From positions 72,610 to 136,609 of the forward strand of contig CAVXJO010000001.1 in assembly GCA_963762125.1 (NCBI GenBank): a stretch of DNA of 64,000 bases. The letters run 5' to 3'. This DNA comes from an uncultured Thermoleophilia bacterium. GTDB taxonomy: Bacteria > Actinomycetota > Thermoleophilia > UBA2241. The number at the start of each line of letters is the position of its first letter. Position 1 is the first letter of the stretch. The translations under genes were made by a program, and so were the position numbers. This document shows, piece by piece, positions 1-64,000 of this stretch. Under the pieces are notes generated by a model that saw nothing but the letters and a program-made list of their open reading frames with translations, had not been told where the DNA came from and searched no databases.

Positions 1-87
1 GCGCAGCCCGAGGGGGCGTCGAGCCACTTCGCCAAGGACTTCGACTGCAGGTGGGACTACGCCGCCGTCCGCCGCCTCGCCGTCCGA

Positions 88-2158
88 TCAGGTCGGGTTC
101 TCGATCTCGACCGGCTCGATCTCATCGGCCGGCGTGAACCCCCACACGCGGCCGTAGAAGTACAGCTCCGCCTCCTCGGCGCGGATGATGCTCTCCGCCT
201 TGCGGAAGCCGTGCTGCTCGCCCTCGAAGCCGAGGTAGGCGAACGGCAGACCCTTGCGCCGAAGCGCCTCCACGATGACGTCCGCCTGCGCCGGCGGCAC
301 GATCACATCCTCAAGTCCCTGAAGCAAGATGACCGGGCAATCGATGTCGTCGACGTGGTGTATGGGAGAGCGCTCGCGATAGACGTCCTGCCGCTCCGGG
401 TAGGGGCCAAGCAGGCTGTCCAGGTACTGCGACTCGAATTTGTGCGTGCCGCCGGTGGCGAACGCCTCCAGGTCGGCGAGGCCGAACAGGCTGGCGCCGG
501 CGCTGAAGACGTCGAAGCGCGTGAGCGCGTTGAGCGTGGTGTAGCCGCCTGCGCTGCCGCCGCGGACGCCGATGCGCGCCGGGTCGGCGTCGCCGCGAGC
601 GATGAGGTAGCGCGCGGCGTTGATGGAGTCGACGGTATCGACGACTCCCCACTCGCCGCGCAGCCGCTCCCGGTACTCGCGGCCGTAGCCGGTCGACCCG
701 CCATAGTTGACGTCGACTACGGCGATGCCGCGCGAGGTCCAGTACTGGATGTCGAGGTCGAGCCTCGCCTCATGCGACGAGGTGGGGCCGCCGTGCACGT
801 TGACGAGCAACGGCGGCAGTTCGCCCTCCGGCGCGGCGAAGTCCGGGTTCGCCGGTGGGTAGTAGTTGGCGTGCGCGCTGAGGCCGCCCTCCGTCGGGAA
901 CGTGATCGCCTCCGGGCGACTGATGTAGGCCGGGTCGATGGGGACCGTGCGGCCCCGGCGAACGACCTCACGGTCGCCGGTCCGCGGCTCGACGATGGCG
1001 ACCTGCAAGCCCTCCGTGTGCGTTGCGGCGATCAGGCCGAGTCGGTCGCCGAGCGGCGCGAGCGAGAACACGACCGTGTACGGCGAGTCGAGCTCGCGAA
1101 GCGCCGAAGCCTCGTGCTGCGTGGCTTGTCCCCTCGCCGGTGCGTCGAGGACGGCGAGGTGATCGCGGCCGTCCTCCGTGTAGCCGACGGCCAGTGTCCC
1201 GTCGGCGAGGAAGACGAAGTGCTGCAGGCCGAAGACCCACGGGACTTTGGCGAACTCGGCCTCGCGAGTGACCAGCGGGCACGGCTCCGGCGCGCCGTCC
1301 GCGGCGTCGAGCGCGACCGCGTACAGGTTCCACCATCCGGTGCGGTCGCTGGCGAACCACAGCTCGCCGCCGGGGCTCCAGAGCGGCTGCAGGATCGACT
1401 CCTGCGGACCGCCGGCGGCCAGCCGCTCGCCGCTGATGGCGCCGTCTTCGGTGAGCTCCGCCGTCCACAGCTGAGTGCCGTCCCACGGCATCCGCGGGTG
1501 GTCCCAGCTGAGCCAGGCAAGACGCCGGCCGTCCGGGCTGAGCCTCGGGGCGGCGAAGAAGTCGTGCCCTGAGGCGATCACTCGGGGCGCGGCCGAGCCG
1601 TCTGTGAGCACGCTGACGAGCTCGTTGACCACCTCTCCACCGGCCTCGTGCCGCTCACGCACGGTCACGAGCAGACGCGCCGTCCGGGGTCACGCGCCCG
1701 TCGGCGTAGCGGTGGGCGCGCTCTGCCGGCGGCGGCGCGGTGATCGGCCGCGGCGCCGTCCAGGAGGCCGGCCGGGCTTCGCCGGCCGGCCGCAGGTCCT
1801 GCCGGTACAGCCGCTGGTCGGCCTGGTCGCTGAAGATGACGCTCTCGCCGACCGCGCCGAGGAAGGCGACGTACATGCCGCCCCCGTATTCGTGCACGAG
1901 CGTGCGGGCGCTCACGCCGGGCGGCGTGACGTCGGCGATCTCGCCGTCCGGCGCTCCGCGCACTACCACGTAGCGGCCGTCTTCGAGCGGCCGCAGCTCG
2001 GTCCAGTACAGAGACTCACCGGCGCTCTGCGGCCACATCGTGCTCACGCCGCCCTCGGCGATGAGCTTCGCCGTCACCGGGGATCGCCAGGAGCCGTAGG
2101 GAGCCACCTCTCTAGGGCCGGGGGTAATCGCGCCTAGGCCGTCAGTCCGTTCAAGCAT
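88..2158 (-). pseudogene. S9 family serine peptidase (prolyl oligopeptidase / acylaminoacyl-peptidase-like), N-terminal beta-propeller and C-terminal alpha/beta hydrolase halves in different frames
   Basis: ORF 1655..2158 carries the propeller N-terminus (PYGSWRSPVTA, LYWTELRP). ORF 88..1668 carries the rest of the propeller plus the catalytic domain (GGSAGGYTTL Ser motif, DxxV, HGF). The frames meet at ~1670-1690, where removing one base restores RVTPDG-RLLVTVRER. Confidence 0.7.
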
Positions 2159-2350
2159 CGTCGCCCACTCTCCCTCTCTCCACGACGGCAGGGCTCGTCC
2201 CGCCGTGTGTCAGGCGCTTGCTACCCGGGCTGCGGCTGCGGCAATCGTCGCGCGGCGCAGATATGGCGGCAGGATCGGAGCGCTGGAAGTGGCGCGGACG
2301 CAGCTGGGCGCCGAGCGCATGCTCCGCCTGCGCGCTGCAGGCGGGGCCGG

Positions 2351-4741
2351 TCAGCGGGCGGGCTGCTCGACGCGGAAGACGTGGTGGCGGTTGGCGCCGC
2401 GTTCACAGTCGAAGGCGAGGGTCGCGCGCGAAAGGTCCTTGACATCGAGGCCGCGGAGCTCGGCGTGGTCGAGACGGAAGTTCCGCAGGTTGGTCGCGAA
2501 GAGGAGCGTCCCGCCCGGGGCCAGCAGGCGCCGGACGGTGAGGCGGATGAGGTCGGCGTGGTCACGCTGGACGTCGAAGGTGGCGCGGCCCATGCGCTTG
2601 GAGTTGCTGAAGGTCGGTGGGTCGAGCCAGATGAGGTCGAACTGGCCGCCCGCCTCAGCGACCCAGCGCAGGCAGTCGGCCTGGACGAGGGTGTGCGGCG
2701 CGGAGGCCCCCGTGCCCGGTCCGCCCGGCGCCGAGGCTTCCGCCTTGCCGGGCCCCGGCGACCAGGTCTCGCTCGCGGCTGAGAACCCGTTGGCGCCGAG
2801 GTTGCTCGCGGCCCAGGTCAGGTAGGTGGCAGAGAGATCGACCGTGGTGGATGCCGGTGACCCTCCGGCGAGGGCGTTCACCGTCATCGTGCCGGTGTAG
2901 GCGAAGAGGTTGAGGAAGCGCCGGCCGCCGGCCAGCCGGCGGACCAGGCGGCGGGTGAGCCGCTGGTCGATGAAGAAGCCGGTGTCCAGGTAGGTGTTCA
3001 GGTCGACGAGATAGGAGAGGTCGTCCTCGCTCACCTCGAGGCGTCCGCCCGCGTCGCCGCGGCGCTCGTACTGCGCCGCGCCGCGCTGACGGCGGCGCTC
3101 CTTGAGCACCACGCGGTCGGGCGGGGTCCCGAGGACGGCGCCGATGACTTCGACCGCCTCGGCGAGACGGCGCTGGGCCTTGCCGGGATCGATCTCGGGT
3201 GGCGCCGCGTATTCCTGGACGTGCACCCACTCGCCGTACACATCGACGACCAGGTTGTACTCGGGCAGGTCGGCGTCGTAGAGGCGGTAGCAGGTGATGT
3301 CTTGGCGCTGCAGTCGCCGGGCCAGCCGGCGCTGGTTCTTGCGCAGCCGGTTGGCCAGGTACTCGGCGCCGCCGCCGAGCATGCTCCGCGGACCGACGAC
3401 CTGAGGTTCAGCCTGCGGTGTGCCGGGCGGCTGCTTATCGGCGACTGCGGTCGGCGGCTCGGTCGGCGTCGTCTTGCGGGAGGAAGAGCGCGCCTCGGCA
3501 CGCGCCGTGCGTGGCGCGGCTGCTCCAGTGGGGGTCGCGCCCGCCTCGAAGTAGGCGAGCACGCACTCCAAGGGGCCGTTGCGCAGGTCCGTCTCTCGTT
3601 TGGGCGCAAGGCCGACGGCTTTGAGCTGCCGGTGGTCGCCGGCGAGGACGACTGCGCTCCACCCCGGGAACGCGTCCCGGAGACGCTCGCCGAGCTGGCG
3701 GTAGACGGCCTCTGTGTCGGCGACCTCCAGGCGCTCGCCGTAGGGCGCGTTGGTGGCGAGCAGGCCGCGCTCCGCAGGCGCGGCGACCGACTCAAGCTGG
3801 GCGTGCTCGATCGTCACCAACCCGTGCAGGCCTGCCCGCTTGACGAAGTCGCGCGCGACCTTCACGGCGCGCTGGTCCCTGTCCGAGCCGCGGATGGCGA
3901 CGCCGGGTCGCGCGGCCGCGAGTCGTTTGATGCCGACGCCGCGCCGCTCCCGCGCCTCGAGCAGCAGCGCGTTCCAGAGGTCGGCGTCGTGCCGGCGCCA
4001 GTGGAGGAACCCGAACGCCGGCGCCGCCCCAGGCTTGAGTTCCGCCTCGGCGCGCAGCAGGCCGGGCGCGACGTCGGCCGCCATGAGCGCCGCCTCGATC
4101 GGCAGCGTGCCCGACCCACAGAGCGGGTCCAGCAGGCTCGCGCCGGCGGCGGCCTCGTGCGGCCAGGCCGCGTACAACAGGAGTCCGGCGGCGAGGTTCT
4201 CCTTGAGCGGCGCCTCGACCTGCACCTTGTCGGCGCGGTAGCCGCGCCGGTGCAGACTCTGCCCGCTGAGATCGATCGAGATGGCCACGCGCGTGCCGGC
4301 CAGGTGCGCGTTGACGCGCACGTCGGGCGCGCGCGCATCGACAGAGGGGCGCTTGCCGCCGGAGGTGGCGCGGAACTGGTCGACGATGGCGTCCTTGATG
4401 CGCACGGCGCCGAAGCGGGTGTCCCTGATCCTGTCGTTGACGCCGGTGAAGTCGACCGCCAGCGTGTCGTCCACAGCGAGGTGCCGGGACCAGTCAACCG
4501 CCTGCGCGGTCTTGTAGAGGTCGTCGCCGTCGCCGGCCGTCCCGTTCGCCACGGGAAGCAGGATCCGGCCCGCGAGCCGCGACCACAGGCAGGCGCGGTA
4601 GGCCGTCTCGAGCGAGCCCGAGAAGGAGACGCCGGCGCGCACCTGTTTGACGTGCGCCGCGCCCAGGCCGCGCAGTTCGCCGGCGAGCAAGGACTCGAGT
4701 CCGCGCGGGACGGTCGCGAAGAGGGAGAGGTCGGTCACCAC
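2351..4741 (-). CDS. rlmKL: bifunctional 23S rRNA (guanine2069-N7)/(guanine2445-N2) methyltransferase RlmKL
   Basis: 796 aa. N-terminal THUMP-like region followed by LLDPLCGSGTL (SAM site). C-terminal second Rossmann MTase with the DPPTFSNSK motif. A low-complexity Ala/Pro/Thr linker (~80 aa) separates the two halves. Confidence 0.75.
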   Translation of the reverse strand: MVTDLSLFATVPRGLESLLAGELRGLGAAHVKQVRAGVSFSGSLETAYRACLWSRLAGRILLPVANGTAGDGDDLYKTAQAVDWSRHLAVDDTLAVDFTGVNDRIRDTRFGAVRIKDAIVDQFRATSGGKRPSVDARAPDVRVNAHLAGTRVAISIDLSGQSLHRRGYRADKVQVEAPLKENLAAGLLLYAAWPHEAAAGASLLDPLCGSGTLPIEAALMAADVAPGLLRAEAELKPGAAPAFGFLHWRRHDADLWNALLLEARERRGVGIKRLAAARPGVAIRGSDRDQRAVKVARDFVKRAGLHGLVTIEHAQLESVAAPAERGLLATNAPYGERLEVADTEAVYRQLGERLRDAFPGWSAVVLAGDHRQLKAVGLAPKRETDLRNGPLECVLAYFEAGATPTGAAAPRTARAEARSSSRKTTPTEPPTAVADKQPPGTPQAEPQVVGPRSMLGGGAEYLANRLRKNQRRLARRLQRQDITCYRLYDADLPEYNLVVDVYGEWVHVQEYAAPPEIDPGKAQRRLAEAVEVIGAVLGTPPDRVVLKERRRQRGAAQYERRGDAGGRLEVSEDDLSYLVDLNTYLDTGFFIDQRLTRRLVRRLAGGRRFLNLFAYTGTMTVNALAGGSPASTTVDLSATYLTWAASNLGANGFSAASETWSPGPGKAEASAPGGPGTGASAPHTLVQADCLRWVAEAGGQFDLIWLDPPTFSNSKRMGRATFDVQRDHADLIRLTVRRLLAPGGTLLFATNLRNFRLDHAELRGLDVKDLSRATLAFDCERGANRHHVFRVEQPAR

Positions 4742-4885
4742 GCAAGGCTACCACGCGGCTGCCGCCGGCCTGCAGGCCGATCGCCCGCGCAGGCATTCAA
4801 GAACAGGCTTAGAATCGTCGAGGTAGTACGCAGACTGTCTCTGCGCTTCGTAAACCTGCTCGCGTCGCGCGTCGTGGGAGGGGCC

Positions 4886-6262
4886 ATGTTCCGTCATCTG
4901 CTGATCATCATCGCCGCATTCGGGCTGGCGCTGCCGGGCATCGTGAGCGTGACGGCCGCCGTGACCGACGCGCCCGCCTCGCCCCTCGGGCCTTCGTCGC
5001 CGCCCGCCGTCCCGGTCGCGCCGCCGAGCGTCGTCCCCAGTGCCTCGCCCTCACCGGGCGACGTCACGCCGCCGGTGACCACCGCGAGCGGCATGGGGTC
5101 GCGCTGGCGCAATGACGCGGCGACGGTCAAGTTCACCGCGACCGACAGCGAGTCGGGCGTCGCGGAGACCTTCTACCAGGTGGACGGCGGGACGTGGAAG
5201 GCCGGCGATCAGGTCGTGGTGCGAGCTCCCAAGGACCACTCCAACGACGGCGAGCACAGCATCGCGTTCTACTCCGTGGACAACGCTCTCATCCAGGAGG
5301 CGATCAAAACGGTGACCGTGAAGATCGATACGCGGCCGCCGCACTTGGCGTGGAAGAGCGTGACTCCCGGGATCATCCGCCGCGTCGAGCCGGTGACGCT
5401 GCGCTTCAGTCTGGTCGAGCGCAACGGCCCGGTGAAGGTGTCCTACAAGGTCACGGACCAGTACGGCTACCTGGCCGTGAGCAAGGCGGGGCTCGAACGC
5501 AAGGCCGGCGCGCGCAGTATCCAACTGATTCCTCGCTACCCGAACCACAAGGGTCTCGTGCCCGGCGTGTACCGCGTGCAGCTCACCGTCCGGGACGAGG
5601 CCGGCAACGTGACCGTGTCCAACCGCCGCACGTTCCGCGATCTCCGCGCCGTGAGCGGCGGTGTGTGGCGCCGTATCAAGGGTGCCGGCAGGATGGTCGC
5701 GTTGACCTTCGACGACGGCAACAACAGCGCCTGGGCGAGCATCCTCGGGACGCTCAAACGGTACAAGGCGCACGCGACGTTCTTCCCACTGGGCTCTTAC
5801 GTGGCCTCCAGCCCGTCGCTGGCCCGCCGCACGGTGCGGGACGGGAACGCGATCGGTACGCACGGCTGGACGCACTCGATGATGACGCGTCAGAGCGTGA
5901 GGCAGATCCAGAGTGAGTGGATGCGCGCGGCGGCGCCGTGGTGGAGCGCCACCGGCTACTCGCCGGTGCCCTACTGCCGGCCGCCCTACGGCGACATGGC
6001 CTCCGCCACGACCGCGGCCTCCGCCGCCATCGGCTTCTACCGCGTCATCCTCTGGGACGTGGACCCGCGCGACTGGAGCCAGCCCGGCGCGGGGGCGATC
6101 ACGTCGCGGGTGCTCTCCCACGTGCATCCCGGCGCGATCGTGTGCATGCACCTCACGCCGCAGACGGCGCAGGCCTTGCCCTCGATCCTTAGCGGGCTGA
6201 AGGCGCGCGGCTACAGGGCCGCGAGTCTGCCCGAGATGTTCCACGCCGCCGGGCTGCGTTAG
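4886..6262 (+). CDS. secreted polysaccharide deacetylase (NodB homology domain) with signal peptide, Pro-rich linker and two Ig-like/beta-sandwich domains
   Basis: MFRHLLIIIAAFGLALPG signal peptide, then a PSxP linker and a beta-sandwich domain (WRNDAATVKFTATDSESG...). C-terminal NodB motifs are present (ALTFDDG, HGWTH, RPPYG, WDVDPRDW). The 5' part of ORF 3221..6262 is antisense to rlmKL and was discarded. Confidence 0.75.
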   Translation: MFRHLLIIIAAFGLALPGIVSVTAAVTDAPASPLGPSSPPAVPVAPPSVVPSASPSPGDVTPPVTTASGMGSRWRNDAATVKFTATDSESGVAETFYQVDGGTWKAGDQVVVRAPKDHSNDGEHSIAFYSVDNALIQEAIKTVTVKIDTRPPHLAWKSVTPGIIRRVEPVTLRFSLVERNGPVKVSYKVTDQYGYLAVSKAGLERKAGARSIQLIPRYPNHKGLVPGVYRVQLTVRDEAGNVTVSNRRTFRDLRAVSGGVWRRIKGAGRMVALTFDDGNNSAWASILGTLKRYKAHATFFPLGSYVASSPSLARRTVRDGNAIGTHGWTHSMMTRQSVRQIQSEWMRAAAPWWSATGYSPVPYCRPPYGDMASATTAASAAIGFYRVILWDVDPRDWSQPGAGAITSRVLSHVHPGAIVCMHLTPQTAQALPSILSGLKARGYRAASLPEMFHAAGLR

Positions 6263-6313
6263 CGCCGGCGTCGCGCCGGGCCGCTGAGGGACCGCCGGCG
6301 CGGCGGCCGCCGG

Positions 6314-8278
6314 CTAGACGAGCGTGCCGGGGGCCGAGCCGCCGGAGGCCCGCTCGGTGATCAGCGCCAGGAACGCGTCACCGTACCGCTCGAGCTTGGC
6401 TTGGCCGACGCCGTTCACCTCGAGCAGTTCCGCATGCGTGGCCGGCCGCCGCGCCGCCATCTCGGCCAGCGTCGCGTCGCTGAACACCACGTACGCCGGC
6501 ACGTTCTGCTCGTCGGCCAGACGCTTGCGCAGCCCGCGCAGCGCCTCGAAGAGCGCCTCGTCGACCGGCATCCCGGCAAGCTCGGCCGCGCGGCCGGCAC
6601 GGTCCGTGCGCAGCCGCTGCTTCTTGGTCGGCACGCGGACCCGCGGCTTGGCCATGATGAGCGTCTCGTCGCCGCGCAGGAGCGGGCGGGCCGCGTCCGT
6701 GAGCCGCAGAGCCGAGAACCGCGCGATGTCCTGGGTGAGGTAGCCGCGATGGATGAGCTGGCGGATGAGGCTCTGCCAGTGGTCGCGGCTGAGCTCGGCA
6801 CCGATGCCGTAGGTGCTCAAGCCGTCGTGACCGCGACTGAGGATCTTGTCGTTCTCCGACCCGCGCAGGACGTCGATGACGTAACCGACGCCGTAGCCGA
6901 ACCCGTCGCGCTCCCAAAGCCGGTACACGCAGCTGAGAGCCATGCGCGCCTGCTCGGTGGCGTCGAAGGTCTCCGGCGGTTCGAGGCAGATGTCGCAGTT
7001 GCCGCACGGCGCCTGGTAGGGCTCGCCGAAGTAGCCGAGGAGCGCCTCGCGCCGACAGCTCAGGCCGTCGGCATAGCCCACCATGACGTTGAGCTTGTGG
7101 ATCTCGATGCGCACCCGTTCCGGGTCGCGCTGTACCTCCTCCTCACTCCTTCCGCCGCGGCCGCCCTCGATGAGACTGCGCACGACGGCGGCGTCGCCGA
7201 GGCCGAAGAGCAGCAGGGCCTCGGCAGGCAGCCCGTCGCGGCCGGAGCGGCCCGTCTCCTGGTAGTAGCTCTCCACGGTCTTGGGAAGGTCGTGGTGCAC
7301 GACGAAGCGCACGTCGCTCTTGTCGATGCCCATGCCGAAGGCGACGGTGGCGACGACGATGTGGACTTCGTCGCGTGCGAACGCGTCCTGGACGCGCCGC
7401 CGCTCGTCCGCCGACAGGCCGGCGTGGTAGGCGGCGGCGTTGACGCCGTGGGCGCGCAGCTTGCCGGCGACCTCCTCTGTGCGCTTGCGCGAGAGGCAGT
7501 AGACGATGCCGGACTCGCCCTCATGGCCGGCGAGGAACTGTGTGAGCTGGTGCAGTGGCTCGCGCTTCTCGACCACGGTGTAGCGGATGTTGGGCCTGTC
7601 GAAGCCGGTGACGTAGACGGCGGCGTCGGCGAGCCCCAGGCGCAGGCGTACGTCGTCGCGCGTCTCGGGGTCGGCGGTGGCCGTGCAGGCCATGATGGGG
7701 ACGCCGGGGAACAGGCCGCGCAGCTGCCCGAGCCGGACGTACTCGGGACGGAAGTCGTGGCCCCACTGGCTGACGCAGTGAGCCTCGTCGATGGCGAACA
7801 GGGCGACACCGGGCAGGCCGCGGCCCGTCCCCTCGCTGTCGCCTGCCGCGCCGAGACTGCGCAGCCGCTCCAGGAAGCCCTCCGTCATGAGCGTCTCGGG
7901 GGCGACGTAGAGAAGGTCGAGCTCGCCGGCGTGCAGGGCGCGCAGCGCGCCGCGCGCCTCATCCGCCTCGAGCGACGAGTTGTAGGCGGCGGCGCTGACG
8001 CCGGCCGCCCGCAGCGCGTCGACCTGGTCCTTCATGAGCGAGATGAGCGGTGAGACGACGATGCCCGTGCCCGGCCTGACCATAGCGGGCAGCTGGTAGC
8101 ACAGCGACTTGCCGCCGCCGGTGGGCATGAGCACGAAGGCGTCGCCTCCGGCCACGAGGTGGTCGACGACGTCCTGCTGGTGCGGCCGGTACTCGGCGAA
8201 GCCGAAGACCTCGCGCAGCAGGTCGCGAGCGGAGCGCGGCGCAGCCGCGGAGCCGGTGGAGGGGGAGGCTGGAGTCAC
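6314..8278 (-). CDS. recQ: ATP-dependent DNA helicase RecQ
   Basis: Helicase motifs are present (MPTGGGKSLCYQLP, DEAHCVSQWGHDFRPEY, a TATA motif, QETGRSGRDG). The RecQ zinc-binding Cys cluster, winged-helix and C-terminal HRDC-like region follow. A GTG start was chosen ~25 aa upstream of FGFAEYRPHQ. Confidence 0.85.
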   Translation of the reverse strand: MTPASPSTGSAAAPRSARDLLREVFGFAEYRPHQQDVVDHLVAGGDAFVLMPTGGGKSLCYQLPAMVRPGTGIVVSPLISLMKDQVDALRAAGVSAAAYNSSLEADEARGALRALHAGELDLLYVAPETLMTEGFLERLRSLGAAGDSEGTGRGLPGVALFAIDEAHCVSQWGHDFRPEYVRLGQLRGLFPGVPIMACTATADPETRDDVRLRLGLADAAVYVTGFDRPNIRYTVVEKREPLHQLTQFLAGHEGESGIVYCLSRKRTEEVAGKLRAHGVNAAAYHAGLSADERRRVQDAFARDEVHIVVATVAFGMGIDKSDVRFVVHHDLPKTVESYYQETGRSGRDGLPAEALLLFGLGDAAVVRSLIEGGRGGRSEEEVQRDPERVRIEIHKLNVMVGYADGLSCRREALLGYFGEPYQAPCGNCDICLEPPETFDATEQARMALSCVYRLWERDGFGYGVGYVIDVLRGSENDKILSRGHDGLSTYGIGAELSRDHWQSLIRQLIHRGYLTQDIARFSALRLTDAARPLLRGDETLIMAKPRVRVPTKKQRLRTDRAGRAAELAGMPVDEALFEALRGLRKRLADEQNVPAYVVFSDATLAEMAARRPATHAELLEVNGVGQAKLERYGDAFLALITERASGGSAPGTLV

Positions 8279-8417
8279 GCGTCCGAGTCTAGCAAGGTTG
8301 ACGGACGGGAGCGGCTGCGGCGACGAGCGGTGGCGAGAACGAGGTGGCGTCAGTCCGCCGCCGCCGTGACGGCTGGGCCGGCGGGCCGGGCACAAGCCCC
8401 GCCGGCCCAGCTCTTGT

Positions 8418-10835
8418 CTACTTGACGGTCCTGGTCGCCCAGGCGCTCACGGCGTTCGTGGAGCCGCCGCCGAAGCGCGCGCGGACGCCGGTGACGCCCG
8501 CGGCGGAGACGGTCGTCCTGGCCTTCCCCCCGGCGAGTGTGGCCGCGCCCGCGGCCACCCAGCGGCCGTGCACGCGGCGCTGGAACCTGATCTTCCCGTC
8601 GGCGTCCTTGGGCGAGACGCGAGCCGTGAGCACGAGCCGTCGGCCGCGGTGCGTGACCGCCAGCCGGGTCGCGGCGCGGACCTTGACGGTCAGCTGGTCG
8701 GCGCCCGGCAGCGTGTCGTCGGTCAGTGCGCCGACCTCGGCCGTGATGAGGACGTTGTGTCTGAAGCCCGGCAGCACGGCGGCGAACAGCGCCAGCCCGT
8801 CGCCGCCGTTGGCGGTCACGGTGAGCGTGGGCTTCGCCGGCTCCGGCTTGCCGGCCTCCCGGCAGTAGATCGCGACCGGCACCTCGTGAGTCGCGCGTCG
8901 CACGGAGCCGGTCAGGCGGATGGGCTCGCCCAAGTCGGCCTTGGTCCTGGCTCGCGCGGTCACCGTCGCCGTCTGCTTCTCCACGCCGCCGCTGAACACC
9001 CAGTCCCCGGAGATGATGGCCTCGGCCGCCGGCTCCGGTCCGTAGGAGTCTTCTTCATCCGACGGATCCGGGATGAAGGCGACGACGACGTCCCCGTTCG
9101 CGGGCAGGCCGTCGACGAGCGCCTTCGTGTCCGCCAGCGTCAGCGGGCCGCTCGCGGACCCGTCATCCTCGGAATCGCTGGAGTATGCGCTCCAGCTCGC
9201 GGCCGGCATCACGTCCAGGTAGCCGCTGAGGACGGTCCCCGCGGGGACGTCCAGCGTGGCGTGCAGTGTCTGCGGCTCACTCGAGCCGCTGTGATAGTAG
9301 GTCACGTCGACCTCGTTCGTCCCTGTGCGGATGGCGCGCGGGATCGTCGCGTCGCTGATCCCTGCGTAGCGGCGCGTGGACGCGAAATCGGCGGTCACGT
9401 CCACCGACTTCACGCGCACGTCGCGGACGCCGTAGGGGTCGTCCAGGACCTTACCCATGATGGTGGTCACGTCGCCGGCGGCTGCGTCTGCCAGACCCTG
9501 CCCGCTGTCGTCAGCGTTGTTGTCCCAGACGTTGTCGCGGGTGATCGTGTAGTCGCTCTTCCCGTCGCTCACGACGACCGTCGTGGTCGTGGTCGCGCTG
9601 CCCGCGAGCGGGTCGCTGTCGAGGGCGTGGTAGAGCCCGGCCGCGGCGGTGTACGTGGTGACGCCCGCATAGTCACCCCAAGGGTCGGCGATCTCCGGGT
9701 AGTACACGGTCGCGAACCACTGGCCGAGGTCGGTCACGTCGGCCACCGGCGCGCCGCCGTCCACGGACCCGTGCGTGGTCACCGGGAACGTGAGCATGGC
9801 GCCGCCGAGCCGCGCGACGACTCCCGCGGAGCGGTCCTGGACGGCGACGCCCTTGGCGTCGGCCGGCGTCATCATCTTGTAGGGCGTGTACGTGGACGGC
9901 CACACGGCGTCGACGGTGGCTCCGGTGAGCCTGCCCTCCACGGGCCCGAGCCCGAGGTCGAGACCCGAGTACCCGCCGAGGATCGGGTGGCCGAAGAGCA
10001 GCGCGGAGTCGCCGTCGACGTAGGTCACCGTGCCCAGGACGCTGAGCGCGTAGTGACCGGTGGAGAAGACGACCCCACAGGGCGACCCCGCCTCCAGTGC
10101 CGGAGTCGCGCCGGCACCGGCCGTCGCCTCGCCGGGGAGCACCGTCAGGCCGCCGCCCTCAAGCCTGGTCGCCAGCTTGCGGTAGGCCGTGCTTCCGCTC
10201 GAGAGTCCAGTGATGCGCGCTACGGCGAGCGGATGCATGACCACCGTGTCGGTGCCGGCCGTGGTCCCCGCCGTCCCGAGGATGAGTCTCTTGACGGGGC
10301 CGGCGGCCGTCGCCACCGGCCGGTCGAGCTTGACGGCGGCGGCCTGCGTGCCCTGCGCCGCCGCCGCCGCATACTGATCCTGCAACGACGTCATGTACTC
10401 TATGGGCGTGGCGAGACCGGTGCCGCGCAACGTGAACCAGTCGCCGTACGACACGGCGCCGACGATACGGTCAGTGCCGTCCACGTTCGCGTACACGGGG
10501 CTTCCGCTCATGCCGGCGGCGATGCCGCCGATGTCGGTGATCGCCGGGTCGGTCGATTCGAACATGATGAGCTTGCCCCAGTAGAAACCGTCCACGATCG
10601 CGAGGATCCGGACCGGGATGTTGGAGACCGTGGTGCCCGACATGCTCGTCTTCATGAAGCCGTCGACGCTGCCGTGGGCGGTGAGCTCGGCCTGCAGACC
10701 GTCGAGGCCGAGCGTCAATGGCGGCGTCGCAGAGGCCGGCGCGGCGACTGCGAGCAGAGCTCCGACGACCGCGATGAGCACAAGGCTCCACCACCTTCCG
10801 TGCCGCGCGCGCGAACCTGCAGAGTGTGTGCCCAT
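8418..10835 (-). CDS. secreted peptidase, S55 (SpoIVB-type) serine protease-like domain with long C-terminal beta-sandwich region
   Basis: Signal peptide WWSLVLIAVVGALLAVAAPASA. The GMSGSPVY motif resembles the SpoIVB/S55 catalytic serine motif. ~800 aa with Thr/Ser/Gly-rich beta-rich repeats. The family call is from memory and needs an HMM check. Confidence 0.5.
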   Translation of the reverse strand: MGTHSAGSRARHGRWWSLVLIAVVGALLAVAAPASATPPLTLGLDGLQAELTAHGSVDGFMKTSMSGTTVSNIPVRILAIVDGFYWGKLIMFESTDPAITDIGGIAAGMSGSPVYANVDGTDRIVGAVSYGDWFTLRGTGLATPIEYMTSLQDQYAAAAAQGTQAAAVKLDRPVATAAGPVKRLILGTAGTTAGTDTVVMHPLAVARITGLSSGSTAYRKLATRLEGGGLTVLPGEATAGAGATPALEAGSPCGVVFSTGHYALSVLGTVTYVDGDSALLFGHPILGGYSGLDLGLGPVEGRLTGATVDAVWPSTYTPYKMMTPADAKGVAVQDRSAGVVARLGGAMLTFPVTTHGSVDGGAPVADVTDLGQWFATVYYPEIADPWGDYAGVTTYTAAAGLYHALDSDPLAGSATTTTTVVVSDGKSDYTITRDNVWDNNADDSGQGLADAAAGDVTTIMGKVLDDPYGVRDVRVKSVDVTADFASTRRYAGISDATIPRAIRTGTNEVDVTYYHSGSSEPQTLHATLDVPAGTVLSGYLDVMPAASWSAYSSDSEDDGSASGPLTLADTKALVDGLPANGDVVVAFIPDPSDEEDSYGPEPAAEAIISGDWVFSGGVEKQTATVTARARTKADLGEPIRLTGSVRRATHEVPVAIYCREAGKPEPAKPTLTVTANGGDGLALFAAVLPGFRHNVLITAEVGALTDDTLPGADQLTVKVRAATRLAVTHRGRRLVLTARVSPKDADGKIRFQRRVHGRWVAAGAATLAGGKARTTVSAAGVTGVRARFGGGSTNAVSAWATRTVK

Positions 10836-10934
10836 GTGCCCCCCATTCGTTGACCACCGGCCGAAACGGCCCCGTGCCGGTGAACCTGACTCTATCGTCG
10901 CGCGGCGTCCGCGTCGGGCGCAGGAGGCCCTCAA

Positions 10935-11378
10935 ATGAAGTACAGCTCAGCCCAACTCGGCCGCGCCCTCGTCATTCGCCTCGAGGACGGGGATGTCGTC
11001 CACGAGTGTATCGAGGAGGCCGCCCTGGCGGAAGGCATCGCGCGCGCCGCGGTCGTCCTGCTCGGCAGCGCCGGCGGCGGCAGCCGCATCATCGTCGGTC
11101 CAGAGGACGGGGACGCGCGGCCGGTCGTGCCCATGGAGCGTGTCCTGCATGACGTGCACGAGATGGCCGGGGCCGGGACGATCTTCCCCGACGAGGGCGG
11201 CCGGCCGGTGCTGCATCTGCACGCGGCCTTCGGCCGCGATGACAAGGTGACCGCCGGCTGCATCCGTACGGGCGTCAAGACGTGGGTCGTCGTCGAGGCC
11301 GTGGTGATCGAGCTCACCGGCAGCGAGGCGACGCGGCGCATCGACCCGGCCACCGGCTTCGAGCTGCTCGACGCCTGA
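10935..11378 (+). CDS. PPC domain (DUF296) protein, predicted DNA-binding
   Basis: 147 aa. Reading matches the DUF296/PCC fold (RLEDGDVVHECIEEAA...GSAGG...LHLHAAFG). Confidence 0.65.
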   Translation: MKYSSAQLGRALVIRLEDGDVVHECIEEAALAEGIARAAVVLLGSAGGGSRIIVGPEDGDARPVVPMERVLHDVHEMAGAGTIFPDEGGRPVLHLHAAFGRDDKVTAGCIRTGVKTWVVVEAVVIELTGSEATRRIDPATGFELLDA

Positions 11379-11661
11379 GACGCGGGACGCTGTCGGACGA
11401 GAAGAAGCCGGGGTGGGACCCTGAGGTCCCGCCCCGGCTTTCTCGCTCGGAGTCGGTGTCCGGCGCCGGCGCGATCCCGAGGGATCCGCCAGGTCCGTCG
11501 CCGCGTCCGAGAAACCGGTGATCGGCGGCCGGCCGCCGATTCGGGGCATTCTACACGCTTTGTCGACAGAGGCAATCCCTTTTGTCGATTGTGACGAGTC
11601 GCACATGATCGGTCCTGTCCCAAGGCCGCACAGGAGGCGCCGACGCGTGTATCCTTCGGCC

Positions 11662-13260
11662 ATGGGCGGACCGCGGAGAACTCGCTCGCTACGGCGTGGT
11701 GTCGCGCTGCTCGCCGGCTTCGGCGTGCTCGCCGTCGCCGCAGCGGCGCTGCCGCCGTCGGTCGCCGCCGCTCCCTGGAGCAGCCGCACCTACCCCAAGA
11801 AGTACGACCTGCGCACACGGGACCGCGTCACTCGCGTCGGCCTGCAGGACCACCACAGCACCTGCTGGATCTTCGCCGCCACCGGCTCGCTCGAGTCCCG
11901 TCTTCTGCCCGGAGCCAGGCTTGACCTGTCGGAGAACCATATGGCTGACTTCCAAGGGTCGCGCCTGCGCTTCGAGGGACGCGCCCCGAGCACCATCTCG
12001 ACGGCCTACGTCGCCCGCTGGGAGGGCCCCGTGCTGGAGCGCGACGACCCGTATCCGCACCCCGGTGCGTCTCGAGAAGGGCTGCGCGCCGTGCGCCACG
12101 TGCAGGAGGTGCTGTTCCTGCCGCCCCACAGCGACCCGCGCGCCAACGCGGCGATCAAGTGGGCGGTGATGAAGTACGGCGCGGTCGACGCCACGATGGC
12201 CTACGAGCACAAGGACTTCAACGCCGCCACGGGCGCTTACTACTCGCGCGGCAGCGACCTGGACCACCACGTCTGCATCGTCGGCTGGAACGATGCCTAC
12301 CCGGCCGGGCGCTTTCTGCGCCGGCCTCCCGGCCCCGGCGCGTTCCTCATCAAGAACAGCTGGGGGACCAGCTACGGTCAGGGCGGCTACTTCTGGATCT
12401 CCTACTACGACCGGTCGCTGGGCACGACGCTCACGGTGTTCGACGGCGTCGAGGGCGTAGCCAACCACGACGCCATCTACCAGCACGACGCGCTCGGCTG
12501 GTCGAAGAGCATCGGCTACCAGAGCACGACGGCGTGGTTCGCCGCCCGGTACACGAGCGGCGGCGACGGCAGTGTGACCGCCGTGAGCCTCTACACGGCG
12601 AAGCCTGGCGCGACCTACGAGGTCCGCGTCGCGCCGGCGCTGGCCGCCGTCCCGGGGGCGCCGGTGGCCGCCAGTGGCACACTCGCCGTCGGCGGGTATC
12701 ACACCATCGACCTGACCACCTCGGTGGCGGTGACGGACGGCGCCGACTTCGTGGTCGCCGTCCGCCTGACCACGCCGGGCTCCCGTGCGCCTATCCCCGT
12801 CGAGCACCCGACCAAGCTGCTGGCGCCCCGGGCCGCAGCCGCGCGCTCCTTCATCAGCCGCGACGGCGAGACGTGGCAGGACCTCCGGACCAAGCCGGGC
12901 TTCGCCACCTCCGACGTCTGCCTCAAGGCGTTCGTCGACTCGGCCGGCGCCCGCGACTCGGCGGCCCCGCGTGTGCGGCTCGAGCCGGCGACGGCTCATC
13001 CCGGCGCCGGCACGCGCATCCGCTTCACGCTCACCGACCCGGCGTTCTCGAGCGGCAGCGCCGTGGTGAAGCTCTGGTTGCGGGACTCGAGCGGACGCGT
13101 GCTGCGCCGGCTGCGCATCCCCGCGGTGACGGTGAACGAGCGCGACACGTGGCGGTTCGCCGCGCCGGCCAGGCGCGGCGTCTACAGGATCGTCGCCCGC
13201 GCCTGGGACGTGGCCGGCCACCGCTCAGTGCTCACGCGCACCGATCTGCGGGTGCGCTAG
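11662..13260 (+). CDS. secreted papain-like cysteine peptidase (C1 family) with C-terminal Ig-like domain
   Basis: Signal peptide, then the C1 active-site context QDHHSTCWIFAATGSLESR (Gln-x5-Cys-Trp), downstream His (HHVCIVGWND) and NSWG. C-terminal ~150 aa is beta-sandwich-like. Confidence 0.75.
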   Translation: MGGPRRTRSLRRGVALLAGFGVLAVAAAALPPSVAAAPWSSRTYPKKYDLRTRDRVTRVGLQDHHSTCWIFAATGSLESRLLPGARLDLSENHMADFQGSRLRFEGRAPSTISTAYVARWEGPVLERDDPYPHPGASREGLRAVRHVQEVLFLPPHSDPRANAAIKWAVMKYGAVDATMAYEHKDFNAATGAYYSRGSDLDHHVCIVGWNDAYPAGRFLRRPPGPGAFLIKNSWGTSYGQGGYFWISYYDRSLGTTLTVFDGVEGVANHDAIYQHDALGWSKSIGYQSTTAWFAARYTSGGDGSVTAVSLYTAKPGATYEVRVAPALAAVPGAPVAASGTLAVGGYHTIDLTTSVAVTDGADFVVAVRLTTPGSRAPIPVEHPTKLLAPRAAAARSFISRDGETWQDLRTKPGFATSDVCLKAFVDSAGARDSAAPRVRLEPATAHPGAGTRIRFTLTDPAFSSGSAVVKLWLRDSSGRVLRRLRIPAVTVNERDTWRFAAPARRGVYRIVARAWDVAGHRSVLTRTDLRVR

Positions 13261-13425
13261 CGAAGCCGCCCGTCATGCCTCCGCCGGCGCACGCGGCTGG
13301 CCGACGCGAACGCCATCTGGCTCTACGATCACGCGCCGCTCGGGACCCCGGTCGGGAACGTGCGCCGAACCCGGGCCCTCGTGGCTTGAGTGATGCGCCG
13401 CGCCGGACGCGGGGCGGCACGTGAA

Positions 13426-13457
13426 GAGGGCGGGGAGTGCACGCACTCCCCGCCCTC
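13426..13457. terminator. GC-rich perfect hairpin (14-bp stem, 4-nt loop) between convergent C1 peptidase and cooS
   Basis: gagggcggggagtg-cacg-cactccccgccctc. No U-tract on either strand, so intrinsic-terminator function is uncertain. Confidence 0.25.
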
Positions 13458-13507
13458 AGGCGCTCCGGGCCTGGGCTCGCTGGCCGGCGTGCCCTGCCCG
13501 GGGCGCC

Positions 13508-13536
13508 GGGTCAGACGTCGGTCTGACCCGTTTCTG
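13508..13536 (+). terminator. candidate intrinsic terminator hairpin (9-bp stem) followed by gtttctg
   Basis: gggtcagac-gtcg-gtctgaccc then GTTTCT. Lies in the convergent intergenic region, 20 nt from the cooS stop. Confidence 0.3.
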
Positions 13537-13550
13537 CGCTCGCGCGCGAC

Positions 13551-15416
13551 TCAGATGCCGAGCGCCTCGCGCTTGCCCTCTATCCACGCCAGCATCGCGG
13601 CGACGGCTTCCTTTGCGTCGGTCTCTACCGCTAGTTTGCCGCCGGTGACGCCTGGCAGGTCCTGCGTCACGAGCTTGACAAGGTTCGGCGCGCCGGTGAC
13701 GAAGGGCACCGGGTTCACGTGCGTGTACAGGCCGAAGGCCAGCGCGGCCATGGCGTCGATGGTGGCCTTCTGCTCCATGTACTCGGGGGCGGTGGCGACC
13801 ACCGGCAGATCGCAGGTGTCGACGCCGAGGGCGTCGGCGATGGCGCCGACCAGCAGCAGGATGCGGCCGGTGTCTGTGCAGGTGCCGAAGCTGAGCACCG
13901 GCGGGATGCCGAGCAGCTCGCAGACCGCGGTGAGGCCGGGGCCGGCGTACTTCTTGGCCTCCGCCGTCTCGAGTCCGGCGACCTGGAGGCCGGCGTTGCC
14001 GCAGCCCATGGCCAGCACCAGCACGTCGTTCTTGATGAGCTCTTTGGCGATGGCGACGGTGTGGCTGTCCTGGTCGGAGTCGCGCAATGTGGTGCAACTC
14101 ACGAGGCCACAGACGCCCTTGAGCGTGCCGTTCTTGATCACGTCGAGCAGCGGGTCGAGGCTGCCGCCGAGAGCGCCGAGGATGCTCTCGGTGCTGAAGC
14201 CGGCCACGGCGTCGCCGGTGCGCAGGTCGGGCGTGACCTGACCCAGCGCCTGACGCAGGGGGAAGTTGGCGATGGCGAGGTCGATGAGCTGCTTCGCCTG
14301 GTCACCGGCGGTCGCGGCGTCGAAGACGATCGGCGTCTCGGCGCCGTCGACGCCGACGAGGTCGCTCACCGGGACGAGGAGGGTGCCGTGCGCGGCGCAG
14401 GTGGCGCCCAGAGTCGGCACGACGCAGTTCATGTCGGCGGCGAAGACGTCGAGGCCGCCCGTGGCCACCGCGAGCTCCTCGGTCAGCCAGTTGCCGGTGA
14501 GCCCGACGAAGACGTCGTCGACCTCGAAGCGCTGCACCAGCTCCTGGCCGGTCTCGATGGAGCCGACGATGCGCAGTCCTTTGGCGCCGGCGGCCTTCGC
14601 CTTCTGCTGAGCGGCGGGCTCGTGAGCGGCGTCGATCAGCGCCGCGCCGATCATCGGCTCGTGGCCGTTCACGGCGATGTTGACGTACTCGGGGTCGATG
14701 ATGCCGAGGTCCACCTTGATCGCGTGCGGCGCCGGCGTGCCCCAGAGCGCGTCCTGGGCGAGCTCGAGCGGGATCTGCGCGCCGTAGGCGGTGGCGATGC
14801 CGAGGCGCAGGCCCTTGAGGGCGAGGCTCACGTAGCTGCCGTCGACGTTGGTCAGGCAACTGGAAGTGGCGAACATGTTCTCGTGGAGGACGCCACCCGG
14901 CATGATGCCGAGCTCCTTCCACTTCGCGACGCGCTTGGCAGGGGCCATCTTCTCGACGAACGGCGAGGGGCTCTGGTGGTCGCGGTTGAACTCCGCGAGG
15001 ATCGCGTCGGCGACGCGCTTGGGCAGCGTGTCGCGCGGCTCTGCGGCCTCGCCGACGACGCCGGCGAGCAGTTCGAGTTTGCTCCAATCCTTGATCTCGT
15101 AGGTGCCGCCGGGCTTCGCCTGCGCGAGGGTCTTCATCACCTCGACGGCGTGGTAGGTGTAGGTGGCGGTGCCCATCGTGTTCTGCAGCAGGAAGTTGCG
15201 CATCGCCATGCCGTCGGCGTCGATGCCGCAGACGCCGCGCGGTGACTTCTCGGTGAGGCGGCAGGGACCCTGCGAGCACAACGAGCAGCGGATGCCCTGC
15301 TCGCAGAACCTGCAGCGCGTGCCCATGTCGTCCATGCGGTCGAACGAGGTGCTCTCGCCGGCCTCCCTGGACTCCTCGAGCATGGTGTGTACGGACGCGT
15401 GATAGCTGTCTGCCAT
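13551..15416 (-). CDS. cooS: anaerobic carbon-monoxide dehydrogenase catalytic subunit (Ni-CODH, CooS)
   Basis: N-terminal Cys pattern CRFCEQGIRCSLCSQGPCRL...RGVCGIDAD matches the CooS B/D-cluster region. Length (621 aa) fits CooS rather than Hcp. AGGAGGG RBS 5 nt before the chosen ATG. The upstream in-frame extension overlaps the ferredoxin gene and was rejected. Confidence 0.8.
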   Translation of the reverse strand: MADSYHASVHTMLEESREAGESTSFDRMDDMGTRCRFCEQGIRCSLCSQGPCRLTEKSPRGVCGIDADGMAMRNFLLQNTMGTATYTYHAVEVMKTLAQAKPGGTYEIKDWSKLELLAGVVGEAAEPRDTLPKRVADAILAEFNRDHQSPSPFVEKMAPAKRVAKWKELGIMPGGVLHENMFATSSCLTNVDGSYVSLALKGLRLGIATAYGAQIPLELAQDALWGTPAPHAIKVDLGIIDPEYVNIAVNGHEPMIGAALIDAAHEPAAQQKAKAAGAKGLRIVGSIETGQELVQRFEVDDVFVGLTGNWLTEELAVATGGLDVFAADMNCVVPTLGATCAAHGTLLVPVSDLVGVDGAETPIVFDAATAGDQAKQLIDLAIANFPLRQALGQVTPDLRTGDAVAGFSTESILGALGGSLDPLLDVIKNGTLKGVCGLVSCTTLRDSDQDSHTVAIAKELIKNDVLVLAMGCGNAGLQVAGLETAEAKKYAGPGLTAVCELLGIPPVLSFGTCTDTGRILLLVGAIADALGVDTCDLPVVATAPEYMEQKATIDAMAALAFGLYTHVNPVPFVTGAPNLVKLVTQDLPGVTGGKLAVETDAKEAVAAMLAWIEGKREALGI

Positions 15417-15526
15417 GGATCCCTCCTGGGGATGGATGTCAGGCGCCGGAGGCGCCGTGATGACTGTGGCTGTGAGGAAGGCGCGCCCGCCAGCGGCCGC
15501 GCGCCCGGTGTGCTCGCGAGCCGGCG

Positions 15527-15910
15527 TCAGCCGTGGATGAGCGCCGGCAGGCACTTGACGCAGACCCAGGTGCTCTCGCCCTTGGTGCGGGCGGGGAACA
15601 GGATGGCGTCGTTCTCGCTGCGGCCGCAGTTCATGCACTTCTGCTCGATGGTGACGTGAGCGGCAAGCTTCTCCGCCACCTTCTCGGCGGCGGCATCTTC
15701 GTCGAACGCTGGGGCGTCACGCTTCTCCACGGTGAGGGCTCCTTCGGGGCAGACGGCGAGGCAGAAGCCGGCGCCGTCGCACAGCTCCTCTTTGACGACC
15801 TTGGCCTTGCCGTCGATGATCTCGATCGCGCCTTCGGCGCACGGGGTGACGCAGACGCCACACCCGGTACAGAGGTCTTCGTCGATCTTCACGATGCTGC
15901 GGACTGCCAT
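15527..15910 (-). CDS. 4Fe-4S dicluster ferredoxin (CooF-like electron carrier)
   Basis: Two CxxCxxCxxxCP motifs (CTGCGVCVTPC, CDGAGFCLAVCP) plus a C-terminal CxxC...CxxC tail. Immediately upstream of cooS on the same strand. Confidence 0.8.
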   Translation of the reverse strand: MAVRSIVKIDEDLCTGCGVCVTPCAEGAIEIIDGKAKVVKEELCDGAGFCLAVCPEGALTVEKRDAPAFDEDAAAEKVAEKLAAHVTIEQKCMNCGRSENDAILFPARTKGESTWVCVKCLPALIHG

Positions 15911-16023
15911 GCACTGCTCGCTTTCGCGTGGTTTTCACGATAGTGACAGTGTCAAAGGTAGCGCGGACAAGCCTTCGGTACCATTGACCTGCGTCAAGGG
16001 CACGGTGGCGAGCTCGACTGGTG

Positions 16024-16251
16024 CTAGCCGGGAGGGGCCTTGACCCGCCGCGCCGTCTCCTCCACGCGATGCGCCCTGGTCTCTGGCCGTTTGGCCTCGA
16101 GGATCCAGTCGATGTACTCGCGACGATGCGACGGCGGCAGCGCCGCGAAGGCCGCCGCCGCCTCGGGGTCGTCGTGCAGTTCGATCTGCAGGTCGTGGGG
16201 GACGGGGATCTCAGCACGCGGCGTTGCGTGGTCCTGATCTTCTTCGCTCAC
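16024..16251 (-). CDS. YdeI/OmpD-associated family protein (DUF1801-like)
   Basis: 75 aa. The C-terminal motif PPSHRREYIDWILEAKRPETRAHRVEE is typical of this family. Confidence 0.55.
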   Translation of the reverse strand: MSEEDQDHATPRAEIPVPHDLQIELHDDPEAAAAFAALPPSHRREYIDWILEAKRPETRAHRVEETARRVKAPPG

Positions 16252-16266
16252 ACGACCTCCTGATGG

Positions 16267-16752
16267 TCATGCGGCTTTCGCGTCGCTGGTCTCCCCTCCG
16301 ATCCGCTCACGGATGTCGTGCACGGTCGCGTTGGCGCGCTGCGCCGTCTGGTCGGCGACCCGCATCATGCTCCGCCGGCTGCGCGGCCAGGCGAGCGCGA
16401 TGCCGATGCCGATCGAGCTGATGAGCAGCCCTGTGCCGATCACGGCCATGCGCAGGAAGCTGCGCGGCCGGACGTCGGCGCGCACGCGGCCGGCGCCGCT
16501 CTGGGCCGACGTGAGCATGCGCTGGACGTCACGCCGGAGGCGCTGGTCGGAGCGGATGTGGCTCATGAGGTTGTTGGCCGAGCGGATGAAGTCGCCGGCG
16601 TCGTCGCGCAACTCGTCATCCGTCGCCAGCCGCCGGACGTAAGGGGCCGTGGTCGCCGCCACGCCGGTCACTCGCCCGATGGTCCGCAATCTGCTGATGC
16701 TTGCCATGGTGACCCACCGTCCTCCCATGAGGTCGGATTTCCGCTGATACAT
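16267..16752 (-). CDS. hypothetical membrane-anchored protein
   Basis: ORF with one predicted TM helix (AVIGTGLLISSIGIGIALAW). No recognisable domain. Start uncertain (M1, M9 or M17). Confidence 0.35.
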   Translation of the reverse strand: MYQRKSDLMGGRWVTMASISRLRTIGRVTGVAATTAPYVRRLATDDELRDDAGDFIRSANNLMSHIRSDQRLRRDVQRMLTSAQSGAGRVRADVRPRSFLRMAVIGTGLLISSIGIGIALAWPRSRRSMMRVADQTAQRANATVHDIRERIGGETSDAKAA

Positions 16753-16792
16753 GGGATGTTCCCGATCCGCCGGGACGGGTCACGGTGGGGCG

Positions 16793-18094
16793 TCAACGTC
16801 TGCCGGCGGCGTGGAACAGCTCCGGCAGGCTGACGGACGTGTATCCGCGGGCGCGCAGGCCGTGCAGGATCGCCGGCAGCGCCGCCATGGTCGTCGTGCG
16901 CACGTGCAGGCCGATGATCGCGCCCGAGTGCACGTGAGAGAGTGTGTTGGCGGCGATGGTGCTCGCGCCGTAACCGCGCCAGTCGCCCGGGTCCACATCC
17001 CACATGATCACGTGCTTGAAGCCGGCGGAGCCCGCCGCGGCCACGGTGGTCTGGTTGCGGTCGCCGTAGGGCGGCCTCATCCAGCCGACCGGCGTGGCCT
17101 TGGCGGCGCGCCACCACGGCGCCTCGCTTGAGATGAGCTCCCGGCGCACGCCGTCGTAGCCCTGGGTCGTCATCGGCGCGTGCGTCCAGCCGTGCGAGCC
17201 GATGCCGTGTCCCTCTCGCACCGCGCGTCGCGCCACGCGGGGCGCGGCGGAGACGTAGGGGCCCAGGATGAAGAACGTGGCGTGCATGCGGTACTTCTTC
17301 AATGTGTCGAGCATGCGCGCCCACACCCAAGCGGGGCCGCCGTCGTCGAACGTGAGCGCGACGCGTTTCCCGGCGCCCTTGACGTTGTGGGTGACCGAGG
17401 CGCGCACGGGGTGGTAGTCGCGAACGACGAGAGGCCGGGTGACTGTGCGGTTGCCGGCCTGGTCGGTGAACGTGAGCGTGATGCGGAAGAGCCCGGGGAC
17501 GAAGGCCTTGCCGTTGCCGTAGCGATCAGGGACGGTGATGGTCCGGGAGCCCTCGCCGACGCTGAGGCCGCGCCCGCGACGGGCCGGGTACCCGTACTGG
17601 TCGACTACCGTGTAGGAGAGCCGGGCGCCGCCCGAGATGTCGGTGAGGGTGAAGCGGATGCCGACCGGTTGTACGCGGCGCAGCACCTCCGCGCGCAGCC
17701 TCAGCTTGGCGATCACCGGCGGCCGCGTGTCGATCTTGACCGCCACCGTCTGCGCCGTCTCCATGCGGCCCTCGGCGTCCACCGACCAGAAGGTGAGGAC
17801 GTGCTCGCCGTCGTTGGCGTGGGTGCTCGGCGCCTCGATGACCACCTCGGTGGTCGCCGCCGGGGCGCCGCCGTCGATCTGCACGAAGGTGTCGGCCACC
17901 GCCGCGACGGAGCTCTCGGCGGTGAACCTGACGGAGACGGCGTCGTTGTGCCAGCGTGCGTCCACACCGTGCGCGACGGTCACGGGCGGCGGCCCCTCCA
18001 GCGCAACCGGGGAGGGTGACGGCGGACGGACGTCGGAGTCTCCGGGCCCGGCCGCCGCCGCCGCGGCTGCGGTCGCCAACACCACCAGCAGCAC
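16793..18094 (-). CDS. secreted polysaccharide deacetylase (NodB domain) with N-terminal Ig-like domains; paralog of 4886..6262
   Basis: Same architecture and motifs as the paralog (WHNDAVSVRFTAES..., ALTFDDG, HGWTH, RPPYG, WDVDPGDW). Alignable along the full length with the first copy. Confidence 0.75.
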   Translation of the reverse strand: MLLVVLATAAAAAAAGPGDSDVRPPSPSPVALEGPPPVTVAHGVDARWHNDAVSVRFTAESSVAAVADTFVQIDGGAPAATTEVVIEAPSTHANDGEHVLTFWSVDAEGRMETAQTVAVKIDTRPPVIAKLRLRAEVLRRVQPVGIRFTLTDISGGARLSYTVVDQYGYPARRGRGLSVGEGSRTITVPDRYGNGKAFVPGLFRITLTFTDQAGNRTVTRPLVVRDYHPVRASVTHNVKGAGKRVALTFDDGGPAWVWARMLDTLKKYRMHATFFILGPYVSAAPRVARRAVREGHGIGSHGWTHAPMTTQGYDGVRRELISSEAPWWRAAKATPVGWMRPPYGDRNQTTVAAAGSAGFKHVIMWDVDPGDWRGYGASTIAANTLSHVHSGAIIGLHVRTTTMAALPAILHGLRARGYTSVSLPELFHAAGRR

Positions 18095-18214
18095 ACAGAC
18101 GAGAACCAGCGCGCGCGCTACGATCTCTCCCTCCCGTTCTCGGATCAGGCCGGCGCGATCACGCAGCAGCGCTCCACCGGCACGCCTCCTGTAGGGTACT
18201 CCAGTGGGCCCAGC

Positions 18215-18928
18215 CTACTCCTGTGCCAGTCGGTGCAGCTGCTCGAAGCTCAGGATCTCGATGAGCCGGTGGTCGCCACTCATGCGGATGACCCCGGCCC
18301 GCTTGAGACGGTCGAAGGTGCGGCTGAGTGTCTCCGGCACGGTGCCGAGGCGCGCGGCGAGCTCTCGCTTGCTCACCGGGAGGTGGATGACCCGCGGCAC
18401 GTCCGGGACCTCGCCGGCGCCCTCAGCCGGCTCGAGCTGCTCGTCGGCGCGCGCCAGCAGGTACCTGGCGAGGCGCGCCGTCACCGGCAGCAGCAGCTCC
18501 TCCACGCGACGGTTAAGCAGTCCGAGCAGGTGTGCCATCGCCGCCAGCAAGTTGATGGCGAGCTGTGGCTCGGCCAGCAAGAGCGCAAGCGTCTGCTCCT
18601 TGTCGAAGCGATAGAGCAGACACTCGGTCATCGTCTCGGTGCTTGACGGATAGACCTCCTGGAACAGGGCGGCCTCCGCGAAGGTCTGTCCCGGATCCAC
18701 GTGCCGGACGGTGGCCGTGCGCCCGTCGCGCAGCAACTTGAAGACCTTGAGCCGCCCCTCGGAGAGGAGGTAGAAGGCGTCGGCGGCGTCTCCCTGCAGG
18801 AACAGGGTCTCGTCCGCGCCGAGGCGCCGCGGCTGGGCGAGGCCCGCGAGCCGCTCGAGCTGGTCCTCATCCAAGGCCCTGAACAGGGCGCCGGCGCGCA
18901 GGTCGGTCAGGATGCGGTCGCCACTCAT
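18215..18928 (-). CDS. Crp/Fnr family transcriptional regulator
   Basis: cNMP-binding beta-barrel (GETLFLQGDAADAFYLLSEGRLKV...GQTFAEAALF) and C-terminal HTH (VSKRELAARLGTVPETLSRTFDRL). Confidence 0.85.
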   Translation of the reverse strand: MSGDRILTDLRAGALFRALDEDQLERLAGLAQPRRLGADETLFLQGDAADAFYLLSEGRLKVFKLLRDGRTATVRHVDPGQTFAEAALFQEVYPSSTETMTECLLYRFDKEQTLALLLAEPQLAINLLAAMAHLLGLLNRRVEELLLPVTARLARYLLARADEQLEPAEGAGEVPDVPRVIHLPVSKRELAARLGTVPETLSRTFDRLKRAGVIRMSGDHRLIEILSFEQLHRLAQE

Positions 18929-18948
18929 GTCGCGAGTATAGCCGCCGT

Positions 18949-19836
18949 TCAGCTCTGTGAGGCAGTGCCCGCGGCGAGCGTCGTGGAGGCCGGCACGACG
19001 ACGATCGCGGCACGTCCTTCTAGCGGGCATTTGTACTCACAGATGCCGCAGCCGATGCAGCGGTCCGCGGCCACCCGCGGGCGCACGACCACGGCCGTGC
19101 TGCCGTCCGCGCGCGTGACCTCACGCTCGGGCCCGAGGACGACGGCCTTCTCAGGTACCGGGCACATCTCCTCGCAGACGATGCAGGGGGTGTCGGCTGC
19201 CCAGGGCAGACAGCGGTCCCTGTCGATGACCGCGACGCCGAGCACCTGAAGCGTCTCGTCCGCCCACTGCACGATGCCGACTGTCGGAGCCCAAGTCATC
19301 CCCGTCCGCTCCATTGTGTCCGCGAGGTAGACGAATCCGGGGACGACCGACGTCGTCATCGTCCGGGTGAGGAGCGACAGCGGGTCGAGGACGAGGAACG
19401 TCAGGTTGGACAGCGCGGCCAGCACGATGATCGCACCCAGGAGGACGTACTTGACGCTGCGGAGGCCCGTGGGCATGCGCCCGGCGAGCCGTCGCGCCGG
19501 GCGGAGACGCAGCCAGCCCAGCAGCGTTCCCAAAGGACAGATCCAGCCACACCAGATGCGACCGAGCACAAGGGTCAGTCCCAAGGTGATGAGGGCGAGC
19601 GCGAAGGGCGCCAGCCAGGCGCGGGCGGCGAGCATCGTCGCCAGTCCGGCGAGAGGGTCCAAGCGGAAGAAGACGTTGGCGGATGGGACCGGTTCGAGCC
19701 GCTGCAGTCCGGCGAAGAGCAGCGAGACGAAGACGACGAAGGCCGCCACCTGGACGGCGCGCCGCGCCCAACGGGCGGCTCTCCAGCGGCCCGTCCCGCG
19801 GCGGACCGGACCGGCCTTGCCCCTCTGTAGCGGCAT
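18949..19836 (-). CDS. NapH/MauN-like integral-membrane polyferredoxin (4Fe-4S binding protein)
   Basis: TM helices with the hallmark GRIWCGWICPLGTLLGW motif. Two C-terminal ferredoxin motifs (CIVCEEMCP, CIGCGICEYKCP). Start uncertain (19836 or 19869). Confidence 0.7.
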   Translation of the reverse strand: MPLQRGKAGPVRRGTGRWRAARWARRAVQVAAFVVFVSLLFAGLQRLEPVPSANVFFRLDPLAGLATMLAARAWLAPFALALITLGLTLVLGRIWCGWICPLGTLLGWLRLRPARRLAGRMPTGLRSVKYVLLGAIIVLAALSNLTFLVLDPLSLLTRTMTTSVVPGFVYLADTMERTGMTWAPTVGIVQWADETLQVLGVAVIDRDRCLPWAADTPCIVCEEMCPVPEKAVVLGPEREVTRADGSTAVVVRPRVAADRCIGCGICEYKCPLEGRAAIVVVPASTTLAAGTASQS

Positions 19837-19999
19837 CACACACCTCGTCACCGGAGGCGGTGACGCCATGGTACTCGATGGGCGCCTGACGCGAGGCGGA
19901 CGGCGCCCCCTTCTTCATCACGCGCCGTGCTCGCATCCCGAGCGACGCCGGTATGGCGTGCGGCGGCTTGACCGAGCCACGGCGCGTCGTCTAGCATCC

Positions 20000-20165
20000 G
20001 CGGCACTTGGAGGTGCCCGCGAGGGCCACCAGAGGGAAGCCGGTGCAAGTCCGGCGCGGACCCGCCGCTGTGACCGGGGACGAAGGCTGCGAGAAGCCAC
20101 TGCCAGCTCGCTGGCGGGAAGGTGCGGCCCGAGGACGATCCGGGAGCCAGAAGACCTGCCTCCAG
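20000..20165 (+). ncRNA. cobalamin (AdoCbl) riboswitch
   Basis: AGAGGGAAGCCGGTGCAAGTCCGGCGCGGACCCGCCGCTGTGACCGGGGACGAAGGC then GCCACTG (B12 box) and GGGAAGG...AGCCAGAAGACCTGCC. These match the Rfam RF00174 conserved core and B12 box. Confidence 0.8.
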
Positions 20166-20236
20166 AGAGTGTGCCGACGCGTCCCGCGTGGTGAACGGGA
20201 TGGCGGCGGCGCATGCTGTGGCCTCGAACACGGGGG

Positions 20237-20275
20237 GCCCGGGCCAGACGAAGTGTCGGCCCGGGCTTTGTCGTC
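20237..20275 (+). terminator. intrinsic terminator / riboswitch expression platform
   Basis: Stem gcccgggcc / ggcccgggc with a 12-nt loop, followed by TTTGTCGTCTTCGT. Lies between the aptamer and the permease start. Confidence 0.5.
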
Positions 20276-20295
20276 TTCGTGACCGGGAGGCAGGC

Positions 20296-21135
20296 GTGCG
20301 AGCAGGAGCGACAGCGGGCGGCCGAGGGCGCCGCTTCTCCGCAGGCCGGCTGCGCGCGCCGAACGGCACCTCGTCTCGCTCGTCGGCAGTTCCGACGGTG
20401 CTCGGCCTGCTGCTGGCGCTCACGGTCGGCGCCGAGCTGGTCGTGCGCGCCCTGCACGTCGCCCCCTACGTCTTCCCGCCGCCGTCAGCCGTGCTGGTGG
20501 AGCTGGCGGCGGAGCCCACGCTCTTCGTCCGCGCTGCACTGGTCACGATCTCCGAGGCCGTCGCCGGCTTCTTGGTGGGGGCGGCGGCCGCGTTCGCGTT
20601 CGCTGCCGCGGCGACGTACTCGCGCCGCCTCGACGAACTGCTCACCCCGCTGGTGGTCGCATCGCAGACGGTGCCGGTCATCGCCTTGGCTCCTCTGCTC
20701 GTGCTCTGGATGGGCTACGGCTCGCCGCCCAAGATCGTCGTCTGCGCACTGATCGCCTTCTTCCCCATGGCGGTCACGGCTCGCGAGGGACTCCGCGCTA
20801 CAGACCCGCAACTGCTGCTGCTCATGCGGTCCGTGGGCGCGAGCCGCCGGGTCATCTTCTGGCGTGTGCGCGTGCCCTTCGCGCTGCCGTATCTCGCCGC
20901 CGGCGCGAGGACCGGCATCACGCTCAGCCTCGTCGGCGCCGTCGTCGCCGAGTGGACCGGGGCCGACAGCGGTCTCGGCTACCTGGTGCTCTCCGCGAAC
21001 GCTCGCCTGGCGACCGCGCAGGCGTTCGCCGCCATCGTCGTCATCACCGCCATCGGTCTGCTCGCCTACGCCGCCGCCGTGCTGCTCGAGCGTCGGCTCT
21101 GCTGGTGGACCCCCGCTCAGAAAGGATCCTCGTGA
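20296..21135 (+). CDS. ABC transporter permease, NitT/TauT (nitrate/sulfonate/HMP) family
   Basis: Six TM segments and the EAA-like loop of the BPD_transp_1 family. GTG start preceded by a GGGAGG RBS. Upstream in-frame ORF sequence overlaps the riboswitch. Confidence 0.8.
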   Translation: MRAGATAGGRGRRFSAGRLRAPNGTSSRSSAVPTVLGLLLALTVGAELVVRALHVAPYVFPPPSAVLVELAAEPTLFVRAALVTISEAVAGFLVGAAAAFAFAAAATYSRRLDELLTPLVVASQTVPVIALAPLLVLWMGYGSPPKIVVCALIAFFPMAVTAREGLRATDPQLLLLMRSVGASRRVIFWRVRVPFALPYLAAGARTGITLSLVGAVVAEWTGADSGLGYLVLSANARLATAQAFAAIVVITAIGLLAYAAAVLLERRLCWWTPAQKGSS

Positions 21136-21140
21136 ACCCC

Positions 21141-22211
21141 ATGGCCCGACCCGGAGCGCGCGCGCTCCCATCCTCGCCTGCCGCCCGAAAGGCGCGACCG
21201 GCTCTCCTCGCGGCGCTGCTGGTGCTCGTCGCCGCCGCGGCGCTCTCCGGCTGCGGCGGCCGCGCCGATGCGGCGACGAGCGACCCCTCCGGCGCCGCGG
21301 CGCCCGACGTCTCCGAGGTGACGCTGATCATGGACTGGGTGCCCTGGGTCCTCGACATACCTCTCGACGTAGCCCAAGACAAGGGGTTCTACGCGGACCA
21401 CGGCCTGACGGTGAAGCAGACGCTGCCGGCCGGCGCGACGGACGTGGCCAAGTTCGTCTCCACCGGCAAGGCGCAGTTCGGCCTGTACTACGCGCCCGAC
21501 ACGCTGATGGGCGTGGCCGCGGGCGCTCCGCTGCTCTCGGTGGCCAGCCTCATGAGCCACGCGCCCGTCGGGATGGCGATGGCGCCGGGGGTGCACGCCC
21601 GGACCCCGGCGGACCTGGCGGGTACGACGGCCGGAGTGGTGATGATCCCCTCGACGCGCGCCTCGTTCGCGACCATGCTTGACGCCGGCGGCGTCGACCC
21701 TGCTGCCGTCAAGGTCGCCGATCCGGGCTTCGACCTGGTCGCGCCACTGCTCGCCGGCAGGTACGACTCGGTCGCGGTGACCGAGTTCGGCGAACTCGTC
21801 CAGGCCGATGCGACCGGCCAGCAGCTCGACTATCTCGACTTTCGCGACTGGGGCACGCCGGACTACGCGTTCCTCAACGTGCTGACCCAGAAGGGATTCG
21901 CCGCCGAACATCCGGCGACGGTCAAGGCTTTCGTGGCCGCCACGATGCAGGGTCTCGATTGGGCCGTGGCGCATCCCGACGAGGCGGTCGCCATCTACGT
22001 GGCCCGCCATCCCGAGCTCGAGCCCGGGCTGCTGCTGGCGCAGTGGCAGGCCGCGATCCCGTCGATGGCGACGGGGACGGGACACATATCTGGCTCCCAG
22101 GACGTCGCTGCGTGGGAGCGGCTGAACGAGTGGATGGTGACGACGGGTCAGCTCGAGAAGAGCGCCGACGTGACCGGCACGGTGAGCGACGACTACCTGC
22201 CGGCAGAATGA
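21141..22211 (+). CDS. ABC transporter substrate-binding lipoprotein, NMT1/THI5-like (ThiY/SsuA-type)
   Basis: Lipobox LSGC. Reading (LIMDWVPWVLDIPLDVAQDKGFYADHGL...) fits NMT1/THI5-type binding proteins. Stop overlaps the ATPase start (ATGA). Confidence 0.8.
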   Translation: MARPGARALPSSPAARKARPALLAALLVLVAAAALSGCGGRADAATSDPSGAAAPDVSEVTLIMDWVPWVLDIPLDVAQDKGFYADHGLTVKQTLPAGATDVAKFVSTGKAQFGLYYAPDTLMGVAAGAPLLSVASLMSHAPVGMAMAPGVHARTPADLAGTTAGVVMIPSTRASFATMLDAGGVDPAAVKVADPGFDLVAPLLAGRYDSVAVTEFGELVQADATGQQLDYLDFRDWGTPDYAFLNVLTQKGFAAEHPATVKAFVAATMQGLDWAVAHPDEAVAIYVARHPELEPGLLLAQWQAAIPSMATGTGHISGSQDVAAWERLNEWMVTTGQLEKSADVTGTVSDDYLPAE

Positions 22212-23080
22212 CCGCCGCGGCGCTCACGGTGACGGCGGTCTCGGCCGGCTACGGCAGCGGCGAAGACGCCTCAGGCGGAGTGCTGGCCGGCGTCGACTTC
22301 GAGGTGCTCGCCGGTGAGTGTCTCGCCGTCGTCGGCCGCAGCGGCTGCGGCAAGAGCACGCTCCTCAATGTCCTTGCCGGCGTGCATGCACCGGCGGCCG
22401 GGGGCGTCCGCGTGGGCGGCGAGGTCGTCGCGGGGGGCGACTTGCGGGGCACGGGCTCGCCCGGCTGCACGTCGGGTCACGCCGCGTATCTGTTCCAGCA
22501 GGACCTTCTGCTGCCGTGGAAGGGAGCTCTCGCGAACGCCGTGTTCGCGGCGCGCGTGGCGGCTGGACGCGCCGCCCGCCGCGATCGACGCGGGCTCGAG
22601 CGGCGCGCCGAAGCGTTGCTCCGCGAGTTCGGTCTTGGTGACAGCCTGGAGCTACTGCCGCGCGAATTGTCCGGAGGCATGCGTCAGCGCGTGGCCCTGG
22701 CCCGGACCGTGCTCATGGACCGTGGGGTGATCCTTCTCGACGAGCCGTTCGGAAGTCTCGACGCGGTCACCCGCGCTGAGATGCGTCTCTGGCTGCTGGA
22801 CGTGATGGCGGCGCACCCCGCGACCTGGGTGCTGGTCACCCATGACGTGGACGAGGCGGTGCTGCTCGGCGACCAGGTCGCCGTCTTGCGCGGCCGGCCG
22901 GCGCGGCTCGAGGGCCGGTCACCGGCCACGCTGAGCCGCGCCCGGCGCCGGCGGATCGCGGCCGTCGCCGCGGGGGAGCCGGCGGATGCCGCGGGGCACT
23001 CGCGCTCCGACCTGGAGGCTGCCGCTGCGGCCGCCGCCGGTCTGCGCCGCGCCTTGCTTGACGAGCGGCGGGCCTCGTGA
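22208..23080 (+). CDS. ABC transporter ATP-binding protein (NitT/TauT family)
   Basis: Walker A GRSGCGKST, signature LSGGMRQR, Walker B ILLDEPFGSLD, H-loop VTHD. Confidence 0.85.
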   Translation: MTAAALTVTAVSAGYGSGEDASGGVLAGVDFEVLAGECLAVVGRSGCGKSTLLNVLAGVHAPAAGGVRVGGEVVAGGDLRGTGSPGCTSGHAAYLFQQDLLLPWKGALANAVFAARVAAGRAARRDRRGLERRAEALLREFGLGDSLELLPRELSGGMRQRVALARTVLMDRGVILLDEPFGSLDAVTRAEMRLWLLDVMAAHPATWVLVTHDVDEAVLLGDQVAVLRGRPARLEGRSPATLSRARRRRIAAVAAGEPADAAGHSRSDLEAAAAAAAGLRRALLDERRAS

Positions 23081-23114
23081 GTGCGCCTGGGGAGAGAGGC
23101 CGCGCTCGATTGAC

Positions 23115-23295
23115 CCTCGGCTGCGGCGGCTGTAGCCTTGCCGGGCATCTCTCAGCTGCTGGGAAGCCGGTGCAAGGCCGGCGCTGCCCCGCAACTGTAG
23201 GCGCCGACGAACGTCGCACGGAAGCCACTGCCCCGCGGGGTGGGAAGGCGCGGCAAGTAGGACGACGCGCAAGCCAGGAGACCGTGGCCGGGAGA
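23115..23295 (+). ncRNA. cobalamin riboswitch (second copy) preceding cobU
   Basis: CTGGGAAGCCGGTGCAAGGCCGGCGCTGCCCCGCAACTGTAGG then GAAGCCACTG and GGGAAGGCG...AAGCCAGGAGACC. The downstream GAGGGAGGG RBS is likely sequestered by the expression platform. Confidence 0.75.
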
Positions 23296-23328
23296 TCACT
23301 GCGACAACGCCTCGAGGGAGGGCCTGCG

Positions 23329-24075
23329 GTGGACACAGCAGACGACCAGTCCGGCCAGGGCCGGCTCATTCTCGTCACGGGCGGCGCCCGCAGCGGCAAG
23401 AGCACGTACGCGGAGCGGCTCGCGGCGCGGCTTGCCGAGCCGCGTGGCGGCCGGGTCACCTATATCGCCACGTCCGAGGCGCACGACGAGGAGATGGAGC
23501 AGCGCGTGAGCGCGCACCAGACTTCGCGGCCGGAGACGTGGACGACCGTCGAGTGCCCCATCGAGGCGCCGGCGGCTCTGCGCGCGGCCGCCGGCGCCGG
23601 ACCCGCGCGGTCGCCCGGCGCCCCTCCCGTCGTCCTGCTCGACTGCGTCACCCTCTGGGTGACCAATCTGCTCTTCAGCGGCGGCGCGTTCGGCGGCAGC
23701 GAGCCGCCGGAAGACGGCTACAACTACGACAAGGACCTGCTGCCGCCGGCCGAGGAGCGCGCCGCCGCGGAGCGAGTCACGGCCGCGGTCACCGACCTGC
23801 TCGCGGCCGTCGCCGAGACCGGCGTCACGCTCGTGGCCGTCACCAACGAGGTCGGTCTCGGCGTCGTCCCGGAGTACCCGCTCGCCCGCCTCTACCGCGA
23901 CCAGCTGGGCTGGGCCAACCAGCGCCTGGCCCGTGACGCCGACGGCCTCTACCTCCTCGTCTCCGGTTACGCGCTCGACGTCAAAGCGCTGGCTGCCGGC
24001 TCGCCTGCCGCTGTCGGCCCATCCCCCGCCCCGTCCATCGACGACCCTTCGTCACCGTCCAAGGAGCCCCAGTGA
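23329..24075 (+). CDS. cobU: bifunctional adenosylcobinamide kinase / adenosylcobinamide-phosphate guanylyltransferase
   Basis: P-loop LILVTGGARSGKSTYAE. ~248 aa. CobU/CobP family organisation. GTG start 6 nt after the GAGGGAGGG RBS. Confidence 0.8.
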   Translation: MDTADDQSGQGRLILVTGGARSGKSTYAERLAARLAEPRGGRVTYIATSEAHDEEMEQRVSAHQTSRPETWTTVECPIEAPAALRAAAGAGPARSPGAPPVVLLDCVTLWVTNLLFSGGAFGGSEPPEDGYNYDKDLLPPAEERAAAERVTAAVTDLLAAVAETGVTLVAVTNEVGLGVVPEYPLARLYRDQLGWANQRLARDADGLYLLVSGYALDVKALAAGSPAAVGPSPAPSIDDPSSPSKEPQ

Positions 24076-25157
24076 CCGACCTCCTCGACCGCACCCTCGC
24101 CGCCATCGGCCCGCTCGATGCCGACGCCATGCGCGCCGCCGAGGCGCGCCAGCTTCAGCTCACCAAACCACCCAAGGCGCTCGGGCGCCTCGAGACACTG
24201 TCCATCCAGCTCGCCGGCATCCAAGGCCGGGAACAGCCGGTCATCGCGGACAAGGCGATCGCGGTGATGGCGGCCGACCATGGCGTCACCGCGGAGGGCG
24301 TGAGCGCGTTCCCCGCCGAGGTGACGCCGGCGATGGTCTTCAACATGGCCGCCGGCGGCGCCGGCATCAACGTGATCGGCCGCCACGTCGGCGCGCGCGT
24401 CGTCGTCACCGACGTCGGCGTCGACGCCGACCTCAGCGCCGCCGAAGGCGTGCGCCAGAAGAAGATCCGCATGGGCACCGCCAACATGGCCCAGGGTCCG
24501 GCGATGACCCGTGAAGAGGCCGTGCGCGCCGTCGAGATCGGCATCGAACTGGTCGAGGAGGAGCTGGCCAACGGCCTCGACATCATCGCCACGGGCGAGG
24601 TCGGCATCGGCAACACGACGGCCGCGTCGGCCGTCATCGCCGCCCTCACCGGCGAGCCGGCGGCGAGGGTCACCGGCCGGGGCACGGGGATCACCAAGGA
24701 CGCGCTCGCCGGCAAAGTGGCGGTGATCGAGAAGGCGCTGGCGGTCAACTCGCCCGACGCCGCCGACCCGATCGACGTGCTCGCCAAAGTCGGCGGTCTC
24801 GACATCGCCGCCATGACCGGCGTGTTCCTCGGCGGCGCGGCGCACCGCATCCCGGTCGTCATGGACGGGTTCATCAGCGCCGCCGCGGCGCTCGCCGCCG
24901 TGCGCCTCTGCCACGAGTGCGTGGACTACATCCTGCCCAGCCACGTGAGCATCGAGGTCGGCCACCAGGTCGTGCTCGAGGAGCTCGACCTGGTGCCGCT
25001 CTTCGACCTCCAGATGCGCCTCGGCGAGGGCACCGGCGCGGCTCTCTCGATGAGCATCATCGAAGCCTCCGCGCGCGTCCTCAGCGAGATGGCGACCTTC
25101 GAGAGCGCCGGCGTCGCCGGGGACCCCAGTGAGGCCGATTCCGAGCTGACGCGATAA
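24072..25157 (+). CDS. cobT: nicotinate-nucleotide--dimethylbenzimidazole phosphoribosyltransferase
   Basis: Characteristic CobT sequence (LTKPPKALGRLE..., ADHGV, GEVGIGNTT, MDGFISAAAAL). Start codon overlaps the cobU stop. Confidence 0.85.
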   Translation: MTDLLDRTLAAIGPLDADAMRAAEARQLQLTKPPKALGRLETLSIQLAGIQGREQPVIADKAIAVMAADHGVTAEGVSAFPAEVTPAMVFNMAAGGAGINVIGRHVGARVVVTDVGVDADLSAAEGVRQKKIRMGTANMAQGPAMTREEAVRAVEIGIELVEEELANGLDIIATGEVGIGNTTAASAVIAALTGEPAARVTGRGTGITKDALAGKVAVIEKALAVNSPDAADPIDVLAKVGGLDIAAMTGVFLGGAAHRIPVVMDGFISAAAALAAVRLCHECVDYILPSHVSIEVGHQVVLEELDLVPLFDLQMRLGEGTGAALSMSIIEASARVLSEMATFESAGVAGDPSEADSELTR

Positions 25158-25206
25158 GGTCGGCGGCGACTCGAGAACGCAAGCTGGCTCAGGACTTCAC
25201 GAGACG

Positions 25207-26067
25207 ATGACGGACACCGACCAGACACAGGTGCAGGGACCAGACGCGACCCCGCCGCGGGACGGCTCGACCGGCGCCGGCTCCATCGGCCGCCGCCTGA
25301 CGCTCGCCGTGACGTTCCTGACCGGCGTCCCGCTCGAGGTGGAGGGCGATGTGAGCCCCAGCGACCTGTGGGGGAGCATGGGCTGGTACCCGCTCGTCGG
25401 GCTGGCCATGGGCGTCGTCGCGTGGGCGGTCTACGCGGGGCTGATCTGGTTCCTCCCGGGCTTGGTCGCGGCGACGCTGGTCGTCATCCTGCTCGAGTTG
25501 CTCACGCGGGGCTTGCATCTCGATGGCCTGATGGACACGGCCGACGGGATCCTGAGCGGCGCGCCGCGCGAGCGGGCGCTCGAGATCATGAAGGACCACA
25601 ACGTCGGCGCGATGGGCGTCGCGGCGGCGGTCCTTGTCCTGGTGCTCAAGATCGCGGCCCTGGGTGCGCTCGCGCGTGCAGACGCGGCCGCTCCGCTGCT
25701 CGCCGGCTGGTGCGCGGCGCGCACGCTTCCGGCGCTCAACGTCTACTGGTGGCCGTACGCCCGCCCGGTCGGGACCGGAGAGGCGTTCACCCGCGAGCAC
25801 ACTCCGGGGCCTCTGCAGCTGGCCGGCGGCCTGCTGCTGGCCGGCGTCGTCATCGCCGGCCTCGCCGGCCTCTGGATCGGCGCCGCCGGCTCGTGGTACG
25901 CCGGCCTCCTGACCGCCGTGGTCGCGATGGCTGTGGCGCTGGGCGTGCAGGCTGTCGTGGCGAAGCGCCTCGGCGGCCTCACCGGGGACGTCTACGGTAT
26001 GGGCATCGAGCTTGCCGAAGCGGCAGCGCTGGTCGTCGGCTGCGCGATCGTGGGGCTGGCGACGTGA
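25207..26067 (+). CDS. cobS: adenosylcobinamide-GDP ribazoletransferase (cobalamin 5'-phosphate synthase)
   Basis: Multi-TM protein with the DGLMDTADG motif. Confidence 0.85.
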   Translation: MTDTDQTQVQGPDATPPRDGSTGAGSIGRRLTLAVTFLTGVPLEVEGDVSPSDLWGSMGWYPLVGLAMGVVAWAVYAGLIWFLPGLVAATLVVILLELLTRGLHLDGLMDTADGILSGAPRERALEIMKDHNVGAMGVAAAVLVLVLKIAALGALARADAAAPLLAGWCAARTLPALNVYWWPYARPVGTGEAFTREHTPGPLQLAGGLLLAGVVIAGLAGLWIGAAGSWYAGLLTAVVAMAVALGVQAVVAKRLGGLTGDVYGMGIELAEAAALVVGCAIVGLAT

Positions 26068-26948
26068 AGCTATACCTCGTCCGTCACGGCCAGTCTACGG
26101 GTAACATCGGCGGCACGCTGATGGGGCAGAGCGACCATCCGCTGACGCCGCTCGGTGAGAGACAGGCGCGGGCCGCGGCCGGACGCCTGGCGCCGTTCGG
26201 GCCCATGCCCGTGTACTCCAGCGACTTGCCGCGGGCCCGGGCGACGGCAGAGTACGTCGTCGGCGCCTGGACGGCGGCGGGCGGCGTGGTGGCGGCCGCC
26301 GGCAGGCCTGCCCGTCTGACGCTGGATCCGCGCCTTCGCGAGATCGCCCTGGGTGACTACGAAGGCCGCCCCTGGCAGGAGTTCGAGGCAGACACCGCGC
26401 TGACGGCTGCGTTCGCCGAAGATCCGTACCGTACCGCGCTACCGAACGGCGAGTCGCTGGAGCATCTGGAGGCCCGGGTCCATGCTGCCGTCCTCGATAT
26501 CCTCGTGCCGTTCGGCGTCGACGACACGGGCGCGTACTGCGGCAACGCGGTGAGCCAGGGCGACGCCAGCGCCGGCGATCGCAATGGCTCGGACGTCGCT
26601 GCCATGAAGGCCGGGGCGGCGGCGGCCGCCGTTGACGGCGCGGCGACCGCTGGGGCAGGCGAGACAGGCCTGCCGGAGACCATGGACGCGAGCGTCGTCG
26701 CCACAGGTCTCGTGCCGGTGGAGGACGGCGGGTGCGCTTGTCTGGTCGCTCACGACGGCCCCATCCGGGCGATCCTCAACCACTATCTGGGCGTGCCGCC
26801 GGAGAAGTGGTGGACCCTGTCCACCACCCACGGCGGCGTTTCCCTGCTCGAGTTCGCCGGCGGCTGCGTCACGGTCCGCTTCGTGAATGGGACGGGTCAT
26901 CTCGCCGGGCTCGAGCCGGACAAGTACGTGCCGTCCGACGACGACTGA
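26064..26948 (+). CDS. cobC: histidine phosphatase family protein, probable alpha-ribazole phosphatase (CobC) with ~90-aa low-complexity insertion
   Basis: LYLVRHGQS (RHG catalytic motif) ... LAHDGPIRAIL (second His). GTGA overlap with cobS. An Ala/Gly/Asp-rich insert sits between the two conserved halves. Confidence 0.65.
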   Translation: MKLYLVRHGQSTGNIGGTLMGQSDHPLTPLGERQARAAAGRLAPFGPMPVYSSDLPRARATAEYVVGAWTAAGGVVAAAGRPARLTLDPRLREIALGDYEGRPWQEFEADTALTAAFAEDPYRTALPNGESLEHLEARVHAAVLDILVPFGVDDTGAYCGNAVSQGDASAGDRNGSDVAAMKAGAAAAAVDGAATAGAGETGLPETMDASVVATGLVPVEDGGCACLVAHDGPIRAILNHYLGVPPEKWWTLSTTHGGVSLLEFAGGCVTVRFVNGTGHLAGLEPDKYVPSDDD

Positions 26949-26971
26949 CCGGCGTTCCGCCCGCCCCCCTC

Positions 26972-27922
26972 GTGATCTTCGTCCCTCATGACTGGCGTCT
27001 CGCACTGGCCACGGTGCTGCTCGCGGGATTGATCGACGTGACGCTGGGCGAGCCACCGAACGCGCTGCATCCCGTCGTGTGGATGGGCCGGCTGATCGGC
27101 GCGCTGGAGCGGCGCCGGCCGCGGGGCCGACCCGGCGCCGAGTTCGCCTACGGTGTCCTCATCGTGGTCGTGACGGCTGGAGCGGCGTTCGCCGCTGGCC
27201 TGCTGCTCACCCTCGTGCTGGACCGCCTGCCCTTGTGGGGCGCGCTGCTCATCGGCGCCTGCGCGCTCAAGACGACCTTCTCGCTGCGGGGGCTGGTGCG
27301 CGCCGGCCGCGACGTCCAGCGCGCGCTGGCCTCCGACACCGCCGCGGCGCGCGCCTCTCTCGCTGCCCTGGTCAGTCGCTCGCCGGACCTCGATCCGCCG
27401 CTCATCGTCTCGGCGACCATCGAATCGCTGGCCGAGAACCTCACGGACAGCGTCGTCTCGCCGCTGCTCGCCTACGCCCTCTTCGGGCTGCCCGGCGCCT
27501 TGGCCTACAGGGCCGTCAACACGATGGACGCGATGCTGGGCTACCGCGACGAGCGCGAGTACGTGGGCAAGGCTGCGGCGCGCAGCGACGACGCGGCGAA
27601 CTGGCTGCCGACGCGCATCACCGGCCTGCTGCTCGTAGCCGTCTCGGCGCTCAAGGGGACCGCCGGCCGCGCCTGGTGGGCGTTCCGCACGCAGCACCAG
27701 CCCGAGTACGGGCCCAACAAGACCCTGGCCATCGCTACCATGGCCGGCAGCCTGGGTGTGCAGCTGCAGAAGCCCGGGGCGTACGCGCTGGGAACGGCGG
27801 ACCGTGCGCTGACGAGCCAGGTCATCGACGACGCCGTGTGGCGCGTGTGGGCGGCCGGCGGCGCGACGGTCGCGCTGGCCGCCGGCCTCGCCGCTCTGCT
27901 GACCTGGGCGGTGTGGGGATGA
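26972..27922 (+). CDS. cbiB: adenosylcobinamide-phosphate synthase (CbiB/CobD membrane protein)
   Basis: TM protein with HPVVWMGRLIGALE near the N-terminus and the conserved ESLAENLTDSVVSPL region. Confidence 0.8.
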   Translation: MIFVPHDWRLALATVLLAGLIDVTLGEPPNALHPVVWMGRLIGALERRRPRGRPGAEFAYGVLIVVVTAGAAFAAGLLLTLVLDRLPLWGALLIGACALKTTFSLRGLVRAGRDVQRALASDTAAARASLAALVSRSPDLDPPLIVSATIESLAENLTDSVVSPLLAYALFGLPGALAYRAVNTMDAMLGYRDEREYVGKAAARSDDAANWLPTRITGLLLVAVSALKGTAGRAWWAFRTQHQPEYGPNKTLAIATMAGSLGVQLQKPGAYALGTADRALTSQVIDDAVWRVWAAGGATVALAAGLAALLTWAVWG

Positions 27923-29078
27923 CCGCGGGATCGCCGCACGGCGCCGCGCCGGCGGCGGAGTCACCTGCGCCGGCACGCCTGCGCCGGGTCGCGGCGTCCG
28001 TGCACGGCGCGGTCGACCCTTCGGCGCTGCGCGCCGAAGGCATCGATCCGGCCGACCATCGTCGACTTCAGCTCCAACCAGTCGCCGCTCGGAGCGGCGC
28101 CGGCGGTCGCCGCCGCCGTCGCCGGCGCGGTCGTCGACGCGTACCCGGACCCGCGTCGCGGCGGAGCTCACCGCGGCGCTTGCTCTTCGCCATGGCGTGA
28201 CGCCGGCGCACGTGGTGTGCGGCAACGGCAGCACCGAGCTCATCCGGCTGCTGGCTCAGCTGGCGCTACGGCCGGGCGACGTCGCCCTGGCGCTCGCGCC
28301 CGTCTTCGGCGAGTGTGAAGTAGCGACCGCTCTCGCTCGAGCGCGCCTCGAGCGCGTCCCGCTCGCGTACGAAGAGGATGAGGCGGGCTTCTTCTGCGAC
28401 GAGCCCGCCCTCCGCGAGGCGCTCCGCCAGCAGAGCCCCCGGCTCTGCTGGCTCTGCTCGCCGAACAACCCGACCGGGGCGGCGCTGCCCGCGGCGCTGG
28501 CCGCCGCCCTCGCCGCCGACCACCCGGCCACGCTCTTCGTCCTCGACGAGGCCTACTGCGACCTGCTGCCGGACCCACAGTGGAATCGGGCGCAGCTGCC
28601 GCCCGACCTCATCGTCCTACGCTCGATGACCAAGTACTGGGGTCTCGCCGGTCTGCGTCTCGGCTATGCCATCGCCGACCCCGCCGCGGCCGCGGCGCTA
28701 CGCGCCGCGACCCCTCCGTGGAACGTCAATGCCTGTGCTCAGGCGGCCGGCCTGGCGGCGCTCGCCGATGGCCAGCACCATGACCGGGCGGTCGCGCTGC
28801 TCGTCGCCGAGCGCGACCGCCTCGTCGTCGGCCTGTGCTCGCTCGGCTGGATCAGCGAGCCGACCAGCGCCGGCTTCTTCCTCATCCGCGCCGGCGACGC
28901 CGGGGCCGTCCGCGGCGCACTGCTCGCCCGCGGCTGCCTCGTGCGCGACTGCACCTCTTTCGGCCTGCCCTCCCACGTCCGCGTCAGCCCGCGTCACCCC
29001 GGCCAGAACGACTTGCTCCTCGAGGCGTTCTCGTCGCTCGCGCCGCCCCCCGCGGCGGCTGCCGAGGCCCCGCGATGA
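27919..29078 (+). pseudogene. cobD: L-threonine-O-3-phosphate decarboxylase (CobD, class I/II aminotransferase fold) interrupted by two closely spaced +1 frameshifts
   Basis: Three frame segments: MTAGSPHG...LRAEGIDPAD (frame A, from the ATGA overlap with cbiB); IVDFSSNQSPLGAAPAVAAAVAGAVVDAYPDPR (frame B); AELTAALALRHGVTPAHVVCGNGSTELI...SMTKYWGLAGLRLGY (frame C, ORF 28197..29078, contains the PLP-Lys region). Each junction is repaired by deleting a single C, at ~28055 and ~28135. Confidence 0.65.
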
Positions 29079-30619
29079 CCGTCGCTCGCGGCCGCGTCAT
29101 CATGCTGCAGGGCACGGCCTCGCATGCCGGCAAGACCGTGCTGGCCGCGGCGCTGTGCCGCATCTACGCGCGCCGCGGCCTGCGCGTGGCGCCGTTCAAG
29201 GCGCAGAACCTGGCGCTCAACTCGTACGTGACGGAGGACGGCGGCGAGATGGGGCGCGCCCAGGTGTATCAGGCGCGCGCGGCCGGCCTCGAGCCGCAGG
29301 TGGACATGAACCCGGTGCTGCTCAAGCCCAGCTCCGACGCGACCAGCCAGGTCGTCGTCATGGGCAGGCCGGTCGGGCACATGACGGTGCCCGAGTATCA
29401 GGCCTATCAGGCGGAAGTCTGGCCCACCGTCACGGCAGCCTTCGAACGCCTGCGGACGTCACGCGACCTCATCGTCCTCGAGGGCGCCGGCAGCTCGGCG
29501 GAGGTGAACCTCCGGGGGCGGGACATCGTCAACATGCGCATGGCGCTGCACGCCCGATCACCGGTCCTTCTGGTCGGGGACATCGACCGCGGAGGTGTCT
29601 TCGCCAGCCTCCTCGGCCATGTGGAGCTGTTCACGCCCGAGGAGCGCGGGCTGGTGGCGGGGTTCGTCATCAACAAGATGCGCGGCGATGCGAGCCAGCT
29701 GGACTCCGGCATCGAGATCCTCGCCGAGCGCACCGGGGTCCCGACGCTCGGCGTCGTGCCCATGCTCGAGGGATGGAGCGGCGACGAAGAGGACTCGGTC
29801 GCGCTCGACGGCTGGCAGCGCCGGGAGAAGCAGGACGCGCCGCTGCGGATCGCCGTCGTCCGCCTGCCGTACCTCAGCAACTCGACCGACACGGACGCGC
29901 TGGCCGCGGAGCCGGATGTGGACGTGCGCTTCGTGAGCTCGCCCGACGAGCTCGCGGGGGCTGCGGCGATCGTGGTGCCCGGCACCAAGAGCACGATCGC
30001 CGACCTCGCCTGGCTGCGGCAACGCGGCCTTGACGACGCGGTGAAGGCGGCGGCCGCGGCCGGGACGCCGGTCGTCGGCATCTGCGGCGGCTACCAGATG
30101 CTCGGCCGCCGCATCGTCGATCCCGGGCACATCGAGTCCGCCGCCCTCGCCGTCGACGGCCTCGGCCTGCTCGACGTGGAGACGACCTTCGCCGCAGGCA
30201 AGCGGACGGTCCGCACCGAGGGTGAGCTGATCGGCCGGGACGCCGGACCGCTCGCCCCCGGCGCGCGCGTCTCCAGCGGCGGCCTTCTCGGCTCGCCCGG
30301 GACGCAGGTGCGCGGCTACGAGATCCACATGGGACGCACCGAGCTCGGGCCCGGCGCCGCGCCGCTGCTGCGACTGCACGGCGCCGGTGAGAGCGAGCAC
30401 CTCGACGGCGCCGTCGCCGGCGCCGTCTGTGGCACCTACGTGCACGGGCTCTTCGACCATGCGGATCTGCGCACCGCGTTCCTGAACGGCTTGCGCGCGG
30501 CGCGCGGCCTGGCTCCCCGCCCGGCCTCGGTCCCGCAGGGCGACGACATCGACCGCCTCGCAGACCACGTCGAGGCGCACCTCGACACAGCCGCGCTCGA
30601 CGCCGTCATCTGGGCCTGA
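29075..30619 (+). CDS. cobQ: cobyric acid synthase
   Basis: N-terminal CobQ/DTB-synthetase-like ATPase (IMLQGTASHAGKT) and C-terminal GATase1 domain (GICGGYQMLG, HGLF). ATGA overlap with cobD. Confidence 0.9.
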   Translation: MTVARGRVIMLQGTASHAGKTVLAAALCRIYARRGLRVAPFKAQNLALNSYVTEDGGEMGRAQVYQARAAGLEPQVDMNPVLLKPSSDATSQVVVMGRPVGHMTVPEYQAYQAEVWPTVTAAFERLRTSRDLIVLEGAGSSAEVNLRGRDIVNMRMALHARSPVLLVGDIDRGGVFASLLGHVELFTPEERGLVAGFVINKMRGDASQLDSGIEILAERTGVPTLGVVPMLEGWSGDEEDSVALDGWQRREKQDAPLRIAVVRLPYLSNSTDTDALAAEPDVDVRFVSSPDELAGAAAIVVPGTKSTIADLAWLRQRGLDDAVKAAAAAGTPVVGICGGYQMLGRRIVDPGHIESAALAVDGLGLLDVETTFAAGKRTVRTEGELIGRDAGPLAPGARVSSGGLLGSPGTQVRGYEIHMGRTELGPGAAPLLRLHGAGESEHLDGAVAGAVCGTYVHGLFDHADLRTAFLNGLRAARGLAPRPASVPQGDDIDRLADHVEAHLDTAALDAVIWA

Positions 30620-30757
30620 GCGTCCGGCCACCCGAAAGGGCTCGCCGACGGCCGGGGGGATGTACCGTGGCGCCGGGATTCGGCCGCCGCGTGGCCGGGC
30701 ACCGTCAAGAGCGTCGGCGGACGGTCCGCCGCAACGGCCCCAGGCGAGGTGATCATC

Positions 30758-31027
30758 GTGTGCAGGAACATCAAGACCCTGTACAACTTCGAGCCGCCCG
30801 CGACCGACACGGAGATCCGGGCGGCCGCCATGCAGTACGTGAGGAAGATCAGCGGCTTCACGAGTCCCTCGGCCGCGAACCGCGAGGCGTTCGACCGGGC
30901 GGTTGACCAGGTGGCACGGACATCAGCCGTGCTCCTCGAGGAACTGGTCACCACGGCGGCGCCGAAGGACCGCGAGATCGAGGCGGAGAGGGCGCACGCG
31001 CGCGCGGTCCGCAGGTTCGGGGCATGA
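30758..31027 (+). CDS. DUF2277 family protein
   Basis: The CRNIKTLYNFEPPATDTEIRAAAMQYVRKISGF N-terminus is typical of DUF2277. GTG start after a GAGGTGA RBS. Confidence 0.6.
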   Translation: MCRNIKTLYNFEPPATDTEIRAAAMQYVRKISGFTSPSAANREAFDRAVDQVARTSAVLLEELVTTAAPKDREIEAERAHARAVRRFGA

Positions 31028-31034
31028 TCCTGCG

Positions 31035-31913
31035 ATGAGGGTCCATCTCGTCGACGGGACCTACGAGCTCTTTCGCAGCCACTTCGGCGCGCCGCCGAGA
31101 CGGGACGCCGAGGGTCGCGAGGTCGGCGCTGCGGTCGGCCTGCTGCACAGTCTGTGGCTGCTGCTCTCGACTCCGGGGGTGACGCACGTCGCCTGCGCCT
31201 TCGACCACGTCATCGAGTCCTTTCGCAACGAGCTGTACGCCGGCTACAAGACGAGCGCCGGCGTGGATCCCGACCTGCTGGCCCAGTTCGAGCTCGCCGA
31301 GCGGGCGGCGCGGGCTCTCGGCGTGGTGGTCTGGCCGATGGTGGAGTTCGAGGCCGACGACGCCATGGCTGCCGCGGCGGCCCGCTTCCGCGACGCGCAA
31401 GGCGTCGACCAGGTAGTGCTCTGTTCGCCGGACAAGGACCTCGCCCAGGCCGTCGTCGGCGAGCGCGTCGTCTGCTGGGATCGCCGCCGGGACCTGGTTC
31501 TGGACGCGCCCGGCGTGATCGGCAAGTTCGGCGTTGCGCCGGCCTCGATCCCCGACTGGCTGGCGTTGGTCGGCGACTCTGCGGACGGCTTCCCGGGGAT
31601 CCCGGGCTGGGGAGCGAAGTCGGCTGCCGCGGTGCTGGCCCGGTTCGGGCACATCGACGCCATCCCGGACGATCCGGCGGAGCTCGGTCTTCCGGCGGCT
31701 CGCGCGGCCCGCCTCGTGGAGAGCCTGCGGGCGGGCCGCGCGGACGCTCGTCTGTTCCTTCGCCTCGCGACCTTACGTCTGGATGTGCCCCTGGACGAGG
31801 ACGTCGCCGACCTCGAGTGGCGCGGCGTGAGGCCCGGCTTCGCCGAGCTTTGTGCCGAGCTCGGCGACGACGGTCTGGCACGACGAGTCGAGGAGGCGGG
31901 CCGGCTTCGCTGA
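31035..31913 (+). CDS. 5'-3' exonuclease (FEN/Pol I 5'-nuclease-like PIN domain + H3TH)
   Basis: MRVHLVDGTYELFR start, acidic metal-site residues (EADD, DKDL), and a helix-hairpin-helix region (GIPGWGAKSAAAVL). Confidence 0.8.
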   Translation: MRVHLVDGTYELFRSHFGAPPRRDAEGREVGAAVGLLHSLWLLLSTPGVTHVACAFDHVIESFRNELYAGYKTSAGVDPDLLAQFELAERAARALGVVVWPMVEFEADDAMAAAAARFRDAQGVDQVVLCSPDKDLAQAVVGERVVCWDRRRDLVLDAPGVIGKFGVAPASIPDWLALVGDSADGFPGIPGWGAKSAAAVLARFGHIDAIPDDPAELGLPAARAARLVESLRAGRADARLFLRLATLRLDVPLDEDVADLEWRGVRPGFAELCAELGDDGLARRVEEAGRLR

Positions 31914-32113
31914 CGGGCTGCCGGCCGGCGCCTGCCGCGGTTCGCGGAACGCTACCTCGGGGACCATGCCGGTGACAGCTCATGTTGCGACGATCTGGAG
32001 GTCCCCATGCCCCCCTTGGATGACGAACTGGGCGCCCGGGCGACCACGGCCCGCGCGGAGCCGGGGCGCCTGACTGAGTACGGCCACTTCAGCTCGCCTT
32101 GGGCGGTGACGGC

Positions 32114-32734
32114 ATGAAGCTGACCGTCACCACATTCGTGAGCCTGGACGGCGTGATGCAGGGTCCGGGCGGCCCGGACGAGGACCGCAGCGGCGGCTTC
32201 GACCGCGGCGGCTGGCTCGTGCCCTTCGCCGACGCCGACATGGGGGACGCGGTCACGCGCTGGTTCTCCGCCGCCGACGCGTTCTTGCTGGGGCGGCGCA
32301 CCTACGAGATCTTCGCCGCCTACTGGCCGCTGGTCACCGACCCGCAGGATCCGGTGGCCTCGCGTCTCAACGGCCTTCCCAAGTACGTGGCGACGAAGAC
32401 GCTGCGGAAGGCTGACTGGGACGGCACGACCTTGCTCAGCGGCGACGTCGTGGAGGAGGTGCGGCGTCTCAAGGAGCAGCCCGGCCGGGAACTTCAGGTC
32501 CACGGCAGCGGCGACCTGCTGCAGACGCTGATGGCGCACGACCTGATCGACGAGCACCGTCTGTTCGTGTACCCGGTGCTCGTCGGCGCCGGCAGACGCC
32601 TCTTCCGCGACGGTTCCGCCGCCAAGACGTTCGAGCTGACGGAATCCCGGATGACGCCGGCCGGCGTCGCGATCCTCGCCTACGCGCCGGCCGGGCCGCT
32701 CGTGGCCGGCAGCTTCGAGCTGCCGGCGCCCTGA
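32114..32734 (+). CDS. dihydrofolate reductase family protein (RibD C-terminal domain)
   Basis: MKLTVTTFVSLDGVMQGPGGP...LLGRRTYE...LQVHGSGDLLQTL pattern of the RibD_C/DHFR-like family. Confidence 0.75.
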   Translation: MKLTVTTFVSLDGVMQGPGGPDEDRSGGFDRGGWLVPFADADMGDAVTRWFSAADAFLLGRRTYEIFAAYWPLVTDPQDPVASRLNGLPKYVATKTLRKADWDGTTLLSGDVVEEVRRLKEQPGRELQVHGSGDLLQTLMAHDLIDEHRLFVYPVLVGAGRRLFRDGSAAKTFELTESRMTPAGVAILAYAPAGPLVAGSFELPAP

Positions 32735-33298
32735 GCGGCCACCGGTCCACCTCCGCTTGCGCGGTTCGTGCGTCACGGCGAGGATTCGGGCGTGAGCCGA
32801 GGACGTGAAGAACATCGCGCGGCGAGCGAGGCCCGCAAGGCCGAGAGACGTGCCGCGAAGGCGGACAGGAAGCGCGACACTGCGGCGGCGAACCTGTCCC
32901 TGCTGGCCGCGGGCGAGCCGTCTTCGCCGAAGGCCCGCGGCTTCGTCACCTGCCCCTGCCCCAAGGACTGTGCTCCACGGCGAGTGCCTGCCGTGCGCCG
33001 CCTTCCACGCCGGCCGCCGCGAGGAGCCACACTGTCGGCGATGAAGGCGAGGGCCCACGTCCTGTCGGCGCTGCGAGTCGCCGCGGCGAGCCGGCACTCG
33101 GCGCCCTCCACGCGAAGCCGTCTGGGCCGTCGGGTCGCCGCGGCTCTCCTCCTCAGCACGCGAAGCGCGTGCCATCCTTGCGGCGGCGCGTGCGCACCGC
33201 GTTGCGGCCCGACTGCGCGGCCGTTGAGCCGCCCCAGCTCTCCACCCACGCGCCGTCAAGTGCTGCTAGTCTTCTGCGGCCACGACAGGAGGGCAGAC

Positions 33299-33910
33299 GT
33301 GAAGTACCTCGCCGATCTCTTCGCGCGCAATCAGGCCTGGGCCGCCGAGCGTGTCGCCGCCGACCCCGGCTACTTCTCACGGCTGGCTCACATCCAGCGT
33401 CCGGACCTGCTCTGGATCGGCTGCTCCGACAGCCGGGTCCCGGCCAACCAGATCGTCGGTCTGGAGCCCGGCGAGCTCTTCGTCCACCGCAACGTCGCCA
33501 ACGTCGTGCCGGTGACCGACCTCAACGCCATGGGCGTGATCGAGTACGCCGTGTCCTCACTCGGCGTGCGCCACATCATCGTCTGCGGCCACTACCACTG
33601 CGGCGGGGTCCGCGCCGCGCTTGAGGGCCACCAGGCCGGCGCGGTGGCCCTGTGGCTGCAGCCCCTTCGGAACCTTGCGGACGCGCACCGAGAGGATCTT
33701 GACGCGCAGCCGTCCGACGAGGCGCGCTGGGACCGTCTCTGCGAGCTCAACGTCGCCGCGCAGGTGCAGGCGGTCGCGACCTCGGAGATCGTCCAGACCG
33801 CCTGGGAGCGCGGCGCGGAGCTCGCCGTCCACGGCTGGATCTACGATCTCGATGACGGTCTGCTGCGCGACCTCGAGGTCACCGTGGGCGGCGCTCCGCC
33901 GGGCCGCTGA
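33299..33910 (+). CDS. beta-class carbonic anhydrase
   Basis: Zinc ligands CSDSRV and HYHCGGV. ~203 aa. GTG start 6 nt after an AGGAGG RBS. The in-frame upstream extension (32768-) is Arg-rich low-complexity and was rejected. Confidence 0.85.
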   Translation: MKYLADLFARNQAWAAERVAADPGYFSRLAHIQRPDLLWIGCSDSRVPANQIVGLEPGELFVHRNVANVVPVTDLNAMGVIEYAVSSLGVRHIIVCGHYHCGGVRAALEGHQAGAVALWLQPLRNLADAHREDLDAQPSDEARWDRLCELNVAAQVQAVATSEIVQTAWERGAELAVHGWIYDLDDGLLRDLEVTVGGAPPGR

Positions 33911-34002
33911 TGGCTGCCGAGCGCCTCGGCCGGCGGGACGTGGCACGGCGGCCGTGGGCCGCCGGGGCTTGTCCGCGCCGCGTGAGTGGGTAGGCTGCCG
34001 CT

Positions 34003-34875
34003 ATGAAGAAGTCCGACCGCAACGCTGTCATCGCCGTCTTCGTCGTCGTGCTCATCGCCGCCCTGGTGGCTCTGGCCGGCAGCCAGGGCGGCTCAACGGT
34101 CGGCGGCTTCCCGGTCTTCGCGTTCTGCGTCATCGTCGTGTTCGCGATCCAGTGGCTCGCGTTCGTACCGGCGTACCTTCTGCAGACCGAGCGCTTCTTC
34201 GACCTGGTCGGCAGCCTCACGTACGTCGCAGTCGCGATCCTCGCCGTGGTGCTGTCGGGTGAGGTAGACACACGCTCGCTCCTGCTGCTGGCGATGGTCG
34301 TCGTCTGGGCGGTGCGTCTGGGATCGTACCTCGTCCTGCGCATCCGCAAGGCGGGCGCCGACTCGCGCTTCGACGCGATCAAGCCGTCGTTCCCGCGCTT
34401 CCTGAGCACATGGACCCTGCAGGGGCTTTGGGTGACGCTGACGCTCGCTGCCGCGCTCGCCGCGATCGCGACGACGGAGCGCGTGAGCATCGGCACGGTC
34501 ACCGCCATTGGCATCGTCGTCTGGGTCGTGGGCATCGGCCTCGAGGCCACGGCCGATGCCCAGAAGAGCCGCTTCCGGGCCGATCCCGCCAACAAGGGGC
34601 GCTTCATCCAGGGCGGGCTGTGGTCGTGGTCGCGCCATCCGAACTACTTCGGCGAGATCGTGCTCTGGGTCGGCGTCGCGATCGTGGCGCTGCCGGCGCT
34701 GCGCGGTTGGCAGTGGGTGACGCTCATCTCACCCGTGTTCGTGTTCCTGCTGCTGACGCGCGTCAGCGGCGTGCCCCTGCTCGAGCGGAGCGCCGACGAG
34801 CGTTGGGGAGGCGAGCCGGAGTACGAGACGTACAAGGCGAGGACGTCGGTCCTTACCCCGCGCCCGCCCCGCTAG
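34003..34875 (+). CDS. DUF1295 domain membrane protein (steroid 5-alpha reductase / ICMT-like fold)
   Basis: Multi-TM protein with C-terminal GLWSWSRHPNYFGEIVLWVG, typical of DUF1295. Confidence 0.7.
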   Translation: MKKSDRNAVIAVFVVVLIAALVALAGSQGGSTVGGFPVFAFCVIVVFAIQWLAFVPAYLLQTERFFDLVGSLTYVAVAILAVVLSGEVDTRSLLLLAMVVVWAVRLGSYLVLRIRKAGADSRFDAIKPSFPRFLSTWTLQGLWVTLTLAAALAAIATTERVSIGTVTAIGIVVWVVGIGLEATADAQKSRFRADPANKGRFIQGGLWSWSRHPNYFGEIVLWVGVAIVALPALRGWQWVTLISPVFVFLLLTRVSGVPLLERSADERWGGEPEYETYKARTSVLTPRPPR

Positions 34876-34903
34876 CCTTGCCGGAGGGTGGTCCTCGCAG
34901 ACT

Positions 34904-35752
34904 ATGATGACGGGCGGGACCGGGTCCGCCGTGCGGAGCAGTGGGAGGGACCTGCTGAGCGACTTCTCATCGATAGCGCGCATCTATCGCCAGACGGCGA
35001 CGGCCCAGAAGTCCGCCGCGGAGCGGTTGTTCTGGATGCTGGGCATCGGGCGGACGGACGACGTCCTGGATCTCGGCTGCGGCACAGGGCATCTCTCCCA
35101 GGAGATCCGCCTGCTCACCGACGGCCGCGTCGTGGGCGTGGATCTGTCGCCGGAGATGATCGCCCTGGCGCGCGAGGCCACGCCGGACACCATCGAGTTC
35201 GTCACCGGCGATGCGGAGGCGCTCGGCATGACCGAGGAGTTTGACGCGATCCTCTGCAATTCGGCGTTCCAGTGGTTCGCCGACGAGCCGGGGGCGCTTG
35301 CTGGCTGCCACCGGGCGCTGCGGCCCGGCGGGCGCATGGCGATGCAAGCGCCGGCCCGGCAGGACTACTGCCCGACGTTTCTGCACGCGGTCGGCAAGCT
35401 CGCCGGCGACCCGCGGACCAGCGCCACGTGGGCGCGGTTCCGTACGCCCTGGACCTTCTACGAGACGGCCGACGAGTACGGACGGCTCTTCACAGGCGCC
35501 GGCTTCGCCCTCGTCGCGGCGGAGATCGAGGAGCTGAGAGAGCACGCGACGCCGGAGCGGGTCCTCGACATGTTCGAGTCGGGGGCGGCCGCGGGGTACC
35601 TGAACCCGGCCTGCTACGAGGGCGGCTTCGACGAAGCCTACGCCAAGGCAGCTCGCGAGCTCATCCTGCGCGACTTCGAGGCTCAGGCCGGGACGGACGG
35701 GCACATCGACCTACTGTTCCATCGTGTCTACGTGCTCGCGCGCCGGCCCTGA
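34904..35752 (+). CDS. class I SAM-dependent methyltransferase
   Basis: Motif I VLDLGCGTGHLS, post-I VGVDLS, motif II ILCNSAFQW. Confidence 0.75.
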   Translation: MMTGGTGSAVRSSGRDLLSDFSSIARIYRQTATAQKSAAERLFWMLGIGRTDDVLDLGCGTGHLSQEIRLLTDGRVVGVDLSPEMIALAREATPDTIEFVTGDAEALGMTEEFDAILCNSAFQWFADEPGALAGCHRALRPGGRMAMQAPARQDYCPTFLHAVGKLAGDPRTSATWARFRTPWTFYETADEYGRLFTGAGFALVAAEIEELREHATPERVLDMFESGAAAGYLNPACYEGGFDEAYAKAARELILRDFEAQAGTDGHIDLLFHRVYVLARRP

Positions 35753-36452
35753 TGGACGTTACCGGCTGCGTCGTCATCGACAGTGCGTCGTCCGGGATCG
35801 GCGCGTCGTTCGCGCGCCTGGCGGCGCGCGAGGGCGCCCGCCTCGTCCTCGCCGTGCGCCGCGCCGGGCGGCTCGTGGCGCTCGCCGCCGGACTGCCGTG
35901 CGCCTTGGCTGTGACGACGGACCTGCGGGCGCCGACCAGGTCCGCGGTATGGTCGACGCGGCTCTGGACCGCTTCGGCCGCGTCGACGTCCTCGCGAACA
36001 ACGCCGGCCGGGGCCTCCACGTTCCGTTGGAGGAGGTCGTCCTGGACGACCTCCAAGCCGTCGTGGAGCTCAATCTGTACGCGCCGCTGCTCGCCATGCA
36101 GGCAGTGGTGCCGGTGATGCGCGCACAGGGCGGCGGCGCGATCGTCAACGTGAGCTCCGGCACGACGCGCATGATCCTGCCGGGCGTCGGGCCGTACTCC
36201 TCGACGAAGAGTGCGCTCAACCAGCTCTCGGCTACGGCGCGGGCCGAGTGGGCGGCGGACGGTATCGTCGTCTCCGTGGTCTACCCAGGCGTCACGGCGA
36301 CGGAGTTCCACCAGTCACTGCGCGCGGGCTCCTTCGGCGGCGGCAGGATCGAACCTCGCCCGCCCGAGGTCGTCGCGGAGGCCATCCTCGCTGCCATCAG
36401 GACCGGTGAGGCCGAGGTCGTGCCGGGTCGGCCCACGCCCGCGGACCACTGA
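35752..36452 (+). pseudogene. short-chain dehydrogenase/reductase (SDR) with -1 frameshift near 35925
   Basis: N-terminus in one frame (MDVTGCVVIDSASSGIGASFA...LAVRRAGRL...ALAVTTDLR). The remainder sits in ORF 35724..36452 (DQVRGMVDAALDRFGRVDVLANNAG ... SSG ... YSSTK catalytic Y-x3-K ... PG). A single missing base at ~35925 joins them. Confidence 0.6.
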
Positions 36453-36457
36453 CGCCC

Positions 36458-36790
36458 GTGTTCCTCAAGGGCAGTGACGATGGCTATCTGGACGCCACGC
36501 CGGGCATCCGGCGCAAGACCCTCAGCTACGGCGGCGCGACCCTGATGAGCGAGTTCCGTCTGCAGGCGGGTCACCCGCTACCCATCCACGAGCATCCTCA
36601 GGAGCAGACGGGCTACCTGATCAGCGGCCGCCTGCGGCTCACGATCGGAGCGGAGTCGCACGACGTCGCGGCCGGCGACAGCTGGTCGATCCCCGGAGGC
36701 GTCCGCCACGGTGCGGAGGTGCTCGAAGACGCCGTGGCGATCGAGGTCTTCTCGCCGCCACGCGAGGACTACCTGCCCGATCCCACATGA
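36458..36790 (+). CDS. cupin domain protein
   Basis: Cupin motifs HEHPQEQTGYLISG and WSIPGGVRHG. 110 aa. Confidence 0.7.
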   Translation: MFLKGSDDGYLDATPGIRRKTLSYGGATLMSEFRLQAGHPLPIHEHPQEQTGYLISGRLRLTIGAESHDVAAGDSWSIPGGVRHGAEVLEDAVAIEVFSPPREDYLPDPT

Positions 36791-36827
36791 GTGAGCGACG
36801 CTTCACGGTCAGCGAGGAGGCCGCCCT

Positions 36828-37319
36828 TTGAGCCACGAGCCGGAACGGGGCAGAAGCACGCTGCGCGAGGCCGGCCAGGCCGACGTGCCGGAGCTGGTCG
36901 GCCTCATGTCCAGGTTCTACGCGGAATCCGGCTTCGTCCTGGACGAGGAGCGAGCGGCGGCCGGGTTCGAGGCGCTGCTGGCCGACACCCGCCTTGGACG
37001 AGTGTGGCTCATCGATCCCGACCCGCCGGCCGCCGGCTACATCGTGGTGACCTTCGTCTTCGCCATGGAGTACGGCGGCATGGCGGCGACGGTCGACGAC
37101 TTCTTCATACGCCCGGAGACGCGAGGCAAGGGGTTCGGCAAGGCCGCCCTCGCCGAGGTCCGCCGGGTGTGCGCTGGGCTCAGGATGCGCGCGCTGCGGG
37201 TGGAGGTCGGGGTAGACAATCTCGTGGCCCGGGCCGTGTACCGGAGCGCGGGCTTCGAGACCCTGGCCGGCCACGGCGTCATGGCGGCGCCGCTGGCGCC
37301 GCCGACCCATCGGGAGTAA
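36828..37319 (+). CDS. GNAT family N-acetyltransferase
   Basis: Acetyl-CoA site RGKGFGKAAL and C-terminal YRSAGFE. Confidence 0.8.
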   Translation: MSHEPERGRSTLREAGQADVPELVGLMSRFYAESGFVLDEERAAAGFEALLADTRLGRVWLIDPDPPAAGYIVVTFVFAMEYGGMAATVDDFFIRPETRGKGFGKAALAEVRRVCAGLRMRALRVEVGVDNLVARAVYRSAGFETLAGHGVMAAPLAPPTHRE

Positions 37320-37363
37320 CGCGAGAGAGACGGCGGCGGGCCGTCGACCCCCTCGCGCGCCAC

Positions 37364-38146
37364 TCAGCCGGCCCTGCGTCCGTTCGCGGCGATCGCGTCG
37401 CGCACGTACTCGGCCATCCCGGGGCGGATCATCTCGTAGGTCGCGGTGAAGCGAGGGTCTTCCACGTACATCCGCCCGAGCTGCTCGTGCATCTCGTGCG
37501 AGCACGGGTAGAACCACGCGTCGATGAGCAGGCGGTGCCGTTCCACGGCGTCCATCGCCCGCGGGTCGTCCGCCGCCACGCCCTCCCCCATCAGCGTCGC
37601 GATCGCCTCGTTCACCGCATCGCTCTCGACCTTGAACCGCGCCCAGTCTTCCTTTGCGTACCGCCGCGTCCGCCGCGCCGACTCCTTGTATGCCTCCGTG
37701 TCACCCCAGCGCTTCTCCGTCTCCGCCGCGTGTTCCGTCGCGTCGAAGTCGCCGAAGACCTCGAACATGTCACTGCGTTCCATGGGTATTCCTTCCTCTA
37801 TCGCGGCCAGCGTCTTGTCGACGAGGGCGAGCATGGCGTCGATGCGGGCGGACCGGCGCGCGAGCTGCTCGCTTTGCGCGCGCAGAGCCTCGCGCCGGTC
37901 GAAACCGGGTTCGGCGAGCAGGTCGCGGATCTCGCCGAGCCCAAACCCAAGCTCCTTGTGCAACAGCACGGTCTGCAGGCGCTCGAGGTCCTGGGCCGTG
38001 TACAGGCGGTAGCCGGCCTCGCTGCGCCCGGAGGGGTGCAGCAGCCCTATAGCGTCGTAGTGGTGCAGCGTGCGCACGCTCACGTGCGCCAGCTTCGCCA
38101 CGCCGCCGATCCGCAGCGTCTCCTGTTTGGGCTCGTCGGTCATCAC
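37364..38146 (-). CDS. MerR family transcriptional regulator with TipAS-like antibiotic-recognition domain
   Basis: N-terminal MerR HTH (IGGVAKLAHVSVRTLHHYDAIGLL) and coiled-coil. C-terminal TipAS-type domain (EDWARF...IDAWFYPCSHEMH). Confidence 0.85.
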   Translation of the reverse strand: MMTDEPKQETLRIGGVAKLAHVSVRTLHHYDAIGLLHPSGRSEAGYRLYTAQDLERLQTVLLHKELGFGLGEIRDLLAEPGFDRREALRAQSEQLARRSARIDAMLALVDKTLAAIEEGIPMERSDMFEVFGDFDATEHAAETEKRWGDTEAYKESARRTRRYAKEDWARFKVESDAVNEAIATLMGEGVAADDPRAMDAVERHRLLIDAWFYPCSHEMHEQLGRMYVEDPRFTATYEMIRPGMAEYVRDAIAANGRRAG

Positions 38147-38595
38147 TCGTCCTCGCTTCCGAGGATAGACCCTGACGTAAGGTTAGGGTCAAGGCCTGAC
38201 CAGCCGGTGCGACGACGGCGTGCCAGTGCCTCCGGCAATCGTTTCGTCACCGGGCAGGCGGAGACAACCCGAGCAGAGCGGCCAGACGACGATCGCCAGG
38301 CCGCTGACATCCGTGCCGGGAAGATGTCGACCCCGGCGACCGAGAACTTCAATTGTCCCGACAGCGTGCTCGGGCTTCCTGAAGCGGATCCCGCGGCTGC
38401 GTCAGCTGATCCGGGCCAAGGGTGTCCCCGGGCCGTGGTCGAATAGAGTCGAGGCGGCCACGCGCCGCGCGCCGCCTCGATTGGCGGAGGCCGGCGCTGC
38501 ATGCCCGGACGATGCACCCGGATGCTTCTGCACCGATCGAACGACCGCAAGGCAGAAGAGGGTTGGCGACGACGGCTCGAGGAGTACATGACGGC

Positions 38596-39228
38596 ATGAA
38601 GCAGATCCTGTGCTACGGCGATTCGAACACGTGGGGTGCGGACCCGGCGGACGACTCGCGGCGCTTTGAGTGGCCGGTCCGCTGGCCGGGAGTGCTGCAG
38701 AGGGAGCTGGGCAAGGACTTCCACATCGTCGAGGAGGGTCTTGGCGGGCGGACGACGGTCTACGACGATCCACTCCTTCCGGGCCGGAGCGGCAGGGATC
38801 TGATCGCCCCGGCGCTCGAGTGCCACGCCCCGCTCGACCTGGTCATCCTGATGCTGGCGACCAACGACATCAGCTATGCGCACATCTCGGCGGCGGCGGC
38901 CGCGGACGGGGCCGCCGAACTCGCTCATCTCGTGCAGCGCTGCGAGCTGGGACCGGGCGACGCCGCGCCGAAGCTCCTGCTCGTCTGTCCGCCGTCCGTG
39001 GGACCCTTTGTGAACAACTGGCGCCCGGAGCTGTGGACCGGGGCGGACGAGAAGTCGCGCGCGCTGCCGCGGGAGTTCGCGCGCGTCGCTGCTGTCCTTG
39101 GCGTCCCTTGGCTGGACGCGGGCCGGGTCGTCGCGACCAGCTCGCTCGACGGCTGGCACCTCGAGGCCTCGGAGCACGAGCGTCTCGGCGTCGCGTTGGC
39201 CGCCCGCGTCCGGGAACTGCTGGACTAG
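38596..39228 (+). CDS. SGNH/GDSL hydrolase family protein
   Basis: Block I ILCYGDSNTWG (catalytic Ser), block II GLGGRTT, block III ATNDI, block V DGWHL. Confidence 0.8.
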   Translation: MKQILCYGDSNTWGADPADDSRRFEWPVRWPGVLQRELGKDFHIVEEGLGGRTTVYDDPLLPGRSGRDLIAPALECHAPLDLVILMLATNDISYAHISAAAAADGAAELAHLVQRCELGPGDAAPKLLLVCPPSVGPFVNNWRPELWTGADEKSRALPREFARVAAVLGVPWLDAGRVVATSSLDGWHLEASEHERLGVALAARVRELLD

Positions 39229-39264
39229 CCCGGATCCGCCGGGACACCGGGGATCGCTGGCGAG

Positions 39265-40371
39265 ATGGACCTCAGAGTCTTCAGCATCGGTGCCGCCGAC
39301 TCGCTGGTCCCCGTCGTCGCTGTCCTCGCCACCGTCGCGGCCGCCTGGCTGCTCTACCGGTACCGCCGGCGCATGGTGGAGATGCGCCCGCCCGGGGCGC
39401 CGCGGACCGTGAGCGTGGATCCGCAGCCGTTCGAGTACGTCCAGCTCAGGGAAGTAGTCATGGTCGCGGCGCTGGCGCTGGCGGTGTACGTGCTGATCCC
39501 GCAGCTCGCCGACGTGACCGGAGTGTGGTCGAGCATCAAGCACGCCGACTGGGCGTGGGCGCTGTGGGCGGTGGGCGCGTCGGCGCTCACCTTCGTGGCC
39601 GCCGCGATCGGCCTGATGGGGGCCGTCCCTCAACGCCTTCCTCTCCCTCTGACGACGGCCGCCCAGCTGGCCGGTGCCTTCGTCAACCGCATCGTCCCCG
39701 CCCGCATGGGCGGCATGGCGACCAACCTGCGCTACCTGCAGAAGCGGGGCGTGGGCCTCGCCGTCGCGACTGCGAGCATCGGCGTGCAGCAGGTGTCGGG
39801 GCTCCTCGTGCACGTCGCCCTCTCGGCTGTCCTTCTGGTCTGGGCCGGACGCAACGCCGGGGACGCACTGCAGGCGCTTCCCTCCGAACAGACCGTGCTG
39901 ATCGGGCTCACCGTCCTCGGCGTCTTCTCAGGCCTGCTCTTCCTGCTGCCGTGGGGCCGGCGTCTCCTGCGCACGCGCGTCCTGCCGCCGCTGCAGCGAT
40001 CTGGCAGCGGCGTCGCCGCCATCGCGCGCAGCCCGCTCAAGCTGCTGGAGTTGTTCGGGGGCGCGGTGTTCCTCACGCTCATGAACATCGCTGCGCTCGT
40101 CTTCTCGGTGTACGCGTTCGGAACGACCGACGTGAGCGTGGCCGTGATCGGCGTCGCCTTTCTCGTGGGCTCCGGCGTTGCGTCGGTCGCCCCGACGCCG
40201 GGCAATCTCGGCGCCGTCGAGGCGGCGCTCATCGCCGGCCTGACCACCGTGGGCGTGGACCCCGACGTCGCCGTTCCTGCGGTCTTCCTCTTCCGCATCG
40301 TCACCTTCTGGCTGCCGATCCTGCCGGGCTGGCTGACGCTCGTCCTTCTGCAGCGCCGGGGTGACCTCTGA
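39265..40371 (+). CDS. lysylphosphatidylglycerol-synthase-like transmembrane domain protein (UPF0104 / flippase-like family)
   Basis: 8 or more TM helices. ARMGGMATNLRYL and a C-terminal PGNLGAVEAAL motif, typical of the MprF-TM-like / TIGR00374 family. Confidence 0.6.
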   Translation: MDLRVFSIGAADSLVPVVAVLATVAAAWLLYRYRRRMVEMRPPGAPRTVSVDPQPFEYVQLREVVMVAALALAVYVLIPQLADVTGVWSSIKHADWAWALWAVGASALTFVAAAIGLMGAVPQRLPLPLTTAAQLAGAFVNRIVPARMGGMATNLRYLQKRGVGLAVATASIGVQQVSGLLVHVALSAVLLVWAGRNAGDALQALPSEQTVLIGLTVLGVFSGLLFLLPWGRRLLRTRVLPPLQRSGSGVAAIARSPLKLLELFGGAVFLTLMNIAALVFSVYAFGTTDVSVAVIGVAFLVGSGVASVAPTPGNLGAVEAALIAGLTTVGVDPDVAVPAVFLFRIVTFWLPILPGWLTLVLLQRRGDL

Positions 40372-40399
40372 CTCGGGCGCTCGCCGGCAAAGCCTGAAC

Positions 40400-40956
40400 A
40401 CAGGCCGGCCGTGACCTACCCCGCCCGACCTGTCGCGCAGGTAGCGACTCTTCGTGAGCTCCGGCGACAGCGCCTCCGTGCCCACGTGGCGGAACGCCAG
40501 CGGGCGCTTCATCCTGCCGAACAAGGGCACGCCGTCCCCCAACAGGATCGGGACTCTGGTGATGATGAGCTCGTCGATCAGGTCCGAGTCCAGGAAGCTC
40601 TGGATGGTGCGGCCACCGTCCACGTAGAGGTTCAGGTAGCCGCGCCTCCGGAGTGCGGAGACGATGCTCTGCGGGTCGCCGCTCACGATCTCCGCCTTGT
40701 CCGCCACCGCCGCGGGCACCGCCTCCAGGCTCGTGCTCAGCACGAACACCGGTTTGCCGTATGGCCACTCGCCGAACGCCAGCACCGTCTCGAAGGTCCT
40801 CCGGCCCATCACGATCGCATCGACGCCGGAGAGGAACTCGGCGAAGCCGTAGTCGCTGCCTTCGGGGTTGGGCTGCTCGGTCAGCCACTCGAGGTCTCCG
40901 GCACGGTCCGCGATGAGACCATCCAGGCTCGTCGCCACATAGACGTAGTTGGGCAT
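40400..40956 (-). CDS. dihydrofolate reductase family protein (RibD C-terminal domain), C-terminal boundary uncertain
   Basis: MPNYVYVATSLDGLIADRAGDLEWL...VMGRRTFE...LYVDGGRTIQSFL. The ORF stays open to 39928, running antisense into the convergent gene, so the real stop or a frameshift is near 40400-40430. Confidence 0.6.
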
Positions 40957-41122
40957 GGCGCCTCCCTTCGGTCGCGCTGACTGGAGACAGTATCGCCTTC
41001 CGATGCGCGACGCGATGCGGCGGTGCTCGCGCTATGCGCGCGCTGCCGGGGCCGAGAGCAGGGGGGCCGTGGCCACGGGAGCAGTCACACGAGTTGACGA
41101 ACCGTCATCAGATTGATAGCTT

Positions 41123-41153
41123 TTCTCAACACTGTTGAGAACAGTTCTCAACT
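41123..41153. promoter_or_regulatory. perfect 9-1-9 inverted repeat TTCTCAACA-C-TGTTGAGAA plus a third half-site (GTTCTCAAC), candidate Fur-family operator
   Basis: Lies 20-50 nt upstream of the Fur-family gene start. The palindrome is perfect, and a direct repeat of the half-site follows 4 nt later. Confidence 0.5.
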
Positions 41154-41171
41154 GGAGCTTGGGGAGCACGC

Positions 41172-41624
41172 GTGACCGACCCGCAGCCGGCGCACGACAT
41201 CGAGGCCGTCTTCCATCAGAAGGGCATCCCGTTCACCCGGCAGCGCCGGCTGATCTGGGACTTCTTCGCCGGCGCCGACCGCGCCACCACCATCACGGAG
41301 GCGGCGGACGCTCTGCGCAGCGAGGGCGTCGGTCAGGCCACCGTGTACCGCACCGTGCAGCTTCTGAGCGACCTTGGTCTGCTCGCGCGGGTGCAGGATG
41401 GACGCGGCGAGATCTGCTTCATCGCGCCGCCGATCGGACACAGTCACCCGCTCATCTGCGGCGTCTGCCGCAAGGTGGTCCGCTTCGACGGCGATGGTGA
41501 CGTCGCGGATCTCGAGGCGCGGCTCGCCGAGGCCACGGGCTTCACGATCTACGGCCACCACCTCGAGGTGTACGGCATCTGCCCCTCCTGTCGCGCCGCG
41601 AAGGAGGGCGACCATGGCGAGTGA
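41172..41624 (+). CDS. Fur family transcriptional regulator (Fur/Zur/PerR-like)
   Basis: N-terminal winged helix (RLIWDFF..., ATVYRTVQLLSDLGLL). Metal-binding HSHPLICGVC and C-terminal CPSC (CxxC...CxxC structural Zn site). Confidence 0.85.
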   Translation: MTDPQPAHDIEAVFHQKGIPFTRQRRLIWDFFAGADRATTITEAADALRSEGVGQATVYRTVQLLSDLGLLARVQDGRGEICFIAPPIGHSHPLICGVCRKVVRFDGDGDVADLEARLAEATGFTIYGHHLEVYGICPSCRAAKEGDHGE

Positions 41625-42396
41625 CGCGCCGCGGACCAGCGTTCCGTCCGCCAACGGCAGGTACGCCGGCGCGTCGCTCGCCGCTCGATCCGACCAGGAG
41701 ACCGATGTGGATCAGGAACTGATCGCCGGCGCGAGCGGCGACGAACTCGCCGGCCGCCGCTTCTTCTGCTCGTGGAGCGGCGGCAAGGACGCCTATCTTG
41801 CGCTCCAGCGCGCCACACTGCGCCGCGGCGAGCCGGCCGCCCTCGTGTGCATGCTGCACGAGGACGGCCGCGTGAGTCGCGGCCACGGCCTGCCGCTCGC
41901 GCTGCTCGAGGAGCAGGCCGCCGCACTCGGCATACCGCTCATCGCGCGGGCCACCACGTGGGACGACTACGAGGCGACCTACGTCTCGCTCCTGCACGGA
42001 CTGCGCGCAGAGGGTGTGGAGGCCGGCGTGTTCGGCGACATCGATCTCCAGGCGCATCGCGACTGGGTCGAGGGCGTCTGCGAGGTCGCCGGGCTCGGCT
42101 GCCACCTGCCGCTGTGGCAGGAGCCGCGGCGCCGGCTGCTGGACGAGTTCCTCGCCGGCGGCTCACGTGCCACCATCGTCGCCGTCGACTCGTCCAGGCT
42201 CGGCGCCGAGTTCCTCGGCCTCGAACTGGACGACGCCGTCATCGCCCGCCTCGAGGCCGCCGGCGTGGACGCCTGTGGTGAGGAGGGTGAGTACCACACC
42301 ATGGTCACCCAGGCCCCGCTGTTCTCGCGTCCGGTCCCACTCGCATGGGATGGGACCGAGGAGCGCGAGGGTCACTACGTTCTCAGCTATGTCTAG
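41614..42396 (+). CDS. Dph6-related PP-loop ATP pyrophosphatase (MJ0570-like ATP-binding domain protein)
   Basis: PP-loop FFCSWSGGKDAYLAL, then the conserved GDIDLQAHRDWVE and EYHT motifs of the diphthine-ammonia-ligase-like family. ATG overlaps the end of the Fur-family gene. Confidence 0.7.
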   Translation: MASDAPRTSVPSANGRYAGASLAARSDQETDVDQELIAGASGDELAGRRFFCSWSGGKDAYLALQRATLRRGEPAALVCMLHEDGRVSRGHGLPLALLEEQAAALGIPLIARATTWDDYEATYVSLLHGLRAEGVEAGVFGDIDLQAHRDWVEGVCEVAGLGCHLPLWQEPRRRLLDEFLAGGSRATIVAVDSSRLGAEFLGLELDDAVIARLEAAGVDACGEEGEYHTMVTQAPLFSRPVPLAWDGTEEREGHYVLSYV

Positions 42397-42424
42397 CAAA
42401 GTCACGAAGGGAGTCACCACCGCC

Positions 42425-43384
42425 ATGACTACTACTCGTACCGGCCGCCTCACCGCGGCGCTCCTCCTCGTCGCCGTGCTCGCCATCGGCGTCGTCGCCT
42501 TGAGCGCCTGCGGCTCGGGCTCCGACACCGCCGCCTCGAGTTCGCCGTCCGCCGCCGCGGCCGGCCCGATCACGGTCACCGACGACTCCGGCGCCGAGGT
42601 CACGCTCGACAAGGCCGCCGAGCGCATCGTCAGCCTCGCGCCCGCCGATACCGAGATCGCTTACGCCATCGGCGCCGGCGACAAGATGGTCGCCGGCACC
42701 AGCTACGACGACTATCCGGAAGAGGCGAAGGCGCTCCCCAAGATCGGCGACTTCAACAACCCGAACATCGAGAAGACCGCTTCGTTCTCGCCAGACCTCG
42801 TCCTGGCGGCCGGCGGCCTTCAGGCCAAGCTGCAGAGCAAGCTCGAGGCCCTCGGCATGACGGTCTATGTGGTCGACCCCAAGACCTACGACGACGTCAT
42901 CAACACCATCGAGAACATCGGCAAGCTCACGGGCTCCGAGGAGGGCGCGGCGACGGTCGTAGCCACGATGACCGCCGCCCGGCAGGAGGTCCAGGCCGCT
43001 GTGGGCGACCTGCCCAAGACCACGACCTTCCTCGAGATCTACAGCAAGCCGCTGATGACCGCCGGCTCGGATACGTTCATCGACGACATGATCACCACCG
43101 CCGGCGGCGAGAACATCGGCGCCCAAGCCGGCAGCGGCTTCCCGACCTTCAGCACTGAGGTGCTGGTCAAGGACGACCCGCAGGTCTACATCGCCGACTC
43201 CGGCTCCATGAGCAAGCCCGGCGACATCAACGCCCGCGCTGGCTTCTCCGACCTCACCGCGGTCAAGGACGGCCACGTCTACGTGATCGAGGACAGCACG
43301 ATCGCACGACCTGGCCCGCGGCTCGCCGAGGGCCTCAAGGCGCTGGCCGGCATGATCCATCCGGAGGCGTCGAGCGCGCAGTGA
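42425..43384 (+). CDS. ABC transporter substrate-binding lipoprotein, TroA/BtuF-like (siderophore/heme/B12 class, cluster A-2)
   Basis: Lipobox LSACGSG. RIVSLAPADTEIAYAIGAGDKMVAGTS is typical of the Peripla_BP_2 family. AAGGGA RBS. Confidence 0.8.
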   Translation: MTTTRTGRLTAALLLVAVLAIGVVALSACGSGSDTAASSSPSAAAAGPITVTDDSGAEVTLDKAAERIVSLAPADTEIAYAIGAGDKMVAGTSYDDYPEEAKALPKIGDFNNPNIEKTASFSPDLVLAAGGLQAKLQSKLEALGMTVYVVDPKTYDDVINTIENIGKLTGSEEGAATVVATMTAARQEVQAAVGDLPKTTTFLEIYSKPLMTAGSDTFIDDMITTAGGENIGAQAGSGFPTFSTEVLVKDDPQVYIADSGSMSKPGDINARAGFSDLTAVKDGHVYVIEDSTIARPGPRLAEGLKALAGMIHPEASSAQ

Positions 43385-44379
43385 GCAAGCTCGCCCGCAC
43401 AGGCGTGTGGCCGGGGATCCTCCTGGCCGCCGGCATCCTCGCCGTCTGCCTCGTGCTGGCGCTCGCCCTGGGACCGGCCTCGCTGTCGGTGGGACGGATA
43501 TGGCACCTGCTCTTCGCGGGGCCGGTCCGGGGCGACCTCGACAACGCCATCTTCTGGCAGATCCGCATGCCGCGCGTCCTCACCGCCGCCCTCGTCGGTG
43601 CGGCGCTGGCCGTGGCCGGCGTGATCCTCCAGGACCTTTTCCTCAACCCGCTGACCGATCCGTACGTGACGGGCGTCTCGTCCGGCGCCGCGCTCGGCGC
43701 CACCATCGGCATCGTGCTGCACTTCGGCAACCTGCCCTGGATGACCGTGCTCGCCATCGTCGGTGGCCTCGGCACGCTGGTCATAGTGTGGATGGCGGCG
43801 CGCCGCCGCGGCCGCATCGACGTCTTCGTGCTCCTGCTCGCCGGCGTCACCATCTCCTACCTGGCCAGCGCCCTCGTCACCGTCCTCATGATCAAGGCGA
43901 ACCAGGACATGACGGCGATCATCTACTGGCTCATGGGCAGCTTCTCCGGGCGGGGTTGGCCGGACGTGCGCATCGCGCTGGTCACGATCCCGTTCATGAT
44001 CCTGCCGCTGTTCTTCGGCCGCGAGATGGACATCCTTCTGCAGGGTGAGAAGCGGGCGCTCGAGCTCGGCGTGGAAGTCGAGCGCACCAAGCGGATGCTG
44101 TTGGTGACGGCCGGGGTGCTCACCGCGCTGGCCGTCTCGGTGAGCGGCATCATCGGCTTCGTCGGCCTGGTGGTGCCCCACATCGTGCGGCTGCTGGTCG
44201 GGCCGGGACACCGTGGGCTGCTCCCGGTCTCGCTGCTGGTCGGCTCCTCGATGATGGTGATCGCCGACCTCCTGAGCCGCACGGTGATCTCGCCCAACGA
44301 GATCCCCGTCGGCGTGGTCACCACGTTCGTCGGCGCTCCCCTGTTCGTGTACCTGCTGCGGCACGGGAGACGGGCGTGA
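43381..44379 (+). CDS. FecCD family ABC transporter permease (iron-siderophore/heme/B12 type)
   Basis: FecCD signature (ALALGPASLSVGRIWHLL, RMPRVLTAALVGAALAVAGVILQ, GVSSGAALGA). ~10 TM segments. Confidence 0.9.
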   Translation: MSKLARTGVWPGILLAAGILAVCLVLALALGPASLSVGRIWHLLFAGPVRGDLDNAIFWQIRMPRVLTAALVGAALAVAGVILQDLFLNPLTDPYVTGVSSGAALGATIGIVLHFGNLPWMTVLAIVGGLGTLVIVWMAARRRGRIDVFVLLLAGVTISYLASALVTVLMIKANQDMTAIIYWLMGSFSGRGWPDVRIALVTIPFMILPLFFGREMDILLQGEKRALELGVEVERTKRMLLVTAGVLTALAVSVSGIIGFVGLVVPHIVRLLVGPGHRGLLPVSLLVGSSMMVIADLLSRTVISPNEIPVGVVTTFVGAPLFVYLLRHGRRA

Positions 44380-45719
44380 CGGCCGCGCCACGCTCCCACC
44401 CTGGAGCTCCGGAGGCTGCCGCTCCACTCGTGGCCCTCAAGGACGTCGACTTCGCCTACGACGAGCGACCGGTGCTGCGGCGCATCGGCTTCACGCTCGA
44501 GTCCGGAGACTTCGTCGGCATCGTCGGTCCCAACGGGAGCGGCAAGTCGACGCTGGTCGATCTCATCGACGGCATTCACCAACCGGCCGCCGGCGAGGTG
44601 CTCATCAAGGGGCTGCCGACCGGGTCGTACAAGCGCAAGGCCATGGCCCGCGAGGTCGCGCTCGTGCCGCAGCATTTCGACCTCGACTTCGACCTCGCCG
44701 TCCGCGAGGTCGTGGAGATGGGCGGCTACTGCCGCGCCAAAGACCCGGCGGCGAGCGGCGACCCCGAGCTGACGCTGGCCCGCCTCGGGGTCGCCCACCT
44801 CGTGAACCGCCGCTTCTCGGAGCTATCCGGCGGCGAGAAGCAGCTCGTGGTGCTCGCTCAGGCGCTGATGCAGCGGGCGCCCCTGCTGCTGCTCGACGAG
44901 CCGGCCTCCGCGCTCGACGTGTCGCATCAGCTGCGGCTCTTCGACTTGCTCAGGGAGCTCAACGCCGACGGACTGACGGTGCTCTGCATCCTGCACGATC
45001 TCAACCTGGCGCTGCACTACTTCGACAAGCTGCTGGTGCTCAGCGACGGCGAGGTCGCGGCGTTCGGGCCGCCCGACGACGTGCTGCGGCCCGAGGTGGT
45101 CGAGGCCGTGTACGGCGTGCGCGCCTACCTGCATCGGCACGCCGGACGCACCTACCTGACATTCTCGCCGCGGTTGCGCGGCGAGCGCCGCGGGCGCGTG
45201 CATCTCATCTGCGGCGGGGGCACCGGCGCGGGGATGATGCGCGAGCTGGCGGACGCCGGGTACGAAGTCACCGCCGGCGTCCTCAACGCGCTTGACACCG
45301 ACGAGGAGACCGGGCGCGAGCTCGGCCTCGAGATGGCCGTGGAGGCGCCCTTCTCGCCGGTCGGCGACGAGGCGCACGCGGAGAACCTGGAACTGCTGCG
45401 CGCCGCCGACCTCGTCGTCGTGAGCGCCATCCCGGTTAGCCACGGCAACGCGCGCAACATCGCCGCCGCCCGTGAGGCGCTGGCCGCCGGCATTCCCGTG
45501 TGGGCCGACGATGGCGTGCGCGCCAATGACTTCGCCGGCGCGGTCGACGAGCTGGCGGCGGCGGGCGCGCAATTCTTCGCCGGCGAGGAGGCGCTGCTCA
45601 CGGCTGTGCGGGGCCGCAGCCTCTCCGGCTCCGGATCGGCGTCCGCGGTGGAGACCGCCTCCACGCGAGTCGCGGCTCCGCCGGAAGACGACTCGCCGGC
45701 CTCGGGGCCGGCGACGTAA
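44376..45719 (+). CDS. ABC transporter ATP-binding protein (FepC/BtuD-like) fused to a C-terminal ~190-aa CoA-binding-like Rossmann domain
   Basis: Walker A GPNGSGKST, signature LSGGEKQ, Walker B LLLDEPASALD, H-loop ILHDL. After ~aa 260 comes VHLICGGGTGAGMM...GYEVTAGVLN...DLVVVSAIP...GIPVWADDG, resembling the PF13380/PF02629-type CoA-binding fold. Confidence 0.8.
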   Translation: MTAAPRSHPGAPEAAAPLVALKDVDFAYDERPVLRRIGFTLESGDFVGIVGPNGSGKSTLVDLIDGIHQPAAGEVLIKGLPTGSYKRKAMAREVALVPQHFDLDFDLAVREVVEMGGYCRAKDPAASGDPELTLARLGVAHLVNRRFSELSGGEKQLVVLAQALMQRAPLLLLDEPASALDVSHQLRLFDLLRELNADGLTVLCILHDLNLALHYFDKLLVLSDGEVAAFGPPDDVLRPEVVEAVYGVRAYLHRHAGRTYLTFSPRLRGERRGRVHLICGGGTGAGMMRELADAGYEVTAGVLNALDTDEETGRELGLEMAVEAPFSPVGDEAHAENLELLRAADLVVVSAIPVSHGNARNIAAAREALAAGIPVWADDGVRANDFAGAVDELAAAGAQFFAGEEALLTAVRGRSLSGSGSASAVETASTRVAAPPEDDSPASGPAT

Positions 45720-45848
45720 GGGAGACGGAGCGGGCGGCGCGCCGCGTGGCGCCCGCTCCGTCTCCCTGCTCCACCCGGGCGCCAGACCCAGTACGCGCCC
45801 CGGCCCGCCGTCCTGTCGCGTCTCCGCCGCACGGCGCCGCGAGTCAGG

Positions 45849-46298
45849 CTAGCCGAGCCGCTCCCTGAGCTCGGCTGCGTACGCGCGGTCCTGCTGCGCG
45901 CTCTTGGCGAACAGGCGCGCCTGCAGTTCGAGCGCGTCCGCGCACTGCATCGCGAACTCCTCGTGGTAGCGCGCGGCGTCTTCCTCGGCCTGGATGAGCT
46001 GCTCGACGGCGGCGGGCCAGCTCGTCTCCGGTTCGGCGTCGAGCACCCCCAGGTAGGGGCCGCCCTTGAGCGAGCCGGCCGGGGCCGACGCTCTGGTGTC
46101 TGCCCCTGTCTGTTGCATCATCAGCTTCTGTACGCGGTCGTCGTGTGTGCAGACGACCTCTTCGAGCTTGTCCTGCCACTCCTGGTCCGGCGCCACGATA
46201 CCGGCTGCGGCCGCGAAGTCGGCGCACGCCTGTTCTGCTTCGAGCGCGAAGCGGAGGGCGGATCCGTAGGCTGTGATCTCGGGGAACTCGTGGGCCAC
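45849..46298 (-). CDS. hypothetical protein
   Basis: 149-aa acidic ORF with no recognisable motif. Convergent with the ABC operon. Confidence 0.35.
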   Translation of the reverse strand: MAHEFPEITAYGSALRFALEAEQACADFAAAAGIVAPDQEWQDKLEEVVCTHDDRVQKLMMQQTGADTRASAPAGSLKGGPYLGVLDAEPETSWPAAVEQLIQAEEDAARYHEEFAMQCADALELQARLFAKSAQQDRAYAAELRERLG

Positions 46299-46510
46299 GT
46301 CGGTCTCCTTCCGGTCGTCGTGTTGCCGACGTTCCTACCCGGTCACGGCCGTTTCTACGTCGGCCGGGATCGTCCAAGGCGAAGGGGGCGGAAGGCAGGC
46401 GAGCCTGCCTTCCGCCTCCCAAAGGGCGGGGTGACGTCGGTCACCCCGCCCCAGCGACGGTCATGATCAGCGGGACCGGAGTCGCCGTGAGGCGGCCGCC
46501 GGAGGCGCTG

Positions 46511-48050
46511 TCACCACTGCTTGTTGACGGTACCCTCCCAGGTGCCGACCTTCTTCTCCTTCTTCTCCACTTCGGTGAACCAGCGCGAGGTGACGCACTT
46601 GCTCTCGGTGAAGAAGCGGATCCCGTCGAGGCCGAAGACGTGGCTCTCGCCGAAGAACGAGTCCTTGTGGCCGGCGAAGGGGAAGAAGCTGACCGGTACC
46701 GGGATGCCGACGTTGATGCCGACCATGCCGGCGTGCGTGCGCCTGGCGAACTCACGCGAGAAGTAGCCGCTCTCGGTGAAGATGCAGGAGCCGTTGGCGA
46801 AGCGGCTGTCGTTCATGATGGTGAGGCCCTCTTCGAAGTCCTCGACGCGCTTGATGGCGAGAACCGGCCCGAAGATCTCCTCGCGGCCGATCTCCATGTC
46901 CTCGGTCACGTTGTCGAAGATCGTGGGACCGACGAAGAAACCGTTCTCGTAGCCCGGCACGACCAGGTCGCGGCCGTCGAGGATGAGGTCGGCGCCTTCC
47001 TCGACGCCCTTGTCGATCCACTTCTTGACGGAGGCCTGGTGCTCGGCGGATGACGACCGGGCCGAGCTCGGTCTTGGGGTCGTAGGAGCAGCCGACGACG
47101 CGCTGCTTGGCGGACTCCATCATGTAGCCGATGAACTCGTCGGCGATCGCGTTCTCGACGACGATCACGGGCAGCGCCATGCAGCGCATGCCGGCGCAGC
47201 CGAAGGTCGAGTTGATGATGCCGGCGGCGGCGCGCTCGAGCGAGGCGTCGGCGAGCACGAGGCCGTGGTTCTTGGCCTCGGTCTGGGCCTGGACGCGCTT
47301 GCCGTGGGCGGCCGCGAGCGAGTAGACGTGCTTGCCGACGCTGGTCGAGCCGACGAAGCTGACGCCGCGCACCAGGGGGTGGGTCATCATGATCTCGGCC
47401 TCGACGCGCGAGCAGGTCACGACGTTGACGACGCCCTTGGGCAGGCCGGCCTCGTAGAGCAGTTCGAGCAGTCGCATGCCGGTGGTCGGGACCATGCTGG
47501 CCAGCTTCAGGACCAGGGTGTTGCCGGTGACGATGCAGAGCGGCAGCATCCAGCCGAAGGGGATCATGCCGGGGAAGTTGAAGGGCGCGATGCCGGCGAA
47601 CACGCCGATCGGCTCGCGGTAGCTCACGGTGTCGTGCCCGGTGGACACGTTCATGAGCGACTCGCCCTTCATGGTCATCGGCGCGGAGACGCCGACCTCG
47701 CAACCCTCGATGATCTTGATGACCTCGCCGCGCGCCTCGTCGAGGTTCTTGCCGAGTTCGCGTGAGCAGAGGTAGGTGATCTCCTCGGCGTGCTCCTCGA
47801 GCAGGGCCTTCCAGCGATAGAGCACCTGGGTGCGCCTCTGGACCGGCGTGGTCGACCAGGTCTGAAACGCCTTGTGGGCGCTCTCGATGGCGCCCTCGAC
47901 CTCGGCGGCCGTGCAGCACGGCGCCTTGGCGAACACCTCGCCGGTGCTCGAGTCGGTCACGTCCATGTACGTGTCGGTGGTCGACTCGCGCCACTCGCCG
48001 TCGACGCAGTACTTCAGCATCTGGACATCGGTCTTCTCGGCTGTCGCCAT
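46511..48050 (-). pseudogene. mmsA: methylmalonate-semialdehyde dehydrogenase (CoA-acylating) MmsA, aldehyde dehydrogenase family, with -1 frameshift near 47048
   Basis: N-part ORF 46752..48065: GAPFNFPGMIPFGWM and catalytic-Cys region FGCAGMRCMA. C-part ORF 46511..46960: EEIFGPVL, MVGINVGIPVP. Inserting one base at ~47048 restores GPVVI-SAEHQASVKKWID. GAGAGGA RBS before MATAE. Confidence 0.75.
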
Positions 48051-48158
48051 TCTGGGTCCTCTCATCGCGATCGCGGGGCTGCCAAGGGTTGATTGGTGCG
48101 GCTGGAAGGAGTCTAATCAATCAAGTGATTAACTTCAACTACCACGAGGGAAGCCGCT

Positions 48159-48890
48159 GTGGGTGACCCCGAGCCTGAAGCGAGCGTGGAATCGTCCTCC
48201 CGCGGCGCGGTCGGCGCGGCGACGGGCCGCCACGCGGTGCGCCGCGGCGGCGACGCCGCGCAGATCGGCGGCGACCCCAGGCGGGATATGTCGCCGCCTG
48301 CCCTCAACATTCTCGCCGCAGCCCAGCGCGTGCTCGTGGACAAGGGCTTCTCCGGGCTCACGCTGCGCGCCATCGCCCAGGAGTCGGGCGAGAACTCGGC
48401 GATGGTCCAGTACTACTTCGGGAACAAAGAAGGCCTCGTCAAGGCAATGATCGACTCTGTGTTCCGCGACGACCAGCAGGACGCGGCAGCCGCCATGAGC
48501 AGCGGCTCGAGCCGGGAGCGCTTGCCGAGGTTCGTCGATGGCCTGCGCACGATCAGCCTTTCGCGTTCCTTCCGCGTCTTCTTCGACATCCTTCCTTACT
48601 CGCTGCGCAACGAGGGGCTCAGGAGCCGCATGGCTCGCGCCTACGCCTCCTACCGACGCATCAAGCGCGACTGGCTGCGCGGCGAGGACCAGCCTTCGGC
48701 GTCCGAGCAGGAGGCTCTGCTCGGCGTCGCCGAGCTCGTGACGGCCGTGGTCGACGGCCTTGCCATCCAGGAGGCCATCGACGACCAGTTCGACATGCGC
48801 CGCGCGTACGCCGTGCTCGAGTTCATGTTGCAGCGGTCGCTGCCGGAACTGCTCGAGTCTGGTCTGCCCGGCGAGGTCGTCGCGGACTGA
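48159..48890 (+). CDS. TetR/AcrR family transcriptional regulator
   Basis: N-terminal HTH LTLRAIAQESGENSAMVQYYFGNKEGL. Divergent from mmsA. Confidence 0.8.
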   Translation: MGDPEPEASVESSSRGAVGAATGRHAVRRGGDAAQIGGDPRRDMSPPALNILAAAQRVLVDKGFSGLTLRAIAQESGENSAMVQYYFGNKEGLVKAMIDSVFRDDQQDAAAAMSSGSSRERLPRFVDGLRTISLSRSFRVFFDILPYSLRNEGLRSRMARAYASYRRIKRDWLRGEDQPSASEQEALLGVAELVTAVVDGLAIQEAIDDQFDMRRAYAVLEFMLQRSLPELLESGLPGEVVAD

Positions 48891-48897
48891 CGGACCG

Positions 48898-50605
48898 CTA
48901 GATCACTTGGCTCCCGCCGTGACCCGCGTCGTCGCGGGCCAGGAGCAGGAGTGTCACGTCGTCCTCAAGCACGCCGTCTCGCCCCGCTTGGACGCCGTCG
49001 ACGAGCGTCTGGAGGTCCGCGGCGCCGGTGGCGCGCCGCCGCCAGAGGTCGGCGACCGCGGGCAGAAATCCCGTCAGTCCCAGCCGCGCACCCGAACCGG
49101 GCGCCATGCGGGCCTCCACGATGCCGTCGCTGTACAGAAGGAGCCCCCACTCGTGCGGCAGGGTCACCTCGTGGGGCGCCCAGTCGCCGTACTGCTCCAC
49201 CCCGAGCATCATGCCGGGGGTGTGCTCCAGCGGGACGACCTCCGGCCCCATGAGCAGGGGCATCGGGTGGCCGGCGTTGACGAAGCGGGCGCGCCGGCCG
49301 GCGGCGTCGATCTCGACCGCACAGACGGTGGCGAGCAGGCCGAGGCCGAGCTCCCCCTGCTCGGCCCTGTCGCTCTCGTCGAGCGTCAGGCTGTTGAGAG
49401 TCTTCATGTTCGCCTGCAGGGACGCGCCGCGGAGGGCCAGGGCGCGCCAGGCGGCGCGGAGGCTGGCGCCGAGCGCCGCGGCATCCGGGCCGTGGCCGGT
49501 GACGTCGCCGATCACCGCGGCGAGCGACCCGTTGGGCCGCGTCACCGCGTCGATGAAGTCCCCGCCGAGCAGCATGCGCCCCTCGCCGGGTCGATAGAAG
49601 GTCGCGACCTGGATGAACGGCGTCTCCACCGTGACCGCCGGCGAGAGGCTCGCCTGGAACCGGCGATAGAGTGCGGCCACGTCCTGCTGCGCCTGGGCGC
49701 GCTGCGCCTGGGCGAGCGCCACCGCGGCGTGCTCGGCGAAGCGCTGCACCACGCCGAGGTCGCCGCGCTCCGGCTCGGGCATCCGCCGCGTCCAGCTCAG
49801 AGCCAGCAGCGCGACCGGCTGCTCGTCGAGCAGCACCGGGGCGCGGATGGCCGAGACCTGTTCGGGGATCGGAGGTGATCGCGCGTGGCACGCGCGGCCC
49901 GAACGGTTCGCGTACGTCGTGGATGAACTGCGGCAGCAGGTTCTCTGCAAGCTCCTGCTGCAGTTCGAACGAGGGCTCCATGATCAGGCGCTCGCCGGTC
50001 TTGGCCAGGAAGGGCGAGCGGGCCAGCAGCCGCAGCCGCTCGGCTTCGATCGCGAACAGCGCGACGAGGTCGCAGTCGAAGGTCTCGAGGGCGACGTCGC
50101 AGATCGCCCGGGCCACGGCCGCTGGGCCGCCCCTGGCGTGGAACAGCGGCGTCGCCCCGACCACCCGGTCGAGCGCGTCGCGCGAGCGGTGCGCCTGGTC
50201 CAGCGCGCGCGCCACCTGCCCACGGTAGCGGTCGCCCAGCAGTCCCACACTCAACCCGGCGACGAGCCAGAGGGCGATGACCGCCGCGGACGTCGGGCTC
50301 AGCACGAGCCATCGGTCGCTGACGGCGAGGAGGTCATAGGCGACGCCGCCCACGATGGCCAGAGCCATGCCGACGCGGGGCCCGCCGGAGACCGCCCCCG
50401 CGACCACGGTGAGGGAGACGAGAGCCGCCGGGAGACCGATGAAGCGGTCCTGCCAGTTCATGTGCTGGAACGGTAGGAGGAACACGACGATGAGGATCGC
50501 GCCCGCGACGAACAGACGCAGGGGCCGCGCGCGCAGGTACTCGGCCACGGCGAGGAGCCGTGACCGAACGGGGCCGAACGTATCTGTCTGTCGGGAGCCG
50601 GCCAT
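48898..50605 (-). pseudogene. membrane-anchored GAF-domain PP2C-family (SpoIIE-like) serine/threonine phosphatase, +1 frameshift near 49885
   Basis: N-part ORF 48965..50605: 4 TM helices plus a GAF-like region. C-part ORF 48898..49950: PPM motifs GGDFID, GDVTGHGPDAA, DGIVEA. The frames meet in a CCCC run, where deleting one C restores ITSDPEQVSAIRAP. Confidence 0.65.
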
Positions 50606-50638
50606 ACGGTAGTCCCGGCGCCGGAGCGGCGGGTCAGA

Positions 50639-51568
50639 TCAGCTGTACTTCACGCGCGGGTCGAGCCATGTGTAGGCAAGGTCTACTACGAAATTGCTCA
50701 CTGTGACAAGCAGGGCGGCGAAAAGAACGGTCCCCATGATGAGCGGCAGGTCCTGCGTCTGGATCGCCTGGTAGGCCTGCCCGCCGATGCCGGGGATGCC
50801 GAACACGATCTCGATGATGAGGACGCCGCCGAGGAACCAGCCGACGTCCATGCCCAGCAGCGTGACGATCGGGCTCCAGGCATTGCGCATGATGTGCCGC
50901 CAGACGACGGTGCGCTCCGGGAGACCCTTGGCCCGGGCCGCCTTCACGTAGTCGGCGCCGAGGATGTCGAGCATGCTGCTGCGCAGCATCCTCGAGTACC
51001 AGGCGGCGCCGCCCAAGCCGATCGTGAGCCCGGGTAGCACACCATAGATGGGCGCCGTCCAGCCCTCGTAGCCGCCCAGCGGGAAGATCTGCCACTGGAA
51101 GGCGAAGAGGTACATGAGGATCATGCCGAGGAAGAACGCCGGCATGCTCAGGAAGAGCAGGCTGAGCACGGTGAAGGTGCGGTCGCGGATGCCGTACTGG
51201 CGCAGGGCGCTGGTCATGCCGATCGGGATGCCGATGAGCAGCTCGAAGAAGACGCCGAACAGCGCCACCAGTACGGTCGCGGGGAAGCGCTGGAGGATGG
51301 CGGTCGCCACCGGCAGCTGGGTCTCGTAGCTGTAGCCCATGTCGCCGTGCACGAGGTGCCACAGATAGAGGCTGTACTGTCTCCAGATGGGCTCGTCGAG
51401 CCCCAGGGTGTGGCGGATCCTCGCGAGGATCTCCGGCGTCGCGTGCGTGCCGGCGATACTCTTGGCGGGGTCGCCGGGCACGGCGAAGGCAAGCAGGAAG
51501 GTGATGAGGCTCACGAAGAAGAGCACCACCACCATCCAGAGCAGACGCCGGACGATGTACTTACTCAT
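50639..51568 (-). CDS. dppB: ABC transporter permease (DppB/OppB type)
   Basis: MSKYIVRRLLWMVVVLFFVSLITFLL N-terminus and the conserved oligopeptide-permease core. Confidence 0.85.
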   Translation of the reverse strand: MSKYIVRRLLWMVVVLFFVSLITFLLAFAVPGDPAKSIAGTHATPEILARIRHTLGLDEPIWRQYSLYLWHLVHGDMGYSYETQLPVATAILQRFPATVLVALFGVFFELLIGIPIGMTSALRQYGIRDRTFTVLSLLFLSMPAFFLGMILMYLFAFQWQIFPLGGYEGWTAPIYGVLPGLTIGLGGAAWYSRMLRSSMLDILGADYVKAARAKGLPERTVVWRHIMRNAWSPIVTLLGMDVGWFLGGVLIIEIVFGIPGIGGQAYQAIQTQDLPLIMGTVLFAALLVTVSNFVVDLAYTWLDPRVKYS

Positions 51569-51609
51569 CGCGCCTCCTGCCCGCCCTGCGCCACGCCACG
51601 GTCATCGCC

Positions 51610-53292
51610 TCACTTGCCGTCGGTCTTCCAGTAGTCCTGGAAGGTGAAGATCCACACCGGACTGATGTAGTAGCCGCCGGTCGTCTTGCCGTACATGCCG
51701 TTCCACGTGGGCTGGTACAGCGGGGCCGTGGGCGCGTCGGCCATGATGATGTCCTGCATCTGCTGGAACATCCCGATGCGCGTGGCCGGGTCGAGCTCGC
51801 TTGCGGACTCCGCGTACAGCTTGTCGACCTCGGGGTTCTGATAGAAGCTCGAGTTCGCCCCGCCGTCGATCGGCTGCGTGAAGAGTGGCCCGATCCAGTC
51901 GCTCGGGTCGGGGAAGTCCTGGTACCAGTCGCTGAGACCGATGGCGGCGTGGGACTTCTTGAGGCTGATGTAGTCCCAGTAGGTGGCGCGGTCTATCTGT
52001 TTGATGTCCGCGTTGATGCCCACCGCTTTGAGGTCGGCCTGGATCGCCTGCGCCAGCTTGGGGAACGGGTCGACGTTATGGGTCACGAAGGTCGTCTTGA
52101 AGCCGCCTGGGAAGCCGGCCTCGGCGAGCAGCTGCTTCGCCTTCTCCGGGTCGTAGGAGAAGAACTGCGCGTCCGACTGATAGCCGGGCATGCCGTTGGG
52201 ATAGACCTGGTTGAGCGCCTGCCCCTGGCCGGCGAGCAGCTTCTGGATCTTCGCCGTATCGATCGCGTAGTTGACCGCTTGCCGGACCTTCTGGTCGTCA
52301 AACGGCTTCTCGAGCACATTCATGAAGGTGTAGTACCAGGCTATCTGCGGAGCGCTCACGATGAACTTGCTCCATGTCGGGTCGTTCTTCGTGCGGACGA
52401 AGTCCGCACTGGGGATGGAGTCGCCGAGCACGTCGACTTCTCCCCGCTCGAGCCTGAGCAGCGCCGTGCTCGGGTTGGCGGTGAAGTCGAACTCCATGTC
52501 GTCGACCCACTGACCGGTGTCGCCGGTCCAGTTGGCGTTCTTCTCGGCGCTGATGGACTGGCCGGCGGTCCAGTCCGTGATCACGTAGGGGCCGGTGCCC
52601 AGCGGCTTGCGCTTGATGTCCTTGCCGACCTTCTTGACCCACTCCCTGGACAGCACCGAGGTGAAGGGCATGCTCACGGCCATCAGGAACGCGCCGTCGG
52701 GCTTCTCCAGGGTGATCTCGACGGTGTACGGGTCGACGACCTTGTAGCCGCTGATCTCCTTGGCCTTGCCGTCCATGAAGTCCTGGGCGCCGACGATGCC
52801 GGTGTAGAAGAACGTCGCCGGCGCCAGGGGCTCCTTCATCATGCGCTCGAAGCTCCACTTGAAGTCCGCCGCCGTGACCTCGGTGTCGATCGGCTGGCCG
52901 AACTTGACGCCCTGCTTGAGATGGAAGGTGTACGTGAGGCCGTCGGCGGAGATGCCGCCGTTGTCGGCCGAGGGCACCTCGGTGGCGAGATCGGGGACGA
53001 GCTCTGTGCCCGCCTCACCTGACTTGCTCGCGTACGTGAGGAACGTCTGATACGTCAGCCGCTCGATGCTCCACGACTCGACTTCCCACGCGATCGCCGG
53101 GTCGAGCTCCGTCGGCTCGCCCTGGAAGGTGACGGCGAGCGTGCCTCCCTTGACCGGCGTGTCGAGCGAGGCCGCTGTGCTGCCGCCGGCGTCGCCCGAG
53201 CCGCTCGAGCCGCCGCAGGCGGCGAACCCAAGAGCGAGGGCCAGCAGCGCGACGACCGCCACCGCCACCCATGTTGTCCCGCGTCTCCGCAT
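51610..53292 (-). CDS. ABC transporter substrate-binding protein, family 5 (peptide/nickel, DppA-like), copy 1
   Basis: Lipoprotein-like signal (AACGGSSG) and SBP_bac_5 length and motifs. 45-50% identical by eye to the adjacent copy. Confidence 0.85.
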   Translation of the reverse strand: MRRRGTTWVAVAVVALLALALGFAACGGSSGSGDAGGSTAASLDTPVKGGTLAVTFQGEPTELDPAIAWEVESWSIERLTYQTFLTYASKSGEAGTELVPDLATEVPSADNGGISADGLTYTFHLKQGVKFGQPIDTEVTAADFKWSFERMMKEPLAPATFFYTGIVGAQDFMDGKAKEISGYKVVDPYTVEITLEKPDGAFLMAVSMPFTSVLSREWVKKVGKDIKRKPLGTGPYVITDWTAGQSISAEKNANWTGDTGQWVDDMEFDFTANPSTALLRLERGEVDVLGDSIPSADFVRTKNDPTWSKFIVSAPQIAWYYTFMNVLEKPFDDQKVRQAVNYAIDTAKIQKLLAGQGQALNQVYPNGMPGYQSDAQFFSYDPEKAKQLLAEAGFPGGFKTTFVTHNVDPFPKLAQAIQADLKAVGINADIKQIDRATYWDYISLKKSHAAIGLSDWYQDFPDPSDWIGPLFTQPIDGGANSSFYQNPEVDKLYAESASELDPATRIGMFQQMQDIIMADAPTAPLYQPTWNGMYGKTTGGYYISPVWIFTFQDYWKTDGK

Positions 53293-53370
53293 GGTCGAGG
53301 TCCTTTCCTGCCCCACCCTCAGGTCGGAACGTGAGCGGCGGACGGTCTCCCGGCCGCCCGCCGCTGGTGA

Positions 53371-55056
53371 TCAGTCCTTCCAGTACTGCGTCGGGTCGAT
53401 CTCGTACACCGGGTGCAGGTAGAAGCCCCCCGTCGTCTCCGTGCACATGGTCGTCTGGATCGGCTGGTAGCAGGGAACGTACGGGGCCTGCGTGGCGATG
53501 TACTCCTGCATGGCGGTGAACTTGTCGATGCGCGCCTGGGGGTCGGTCATGGCCTGGGCATCGGTGAACATCTTCTCCAGCTCAGAGCTCCACCAGAAGC
53601 TCGAGTTCATGCCGCCGGGCACCGCCGCCGACTTGCTGAACAGGGGCGCGATCCAGTCGCTCGGGTCCGGGAAGTCCATCCACCAGCCGAAGCTCCCCGC
53701 GGTGAGCGTCTTGGGCGTGGACTGCTGCGAATAGTAGCTGTTGTTGCTCATCGTCTTGAGCTCGGCCTGCACGCCCACGGCCTGCAGGTCCGCCTGCACC
53801 GACGTCCAGAGCTTGGGGTTAGGGTCGACGTTGTCCGTGTACAGCATCGTCTTGAACCCGTTGGGATAGCCGGCGGCGGCGAGGAGCTGTTTGGCCTTGG
53901 CCGGGTCGTAGCCGTAGTAGACCTTGTCTTCCTGATAGCCCGGCATGCCCTTGGGGTAGAACTGCCAGAGGCTCATCGCCTGGCCTCCCTGGAGCTTGAC
54001 GAGCTTGTCGCGGTCGATCGCCCAGCTGAGCGCCTGGCGCACCTTGACATCGTCGAAGGGCTTCATCCGCGCGTTCATGAACAGGTAGCTGATCGCGACC
54101 AGCGGCTGGGTGAAGATCTGCTGCTTCCACTTGGGGTCGGCCTTGACGCGCGCCAGGTCGGCTACCGGAATGCCGTCGCCGAGAACGTCCACCTCGCCGC
54201 GCTGGAGCTTGAGCAAGGCCGTGGACGGGCTGAACGAGAGCTGATAGTCGATCGTGTCGAGGTACGGCCTGCCCTGTTCCCAGTACTGCGGGTTGCGAGT
54301 GAGCACGATCTCGCGGCCGGGGGTCCATTTCTGGAATACGAACGGGCCGGTGCCCAGCGGGTGACGGTTGAACTGCTTGCCCCACTTCTCGACCCACTCC
54401 TTGGGCACGACGTCGCAGAAGTCCATGGTGACGGCGTTGAGGAAGGAGAGGTCGGGATTCTTGAGCGTGATCTCGATGGTGTAGTCGTCGACGGCCTTGA
54501 AGCCGGTGATCTCGGTGGCCTTGCCTTTCATGAACGCGTCGGCGCCGACGACTCCCATGTAGAAGGAAGTGGCCGGCGCACGCGGCTCGAGCATCATGCG
54601 CTCGAAGCTGTACTTGAAATCGGCCGCCGTCACCTCACGACTGACCGGCGGCTGGAACATGACGCCCTTGCGCAGGCGGAAGGTGTACGTCTTGCCGTCG
54701 GCCGAGATGCCGCCGTTGGCGCTGCTCGGCACTTCGCTGGCCAGGCACGGGACCAGTTCGGTGCCGGCCTGGCCGGGCTTTGACGCGTAGCGCAGGAAGC
54801 CCTGGTAGATATCGTGCTCGATCTGCCAGTCGATGACGTTCCAGGCCACCGCCGGATCGAGGCTCGAGGGCTCGGTCAGGTACGCCAGGGTGAGTGTGCC
54901 GCCCTGTTTGGGCTCATCCGACGACGAGGAAGGGGTGCTGCCCCCTCCGTTACCCGTCGTGGTGCCGCAGGCTGCCAGCCCGAGCGCCAGCACCAGGACG
55001 AGTCCCAGCACCGCGACGGTCGCGACGGCGCCTCCGCTGATCGAATGACGGTTCAT
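53371..55056 (-). CDS. ABC transporter substrate-binding protein, family 5 (DppA-like), copy 2
   Basis: Signal peptide plus lipobox LAACG. Same domain architecture as copy 1. AAGGAGG RBS. Confidence 0.85.
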   Translation of the reverse strand: MNRHSISGGAVATVAVLGLVLVLALGLAACGTTTGNGGGSTPSSSSDEPKQGGTLTLAYLTEPSSLDPAVAWNVIDWQIEHDIYQGFLRYASKPGQAGTELVPCLASEVPSSANGGISADGKTYTFRLRKGVMFQPPVSREVTAADFKYSFERMMLEPRAPATSFYMGVVGADAFMKGKATEITGFKAVDDYTIEITLKNPDLSFLNAVTMDFCDVVPKEWVEKWGKQFNRHPLGTGPFVFQKWTPGREIVLTRNPQYWEQGRPYLDTIDYQLSFSPSTALLKLQRGEVDVLGDGIPVADLARVKADPKWKQQIFTQPLVAISYLFMNARMKPFDDVKVRQALSWAIDRDKLVKLQGGQAMSLWQFYPKGMPGYQEDKVYYGYDPAKAKQLLAAAGYPNGFKTMLYTDNVDPNPKLWTSVQADLQAVGVQAELKTMSNNSYYSQQSTPKTLTAGSFGWWMDFPDPSDWIAPLFSKSAAVPGGMNSSFWWSSELEKMFTDAQAMTDPQARIDKFTAMQEYIATQAPYVPCYQPIQTTMCTETTGGFYLHPVYEIDPTQYWKD

Positions 55057-55096
55057 ACCTTCCTCCTTGGACGTTCCCATCCAGTATGTGTCGTGG

Positions 55097-56115
55097 TCAT
55101 CGTCTGCGCTGCTGTGGGTCGAAGGCGTCGCGCAAGCCGTCGCCAACAAGATTGAACGCGAGCACCGTGATCATGATCGCGAGACCGGGATAGATCACGA
55201 GGTGAGGCGCTGACAGATAGTACGACTGCCCCTCGCTGATCATCTGGCCCCACGACGGCGTCGGCGGCTGCACGCCGAGGCCGATGTAGCTCAGCGTCGC
55301 CTCGAAGAGAATCGTCGTGGCGAGGCCGAGGCTGGTGTAGACGAGGATGACCGCGACGAGGTGCGGCAGGATGTGGCGGGAGAGGATGCGTGCGCTGCTG
55401 CAGCCGGTGAGCCGCGCCGCGTCCACGAACTCCTTCTCGCGGATGCTGAGCACCTCGCCGTGGATCACGCGCGTCATGGGCGTCCAGTACACGATGCCGA
55501 TGACGAGGATCAGGATCCAGATACTCGGCTTGAGGACGCTCACCAGCGCCACGGCCAAGAGGATGATCGGAAACGCCATCATGACGTCTGTCGTGCGCAT
55601 GAGTAAGGTCTCGACGCCGCCGCGGAAGTAGCCTGCGGTGAGGCCGAAGATCACGCCGAGCACGAGTGCGAAGCCGTTGGCGAGCACGCCGACGACGAGG
55701 CTGACGCGGGCACCGTACATGAGGCGGCTGAGCAGGTCGCGACCGAGCGTGTCGGTGCCGAGCGGGAACTGGCTGGACGACCCTACCGGCATACCCTCCA
55801 TGGTCAGGCCCTCGTCGTACTGCTTGGTCGGGTCGTGCGGCGCGATCCAGGGCGCGAACACGGCGATGAGGACCAGACCGATGATGACGACGACGCCGAC
55901 CATCGCGAACTTGTCGCGGCGGAAGCGCCGCCAGATCTCGCCCCAGAGCGAGCGATGCTCGATGAGCAGGGCATCGGGGCTCCACATGCCGGCGGCGCCG
56001 ACGGCCCCGCCGATCTCGGCGGCGCCGGAGGCGCTCGAGCCGAGCCCGAGGTCGATCTCCGTCTCGGGCTCGAGGCCGCGGATCTCGTTGCCGCGTGGTG
56101 GGCGCAGGTCGTAGG

Positions 56116-56119
<4 letters not shown>
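55097..56119 (-). CDS. dppC: ABC transporter permease (DppC/OppC type)
   Basis: N-terminal OppC_N region followed by the BPD_transp_1 core. ATGA overlap with the upstream ATPase gene. Confidence 0.85.
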
Positions 56120-57209
<1,090 letters not shown>

Positions 57210-57213
<4 letters not shown>

Positions 57214-58226
57214 GCCGGCACCCCCGGCGCCTCGTCTGCGCGCAGCTGCTCGCGGTGGAAGCAGGCTGAGAGGCGGCCGACGTCGGTCGGCTCGAGCTCC
57301 GGCACGGCCGCCCAACACTCGTCGGTGGCCAGGTAGCACCGCGGCGCGAACGAGCAGCCCGGCGGCAGGTGCGCCAGGTCGGGCGGCAGGCCGGCGATGG
57401 TCTGCAGGGTCTCGCGCCGCGGCTCGTTCAGGCGGGGCACGCTCTTGAGCAGCCCCACGGTGTACGGGTGGTGCGGGCGCGCGAAGAGGTGTTTGGCAGA
57501 GCCGCTCTCGACGATGCGCCCGGCATACATGACGAGGATGCGCCGGCACATGCCGGCGACGACGCCGAGGTCGTGCGTGATGACGATCACCGCTGCCTCG
57601 TGCTCGCGCGAGAGCTTCTTCAGCAGGCGCAGGATCTGTGCCTGGATGGTCACGTCAAGCGCCGTCGTGGGCTCGTCGGCGAGCAGCAGCTTGGGGTTGC
57701 AGCTCAGTGCGATGGCGATCATCACGCGCTGGCGCATACCGCCGCTGAACTGGTGCGGGTAGTCCTTGATGCGGTTGGCCGCCTTGGGGATGCCGACCTC
57801 GCCGAGCAGCCCGATGGAACGCTTGATGGCGTCCGCATGGCTGAGACCGAGGTGGAGCTCGAGGCCTTCGGTCATGAGCCGCTCGATGCTGAGCACCGGG
57901 TTCAGGCTGGTGACCGGGTCCTGGAAGATCATTGAGATGTCGCGGCCGCGGACGGCGCGGATGTCGGACTCGGGGAGAGTGAGCAGGTCGCGGCCCATGA
58001 ACTCGACGGCCCCGCTCACCGTGGCGTTGGGTACCATGCCGGTGAGCCCGATGATGGCGCTGGCGGTGACGCTCTTGCCGCAGCCGCTCTCGCCGACGAG
58101 CCCGACGAGTTCGCCCGGCGCCACCTCAAAGCTGACGCCGTGCACCGCCTGCACCGTGCCTTCCTGAGACGCGAAGTCCACGGTGAGGTCGGTAAGCCGG
58201 AGAAGCGTGTTGCCCACAGCACCCAT
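57210..58226 (-). CDS. dppD: oligopeptide/dipeptide ABC transporter ATP-binding protein (DppD/OppD type)
   Basis: Walker [26 protein letters not shown], and the C-terminal oligo_HPY tail (HPYTVGLL...[10 protein letters not shown]). Confidence 0.85.
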
Positions 58227-58469
58227 GCCTCGCCAGTGTATAGCACGCATGTCGGCGAAATCGGGTGACGGCGGGCGGCCTCTTTGACGCGCGCGCGGCC
58301 GGCTGGTAGGCATGTGTCATGCATCCTGATCCGCGTTCACCGGTACGCGTCCCGTGCGCCCGGGGCTAATCGCTCTGCGGGCGAGCCCGCATGGCGCCGA
58401 CGTCACCGCCGCCGACCGGCGGACGGCGTCCACTTCATCGGAGGGCGGCTTCCGCGTCGTCCGGGAAGG

Positions 58470-59495
58470 ATGAGCACGATGGCCTTCGTCTCGACACGCC
58501 CCCTCGACCTTCGCACCGCCGCTCCGTTCGGCATCTCGCGCTGGACGAACAACGAGTTCACCCGCTTCGTGGTGGAGCTGCGCGATGGCGCCTTGGTGGG
58601 GATGGGGGAGGCCGCCCCGAACGCCCGCTACGGTGAGGCGCGCGCGCGCGACGTGGGCCTGCTGGTCGATCTCGCGCCGGACATCGCCGACCTCGAGGGC
58701 CCCGCCGCTGTCGAGGCATTCTGCGAGGGGTTGACGGCGGAGGGCGTGCCGGCTCTGCGGGCCGGCCTCAGCGCCGCCGCGTGGGACCTGGCCGGTAAGC
58801 AGGCCGGCGAGCCCGTCTGGCGGATGCTCGGCCTCGCTCGCCCGTCCGTGCGGACGTCGTACACGATCGCCATCGGCAAGCCTGAGGCGATGCTGGCGCA
58901 GGCGCGGGTCGCACGTGCGTTCGGCACCCTCAAGGTCAAACTGGGGTTCGACGGCGACATCGACCTGGCGCGCCGTCTCAAGCGGGAACTTCCGGAGACG
59001 AGGTTCCGCTACGACGTCAACGAAGGATGGGACCGCGAGCGGGCGGCTTCGGCGCTCGCGGTACTCGAGGATCTCGACGCCGAACTCGTCGAGCAGCCGC
59101 TCCCCGCCGCGGACATCGAGGGCGCGGCCTGGCTCAAGGAGCGCACGCATGTCCCCCTGCTCGCCGACGAGGCGGTGCTGACACTGGACGACCTCGACGC
59201 CGTGCACGACGCCTATGACGGCGTCGTGGTCAAGCTCGCCAAGGCCGGGGGCGTCGCCGCCGCTTTCGCCCTCCTCTCGGCCTGCACGGAGCTCGGTCTG
59301 CGGACGCTCATCGGCTGCATGGTGGAGTCCAGCCTCGGCATCGCCGCGGCGCTGCAGATCGCCGGACTGGCCGATCACGTCGACCTCGACGGGGCGCTCC
59401 TGCTCGCCGAGGACCCGTTCTCCGGCATCGCGGTGGACGGCGACAAGTTCACCGCGTCCGAGGAGCCCGGACTCGGAGTCCACCCGGTCGGCTGA
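58470..59495 (+). CDS. enolase-superfamily mandelate racemase/muconate lactonizing enzyme, probable L-Ala-D/L-Glu (dipeptide) epimerase
   Basis: KVKLG...DVNEGW...EQP...DE metal-ligand pattern of the MR/MLE family. Divergent from the dipeptide transporter. Confidence 0.65.
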   Translation: MSTMAFVSTRPLDLRTAAPFGISRWTNNEFTRFVVELRDGALVGMGEAAPNARYGEARARDVGLLVDLAPDIADLEGPAAVEAFCEGLTAEGVPALRAGLSAAAWDLAGKQAGEPVWRMLGLARPSVRTSYTIAIGKPEAMLAQARVARAFGTLKVKLGFDGDIDLARRLKRELPETRFRYDVNEGWDRERAASALAVLEDLDAELVEQPLPAADIEGAAWLKERTHVPLLADEAVLTLDDLDAVHDAYDGVVVKLAKAGGVAAAFALLSACTELGLRTLIGCMVESSLGIAAALQIAGLADHVDLDGALLLAEDPFSGIAVDGDKFTASEEPGLGVHPVG

Positions 59496-59634
59496 CGGGC
59501 GGAGTCACGCCGGCCGGCTCGCGTTGCGCGTCGGCGCCGCGGGCCCGGCCACGCCGAGCGCCTGCCCGGGGACCCTCGCAAGCGCCGCGCGCAGCGCAGG
59601 CCCGGTGCGCGCGGCCGGGCCGCGCTGCCTCCGC

Positions 59635-60453
59635 TCAGATCGTCGCGTGCGCCCCGGCGTCCACGTGCACGACCTCGCCCGTGATGGCGCGGCTGAGGTC
59701 GCTGAGCAGGAACACCGTCGCGTCCGCCACCTCGTCACTGGTCACGTTGCGGCGCAGCGGCGTGTGGCTCTCAAGGAGCTCGAGCATGCCGCTGAAGTCC
59801 TTGATCGTGCGCGCCGCCACGGTGGCGATGGGGCCTGCTGAGACCGCGTTGACGCGGATCCCGTCCGGCCCCAGGTCGGCCGCCAGATAGCGCACAGCGC
59901 TCTCGAGCGACGCCTTGGCTGGACCCATGACGTTGTAGTTGGGCACCACCCGCCAAGAGCCGGCGTACGTCATCGTGACGATCGCGCCGCCCCTCGTCAT
60001 GAGGCGGCGCGCCTCGCGCGCGATCGCGATCAGCGAGTACGAGCTGATGTCGTTGGCCTGTGCGAACCCGTCGCGCGTTGTCTCGACGAAGTTGCCCTGC
60101 AAGTCGTGCGCCGGCGCCCAGGCGATGCTGTGCACGAGCCCATCGAGCGCCGGCATCTGCTCCTGGAGTTCATCGACGGCATGCTGCACCGCCTGGTCGC
60201 TGCCCACGTCGAGCTCGATCATCGGCGCGCCGCCCAGTTCGTCGGCGAGCTGCCCGACGCGCCGCTTCAAACGCTCCGCTTGGTACGTGAGCGCCACGGC
60301 GCCGCCGTGACGCCTCACCGCCTTGGCCACTGCCCAGGCGATCGACCGCGAGTTGGCCGCGCCCGTCACGAGGAAGTTCTTGCCGTCCAGCAGGAGAGGG
60401 TGCGCCGGGGCAACTCCCTCAGTCGACCCAGCTTCGCCGATCGATTCGGTCAC
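59635..60453 (-). CDS. fabI: enoyl-[acyl-carrier-protein] reductase [NADH]
   Basis: VTGAANSRSIAW glycine-loop variant of FabI. Catalytic Y...K region (MTYAGSWRVVPNYNVMGPAKASLE) and C-terminal LLSD-L-ITGEVVHVDAG. Confidence 0.85.
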   Translation of the reverse strand: MTESIGEAGSTEGVAPAHPLLLDGKNFLVTGAANSRSIAWAVAKAVRRHGGAVALTYQAERLKRRVGQLADELGGAPMIELDVGSDQAVQHAVDELQEQMPALDGLVHSIAWAPAHDLQGNFVETTRDGFAQANDISSYSLIAIAREARRLMTRGGAIVTMTYAGSWRVVPNYNVMGPAKASLESAVRYLAADLGPDGIRVNAVSAGPIATVAARTIKDFSGMLELLESHTPLRRNVTSDEVADATVFLLSDLSRAITGEVVHVDAGAHATI

Positions 60454-60472
60454 GTTGCCTCCTGCGGTCGGA

Positions 60473-61153
60473 TCAGTCCGGCTTGACGGCGAGCAGCAGG
60501 AACTGCCTCGCCCAGTAGTCGCGGAAGATGTACAGCGACAGGATGAGCGATGCCGTCCTGACAGCCCGGTAGCGGGTGAAGTACGGCTCGACGCGCAGCA
60601 CGCGCAGGCCGGCGCTTCGGAGCAGACGGACCATGTCGCGTTTGGCGAAGAAGCGTACGTGGGTGCGGTCGAAGATCCCCGAGCTGCGCCGCGGCCAGGT
60701 CTTGAGCAGAAGCTGCGAGAAGACGTAGACGTTGGCGATGTTCGGGAGCGAGATGACGACGGCGCCGCCCGGGCGCAGCCGGGTCACTGCCCCGGCGAGC
60801 ACGCCTTCGGCGTCATACAGGTGTTCGAGCACGTCGCTGGCGAGGATGGCGTCGAACGGCTCGTCGCCGAGAGCATCGGGGTCGAGTTCGGCAAGGTCGC
60901 ACTCGACGACGCGGTCGAGGCGCCCGCGCGCCTCCCGTGCCGCCCCGGGGTCGCGCTCCACCCCCACGACCTCGCGCGCGCCGGCCTTCTTGAGGAGGGC
61001 GCCGTTGTGTCCGCCTCCGCAGCCGAGGTCGAGCACGCGCAGACCGCGCGGATCGATCAGCTGCAAGAACGCCGGCTTGGCGTCGCGGAAGTAACGCCGG
61101 GGGACGGCAGATCCCGAAGAAGCGGTGCCCTGGTCCATCGCCGCATCATACAC
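60473..61153 (-). CDS. class I SAM-dependent methyltransferase
   Basis: Motif I VLDLGCGGGHN. The rest matches the Methyltransf_11/23 family. Confidence 0.75.
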   Translation of the reverse strand: MYDAAMDQGTASSGSAVPRRYFRDAKPAFLQLIDPRGLRVLDLGCGGGHNGALLKKAGAREVVGVERDPGAAREARGRLDRVVECDLAELDPDALGDEPFDAILASDVLEHLYDAEGVLAGAVTRLRPGGAVVISLPNIANVYVFSQLLLKTWPRRSSGIFDRTHVRFFAKRDMVRLLRSAGLRVLRVEPYFTRYRAVRTASLILSLYIFRDYWARQFLLLAVKPD

Positions 61154-61184
61154 GCGCCCGGTGGCCGGTCAGAGGCCTCCGCGG

Positions 61185-62042
61185 TCAGGGGATCGGCAGG
61201 GAGACGCTGTCCGGGTCGGTGCCGGCGTCGAGCTCGCGCACCATGGTCGGCTCCCCCCCGTAGGTGTACGCGACCGCCAGCGGCTTGCCGGGAAGGCCCT
61301 GCTCGCTCTTCGTCGCGCCGAGAGAGGGGATCGCCTCGGGCGAGCCGCTTGCGTCTTCGCTCGTCGCGACCGGGTCGAGCATGAGCAGGTGCAGCCTGCC
61401 CGTGTCGGCCGGCCGGTCGTCGACCTCGAGCTCCACCACGGCGGGAGCGTCGCCCTTGAAGATGCGCAGCACGGCGAAGGGTTGCAGGGCGCCGGTCGCC
61501 TGGCGCGCCCTGGCGAGCACGATGACGGCGAAGCGGTCGAGTTGCTCGGCCAGCCGTTGCGCAGGAGTATCCGGCGCCGCCTCAGTCCCGGCGTCCACCC
61601 CGTAGCTCTGACCGCCGACCGGCGACGTGACCTGCGCCGACGAGCCGCTCGAGGAGGACCCGCCGCCTCCGTTGACGGCGACGATGCCCACGACCAGTGC
61701 GAGGACGGCGAGCGCGGTCACGGGGGCGACGACCCGCCACCAGCGGCGGCGCGGCCTCGCCGGCGCAACCGGCGGCTCGAAGAACTCCTTGAGGCCGCTC
61801 CAGCGGTCGCCGGAGAGGTCGGCGTAGCCGGGGTCCGGCGTCGGGACCGCGGCATGGACCTGCGCGCCGATCAGGGCGACGTCGGCGCGCATCGCTGCCA
61901 GCCGCCTGGCCAGCTCGGCGTCTCCCTCCGCCGCGGCCAGCAGCGCGGGGTCGTCGCCGAGTCCGAGCGCGAGCGCCAGCAGGCGGTCGTCGTCGAATCC
62001 GCCCGCCGGCAGTACCCCGTTCTCGGCGCTTCTATCGGTCAT
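61185..62042 (-). CDS. putative anti-sigma factor (single TM, downstream of ECF sigma)
   Basis: Position and translational coupling with the sigma factor. Central TM helix (VVAPVTALAVLALVVGIVAV) followed by a Gly/Ser-rich linker. Confidence 0.5.
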   Translation of the reverse strand: MTDRSAENGVLPAGGFDDDRLLALALGLGDDPALLAAAEGDAELARRLAAMRADVALIGAQVHAAVPTPDPGYADLSGDRWSGLKEFFEPPVAPARPRRRWWRVVAPVTALAVLALVVGIVAVNGGGGSSSSGSSAQVTSPVGGQSYGVDAGTEAAPDTPAQRLAEQLDRFAVIVLARARQATGALQPFAVLRIFKGDAPAVVELEVDDRPADTGRLHLLMLDPVATSEDASGSPEAIPSLGATKSEQGLPGKPLAVAYTYGGEPTMVRELDAGTDPDSVSLPIP

Positions 62043-62063
62043 CGTCGGTCACCAGTCTCATCG

Positions 62064-62567
62064 TCAGCTCTCGCGCACGTAGCCGCCCTCCTCGAGGGCG
62101 AGCTTCAGCTTCTTCGCCGCAGCGTGCAGGCGCGACTTCACCGTGCCCACGGGGATGTCCTGGGCCTTGGCGATCTCGTCCAGAGGGAGGTCGGCGAAGA
62201 ACCGCAGCGCCACACACTCGCGCAGCTCGTCCGGCAGCGTCGCCAGCGCGTCGCGCAGCGCCGGGTCGGCCGGCTCCGACGGCGGGTCCGCCGAAGCTTC
62301 GGGTGCGATCTGCTGCAGCTTGTCCATCAGGCCGTAGCGCGTCTTGCGCCGCCGCCCGTGGTCGCGGCCGGTGTTGAGAATGACCCGGTAGAACCACGCG
62401 AGAAACGCTTCCTCGCGAGGGATCTCGGCCCGGTAGACCTTGATGAACACTTCCTGCACGGCGTCGTCGACCTCCTCACAGAACCCCTGGAGGTAGAGGA
62501 TGCGCCGCACCTGGGGCGCGTACCGACGGAAGAGCTCGGCGCGCGCCTCGGGCTGCCCCCTTCGCAA
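62064..62567 (-). CDS. RNA polymerase sigma-70 factor, ECF subfamily
   Basis: Region 2 (FLAWFYRVILNTGRDHGRR) and region 4 HTH (LRECVALRFFADLPLDEIAKAQDIPVGTVKSRL). Annotated from a TTG start. Homology appears to continue ~13 codons upstream, to an ATA codon preceded by AGGAGGA. Confidence 0.75.
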   Translation of the reverse strand: MRRGQPEARAELFRRYAPQVRRILYLQGFCEEVDDAVQEVFIKVYRAEIPREEAFLAWFYRVILNTGRDHGRRRKTRYGLMDKLQQIAPEASADPPSEPADPALRDALATLPDELRECVALRFFADLPLDEIAKAQDIPVGTVKSRLHAAAKKLKLALEEGGYVRES

Positions 62568-62713
62568 GCGGTCGACGAGACCGTGCGGCAGTTCCTCTAT
62601 TGCCTTCCTCCTGGGTGAGAGACGCTCGTGCCGCCGGGCGCGTTCGCACGCGCCGGACCCCAGAAGTATAGCGCGGCGGGCGGTCCTTTCGGCCGGTCGC
62701 GAGGGGACCGCCG

Positions 62714-63649
62714 TCAGGCGAAGCCGAGGCGGCGCACCTCTTCGGTGAGCTCGTAGCCGCTGGTCTCGCGCACGCGGCGGACCACCTCGGCTGCGAGCGC
62801 CGTGAGGTCCTCCGCCGTGGCGCCGGGCTCGGCGACGAGGAAGTTCGCGTGTTTCTCGCTCACGTGCGCGTGGCCGACCCGCAAGCCCTTGAGGCCGGCG
62901 TCCTCGATGAGGCGGGCCGCCGGCAGTTCGCGTGACGGGTTCTTGAAGTAGCTGCCGCAGCTGGCGTACTCGAGAGGATGCTTGCTTCTGCGCAGGGCGG
63001 CATCTTCGGCGATGCGCTGCTGGAGATCGTGACGGTGGCCGTGGTGGAGCTGGAACGAGGCGGAGAGGACGACGATGTCGCGTCGCGACTTGAGCACCGA
63101 GTTCCGATAGCCGAAGCCGAGACGGTCAGGCTCGACGACGTGCTCCTTGCCCTCCTCGAGCAGGTGGACGTCGAGGAGGCAGTCGCTCACCGACTCCCCG
63201 TAGGCGCCGGCGTTGCCGACGATCGCACCGCCGACCGACCCGGGGATGTTGGCGGCGAACGTGAGGCCGGCGAGTCCTTGTCCGGCCAGCGCGCCCACCA
63301 GGCCGGGGAGTTCCACCCCGGCCTCCGCGCGCAGGACGTTGCCGTGCAGCGTGGTGCCCTCGTTGCGGGCGAGCACAGTGAGCCCGGCGACGCCGGCGTC
63401 GCCGACGAGCACATTGGTGCAGCGGCCGAGCACCGTCACCGGCAGGCCGAGCTCGCGCGCCGTGAGCACGCTGTGCACGAGCACGCCGGTCGTCCCGGCG
63501 CGCAGCAGGTACTCGGACGGGCCGCCGACGCCGTAGGCGGTGAACGACGCGAGAGGGACGGCCTCTTCGAGGCCGGGCAGCTCGCGTCGCAGCACCTCTC
63601 CTACCCGACCGTCGGCGGACTGATAGGCGGGCGTCATCATGCCGGCCAT
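62714..63649 (-). CDS. murB: UDP-N-acetylmuramate dehydrogenase (UDP-N-acetylenolpyruvoylglucosamine reductase)
   Basis: FAD-binding region (TFTAYGVGGPSEYL) and C-terminal SCGSYFKNP substrate motif. Confidence 0.85.
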   Translation of the reverse strand: MAGMMTPAYQSADGRVGEVLRRELPGLEEAVPLASFTAYGVGGPSEYLLRAGTTGVLVHSVLTARELGLPVTVLGRCTNVLVGDAGVAGLTVLARNEGTTLHGNVLRAEAGVELPGLVGALAGQGLAGLTFAANIPGSVGGAIVGNAGAYGESVSDCLLDVHLLEEGKEHVVEPDRLGFGYRNSVLKSRRDIVVLSASFQLHHGHRHDLQQRIAEDAALRRSKHPLEYASCGSYFKNPSRELPAARLIEDAGLKGLRVGHAHVSEKHANFLVAEPGATAEDLTALAAEVVRRVRETSGYELTEEVRRLGFA

Positions 63650-63787
63650 CGTAACAGGCGCGCCGGTATGCCGCGTCCGGCACGAGGGAACAACCGGTCG
63701 AGTGACGTTTGACAAACGCCGTCCGCATTCATAAGGTCCTAAATCCTAGTTAGAAGTAGGAATTAACGTGTCGTCTTCAGGGGTCGT

Positions 63788-63990
63788 GTGATCCACCTGT
63801 CCACCAAGAGCGAGTATGCGATCAAAGCCCTCGTCCGGCTGGCGCTGGCCGACGGCTCGGCGCCGGTGACCGCGCGCGACATCGTCGCGTTCACCGGAGT
63901 ACCGTCGAAGTTTCTCGAACAGGTCATGCATGACCTGCGCCAGTCCGGCCTCGTCGAGAGCCAGCGCGGCAAAGGCGGCGGGTATTTCAT
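63788..63990 (+). CDS. Rrf2 family transcriptional regulator (partial, continues beyond window end)
   Basis: VIHLSTKSEYAIKALVRLA...VTARDIVAFTGVPSKFLEQVMHDLRQSGLVESQRGKGGGYF is the canonical Rrf2 N-terminal HTH. Confidence 0.8.
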
Positions 63991-64000
63991 CGCCTGCGAT

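Follow-up and report, generated by a model that had tools for sequence, protein, structure and literature searches.

A predicted Crp/Fnr-controlled operon of a ferredoxin and a CooS-V-type protein in an uncultured Thermoleophilia bacterium

Does a gene annotated as a carbon monoxide dehydrogenase (CODH) necessarily mark a CO-oxidising module? The question is raised by a 64-kb stretch of DNA (64,000 nucleotides, hereafter the window) from an uncultured Thermoleophilia bacterium, in which a cooS gene stands among ferredoxin-type and regulatory genes. The original prediction, made from the sequence, was of a compact Ni-CODH module. Our analysis favours, with somewhat better than even confidence, another explanation as a whole: a regulator-controlled operon of a ferredoxin gene (fdx) and a CooS-V-type gene, rather than a Ni-CODH module.

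Layout of the locus

As listed in Table 1, the seven minus-strand genes proposed between 13551 and 19869 are co-directional, and all of them are real ORFs, with coding-type GC3 values of 0.83–0.93; the domain assignments first given to them also hold in Pfam and NCBIfam matches. For the cooS-V-type gene we adopted the ATG at 15416, behind a strong Shine–Dalgarno sequence (AGGAGG). A longer ORF starting at 15638 was rejected, as TIGR01702 aligns only from its residue 78. The crp start at 18928 is backed by an alignment of orthologues.

Table 1. Features of the locus, in window coordinates
Feature	Position	Strand	Remarks
cooS-V-type gene	13551..15416	-	621 aa; CODH scaffold, predicted Fe/S/O hybrid cluster instead of a Ni,Fe C-cluster
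Dedicated ferredoxin	15527..15910	-	127 aa; several Fer4 Pfam families match
Putative -10 hexamer TACCTT	15955..15960	-	sequence read directly, 23 nt downstream of the box
Crp/Fnr-type operator TTGACGCAGGTCAA	15984..15997	.	perfect palindrome, only perfect match in the 64-kb window
OmdA/YdeI fragment	16024-16251	-	domain match; interleaved, outside the module
Hypothetical one-TM protein	16267-16752	-	interleaved, outside the module
Secreted NodB-type deacetylase	16793-18094	-	domain match; interleaved, outside the module
Crp/Fnr-family regulator	18215..18928	-	237 aa; PF00027 cNMP_binding and PF13545 HTH_Crp_2
Truncated NapH-NapG-like membrane Fe-S protein	18949..19869	-	306 aa; Fer4_5 (CGWICPLG) match

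Pfam searches on 20 flanking ORFs returned housekeeping, ABC transport and cobalamin genes, and no nap, nos or nir genes nearby. The deviant Walker A motif (GKGGxGK[ST]) is absent from every frame of the window, which also gave no NiFe-hydrogenase motif, so that the predicted lack of cooC and hydrogenase genes was confirmed. Searches of the window for a second Prismane gene, an acs gene or a MinD/CooC-like tblastn match were likewise negative, and no CooC, CooT/CooJ or C1/hydrogenase context was found either there or within 10 kb on either side in the related loci.

The genes between crp and fdx vary from one related locus to another: there are none where the two are contiguous, POR and ThrE genes in one locus (L084), and the one-TM protein was found among related loci only in the closest relative (L002). 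On this distribution, we regard the NodB, YdeI and TM proteins as unrelated, lineage-variable insertions.

The cooS gene product and its cluster ligands

The 621-aa enzyme matches the Prismane family PF03063 (E 9e-136) and passes TIGR01702, an NCBIfam equivalog, with 721 bits against a cut-off of 478; public sources name its homologues 'carbon-monoxide dehydrogenase catalytic subunit'. Its best PDB match is nevertheless 7b7q (683 bits), namely CooS-V of Carboxydothermus hydrogenoformans, and true CODH structures score far lower: 385 bits for 6t7j, the next-best structure, 349 for 6elq and about 313 for CODH-II.

Of the canonical C-cluster ligands (His261, Cys295, Cys333, Cys446, Cys476 and Cys526 in CODH-II), five of six are kept, and Cys295, in the motif CCTGNE, is replaced by Glu288 (SIETGQE). 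H252, E288, C331, C441, C472, C513 and E548 of the enzyme align to His259, Glu295, Cys338, Cys449, Cys480, Cys521 and Glu556 of CooS-V, and C38 aligns to Cys41 of 7b7q. These hybrid-cluster ligands and C38 are invariant among 12 homologues, down to 62% identity. The characteristic Cys clusters with which the gene had been credited therefore fail at the decisive position, that of Cys295, and the D-cluster motif is of the CxxC type.

CooS-V (PDB 7B7Q) contains no Ni; it carries a redox-morphing Fe/S/O hybrid cluster, [4Fe-3S-nO], has no CO/CO2 activity and slowly reduces hydroxylamine, the only substrate shown for it (Jeoung et al. 2022, PMC9311411). According to the same study, the exchanges Cys295 to Glu and Gly41 to Cys are synapomorphies of CooS-V, the CODH-II variants C295E and C295A lose both Ni and CO oxidation, CooS-V-like sequences are routinely mis-annotated as CODH, and CooS-V types occur only alongside other CODHs. 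The group corresponds to clade D, structural group D-1 (Inoue et al. 2019).

From bit scores and ligand residues, we assign the enzyme to the CooS-V type (clade D-1), with a predicted hybrid cluster. The Ni-CODH module has to be given up, since the characterised member of this group has neither Ni nor CO/CO2 activity. Indeed, placement of CooS with non-CO-oxidising clades had been named beforehand as the outcome that would speak against such a module, and it is the outcome given by the ligands and by the scores (683 bits to 7b7q, at most 385 to any other structure). Because the enzyme is not a Ni-CODH, CO-derived electrons and possible CO sensing are left unsupported as well. The missing cooC and hydrogenase genes and the interleaved ones had been described together as an atypical CODH context. 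The interleaving is odd, reflecting the insertions considered above; the missing cooC, on the other hand, is to be expected, because CooS-V is free of Ni and inactive towards CO.

Operator, ferredoxin and regulator

In about 27 MAG loci of Thermoleophilia, what is conserved is a Crp box followed by fdx and cooS-V. All the Thermoleophilia loci recovered have the ferredoxin gene directly before cooS-V, as does the distant L041 (CooS 59%, Crp 43% identity), and no terminator is predicted between the two genes. Together they are rather likely to constitute a two-gene operon under regulator control, with a predicted common transcript. The N-terminal domain of the ferredoxin bears two Fe-S motifs, CxxCxxCxxxC and CDGxGxCxxxCP, and is 43–61% identical to the corresponding domain of longer ferredoxins adjoining cooS-V in other phyla; the C-terminal part is a CxxC...CxxC knuckle, zinc-ribbon or rubredoxin-like.

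The box, TTGAY-N4-RTCAA, was found upstream of the ferredoxin gene in 27/27 related loci having upstream sequence. In 514 kb of related loci there are 29 boxes, all upstream of fdx, where base composition would lead one to expect about 0.2. A TANNNT hexamer follows 22–24 nt after the box in 27 of these 29 cases, exactly 23 nt in 23 of them, and the spacer sequence varies. In the window, the box centre lies 80.5 nt upstream of the ferredoxin ATG; with the transcription start inferred from the -10-like hexamer, it would fall near -41.5, the geometry of a class II activator. The window box agrees in every position with the HcpR motif TTGACnnnnGTCAA of the literature, given as wyTTGACnnnnGTCAArw, which controls hcp and the ferredoxin gene frdX (Rodionov et al. 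2005, PMC1274295). At the same time, TTGAC-N4-GTCAA resembles an FNR box.

A likely candidate for binding this box is the neighbouring Crp/Fnr protein. In 18 loci its gene precedes fdx-cooS-V on the same strand, and in seven it directly adjoins them (L018, L021, L023, L024, L041, L082 and L083). The recognition helix RLGTVPETLSR (E-x2-SR; ETLSR) is invariant among 19 Crp orthologues, which have no conserved Cys and in which no invariant His was seen; the single Cys of the window protein is not kept among them. An FNR-type O2 sensor was rejected, as the N-terminal Cys cluster and central Cys for a [4Fe-4S] cluster are absent. The nearest solved relatives, at 70–82 bits, are 3h3z/3fx3 and DNR (3dkw), and some close homologues bear the JGI label 'dissimilatory nitrate respiration regulator'; all relatives returned by the homologue search were close ones, of at least 76% identity.

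Hence the idea that the Crp-family protein regulates the module has gained ground, given the linked crp genes and the ubiquitous box; its companion, that the protein senses CO, has lost its basis with the loss of the Ni-CODH. The neighbouring protein is probably an activator acting at the box, and the pattern of conservation supports a functional unit made up of cooS, the ferredoxin and this regulator.

The membrane protein at the far end of the locus appears to stand outside this core. NapH-NapG fusion orthologues of 550–576 aa occur in eight related loci. Compared with them, the window copy is missing about 245 residues of the interior, the reading frame being kept, and has lost with these the second CX3CP motif and several cluster motifs. 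As originally described, it is a membrane Fe-S protein (CGWICPLG); it matches Fer4_5. The NapH-like label fits less well: the protein is an internally deleted NapH-NapG fusion with far too low scores (TIGR02163, 41.9 vs a cut-off of 213; NF007013, 40.6 vs 234), and it has one CX3CP motif, where a NapH should have two, along with four TM helices, a C-terminal pair of [4Fe-4S] motifs and a score exceeding the cut-off. The gene is paired with crp in nine loci, but it is absent from L002, from many other loci and from the loci with contiguous crp-fdx-cooS-V. We consider the protein an accessory or decaying member, probably dispensable, and the truncated polyferredoxin is unlikely to be an obligatory electron relay. 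Of the proposed relay of CO electrons through ferredoxin and membrane polyferredoxin, what survives is the ferredoxin, in one unit with cooS; the CO source disappears with the CooS-V assignment, and the second carrier is truncated here and missing elsewhere.

Possible function and relation to known systems

The most likely product of the operon is an HCP-like reductase with a role in nitrosative or oxidative stress, induced by the regulator and supplied with electrons by the ferredoxin. The neighbouring Crp would bind the box at about -41.5 and activate fdx-cooS-V transcription on a signal, most likely NO or nitrosative/redox stress if HcpR and DNR are a guide. Low-potential electrons would then travel from the ferredoxin through the [2Fe-2S] D-cluster and on through the B-cluster, and at the hybrid cluster they may reduce a small N-O compound or other oxygen-containing molecule, such as hydroxylamine, NO or a peroxide. 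Relatives with an intact NapH-NapG-like protein may use it to connect the system with the quinone pool or with the sensing of a signal. Rrf2-ferredoxin-cooS-V operons in five loci of other phyla were counted as independent support. The same ferredoxin family clusters with genes for ferritin, rubrerythrin, desulfoferrodoxin, a flavodiiron protein, Msr, PerR/FUR and an HCP-sized Prismane protein.

The most serious competitor keeps the operon and changes its signal and substrate to something other than nitrogen oxides: Crp would be a switch responding to anaerobiosis or to the redox state in general, and the ferredoxin and CooS-V would defend against oxidative stress by reducing peroxide or O2, or would carry out a different reduction at very low potential. 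We consider this possible, if distinctly the less probable course. The FNR-like character of the box suits it, as does the company of the ferredoxin family, mainly oxidative-stress genes. The CooS-V cluster potentials, about 300 mV below those of HCP, suggested to the CooS-V authors a role different from that of HCP, and the membrane partner of Crp in nine loci could report the redox state of the quinone pool. However, Crp has neither the FNR N-terminal Cys cluster nor any conserved Cys, hydroxylamine is the one substrate on record for CooS-V (PMC9311411), and a motif identical to the box is specifically that of HcpR for hcp-frdX (PMC1274295).

It is improbable that the neighbouring Crp is unrelated to the box, which a global Crp/Fnr regulator encoded elsewhere would then serve, the adjacency being synteny of one lineage. 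In favour of this, about eight of the loci with a box lack a crp gene within 10 kb; in the window, 2.2 kb and three unrelated genes separate crp from the box; and apart from L041 the loci all belong to one class, so that phylogenetic inertia may play a part. Yet crp and fdx-cooS-V stay linked while the genes between them (NodB, YdeI, POR, ThrE or none) turn over, the distant L041 keeps crp, box, fdx and cooS-V contiguous, and the box is unique to the fdx promoter in the 514 kb, unlike a global regulon.

Slightly less credible still is a non-catalytic CooS-V, a regulatory protein or redox sensor that would signal the redox state of the cell through its morphing cluster. A 2026 genomic-context study proposes, from co-occurrence, that clades C and D act in regulation or redox sensing, and both the redox-dependent rearrangement of the cluster and the slow known turnover (PMC9311411) are compatible with this; but a dedicated ferredoxin, predicted to be co-transcribed, and inducible expression from a predicted activator-dependent promoter are what one expects of an enzyme, whereas a sensor ought to be constitutive, and apart from the upstream Crp or Rrf2 there is no fused or conserved neighbouring domain for DNA binding or signalling. 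Finally, a genuine CO-oxidising Ni,Fe-CODH, with the ferredoxin and perhaps the polyferredoxin carrying CO electrons and cooC elsewhere in the genome, is very unlikely: its TIGR01702 score, public name and five retained ligands are outweighed by the Glu in place of Cys295 with the fate of the corresponding CODH-II variants and the known mis-annotation (PMC9311411), the distance from any active CODH, and the lack of cooC, acs and hydrogenase genes in the window and related loci.

Against these alternatives, the ferredoxin-fed, HCP-like reductase remains our preferred reading; an operon with its own ferredoxin behind a conserved Crp/Fnr site hints at a stress-detoxification role, and the operon logic around this CooS-V-type enzyme is informative.

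Among known systems, the closest for the enzyme is CooS-V of C. hydrogenoformans, with which it shares a full-length alignment, the hybrid-cluster ligands, the Cys41 equivalent for the [2Fe-2S] D-cluster and a locus without cooC or C1-metabolism context. The host differs: its lineage, a high-GC one of the Thermoleophilia (Actinomycetota), is represented by MAGs alone. According to the 2026 study, clade D genes mostly stand by themselves, with 'no clear pattern', whereas the window gene goes closely with a dedicated ferredoxin gene and a promoter bearing a Crp box.

For the operon as a whole, HcpR-hcp-frdX (PMC1274295) offers the same ingredients: a Crp/Fnr regulator, the palindrome, a ferredoxin-like gene and a hybrid-cluster enzyme of the Prismane superfamily. 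The window enzyme, however, is built on a dimeric CODH scaffold and is not Hcp, and its ferredoxin has 127 aa and the C-terminal knuckle. The Rrf2-ferredoxin (AF_0155 domain)-cooS-V operons have a homologous N-terminal ferredoxin domain, including the unusual CDGxGxCxxxCP, directly beside cooS-V, and a one-component regulator upstream; this regulator is Rrf2 instead of Crp/Fnr, and the ferredoxins of these operons and of the stress clusters carry a C-terminal PF27217 domain of about 130 aa in place of the short Cys knuckle.

The NapH-NapG-like protein resembles NapH/NapG and NosR/NirI-type proteins in its N-terminal membrane part with CX3CP and in two C-terminal 4Fe-4S motifs, and departs from NapH/NapG in its sub-threshold scores and its internal deletion. 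With CooA/RcoM-cooFSCTJ (e.g., of Rhodospirillum rubrum) and CODH-I/II, the locus shares the fold, the B-cluster cysteines, a ferredoxin-type neighbour and a nearby Crp-family regulator; unlike these systems, it has no Cys295, CooC/CooT/CooJ, ECH hydrogenase or ACS, its operator is TTGAC-N4-GTCAA, and the partner of the enzyme is not a four-cluster protein of the CooF type.

Gene content and identity of the CooS-type enzyme

All seven open reading frames between positions 13551 and 19869 lie on the minus strand and have a third-position GC content of 0.83–0.93, as for real genes (the window is ~71% GC). The seven co-directional genes of the original prediction are thus real, and its domain assignments were upheld by Pfam and NCBIfam. 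The cooS frame begins at an ATG preceded by AGGAGG (position 15416), the upstream end of the long ORF not being the start. By Pfam, the 20 flanking ORFs are RecQ, RlmL, peptidases, a PCC-domain protein, an ABC transporter and cobalamin genes.

Features of the module and its surroundings (window positions)
Feature	Position	Strand	Basis or remark
Second NodB-type deacetylase	5069-6253	+	paralogue of the 16793-18094 product
Prismane/CooS-type protein (cooS-V, 621 aa)	13551-15416	-	TIGR01702, 721 bits
Ferredoxin (fdx, 127 aa)	15527-15910	-	Pfam/NCBIfam
Second cluster motif of the ferredoxin	15725-15783	-	CDGAGFCLAVCP, residues 44-55
5' UTR, putative -10 to fdx ATG	15911-15952	-	CACTGTCAC..GTGAAAACCACGCGAAAGCGAGCAGTG
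TANNNT hexamer	15960-15955	-	TACCTT
Palindromic box	15984-15997		TTGACGCAGGTCAA
OmdA/YdeI fragment	16024-16251	-	Pfam/NCBIfam
Hypothetical one-TM protein	16267-16752	-	
NodB-type deacetylase, N-terminal part Ig-like	16793-18094	-	Pfam/NCBIfam
Crp/Fnr regulator	18215-18928	-	Pfam/NCBIfam
Membrane Fe-S protein (NapH-like)	18949-19869	-	CGWICPLG (Fer4_5) motif; Pfam/NCBIfam
Deletion junction in NapH-like gene	about 19255	-	near codon 205
Cobalamin riboswitch	19995-20177	+	RF00174, 102.6 bits, E 1.7e-25
ABC transporter	~20122-23080		divergent; permease, NMT1-type binding protein, ATPase
cobU, cobT, cobS, cobD, cobQ	23077-30619		follow the ABC transporter

As originally predicted, the window holds no cooC or hydrogenase gene: six-frame motif scans for CooC, HypB, hydrogenase and ACS signatures matched only ABC ATPases, CobU and CobQ, and no CooC-type deviant Walker A, NiFe-hydrogenase motif or second Prismane gene was detected in the window. 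A tblastn search of the window with a MinD/CooC-like protein from another genome (locus L055) likewise gave no MinD/CooC-like match. An Rfam scan of 13000–20500 returned no match inside the module, its single match being the cobalamin riboswitch of the divergent operon, situated between the napH-like gene and the ABC transporter. The mechanically called start of the permease ORF (20122) overlaps this riboswitch, so that the true start must be later. The second NodB-type gene, on the opposite strand and ~10 kb away, encodes a protein 50% identical over 396 aa to that of the module; two NodB-type genes also occur in related loci.

When the enzyme was compared with all PDB sequences, it scored 683 bits with 7b7q, vs 385, 349, 340 and ~313 bits with the active-type CODHs of Thermococcus, CODH-IV, Desulfovibrio and CODH-II, respectively. 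The 7B7Q structure is that of CooS-V from Carboxydothermus hydrogenoformans, in which a CODH scaffold carries an Fe/S/O hybrid cluster; CooS-V catalyzes neither CO oxidation nor CO2 reduction, and hydroxylamine is a slow substrate (Jeoung et al. 2022, PMC9311411). The same authors gave Cys295 → Glu and Gly41 → Cys as synapomorphies of the subclade, and noted that the CODH-II variants C295E and C295A lose both Ni and CO oxidation (PMC9311411). In a residue-by-residue alignment, H252, E288, C331, C441, C472, C513 and E548 of the window enzyme correspond to CooS-V His259, Glu295, Cys338, Cys449, Cys480, Cys521 and Glu556 (E288 lying in SIETGQE, where canonical enzymes have CCTGNE), and C38 corresponds to Cys41, a ligand of the [2Fe-2S] D-cluster. 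All eight residues are invariant among 12 homologues with identities down to 62%.

By these sequence criteria, the enzyme belongs to clade D, structural group D-1, of the 2019 CODH scheme, whose authors (Inoue et al.) expected this group to have HCP-like properties; a 2026 genomic-context study regards clade D as devoid of CO/CO2 activity. Judging from its sequence, the window enzyme is almost certainly unable to oxidize CO. The gene cluster is real, but its reading as a Ni-CODH module was mistaken: the enzyme groups with a non-CO-oxidizing clade, as a new member of the known CooS-V/clade D-1 family, and with such an identity the absence of cooC is expected. Genes of this type pass the NCBI equivalog model and are named "anaerobic CO dehydrogenase", which inflates the CO metabolism inferred for soil and wetland Actinomycetota.

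The conserved unit in related loci

A protein identical to the window enzyme is recorded on an NCBI/ENA contig of 398 kb. One scan of species-representative genomes yielded 80 loci, and the seven window proteins were compared by tblastn with all loci (designated here by L numbers). Some 27 of the 80 come from uncultured Thermoleophilia/Actinomycetota MAGs (75–97% identity; soils, bogs, lakes, digesters), and the remainder (54–62% identity) from Methanoperedens and other archaea, Armatimonadota, Dehalococcoidia, Planctomycetota, WOR-3 and others. In each Thermoleophilia locus cooS-V is directly preceded by the ferredoxin gene, which is full-length and has 71–98% identity. The intervening 110 nt in the window contain no predicted terminator, and the cooS Shine-Dalgarno sequence is strong. 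Eighteen loci have a crp gene upstream in the same orientation; it directly abuts fdx in L018, L021, L023, L024, L041, L082 and L083, the last two being contigs of 1.3–1.4 Mb.

The NodB, YdeI and TM-protein genes, by contrast, are present, absent or replaced depending on the locus (L084 has POR and ThrE genes instead), and we rejected them as members of the module. Their odd interleaving, already pointed out in the original prediction, reflects insertions into a crp, fdx–cooS-V arrangement, itself placed in a conserved neighbourhood with cobUTS on one side and PCC/RecQ/RlmL on the other.

The NapH-like membrane protein was proposed to relay electrons together with the ferredoxin. Its Fer4_5/CGWICPLG domain was confirmed, but not its place in the core. 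Eight related loci have orthologues upstream of crp, which are 550–576 aa long and resemble NapH–NapG fusions; the window protein aligns to residues 8–203 and 451–553 of one of them, so that ~245 residues have been lost in frame, and with them the second CX3CP motif and several cluster motifs. The protein scores far under the NapH and NapG cut-offs, and neither the closest relative (L002) nor any locus with contiguous crp, fdx and cooS-V has the gene. At best it is an accessory, and in the window it may be in decay.

A search for a second Prismane/hcp gene in the related loci returned only two cases. In Methanoperedens sp. BLZ2 (L039, 4452–6308, minus strand), a 42%-identical CODH-family gene lies divergently upstream of the CooS-V-type gene; the co-occurrence of clade D and other CODHs, of which this is a case, has been described in the literature. 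In L017, from a related Thermoleophilia MAG, a 3.1-kb direct duplication (47–3149 and 8045–11145, 98.6% identical) comprises the box, fdx and the first 384 cooS-V codons; it is a genuine partial duplication or else an artefact of assembly. We also observed two separate fdx–cooS-V loci in one MAG (L003 and L007) and a split, frameshifted cooS-V in L064.

The second cluster motif of the ferredoxin (CDGxGxCxxxCP) has three cysteines, not four, so that its cluster may be [3Fe-4S] or have a ligand other than Cys; the C-terminal knuckle is CxxC-x22-CxxC. The stretch around the second motif weakly matches the LdpA Fe-S-binding domain (PF25160, 29.3 bits). The motif is kept both in the short Thermoleophilia ferredoxins and in longer forms from other phyla (L048–L076). 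These cooS-V-adjacent proteins of ~245–320 aa, found in Armatimonadota, Dehalococcoidia, a Kuenenia MAG, WOR-3, Thermoplasmata and unclassified bacteria, share the N-terminal domain (43–61% identity, CDGxGxC included) and add a conserved C-terminal domain, PF27217 "AF_0155" in precomputed annotation. In five of their loci an Rrf2 regulator gene directly precedes the ferredoxin gene.

Family members not beside cooS-V (L085, L088, L091 and L094, on metagenome or MAG contigs) lie behind Rrf2 or FUR/PerR regulators, in clusters encoding ferritin, rubrerythrin, desulfoferrodoxin, flavodiiron protein, methionine sulfoxide reductases, nitroreductase and a 434-aa, HCP-sized Prismane protein. This independent line of context suggests a role in the defence against oxidative or nitrosative stress. 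With at least 8000 database members at E ≤ 1e-20 (two Fe-S domains plus PF27217), the long-form family looks like a widespread, apparently uncharacterized electron carrier of stress regulons.

The operator and its probable regulator

The regions upstream of fdx in the related loci share a palindrome, TTGAC-N4-GTCAA, whose copy in the window is the sole perfect match in 64 kb. The 514 kb of related loci contain 29 copies of TTGAY-N4-RTCAA, each of them upstream of a ferredoxin gene and none elsewhere, vs ~0.2 matches estimated by chance from base composition. The box is present in 27 of the 27 loci having upstream sequence, the extra copies being a tandem pair in L016 and the duplicate in L017. 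A TANNNT hexamer follows 22–24 nt past the box in 27 of the 29 cases (exactly 23 nt in 23), while the spacer sequence is not conserved. If TACCTT is the -10 element in the window, the box would be centred near -41.5, the classical position for class II activation. A terminator and sigma-70 consensus scan of 13200–20300, uninformative for a high-GC promoter that depends on an activator, detected no terminator and no minus-strand promoter.

The 5' UTR is highly conserved among the closest relatives and could form a hairpin (CACTG...CAGTG); the sequences of more distant loci differ and have a short CAC(T)...(A)GTG stem. The hairpin was dropped as a candidate regulatory RNA, its folding energy (-14.8 kcal/mol) not differing significantly from that of shuffled sequences (z = -1.9).

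The recognition helix of the Crp protein, RLGTVPETLSR, is invariant in 19 orthologues and carries the E-x2-SR signature, which in FNR-class proteins pairs with TTGA-type half-sites. Across these orthologues the sensor domain has no convincing conserved Cys/His ligands and no conserved Cys at all; the protein is thus no [4Fe-4S] oxygen sensor of the FNR type. Among solved structures, those closest to it are of a Ruegeria structural-genomics protein and of DNR (PDB 3dkw). Among the relatives listed by a word-index homologue search, all at least 76% identical, several close ones bear the JGI label "dissimilatory nitrate respiration regulator".

Proposed function and the HcpR regulon

We propose that the Crp protein, activated by a signal that would most plausibly be NO or nitrosative/redox stress, occupies the box near -41.5 and brings RNA polymerase to a promoter that lacks a recognizable -35 element, so that fdx and cooS-V would be transcribed together. 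The ferredoxin would then feed low-potential electrons via the D- and B-clusters into the hybrid cluster, where a small N–O or O-containing compound may be reduced. The cluster potentials of CooS-V are ~300 mV below those of HCP (PMC9311411), and the physiological reaction may hence differ from that of Hcp.

The structural paper left the physiological role of CooS-V and clade D undefined (PMC9311411), and a 2026 context survey found clade D genes mostly solitary, with "no clear pattern". The present sub-lineage has a sharp one: the ferredoxin partner is obligatory, and a Crp operator with a single target is identical in sequence to the HcpR motif; the Rrf2-controlled equivalents of other phyla can be added. 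This operon logic across relatives, of which the literature searched gives no description, is what the analysis adds, and it opens the family to experiment: the signal through the 14-bp box, the donor through the co-encoded ferredoxin, and substrates with the natural redox partner vs dyes. If the HcpR-type reading is true, the "clade D CODHs", so far orphans, would act under nitrosative or oxidative stress as inducible reductases that depend on ferredoxin, and a number of them may occur in organisms without any true CODH, against the published distribution; this would be the first physiological handle on the family.

For HcpR, a Crp/Fnr regulator, the motif wyTTGACnnnnGTCAArw was derived in Geobacter, Desulfuromonas and cyanobacteria, with hcp and the ferredoxin-like gene frdX as core targets (Rodionov et al. 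2005, PMC1274295). The module described here appears to have the same components, namely regulator, box, ferredoxin and hybrid-cluster enzyme, except that CooS-V stands where Hcp does. It is quite conceivable, if somewhat short of probable, that in the Thermoleophilia lineage and at least one other bacterium (L041) a hybrid-cluster enzyme on a CODH scaffold replaced Hcp in an HcpR-type regulon, the same enzyme–ferredoxin pair being placed elsewhere behind an Rrf2, perhaps NsrR-like, regulator. The presumed control by Crp here and by Rrf2 elsewhere mirrors the known dual control of hcp by HcpR, of the Crp/Fnr type, and NsrR, of the Rrf2 type (PMC1274295).

Follow-up and report, generated by a model that had tools for sequence, protein, structure and literature searches.

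The 64-kb window (the whole stretch of DNA analysed here, from an uncultured Thermoleophilia bacterium) carries an operon that probably encodes a B12-repressed, binding-protein-dependent importer of the NitT/TauT type, similar to ThiXYZ, the likeliest substrate being a free benzimidazole base such as DMB, 5-hydroxybenzimidazole or a close analogue. The first-pass annotation had proposed that the substrate is related to B12 but is neither a corrinoid nor cobalt, likely a lower-ligand base, and this proposal is supported by a second cobalamin riboswitch followed by cobU, cobT, cobS and cobC downstream of the operon and by the cobT and bza neighbours of its relatives. From the data below we infer what the substrate is, that the switch turns expression OFF and which exact helices do the switching.

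The importer is encoded by three translationally coupled genes on the forward strand. The ABC permease gene (20296-21135, GTG start) occupies a ThiX-like position, is preceded by a Shine-Dalgarno sequence GGGAGG at 20285-20290 and has the BPD_transp_1 domain (3.9e-31); its best NCBIfam matches are SaoP, SsuC and TauC, every one of them under the equivalog cut-off. The next gene (21141-22211, ATG start) encodes a ThiY-like substrate-binding lipoprotein of the NMT1/THI5 family (PF09084 NMT1, 1.2e-48) with the lipobox LSGC, whose Cys38 is invariant in the alignment of its clade. The ABC ATPase gene (22208-23080, ATG start, ABC_tran) overlaps the stop codon of the binding-protein gene in the sequence ATGA. 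All three families and the overlap are thus as expected from the earlier description of three coupled genes for a permease, an NMT1/THI5-like lipoprotein and an ATPase. The operon combines an SsuC/TauC-type BPD_transp_1 permease, an NMT1/SsuA-type class II binding protein and an ABC ATPase, and its product is a member of the NitT/TauT family (TC 3.A.1.17).

A cobalamin riboswitch aptamer (riboswitch 1, 19995-20177, forward strand) precedes the operon. The cmscan match to RF00174 is highly significant (102.6 bits against a gathering score of 31.5, E 1.5e-24) and spans model positions 1-189, which is the full model. The B12 box GCCACTG (GCCACUG in RNA) is located at 20096-20102 and the second motif quoted for this riboswitch, AGCCAGAAGACCTGCC, at 20145-20160. 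The canonical aptamer reported on first reading is thereby confirmed by the RF00174 search that had been proposed as its check. Directly 5' of aptamer helix P1 lies a promoter-like site on the same strand, TTGACC-18 nt-TAGCAT (19968-19997), which is a consensus match only; one such site was found where 0.1 is expected in shuffled sequences.

The expression platform contains a hairpin between the aptamer and the terminator (20169-20218, forward strand, from folding), whose sequence is kept among leaders of the window type. It is followed by a small hairpin and an intrinsic-terminator-like GC stem with a U-rich tail (20222-20280, forward strand, from folding and leader comparison). The GC stem, GGCCCGGGCC...GGCCCGGGCU, is at 20236-20267 and is followed by UUGUCGUCUU, the U-rich tail being at 20268-20280, so that the stem and tract first noticed behind the aptamer are both present. 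The platform folds better than shuffled sequences (z about -3, with 0-2 of 200 shuffles equally good). The U-tract of the window terminator is weak, and a simple terminator scan of the window leader called no terminator because this tract is interrupted; the evidence for a terminator comes from a custom hairpin-plus-U search and from the comparison of leaders. All 25 leaders examined have, 18-48 nt past the aptamer, a terminator-like hairpin and a U-rich tail. These hairpins fall into two unrelated sequence designs, and the stem is nearly invariant within the window-type group. The 3' strand of P1 (CCUGCCUCC, 20155-20163) could also pair without mismatch with the Shine-Dalgarno region (GGAGGCAGG, 20286-20294), and does so in the centroid fold of the window leader. 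As a conserved mechanism, anti-Shine-Dalgarno pairing was rejected in favour of the terminator, since the complementarity is confined to the closest relatives of the window and is lost in loci L006, L007, L012 and others.

The pairing of riboswitch and operon is conserved across related loci. Each of the 24 genome loci and of the 19 intact metagenome loci encoding a relative has an RF00174 match 5' of the operon in the same orientation, which exceeds what chance would give. No TPP riboswitch (RF00059) was found in the 45 loci scanned (the window and 44 related loci), nor was any class other than RF00174 in any locus scanned. The nearest sister clade of the binding protein is different, with a riboswitch in none of three loci, another gene order and catabolic gene neighbours. 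A metagenome scan with P0135 alone, a distant relative, gave no match.

The genes downstream of the importer in the window, all on the forward strand, belong to cobamide assembly. A second cobalamin riboswitch aptamer (riboswitch 2, 23127-23300; RF00174, 82 bits, E 1.2e-18) begins 46 nt past the ATPase stop, and 29 nt past this aptamer is the start codon of cobU, the gene for adenosylcobinamide kinase/guanylyltransferase (23329-24075; NF004469, above cut-off). It is followed by cobT, for nicotinate-nucleotide:dimethylbenzimidazole phosphoribosyltransferase (24072-25157; TIGR03160, 440 bits against a cut-off of 319). Family and profile scans identify cobS (25207-26067), cbiB (26990-27922), an apparently frameshifted cobD-type aminotransferase gene (about 27919-29078) and cobQ (29075-30619). 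Between cobS and cbiB lies a gene for a CobC-like histidine phosphatase (26064-26948), whose best match is alpha-ribazole phosphatase with a TIGR03162 score, 116.8 bits, below the cut-off of 162.9. Neither bluB nor bzaF is present within the 64-kb window, and it holds no other bza genes.

In the relatives, cobT lies downstream of the importer in 18 of the 22 informative genome loci, the window counted, and is reached either via riboswitch 2 and cobU, as in the window, or directly after the ATPase gene; it was not seen within the flank of the remaining four (L007, L016, L022 and L023). At least six loci whose sequence extends far enough downstream have the importer ahead of or inside a bza operon. 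In L005, L014, L017, L024 and L058 the riboswitch is followed by a ThiC-family radical SAM gene and then by the genes for permease, binding protein and ATPase and by cobT; L010 has the same order, its sequence stopping downstream. Past cobT, where the sequence extends, are an O-methyltransferase gene with DUF2284 and B12-binding radical SAM genes, as identified by family scans for L014 and by similarity for L005, L017, L024 and L058. In L014 the bza-type genes match PF01964, TIGR03160 and Dimerisation with Methyltransf_2 and DUF2284, and the first B12-binding radical SAM gene has BzaD as its best NCBIfam match (374 bits, below the cut-off of 450). L014 therefore holds the full set that marks a bza operon, namely a ThiC-family gene under a cobalamin riboswitch, cobT, an O-methyltransferase gene and B12 radical SAM genes. 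Judged from gene content, the importer in several loci is embedded in a predicted bzaF-[ABC]-cobT-bzaC-bzaD-bzaE operon for anaerobic benzimidazole synthesis. Four other loci (L051, L054, L057 and L059) have a bza-type cobT after the importer, with bzaC and bzaD where the sequence extends, and no bzaF in front. In NCBIfam, the ThiC-family protein of the relatives is above the ThiC cut-offs and its BzaB score, 532 bits, is below the cut-off of 700; its PDB relatives are ThiC relatives only.

The binding protein forms a tight, isolated clade whose members occur only in uncultured Actinomycetota/Thermoleophilia. Among 1.84 billion representative proteins the clade has one full-length representative, at 589 bits, while the next full-length relatives score at most 206 bits; the binding proteins of the related loci are 57-86% identical to that of the window. 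Among solved structures ThiY comes first (3IX1; 27% identity, TM 0.86, E 1.4e-42 with the clade profile), followed by the thiamin-bound binding protein 4NMY and THI5, with TauA and SsuA far weaker. The NCBIfam scores are far below the cut-offs for SsuA_fam (51 against 163.5 bits), TauA (26.5 against 490) and SsuC (94 against 347); on these scores and the fold ranking, a sulfonate or taurine importer of the SsuABC/TauABC type was rejected. The clustering that might have undone the first proposal is thus absent: the protein does not group with characterised sulfonate binders and stands apart from ThiY. The ThiY-type fold accommodates small planar N-heterocycles. Glu218, invariant in the clade, aligns with a ThiY glutamate that we take to be the residue contacting the pyrimidine ring, so a pyrimidine-like ligand has to be considered.

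The closest known counterpart is ThiXYZ, the HMP/FAMP importer, which belongs to the same transporter family and whose ThiY is homologous to the binding protein. The gene order of ThiXYZ, permease, binding protein and ATPase, is also the order found here. Both systems are riboswitch-controlled and would salvage a heterocyclic vitamin building block, and their biosynthetic counterparts, ThiC and the ThiC-like BzaF, are paralogous. However, the present importer is under a cobalamin rather than a TPP riboswitch and its neighbours are cobT, cobU and bza genes instead of thiamin genes. A bza operon with bzaA/B or bzaF, cobT, bzaC, bzaD and bzaE, for anaerobic benzimidazole synthesis, was reportedly described by Hazra et al. 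in 2015, and anaerobic benzimidazole synthesis is also the role given to the bza operon in PMC6461909. Relatives of the importer are located inside an operon of exactly such composition under a cobalamin riboswitch, and no published bza operon in the literature searched is described as having an embedded ABC importer.

Recruitment of this transporter family under a vitamin riboswitch has precedents, as riboswitches of the FMN, TPP and other classes control members that carry the corresponding substrate; the function of RibXY(Z), the riboflavin importer of Chloroflexi and Actinobacteria, was predicted from its FMN riboswitch and later confirmed (PMC4418817). RibXY(Z) likewise consists of a NitT/TauT-type permease and binding protein, and riboflavin contains the dimethylbenzene moiety that is the aerobic source of DMB, although the riboswitch class and the substrate are different. 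The literature searched cites a single lower-ligand salvage transporter, CblT, for alpha-ribazole in Firmicutes, which works with the kinase CblS (PMC6461909, PMC8123684). Like the present operon, CblT is in the B12 regulon and feeds nucleotide-loop assembly, but the importer here is a three-component ABC system with CobT as its partner. CblT is a single membrane protein rather than a binding-protein-dependent ABC system, is not known to be homologous to it, and carries the riboside, which needs CblS. That literature names no DMB or benzimidazole transporter and holds nothing relevant on bzaF with a transporter or on ThiY with a cobalamin riboswitch.

The mechanism that we favour would start from scarcity of the complete cobamide. 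Riboswitch 1 would then be unliganded and RNA polymerase would read through the leader. The lipoprotein would catch the base outside the cell, and the permease and ATPase would import it. CobT, encoded just downstream behind the second B12 riboswitch, would join the base with nicotinate mononucleotide (NaMN) to give alpha-ribazole phosphate, and CobS and CobC would attach the alpha-ribazole product to the corrinoid. When the cobamide is plentiful, it would bind the aptamer, the terminator at 20236-20280 would form and transcription would halt ahead of the permease gene. Two considerations weigh against a benzimidazole importer. Benzimidazoles are small and fairly hydrophobic, and the usual assumption is that they pass through membranes without help, which makes it hard to see why a cell would need an ATP-driven importer; and within a complete bza operon import would be redundant with synthesis, an objection tempered by the frequent co-regulation of biosynthesis and salvage.

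Other substrates have to be weighed against the free base. A riboside, alpha-ribazole or a benzimidazole riboside, would make the importer a functional analogue of CblT, which we consider unlikely. Ribosides are intermediates of the anaerobic pathway, BzaC acting after CobT, and the B12 riboswitch and nucleotide-loop neighbourhood would be the same. The pockets of the ThiY family can also take ligands of the size of thiamin, as in 4NMY. However, alpha-ribazole salvage requires CblS, and all genes between the riboswitch and cobT in the related loci are accounted for, none of them kinase-like, while the most constant partner, CobT, uses the free base. About equally unlikely is another precursor or by-product of the nucleotide-loop or bza pathways (aminoimidazole riboside, nicotinate, aminopropanol) or an unrelated heterocycle. 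The substrates of NitT/TauT-type importers vary widely and include sulfonates, nitrate, riboflavin, PQQ and purine-related compounds, but no single candidate explains both the cobU-cobT-cobS-cobC and the bzaF...cobT-bzaC-D-E contexts. Other regulators normally govern the salvage of nicotinate and purines, and import of AIR riboside would leave the loci that lack bzaF unexplained.

The homology to ThiY, the best solved homologue, the invariant glutamate aligned with its ring-binding residue, the database names of the relatives, which refer to hydroxymethylpyrimidine binding, and the ThiC-family protein, above the ThiC cut-offs and under that of BzaB, would all suit a true ThiXYZ for HMP/FAMP that has come under B12 control, the ThiC-family gene then being a real ThiC. 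Such a system is nevertheless very improbable: RF00059 is found in none of the 45 loci and RF00174 alone is present, the identity to ThiY is only 27% and the clade is isolated, and repression of pyrimidine salvage by B12 would make no known physiological sense. The ThiC-like gene moreover shares its operon with cobT and with genes for BzaD/E-type B12 radical SAM enzymes and a BzaC-type methyltransferase, the composition published for bza operons. Corrinoids (cobinamide, cobalamin) and cobalt are the usual cargo of transporters under B12 riboswitches (PMC3766115), and BtuFCD is likewise an ABC importer repressed by a cobalamin riboswitch; even so, such cargo is the least probable of all and can nearly be dismissed. 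BtuFCD is a type II importer of large cargo with a Peripla_BP_2 binding protein and a FecCD permease, whereas neither domain occurs in the three importer proteins, the binding protein belongs to no known cobalt-transporter family and the ThiY-type cleft takes small molecules. L016 has a separate BtuFCD-type system beside the importer operon under its own divergent B12 riboswitch, implying that corrinoid uptake is covered there by another system, and the Peripla_BP_2/FecCD/ABC_tran genes elsewhere in the window (42425-45719) are probably a separate BtuFCD-type system as well.

The operon may encode the first dedicated importer with high affinity for free benzimidazole lower-ligand bases, derived from a ThiXYZ-like ancestor in parallel with the recruitment of ThiC to BzaF, a proposition for which we see about even chances. 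If it is true, the synthase of the thiamin pyrimidine and its salvage transporter were both copied into B12 lower-ligand metabolism, and uncultured soil Actinomycetota are active competitors for the DMB and 5-hydroxybenzimidazole in their environment. The cobamide that a community produces is determined by free benzimidazoles, DMB among them, that pass from one microbe to another ("guided biosynthesis", remodelling), and the importer would supply a missing node in models of soil cobamide cross-feeding. A conserved B12-repressed importer next to cobT and inside bza operons is a concrete, assayable candidate, the binding protein being soluble. The analysis also flags a systematic mis-annotation, as source databases name the relatives 'putative hydroxymethylpyrimidine transport system substrate-binding protein'. 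A second one is likely for the ThiC-like gene of the relatives, which passes the NCBIfam ThiC cut-offs and would probably be called ThiC by automatic annotation.

The Rfam scan of the whole window detects two cobalamin riboswitch aptamers (RF00174) and no other RNA family. The first of them, riboswitch 1 (19995-20177, + strand), aligns to the full model at 102.6 bits (E 1.5e-24; gathering score 31.5), which bears out the cobalamin aptamer proposed in the first-pass annotation; both motifs quoted there are located, GCCACTG at 20096-20102 and AGCCAGAAGACCTGCC at 20145-20160. A sigma-70-like site (TTGACC-18 nt-TAGCAT, + strand) ends at 19997, immediately 5' of P1. On the 3' side of the aptamer lie two hairpins, one long (about 20169-20218) and one small, and then the annotated GC stem, GGCCCGGGCC...GGCCCGGGCU (20236-20267), with the U-rich tract UUGUCGUCUU after it. 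This expression platform gives a clearly better fold than shuffled sequence (z about -3), and a simple terminator scan of the window's leader does not call the GC stem because its U-run is interrupted.

The three coupled genes that had been read downstream are likewise recovered, all on the + strand of a window with about 72% G+C. The permease (BPD_transp_1; GTG start, 20296-21135) has GGGAGG ahead of its start, the binding protein (ATG, 21141-22211) matches PF09084 NMT1 at 1.2e-48 and carries a signal peptide with the lipobox LSGC, and the start of the ATPase gene (ATG, 22208-23080) overlaps the stop codon of the binding-protein gene. Riboswitch 2 (23127-23300, +; 82 bits) begins 46 nt past the ATPase stop, and the GTG start of cobU at 23329 (+) is 29 nt past the end of the aptamer, with the Shine-Dalgarno sequence GGGAGGG between. 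As the aptamer ends so close to the cobU start, riboswitch 2 more likely acts on translation. The genes that follow are, in order, cobU, cobT, cobS, a cobC-like phosphatase, cbiB, a cobD-type aminotransferase and cobQ; thus the importer stands at the front of the genes for nucleotide-loop assembly, immediately ahead of CobT, which activates the lower-ligand base. The two serial riboswitches gate the importer separately from the cobU-cobT-cobS-cobC cluster. Since no terminator is seen between the importer operon and the cobU operon of the window, read-through from the first into the second seems possible. The 64-kb window contains no bluB or bza genes.

A profile of 18 binding proteins retrieves 25 loci in species-level genomes, all of them MAGs, and 41 metagenome loci, all from uncultured Thermoleophilia/Actinomycetota. 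An RF00174 aptamer lies on the same strand 5' of the operon at 24 of 24 genome loci having upstream DNA and at 19 of the 20 metagenome loci scanned, counts that are not fully independent because some of the MAG loci probably recur among those from metagenomes. At the exception, the metagenome locus L035, homology to the related locus L038 begins within the permease gene at about 4212 and the sequence upstream is unrelated, so that either the assembly is chimeric or the riboswitch has been lost by deletion together with the 5' portion of the permease gene. Two tRNAs are the only other RNA families in the scanned related loci, where no TPP riboswitch was found. Serving as the control, the sister group closest to the binding protein, at 31-36% identity, has the order ATPase-permease-binding protein and neighbours of the creatinase/M24 peptidase, AstE/AspA-type, SDR and GntR kinds, and the three sister-group loci scanned gave no Rfam matches. 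In a set of 1.84 billion representatives at 50% identity, the clade is reduced to one full-length protein (589 bits), and the next full-length relatives reach at most 206 bits. The binding-protein clade is tight, isolated and defined by B12 regulation.

In all 25 leaders (the window and 24 others), a terminator-like hairpin with a U-rich tail starts 18-48 nt past the aptamer, and its sequence follows one of two unrelated designs. The window type reads GGCCCGGGCC...GGCCCGGGCU and then UUUUGUCGUUUU, its U-run frequently being better than the window's own, and the second type reads AAAGUCUCCGGCCU...AGGCUGGGGGCUUU and then UUCUUUU. The window-type stem is nearly invariant, with compensatory changes in L012 and L013 only, and the main argument for a functional terminator is its retention at the same position in two different designs. 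We infer that riboswitch 1 is an OFF switch acting via transcription termination. The P1 3' strand of the window's aptamer, CCUGCCUCC (20155-20163), is also perfectly complementary over 9 nt to the Shine-Dalgarno region of the permease, GGAGGCAGG (20286-20294). This pairing is limited to the closest relatives of the window and is thus probably a by-product of a P1 containing GGAGG/CCUCC; it could also add translational control in the window's lineage.

The tblastn maps and family scans of the related loci resolve several gene neighbourhoods. One of them, riboswitch 1, importer, riboswitch 2 and cobU-cobT-cobS-cobC-cbiB, is found in the window, in L001, L002, L008, L013, L021, L025, L038, L056 and L061 and in others; L012 has the same gene order, with no second riboswitch detected, and five loci (L003, L004, L009, L020, L062) carry an unrelated insert ahead of riboswitch 2. 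Another arrangement consists of a riboswitch, a gene for a 435-aa ThiC-family radical SAM protein, permease, binding protein, ATPase and cobT (L005, L014, L017, L024, L058, and L010, which is truncated downstream). Where the sequence extends further, a gene with O-methyltransferase dimerisation and catalytic domains plus DUF2284 follows, and then genes for B12-binding radical SAM proteins, the first of which has BzaD as its best NCBIfam match. A third group has a riboswitch, the importer and a bza-type cobT, with or without bzaC and bzaD (L015, L019, L051, L054, L057, L059), and in a fourth the importer has no cob gene within the flank (L007, L016, L022, L023). Overall, cobT lies 3' of the importer at 18 of the 22 informative genome loci, the window counted.

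The arrangement with the ThiC-family gene agrees with the bza operon published for the anaerobic synthesis of benzimidazole, the importer being placed between bzaF and cobT. The composition of that operon is said to have been set out by Hazra and colleagues in 2015. It is taken here in part from PMC6461909. The ThiC-family gene, under a cobalamin riboswitch at 3448-4755 of L005, 3642-4988 of L014 and in their relatives, scores 580 bits against the NCBIfam ThiC cut-off of 410 and 532 against the BzaB cut-off of 700, so automatic annotation will call it ThiC. Its operon, with cobT and bzaC-, bzaD- and bzaE-like genes, indicates that it probably encodes a 5-hydroxybenzimidazole synthase.

The closest relative of the binding protein in sequence searches is ThiY (3IX1; E 1.4e-42 with the profile, 27% identity), which binds FAMP for the thiamin-pyrimidine importer ThiXYZ; next are 4NMY, a binding protein with thiamin bound, and the HMP-P synthases THI5/THI13, with TauA far weaker. 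The AlphaFold model (pLDDT 77) ranks PDB structures in the same way, with TM scores normalised to the target of 0.86-0.87 for ThiY and 4NMY and 0.70-0.74 for TauA and SsuA, and the protein falls far below the cut-offs of the sulfonate and taurine equivalog models. From this ranking, the fold family is one that binds small planar N-heterocycles. The invariant Glu218 aligns with a ThiY glutamate which we take to contact the pyrimidine ring; judged from the alignment, it would be compatible with the imidazole N-H of a benzimidazole, though a pyrimidine could also fit.

A transporter with a binding protein of this type is an importer, and lower-ligand metabolism is the sole feature common to all of its contexts: its most constant neighbour is CobT, which takes the free base, and its alternative host is the benzimidazole-synthesis operon. 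These contexts, together with regulation that would turn the importer OFF when cobamide is abundant, as expected of precursor salvage, lead us to propose that it is probably a B12-repressed uptake system for free benzimidazole bases, feeding CobT, the substrate being deduced from context. Its B12 regulation parallels that of thiC with thiXYZ under TPP and of riboflavin synthesis with RibXY under FMN; the predicted function of RibXY was later borne out by complementation (PMC4418817).

Uptake of the riboside form, alpha-ribazole, is unlikely, as the loci hold no kinase gene, and it is also rather doubtful that the cargo is some other small precursor or an unrelated heterocycle. A true HMP/FAMP transporter would agree with the ThiY-like fold but is very improbable, since the TPP riboswitch and thiamin genes are both absent from the loci. 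There is next to no likelihood that a corrinoid or cobalt is carried: the binding-protein class is wrong, and a BtuFCD-type system is present separately. At L016, a Peripla_BP_2/FecCD/ABC_tran (BtuFCD-type) operon (807-4221, - strand) is driven by a second, divergent cobalamin riboswitch (4365-4501, -) that lies back to back with the riboswitch of the ThiY-like importer, and corrinoid uptake is thus a separate function in these organisms. The locus forms a compact B12-regulated uptake island. The window also has a Peripla_BP_2/FecCD/ABC_tran system (42425-45719, +), separate from the free-benzimidazole importer proposed here, and this system may serve the organism in taking up corrinoids or iron chelates.

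The literature searched names no transporter for DMB or benzimidazole. Comparative-genomic surveys and reviews treat lower-ligand salvage through CblT/CblS only (PMC6461909; PMC8123684), and a riboswitch-regulon survey gives only a general mention of transporters for B12, its precursors and cobalt (PMC3766115). Recruitment of NitT/TauT-type importers under various riboswitches is established, as is the unreliability of the annotation 'NMT1/THI5-like' (PMC4418817; PMC7373994). The transporter family and the riboswitch are both known; their combination and the predicted specificity were not found described in the literature searched. Databases annotate the relatives of the binding protein as hydroxymethylpyrimidine-transport components, a label that the present analysis suggests is wrong.

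In the window, a 766-aa ORF with a strong coding signal (8418-10718, -) has no Pfam match at E <= 0.001. The region 41172-45719 (+), with no riboswitch at the gathering score, encodes a Fur-family regulator and a Diphthami_syn_2 protein followed by the Peripla_BP_2/FecCD/ABC_tran importer, of BtuFCD or siderophore type. The cobD-type (threonine-phosphate decarboxylase-like) gene at about 27919-28200 (+) is readable only with two frame switches (MTAGSPHG...GIDPAD, then IVDFSSNQSPLG..., then ...GVTPAHVVCGNGSTELIRLL), reflecting either assembly indels or a pseudogene. Similarly split genes occur in related MAG loci, and at several related loci split tblastn matches are consistent with assembly indel errors. 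In several relatives, an insert separating the importer from the second riboswitch codes for a protein some 800 aa long that has Peptidase_C11 (clostripain-like) and BNR/Ycf48-like repeats and no obvious B12 link (8154-10610 of L004, 7992-10409 of L009, 4508-6964 of L020; also 8052-10451 of L007). The corresponding insert of L003 (5089-7365) has genes for a Zn-dependent alcohol dehydrogenase and for a Glycos_transf_3 protein, of the anthranilate phosphoribosyltransferase/nucleoside phosphorylase family; because this family handles ribosyl transfer involving N-heterocycles, a link to base activation is conceivable.

Follow-up and report, generated by a model that had tools for sequence, protein, structure and literature searches.

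A Fur-family regulator at the head of a probable operon for corrinoid uptake and salvage in an uncultured Thermoleophilia bacterium

Fur-family regulators usually respond to Fe, Zn, Mn, Ni or peroxide, and the classical Fur, Zur and PerR boxes have a 7-1-7 arrangement. An ABC transporter for corrinoids has reportedly been described in Halobacterium. The DUF71-B12 subgroup of PP-loop enzymes was defined by de Crécy-Lagard et al. (2012, Biol Direct 7:32; PMC3541065), who found 75 of 102 members adjoining BtuCDF genes. A role in B12 salvage, as a CbiZ-like amidohydrolase, was proposed in the same paper, and the anticorrelated distributions of the two proteins in bacteria led to the suggestion that DUF71-B12 replaces CbiZ (PMC3541065). 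Our literature search found no follow-up study on the predicted reaction of the DUF71-B12 enzyme. Here, we analyze a 64,000-nucleotide stretch of DNA (the window) containing a probable operon for the uptake and salvage of corrinoids (the vitamin B12 family), headed by a predicted Fur-family repressor of its own.

Operon architecture and the PP-loop enzyme

We confirmed the palindrome and, by profile searches, all five genes, which lie on the forward strand (Table 1) and belong to the families named in the original prediction: Fur, PP-loop, TroA/BtuF-class binding protein, FecCD permease and ABC ATPase. Coupling, which had been proposed throughout, is evident at three junctions, with an 11-nt overlap between the Fur-like and PP-loop genes (ATG 41614, TGA 41622–41624) and a GTGA overlap at both the binding protein/permease and permease/ATPase junctions. 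The PP-loop and binding-protein genes would overlap by 8 nt if the latter started at ATG 42389, but they are more likely separated by 28 nt, with a start at ATG 42425 and GAAGGGAG before the start codon. The hairpin at the end of the operon is probably a terminator without a U tract, common to the operon and a convergent gene.

Table 1. Features of the locus and its B12-related context, in window coordinates.
Feature	Position	Strand	Details
Cobalamin riboswitch, then cobU, cobT, cobS, cobC-type phosphatase, cbiB, cobD, cobQ	23127..30619	+	Context, outside operon
-35 box TTGACG	41094..41099	+	Read from sequence
Operator palindrome 1, TTGATAG-ctt-TTCTCAA (7-3-7)	41113..41129	.	Left arm degenerate; overlaps -10 box
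-10 box TAGCTT (TANNNT type)	41117..41122	+	17 nt after -35 box, inside operator palindrome 1
Operator palindrome 2, TTGAGAA-cag-TTCTCAA (perfect 7-3-7)	41135..41151	.	Centre 22 bp after that of palindrome 1
Fur-like gene	41172-41624	+	PF01475, 52 bits
PP-loop gene	41614-42396	+	PF01902 Diphthami_syn_2, 125 bits; SWSGGKD loop; 260 aa
Binding-protein gene	42425-43384 (alternative ATG 42389)	+	PF01497
FecCD/BtuC-type permease gene	43381-44379	+	FecCD, 309 bits
ABC ATPase gene	44376-45719	+	447 aa, extra C-terminal domain
GC-rich hairpin	45716..45769	+	Begins in ATPase stop codon (TAA 45717-45719); -50.5 kcal/mol, z = -7.05

In addition to its SWSGGKD loop, the PP-loop enzyme carries a GEEGEYH228T motif, the His of which aligns with Glu188 of P. 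furiosus Dph6, i.e. with the catalytic Glu of that enzyme. GEEGEYHT is the published DUF71-B12 signature and is common to all retrieved homologues with a readable motif (72 of 74 distinct sequences). The proposed tie between this gene and the importer is conserved, as the PP-loop gene directly follows the Fur-like gene in 23 of 23 genomes and at 59 of 66 evaluable metagenome loci. These counts do not represent independent events, however, since the metagenome loci were sampled for their similarity to the Fur query and come mostly from one lineage. The linkage, initially thought to be undescribed, was already published in 2012 (PMC3541065). Judging from PP-loop chemistry alone, the enzyme may use ATP to adenylate a side-chain carboxyl of the imported corrinoid, and we would expect it to build an amide rather than hydrolyse one. 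The original proposal that it acts on the imported molecule is a reasonable one.

The transporter and its predicted cargo

The binding protein has a signal peptide ending in the lipobox LSAC, and its best NCBIfam models are TIGR04281 and BtuF. The permease is matched best by the haloarchaeal corrinoid BtuC model (NF007081, 285 bits; equivalog cut-off 461) and the ATPase by BtuD (NF007082, 273 bits; equivalog cut-off 537), all three BtuF, BtuC and BtuD matches falling below the equivalog cut-offs. The NF007082 match spans model positions 2–394 of 402 and therefore includes the extra C-terminal domain of the ATPase, which is of the long, haloarchaeal BtuD type with an NBD followed by an MJ0874-type Rossmann-like domain (about 45195–45614). 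The predicted fold of this domain is a generic Rossmann-like three-layer sandwich, in agreement with its first description; its suggested identity as CoA_binding_2 was not recovered, and precomputed Pfam annotation of the orthologues instead gives PF27219 ‘MJ0874’.

Compared against the PDB, the binding protein matched B12 binders (5ysc, 7e-31; E. coli BtuF, about 1e-23) better than heme binders (1e-17) or siderophore binders (1e-8), while its single top match, 4m7o, is labelled ‘iron-binding protein’, and specificity is not readable from sequence. The cargo had initially been listed as a metallophore, heme or corrinoid. Import of a metallophore or heme, followed by its adenylation by the PP-loop enzyme, would accommodate the 4m7o label, the below-cut-off matches to IsdE and F420-0 transporter models, the Fur-family membership of the regulator, and the range of Peripla_BP_2/FecCD systems, which transport B12 as well as siderophores and heme. 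We nevertheless regard this reading as very improbable, given the DUF71-B12 signature of the enzyme, the corrinoid BtuC and BtuD models as best family matches, and the B12-related surroundings of the operon and its homologues.

These surroundings are apparent at several distances. In the window, a cob cluster ends about 10.5 kb upstream of the operon (Table 1). Among related loci, a cob salvage cluster directly adjoins the Fur operon in four (L020, L098, L166 and L168) and lies within about 5 kb in another (L025), while a riboswitch-controlled cobA is divergent from the Fur operon in L021; one further operon joins DUF71-btuFCD with cbiMNQO. In other phyla, the distant loci with the transporter beside the PP-loop gene all have a cobalamin riboswitch (L036, L041, L048, L059, L067, L070 and L072), and at L028 a riboswitch is followed by a BtuB-like receptor and DUF71. 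Riboswitch and transporter are both missing within 8 kb at about 40 of 56 distant DUF71 loci, and the DUF71 family is therefore not universally B12-linked. Because the enzyme carries the DUF71-B12 signature, homologous clusters are fronted by riboswitches and cob genes lie nearby, the cargo is most likely a corrinoid, rather than a siderophore or heme.

The Fur-like regulator and its operator

A search at E values up to 10 returned no cobalamin riboswitch before the operon. The TTGAC of the -35 box is kept in 21 of 21 aligned distinct orthologous promoters, and in basal relatives the -10 position is occupied by GATAAT or TAATTT; a strict sigma-70 scan did not report the operon promoter, as its -10 box fits no more than TANNNT. 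The 9-1-9 palindrome noted originally (TTCTCAACA-C-TGTTGAGAA, 41123–41141) is exact and occurs once in the window, in which none would be expected by chance even at 3 mismatches, and the third half-site is present at 41145–41152. However, comparison of the 21 distinct orthologous promoters revealed that conservation resides in two tandem 7-3-7 palindromes, with constant half-sites and variable spacers. The 9-1-9 element combines palindrome 2 with 41123–41129, a part of palindrome 1, and its central bases differ from genome to genome. The palindrome 1 unit is retained throughout the Fur subfamily, also in those members linked to cbiMNQO or to cob clusters, and TGAGAA-N3-TTCTCA overlies the own -10 box of each relative that shares at least about 55% identity and has a readable context. 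When we searched 1.65 Mb (the window plus related loci) for this motif with at most 1 mismatch, 93 of 94 instances fell between -250 and +60 relative to a Fur-like start. The operator covers the promoter of the Fur gene itself, in line with the autoregulated, Fur-headed operon first proposed.

The Fur-like protein (150 aa) has an invariant Cys4 zinc site (C96, C99, C137 and C140) and an invariant HxH...HH cluster (H90-x-H92 and H129-H130), but retains 2 of 5 canonical Fur sensing ligands, with A36, I84 and R104 as replacements. Its subfamily is narrow, with 11 representatives of 1.84 billion reaching E ≤ 1e-30, and the relatives all derive from assemblies of uncultured Thermoleophilia/Actinomycetota. 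Where their context is readable, those sharing at least about 55% identity invariably lie beside cobalt, B12 or tetrapyrrole genes, namely DUF71-btuFCD, cbiMNQO or cob clusters and, once, chelatase/hemA-like genes. Two such relatives, P0301 (56% identity) and P0302 (58% identity), head cbiM-cbiN and adjoin a riboswitch and cobU, respectively. The seven metagenome loci without a PP-loop gene directly 3′ of the Fur-like gene fit the same pattern: five are in cob clusters, L120 has chelatase-like, radical-SAM and HemA-like genes after the Fur-like gene, and L152 has the order Fur-cbiM-cbiN-cbiQ-cbiO-DUF71-btuF-btuC-btuD. Once identity drops to about 50% or less, znuA and other transporters take over as neighbours.

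The initial description of the operon as metal-responsive found no clear support, as the canonical sensing site is degenerate and the subfamily is confined to cobalt/B12 loci. An ordinary Fe-, Zn-, Ni- or Mn-responsive Fur paralogue, with corrinoid uptake as a metal-sparing response (e.g. supplying B12-dependent isozymes), would be compatible with the nearest solved relatives (actinobacterial Zur, Nur and C. jejuni Fur), with a 51%-identical relative at the head of a znuA operon, and with the retained structural Cys4 and His-rich sites. We consider this unlikely in view of the neighbourhoods above, including the relative that heads a cbiMNQO cobalt importer, the near confinement of the operator motif to Fur-like promoters, and an alignment in which the Zur regulatory-site ligands D62, C76, H81 and H83 are replaced by A, P, S and P.

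Our best reading from sequence is that the Fur-like protein is an autoregulated repressor answering to Co(II) or a corrinoid, with Co(II) the most likely effector and a corrinoid next. Since members of the narrow subfamily are restricted to the vicinity of cobalt, cobalamin or tetrapyrrole genes, we infer that the co-repressor reports cobalt/B12 sufficiency; against such a signal, no feature of the locus sets Co(II) apart from Fe, Zn, Mn, Ni or peroxide, and the same genomes already carry B12 riboswitches on their cob genes. Irr senses heme through an HxH motif. Direct sensing of a corrinoid, a tetrapyrrole-like ligand, through the invariant HxH/HH residues, which would make the regulator of this same operon the protein equivalent of a cobalamin riboswitch, is a tentative possibility, somewhat doubtful but not far-fetched: the regulator takes the place that the riboswitch has in other lineages (btuFCD-DUF71, cbiMNQO and beside cob genes), the metal site is depleted while the four His persist, and a hemin-binding Fur-family protein, Har, is on record (PMC4222909). 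However, the protein has no recognisable corrinoid-binding motif, metal ions are the Fur-family effectors in nearly all known cases, and a second B12 sensor seems redundant because functional-looking riboswitches are kept on neighbouring cob operons. The regulator, the more novel element of the locus, had been overlooked as such in the original prediction.

Proposed mechanism and comparison with known systems

In the mechanism we propose, the BtuF-like lipoprotein, BtuC-like permease and long BtuD-like ATPase would import cobamides or cobinamide-type precursors, and the co-translated DUF71-B12 enzyme would adenylate a corrinoid side-chain carboxyl, allowing an amide to be made or restored. From there, the product would pass into the nucleotide-loop pathway (CbiB/CobU/CobT/CobS/CobC), whose genes lie 11–18 kb upstream. 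Upon signaling of cobalt/B12 sufficiency by the co-repressor, Fur-like dimers would bind the two tandem 7-3-7 palindromes (consensus TTGAGAA-N3-TTCTCAA) over the -10 box and transcription start and thereby silence the regulator gene together with the four genes downstream.

The locus resembles the DUF71-B12/BtuFCD clusters of PMC3541065 in that an enzyme bearing SGGKD and GExGE[FY]H motifs is encoded beside BtuF/BtuC/BtuD-type genes and cbiB is present in the same genome; unlike those clusters, it is headed by a Fur-family gene, a protein regulator being absent from that paper, and it lacks the riboswitch of DUF71-B12 clusters in other lineages. CbiZ, the adenosylcobinamide/pseudo-B12 amidohydrolase whose salvage step DUF71-B12 was proposed to replace, has a fold unrelated to that of the PP-loop enzyme and needs no ATP. 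As in the corrinoid transporter BtuFCD of Halobacterium sp. NRC-1, the permease and ATPase match NF007081/NF007082 best, including the C-terminal domain; the differences are the scores below equivalog cut-offs, the bacterial host, and a lipoprotein in place of a PGF-CTERM-anchored binding protein. The same kinds of genes (btuFCD, cbiMNQO and cob) are controlled in cobalamin-riboswitch operons (Rfam RF00174), whereas here a predicted DNA-binding repressor and operator are found without the aptamer. With actinobacterial Zur, Nur and other Fur repressors, the regulator shares the Fur fold, the Cys4 structural site, an inverted-repeat operator over the promoter, and a gene encoded with its uptake system; it differs in its depleted sensing ligands and cobalt/B12 regulon context, and its operator has the half-site TTCTCAA with 7-3-7 instead of the classical spacing. 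Together, these comparisons suggest that the new element of the locus is the regulator, best read as a dedicated Fur-family repressor in place of the usual B12 riboswitch: the DUF71-B12/BtuFCD pairing has been known since 2012, and what this locus would add is Fur-type control of a B12 uptake operon without a riboswitch.

Operon architecture and the PP-loop enzyme

Within the window (70.5% G+C), five genes encoding a Fur-family protein, a PP-loop enzyme, a binding protein, a permease and an ABC ATPase are tightly packed on the + strand at 41172-45719: the Fur-like and PP-loop genes overlap by 11 nt, and the binding protein/permease and permease/ATPase junctions are both GTGA overlaps. The binding-protein gene could begin at ATG 42389, with an 8-nt overlap with the PP-loop gene; the likelier start is ATG 42425, preceded by GAAGGGAG. 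The five gene families, these junctions and the uniqueness of the 9-1-9 palindrome ahead of them (a single occurrence in the window, with 0 expected by chance) therefore confirm the original prediction of a five-gene operon preceded by such an element. A strict scan for sigma-70 promoters and intrinsic terminators returned no match at the operon; its promoter was recognized by conservation, and its terminal hairpin (-50.5 kcal/mol, z ~ -7), which opens within the ATPase stop codon, by folding. The closest public relative is a contig of an uncultured Thermoleophilia-type actinobacterium, whose PP-loop protein is 96% identical to that of the window. No identical copy of the window's ATPase turned up in the assembly collection. 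An ORF without Pfam or NCBIfam match converges on the operon, uses the same hairpin and recurs in synteny across many related loci, at 59-94% identity. Elsewhere in the window, and unrelated to the operon, a Prismane/CO-dehydrogenase-family gene lies beside an ORF that is ferredoxin-like by sequence.

Features of the window and of related loci (window positions unless a locus handle, L, is given)
Feature	Position	Strand	Length	Family or remark
Fur-family protein		+	150 aa	PF01475
PP-loop protein		+	260 aa	PF01902, SWSGGKD
Binding protein, lipoprotein		+		Peripla_BP_2
Permease		+		FecCD
ABC ATPase		+	447 aa
First 7-3-7 palindrome	41113-41129
9-1-9 palindrome	41123-41141
Second 7-3-7 palindrome	41135-41151
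PP-loop N-terminal extension	41614-41750		~45 residues
Terminal hairpin	45716-45769
Convergent ORF	45849-46298	-	149 aa
Cobalamin riboswitch	23127-23300			precedes cobU, cobT, cobS, cobC-type phosphatase, cbiB, cobD, cobQ
cbiB	~27.0-27.9 kb
Second cobalamin riboswitch	19995-20177			102.6 bits
NitT/TauT-type ABC importer	19995-23080 (with its riboswitch)
Prismane/CO-dehydrogenase-family gene	13551-15910	-
cobQ-like fragment	L019 ~3720-3800
Fur-DUF71 read-through	L024 ~2782-3942
OLE RNA	L029 14958-15501
Palindrome over start codon	L084 1493-1520
Cob cluster with solitary Fur-like gene	L090 5200-12000
Fur-like gene and the ORFs after it	L120 2328-6522
Nine-gene cluster	L152 2500-8931

The PP-loop protein has an N-terminal HUP domain, matches PF01902 at 124.7 bits (cut-off 23.2) and carries an SWSGGKDA motif that is invariant across 15 aligned sequences. 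Its family, DUF71/COG2102, divides into Dph6 and a bacterial and archaeal subgroup, DUF71-B12, of whose members 75 of 102 adjoin BtuCDF genes and 18 of 102 adjoin cbiB, and whose signature is ENGE[F/Y]H in place of the Dph6 EGGE/DxE188 (PMC3541065). The window's PP-loop gene likewise adjoins BtuF/C/D-like genes, with cbiB in the same window, and the C-terminal motif of its product reads GEEGEYH228T, in which the second position is E, not the N of the signature, and H228 aligns with Glu188 in GEGGEFET of P. furiosus PF0828 (3rjz). This change of Glu188 to His, together with a TIGR03679 score of 87 bits (cut-off 197), led us to reject an identity as Dph6 (diphthine-ammonia ligase); diphthamide is absent from bacteria (PMC3541065).

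The linkage of such an enzyme to an importer, which the original prediction took to be undescribed, was published in 2012 by de Crecy-Lagard et al. as DUF71-B12, and the operon type is already known as a comparative-genomics prediction (PMC3541065). The same study put forward a CbiZ-like role in pseudo-B12 salvage and reported anticorrelated distributions of bacterial CbiZ and DUF71-B12 (PMC3541065). In the literature, we found neither an experimental follow-up of DUF71-B12 nor an assay of corrinoid activity, and no paper on PP-loop enzymes in cobamide remodeling. Conservation of the enzyme's N-terminal extension (MASDAPRTSVPSANGR...) is confined to the clade's crown group; orthologues farther away begin near residue 35-45. 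Candidate natural Fur-DUF71 fusions (proteins P0304, P0306 and P0322, and the read-through in L024) were out of frame or contained N bases, and were thus rejected as probable assembly or gene-calling artefacts.

The importer and its probable cargo

A type II importer gene set (Peripla_BP_2 binding protein, FecCD permease and ABC ATPase) is present in the operon. The top models for permease and ATPase are the haloarchaeal corrinoid BtuC and BtuD, with the ATPase match spanning its extra C-terminal domain, and BtuF is likewise a best-matching model for the binding protein; all three scores fall short of the equivalog cut-offs, at 118 bits for BtuF (cut-off 234), 285 for BtuC (461) and 273 for BtuD (537). 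Among PDB matches to the binding protein, B12 binders rank above heme and siderophore binders, and the single top match is labeled 'iron-binding protein'. Residues 265-447 of the ATPase gave no match in the local Pfam copy; in precomputed tables, PF27219 (MJ0874) is carried by ATPase orthologues at 86-96% identity and by all 58 homologues of the C-terminal domain except P0282 and P0298, both of which are partial matches. Our literature search found no paper on MJ0874.

A scan with one genome per species returned 80 loci. Every distant locus in which a transporter adjoins the PP-loop gene (L036, L041, L048, L059, L067, L070 and L072) is fronted by a cobalamin riboswitch (Rfam), the hosts of these clusters including Geothermincola, Peptococcaceae, Moorellaceae, Gracilibacter and others, and at L028 the order is riboswitch, BtuB-like receptor, DUF71. 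Many other distant DUF71 members have neither transporter nor riboswitch within 8 kb; a B12 link is therefore not uniform across the family. One Halanaerobiales locus (L029) also holds an OLE RNA, unrelated to the operon. In the window's own clade, cob salvage genes abut the operon at four loci (L020, L098, L166 and L168) and lie within 5 kb of it at L025, while at L021 a cobA gene under a riboswitch is divergent from it; the riboswitch-headed cob cluster of the window stops 10.5 kb upstream of the operon. Taken together, the transporter matches, the riboswitched distant clusters and the nearby cob genes indicate, at the level of sequence, that the cargo is most probably a corrinoid, which narrows the wider list of metallophore, heme or corrinoid initially proposed.

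The window holds a second cobalamin riboswitch, ahead of a NitT/TauT-type ABC importer composed of a BPD_transp_1 permease, an NMT1/THI5-like binding protein and an ATPase. The cargo of this B12-regulated transporter is possibly a lower-ligand base or precursor.

Operator, regulator and genomic contexts

Alignment of 21 distinct orthologous promoters yielded the consensus TTGACg-N13-gGTTGATAG-n-TTTTCTCA-N6/7-TGAGAA-N3-TTCTCAAc. Its units of constant spacing are two 7-3-7 palindromes with centers 22 bp apart, the first overlapping the -10 box TAGCTT, 17 nt after TTGACG. The 9-1-9 palindrome first noted is exact in the window, but its center is not conserved across the orthologous promoters. Basal relatives keep the first 7-3-7 palindrome alone, with the start codon almost immediately after it. 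In 1.65 Mb of window and loci, TGAGAA-N3-TTCTCA (<=1 mismatch) occurs 94 times, 93 of them at Fur-like promoters, and neither the window nor the flanking DNA of 169 loci contained a second convincing operator site. The putative operator is an inverted repeat conserved over the promoter of the genes it would regulate, as expected of the Fur family. At L084, where the relative is linked to cbiMN, the annotated start codon and a perfect TGAGAA-AAA-TTCTCA palindrome overlap: either the operator covers the start, or translation truly begins farther downstream.

The operon lacks an upstream riboswitch both in the window and in the 23 species-level genomes that have the Fur-like gene. A hidden or degenerate riboswitch at 40300-42600 was also rejected, nothing relevant being recovered there at E up to 10.

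The regulator matches PF01475 at 52.1 bits (cut-off 23.1; profile positions 2-121 of 121) and has the Fur fold of winged-helix and dimerization domain, with 20 Fur-family PDB matches, the closest solved relatives being M. tuberculosis Zur, S. coelicolor Nur and Zur, and C. jejuni Fur (E ~1e-14 to 1e-12). Its Cys4 zinc site, formed by two CxxC pairs (C96, C99, C137 and C140), is invariant in 25 distinct sequences (the window and 24 orthologues); H90-x-H92, H129-H130 and E132 are likewise invariant across orthologues. The canonical regulatory site is degenerate: PerR H37, D85, H91, H93 and D104 correspond to A36, I84, H90, H92 and R104, and A, P, S and P stand at the positions of Zur D62, C76, H81 and H83 (site 1). 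A His-rich site of H90, H92, H129 and H130 possibly remains.

The Fur-like protein belongs to a small subfamily: a word-indexed search gave 343 matches, the best 120 of which share 75-95% identity, and only 11 of 1.84 billion representatives are relatives at E <= 1e-30. At lower identity, P0302 (58%) adjoins a cobalamin riboswitch followed by cobU, P0301 (56%) heads cbiM-cbiN without a riboswitch, P0307 (51%) heads znuA, and P0305 (48%) and P0309 (43%) neighbor an ArsP_2 permease and an HlyD-like gene, respectively. A metal other than cobalt is in our estimate an improbable effector for the window's regulator.

A metagenome scan provided 80 further Fur-like loci, 66 of them evaluable. The PP-loop gene lies directly downstream of the Fur-like gene in 59 of these, and five of the remaining seven fall within cob clusters (L090, L091, L092, L118 and L156), the other two being L120 and L152. 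None of the seven has a riboswitch (Rfam), and several show the same half-site beside a GATAA-type -10 region. A single metagenome contig (L152) carries nine genes with overlapping junctions in the order Fur-like-cbiM-cbiN-cbiQ-cbiO-DUF71-B12-btuF-btuC(FecCD)-btuD(ABC ATPase), an arrangement that would bring cobalt uptake and corrinoid uptake together under a single regulator. Both enzyme and regulator are thus associated with B12 and cobalt genes, and the outlier and metagenome contexts, where readable, place relatives above ~55% identity exclusively beside cobalt, B12 or tetrapyrrole genes.

Three further arrangements were observed. At L090, and likewise in the other four cob-cluster loci, the Fur-like gene (61% identity) is solitary and divergent from cobC-cobS, and the 170-bp intergenic region holds no riboswitch. 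At L120, the genes after an 83%-identical Fur-like gene are not the PP-loop gene but ORFs that by eye appear ferrochelatase/CbiX-like, radical-SAM and HemA-like, as in tetrapyrrole synthesis. At L019, a short cobQ-like N-terminal fragment (MVQGTTSHAGKSVLATALCRR), also identified by eye, immediately precedes the Fur promoter and is perhaps a relic of an ancestral arrangement with cobQ next to Fur.

Proposed mechanism and relation to known systems

We propose that the regulator, once loaded with a co-repressor that would signal cobalt/B12 status, represses its own operon, that the transporter would carry corrinoids, and that the PP-loop enzyme might adenylate a corrinoid carboxyl to form or restore an amide, a suggestion made because of general PP-loop amidoligase chemistry. 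Co(II) is our tentative choice of effector, at slightly less than an even chance. Direct sensing of a corrinoid, by which this Fur-family branch would do with a protein what the cobalamin riboswitch does with RNA, appears doubtful; were it so, and we give this wider reading only about one chance in four, the Fur-like protein would be the founding member of a branch that controls the uptake of corrinoids and of cobalt, together with salvage genes, in Thermoleophilia-type Actinomycetota. We consider a less radical alternative, a first Fur-family uptake repressor specific for cobalt, roughly twice as probable as such a direct corrinoid sensor.

Literature searches recovered no sensor of cobalt or B12 within the Fur family and, apart from conventional Fur, no member of it that regulates btuF or cbiM. 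A Fur paralogue dedicated to btuFCD-DUF71 and cbiMNQO would bring a new effector specificity to one of the most thoroughly studied metalloregulator families, and a single operator at a single operon would offer a simple test system. The locus is also a compact setting in which to assay a DUF71-B12 enzyme, whose B12-salvage role was predicted in 2012. Soil and sediment metagenomes are rich in the host lineage, and the system may therefore bear on corrinoid sharing in these communities.

Bacterial B12 and cobalt uptake are textbook cases of riboswitch control. The unexpected element here, as read from the sequences, is a lineage-specific, putative repressor of the Fur family whose sensing site is degenerate and which appears to replace the riboswitch at corrinoid and cobalt uptake operons. 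For the enzyme, the published DUF71-B12 proposal is a CbiZ-like function (PMC3541065), whereas we suggest amide formation or restoration. For the importer, BtuFCD-type systems in seven other loci are preceded by a cobalamin riboswitch, whereas the present operon has none.
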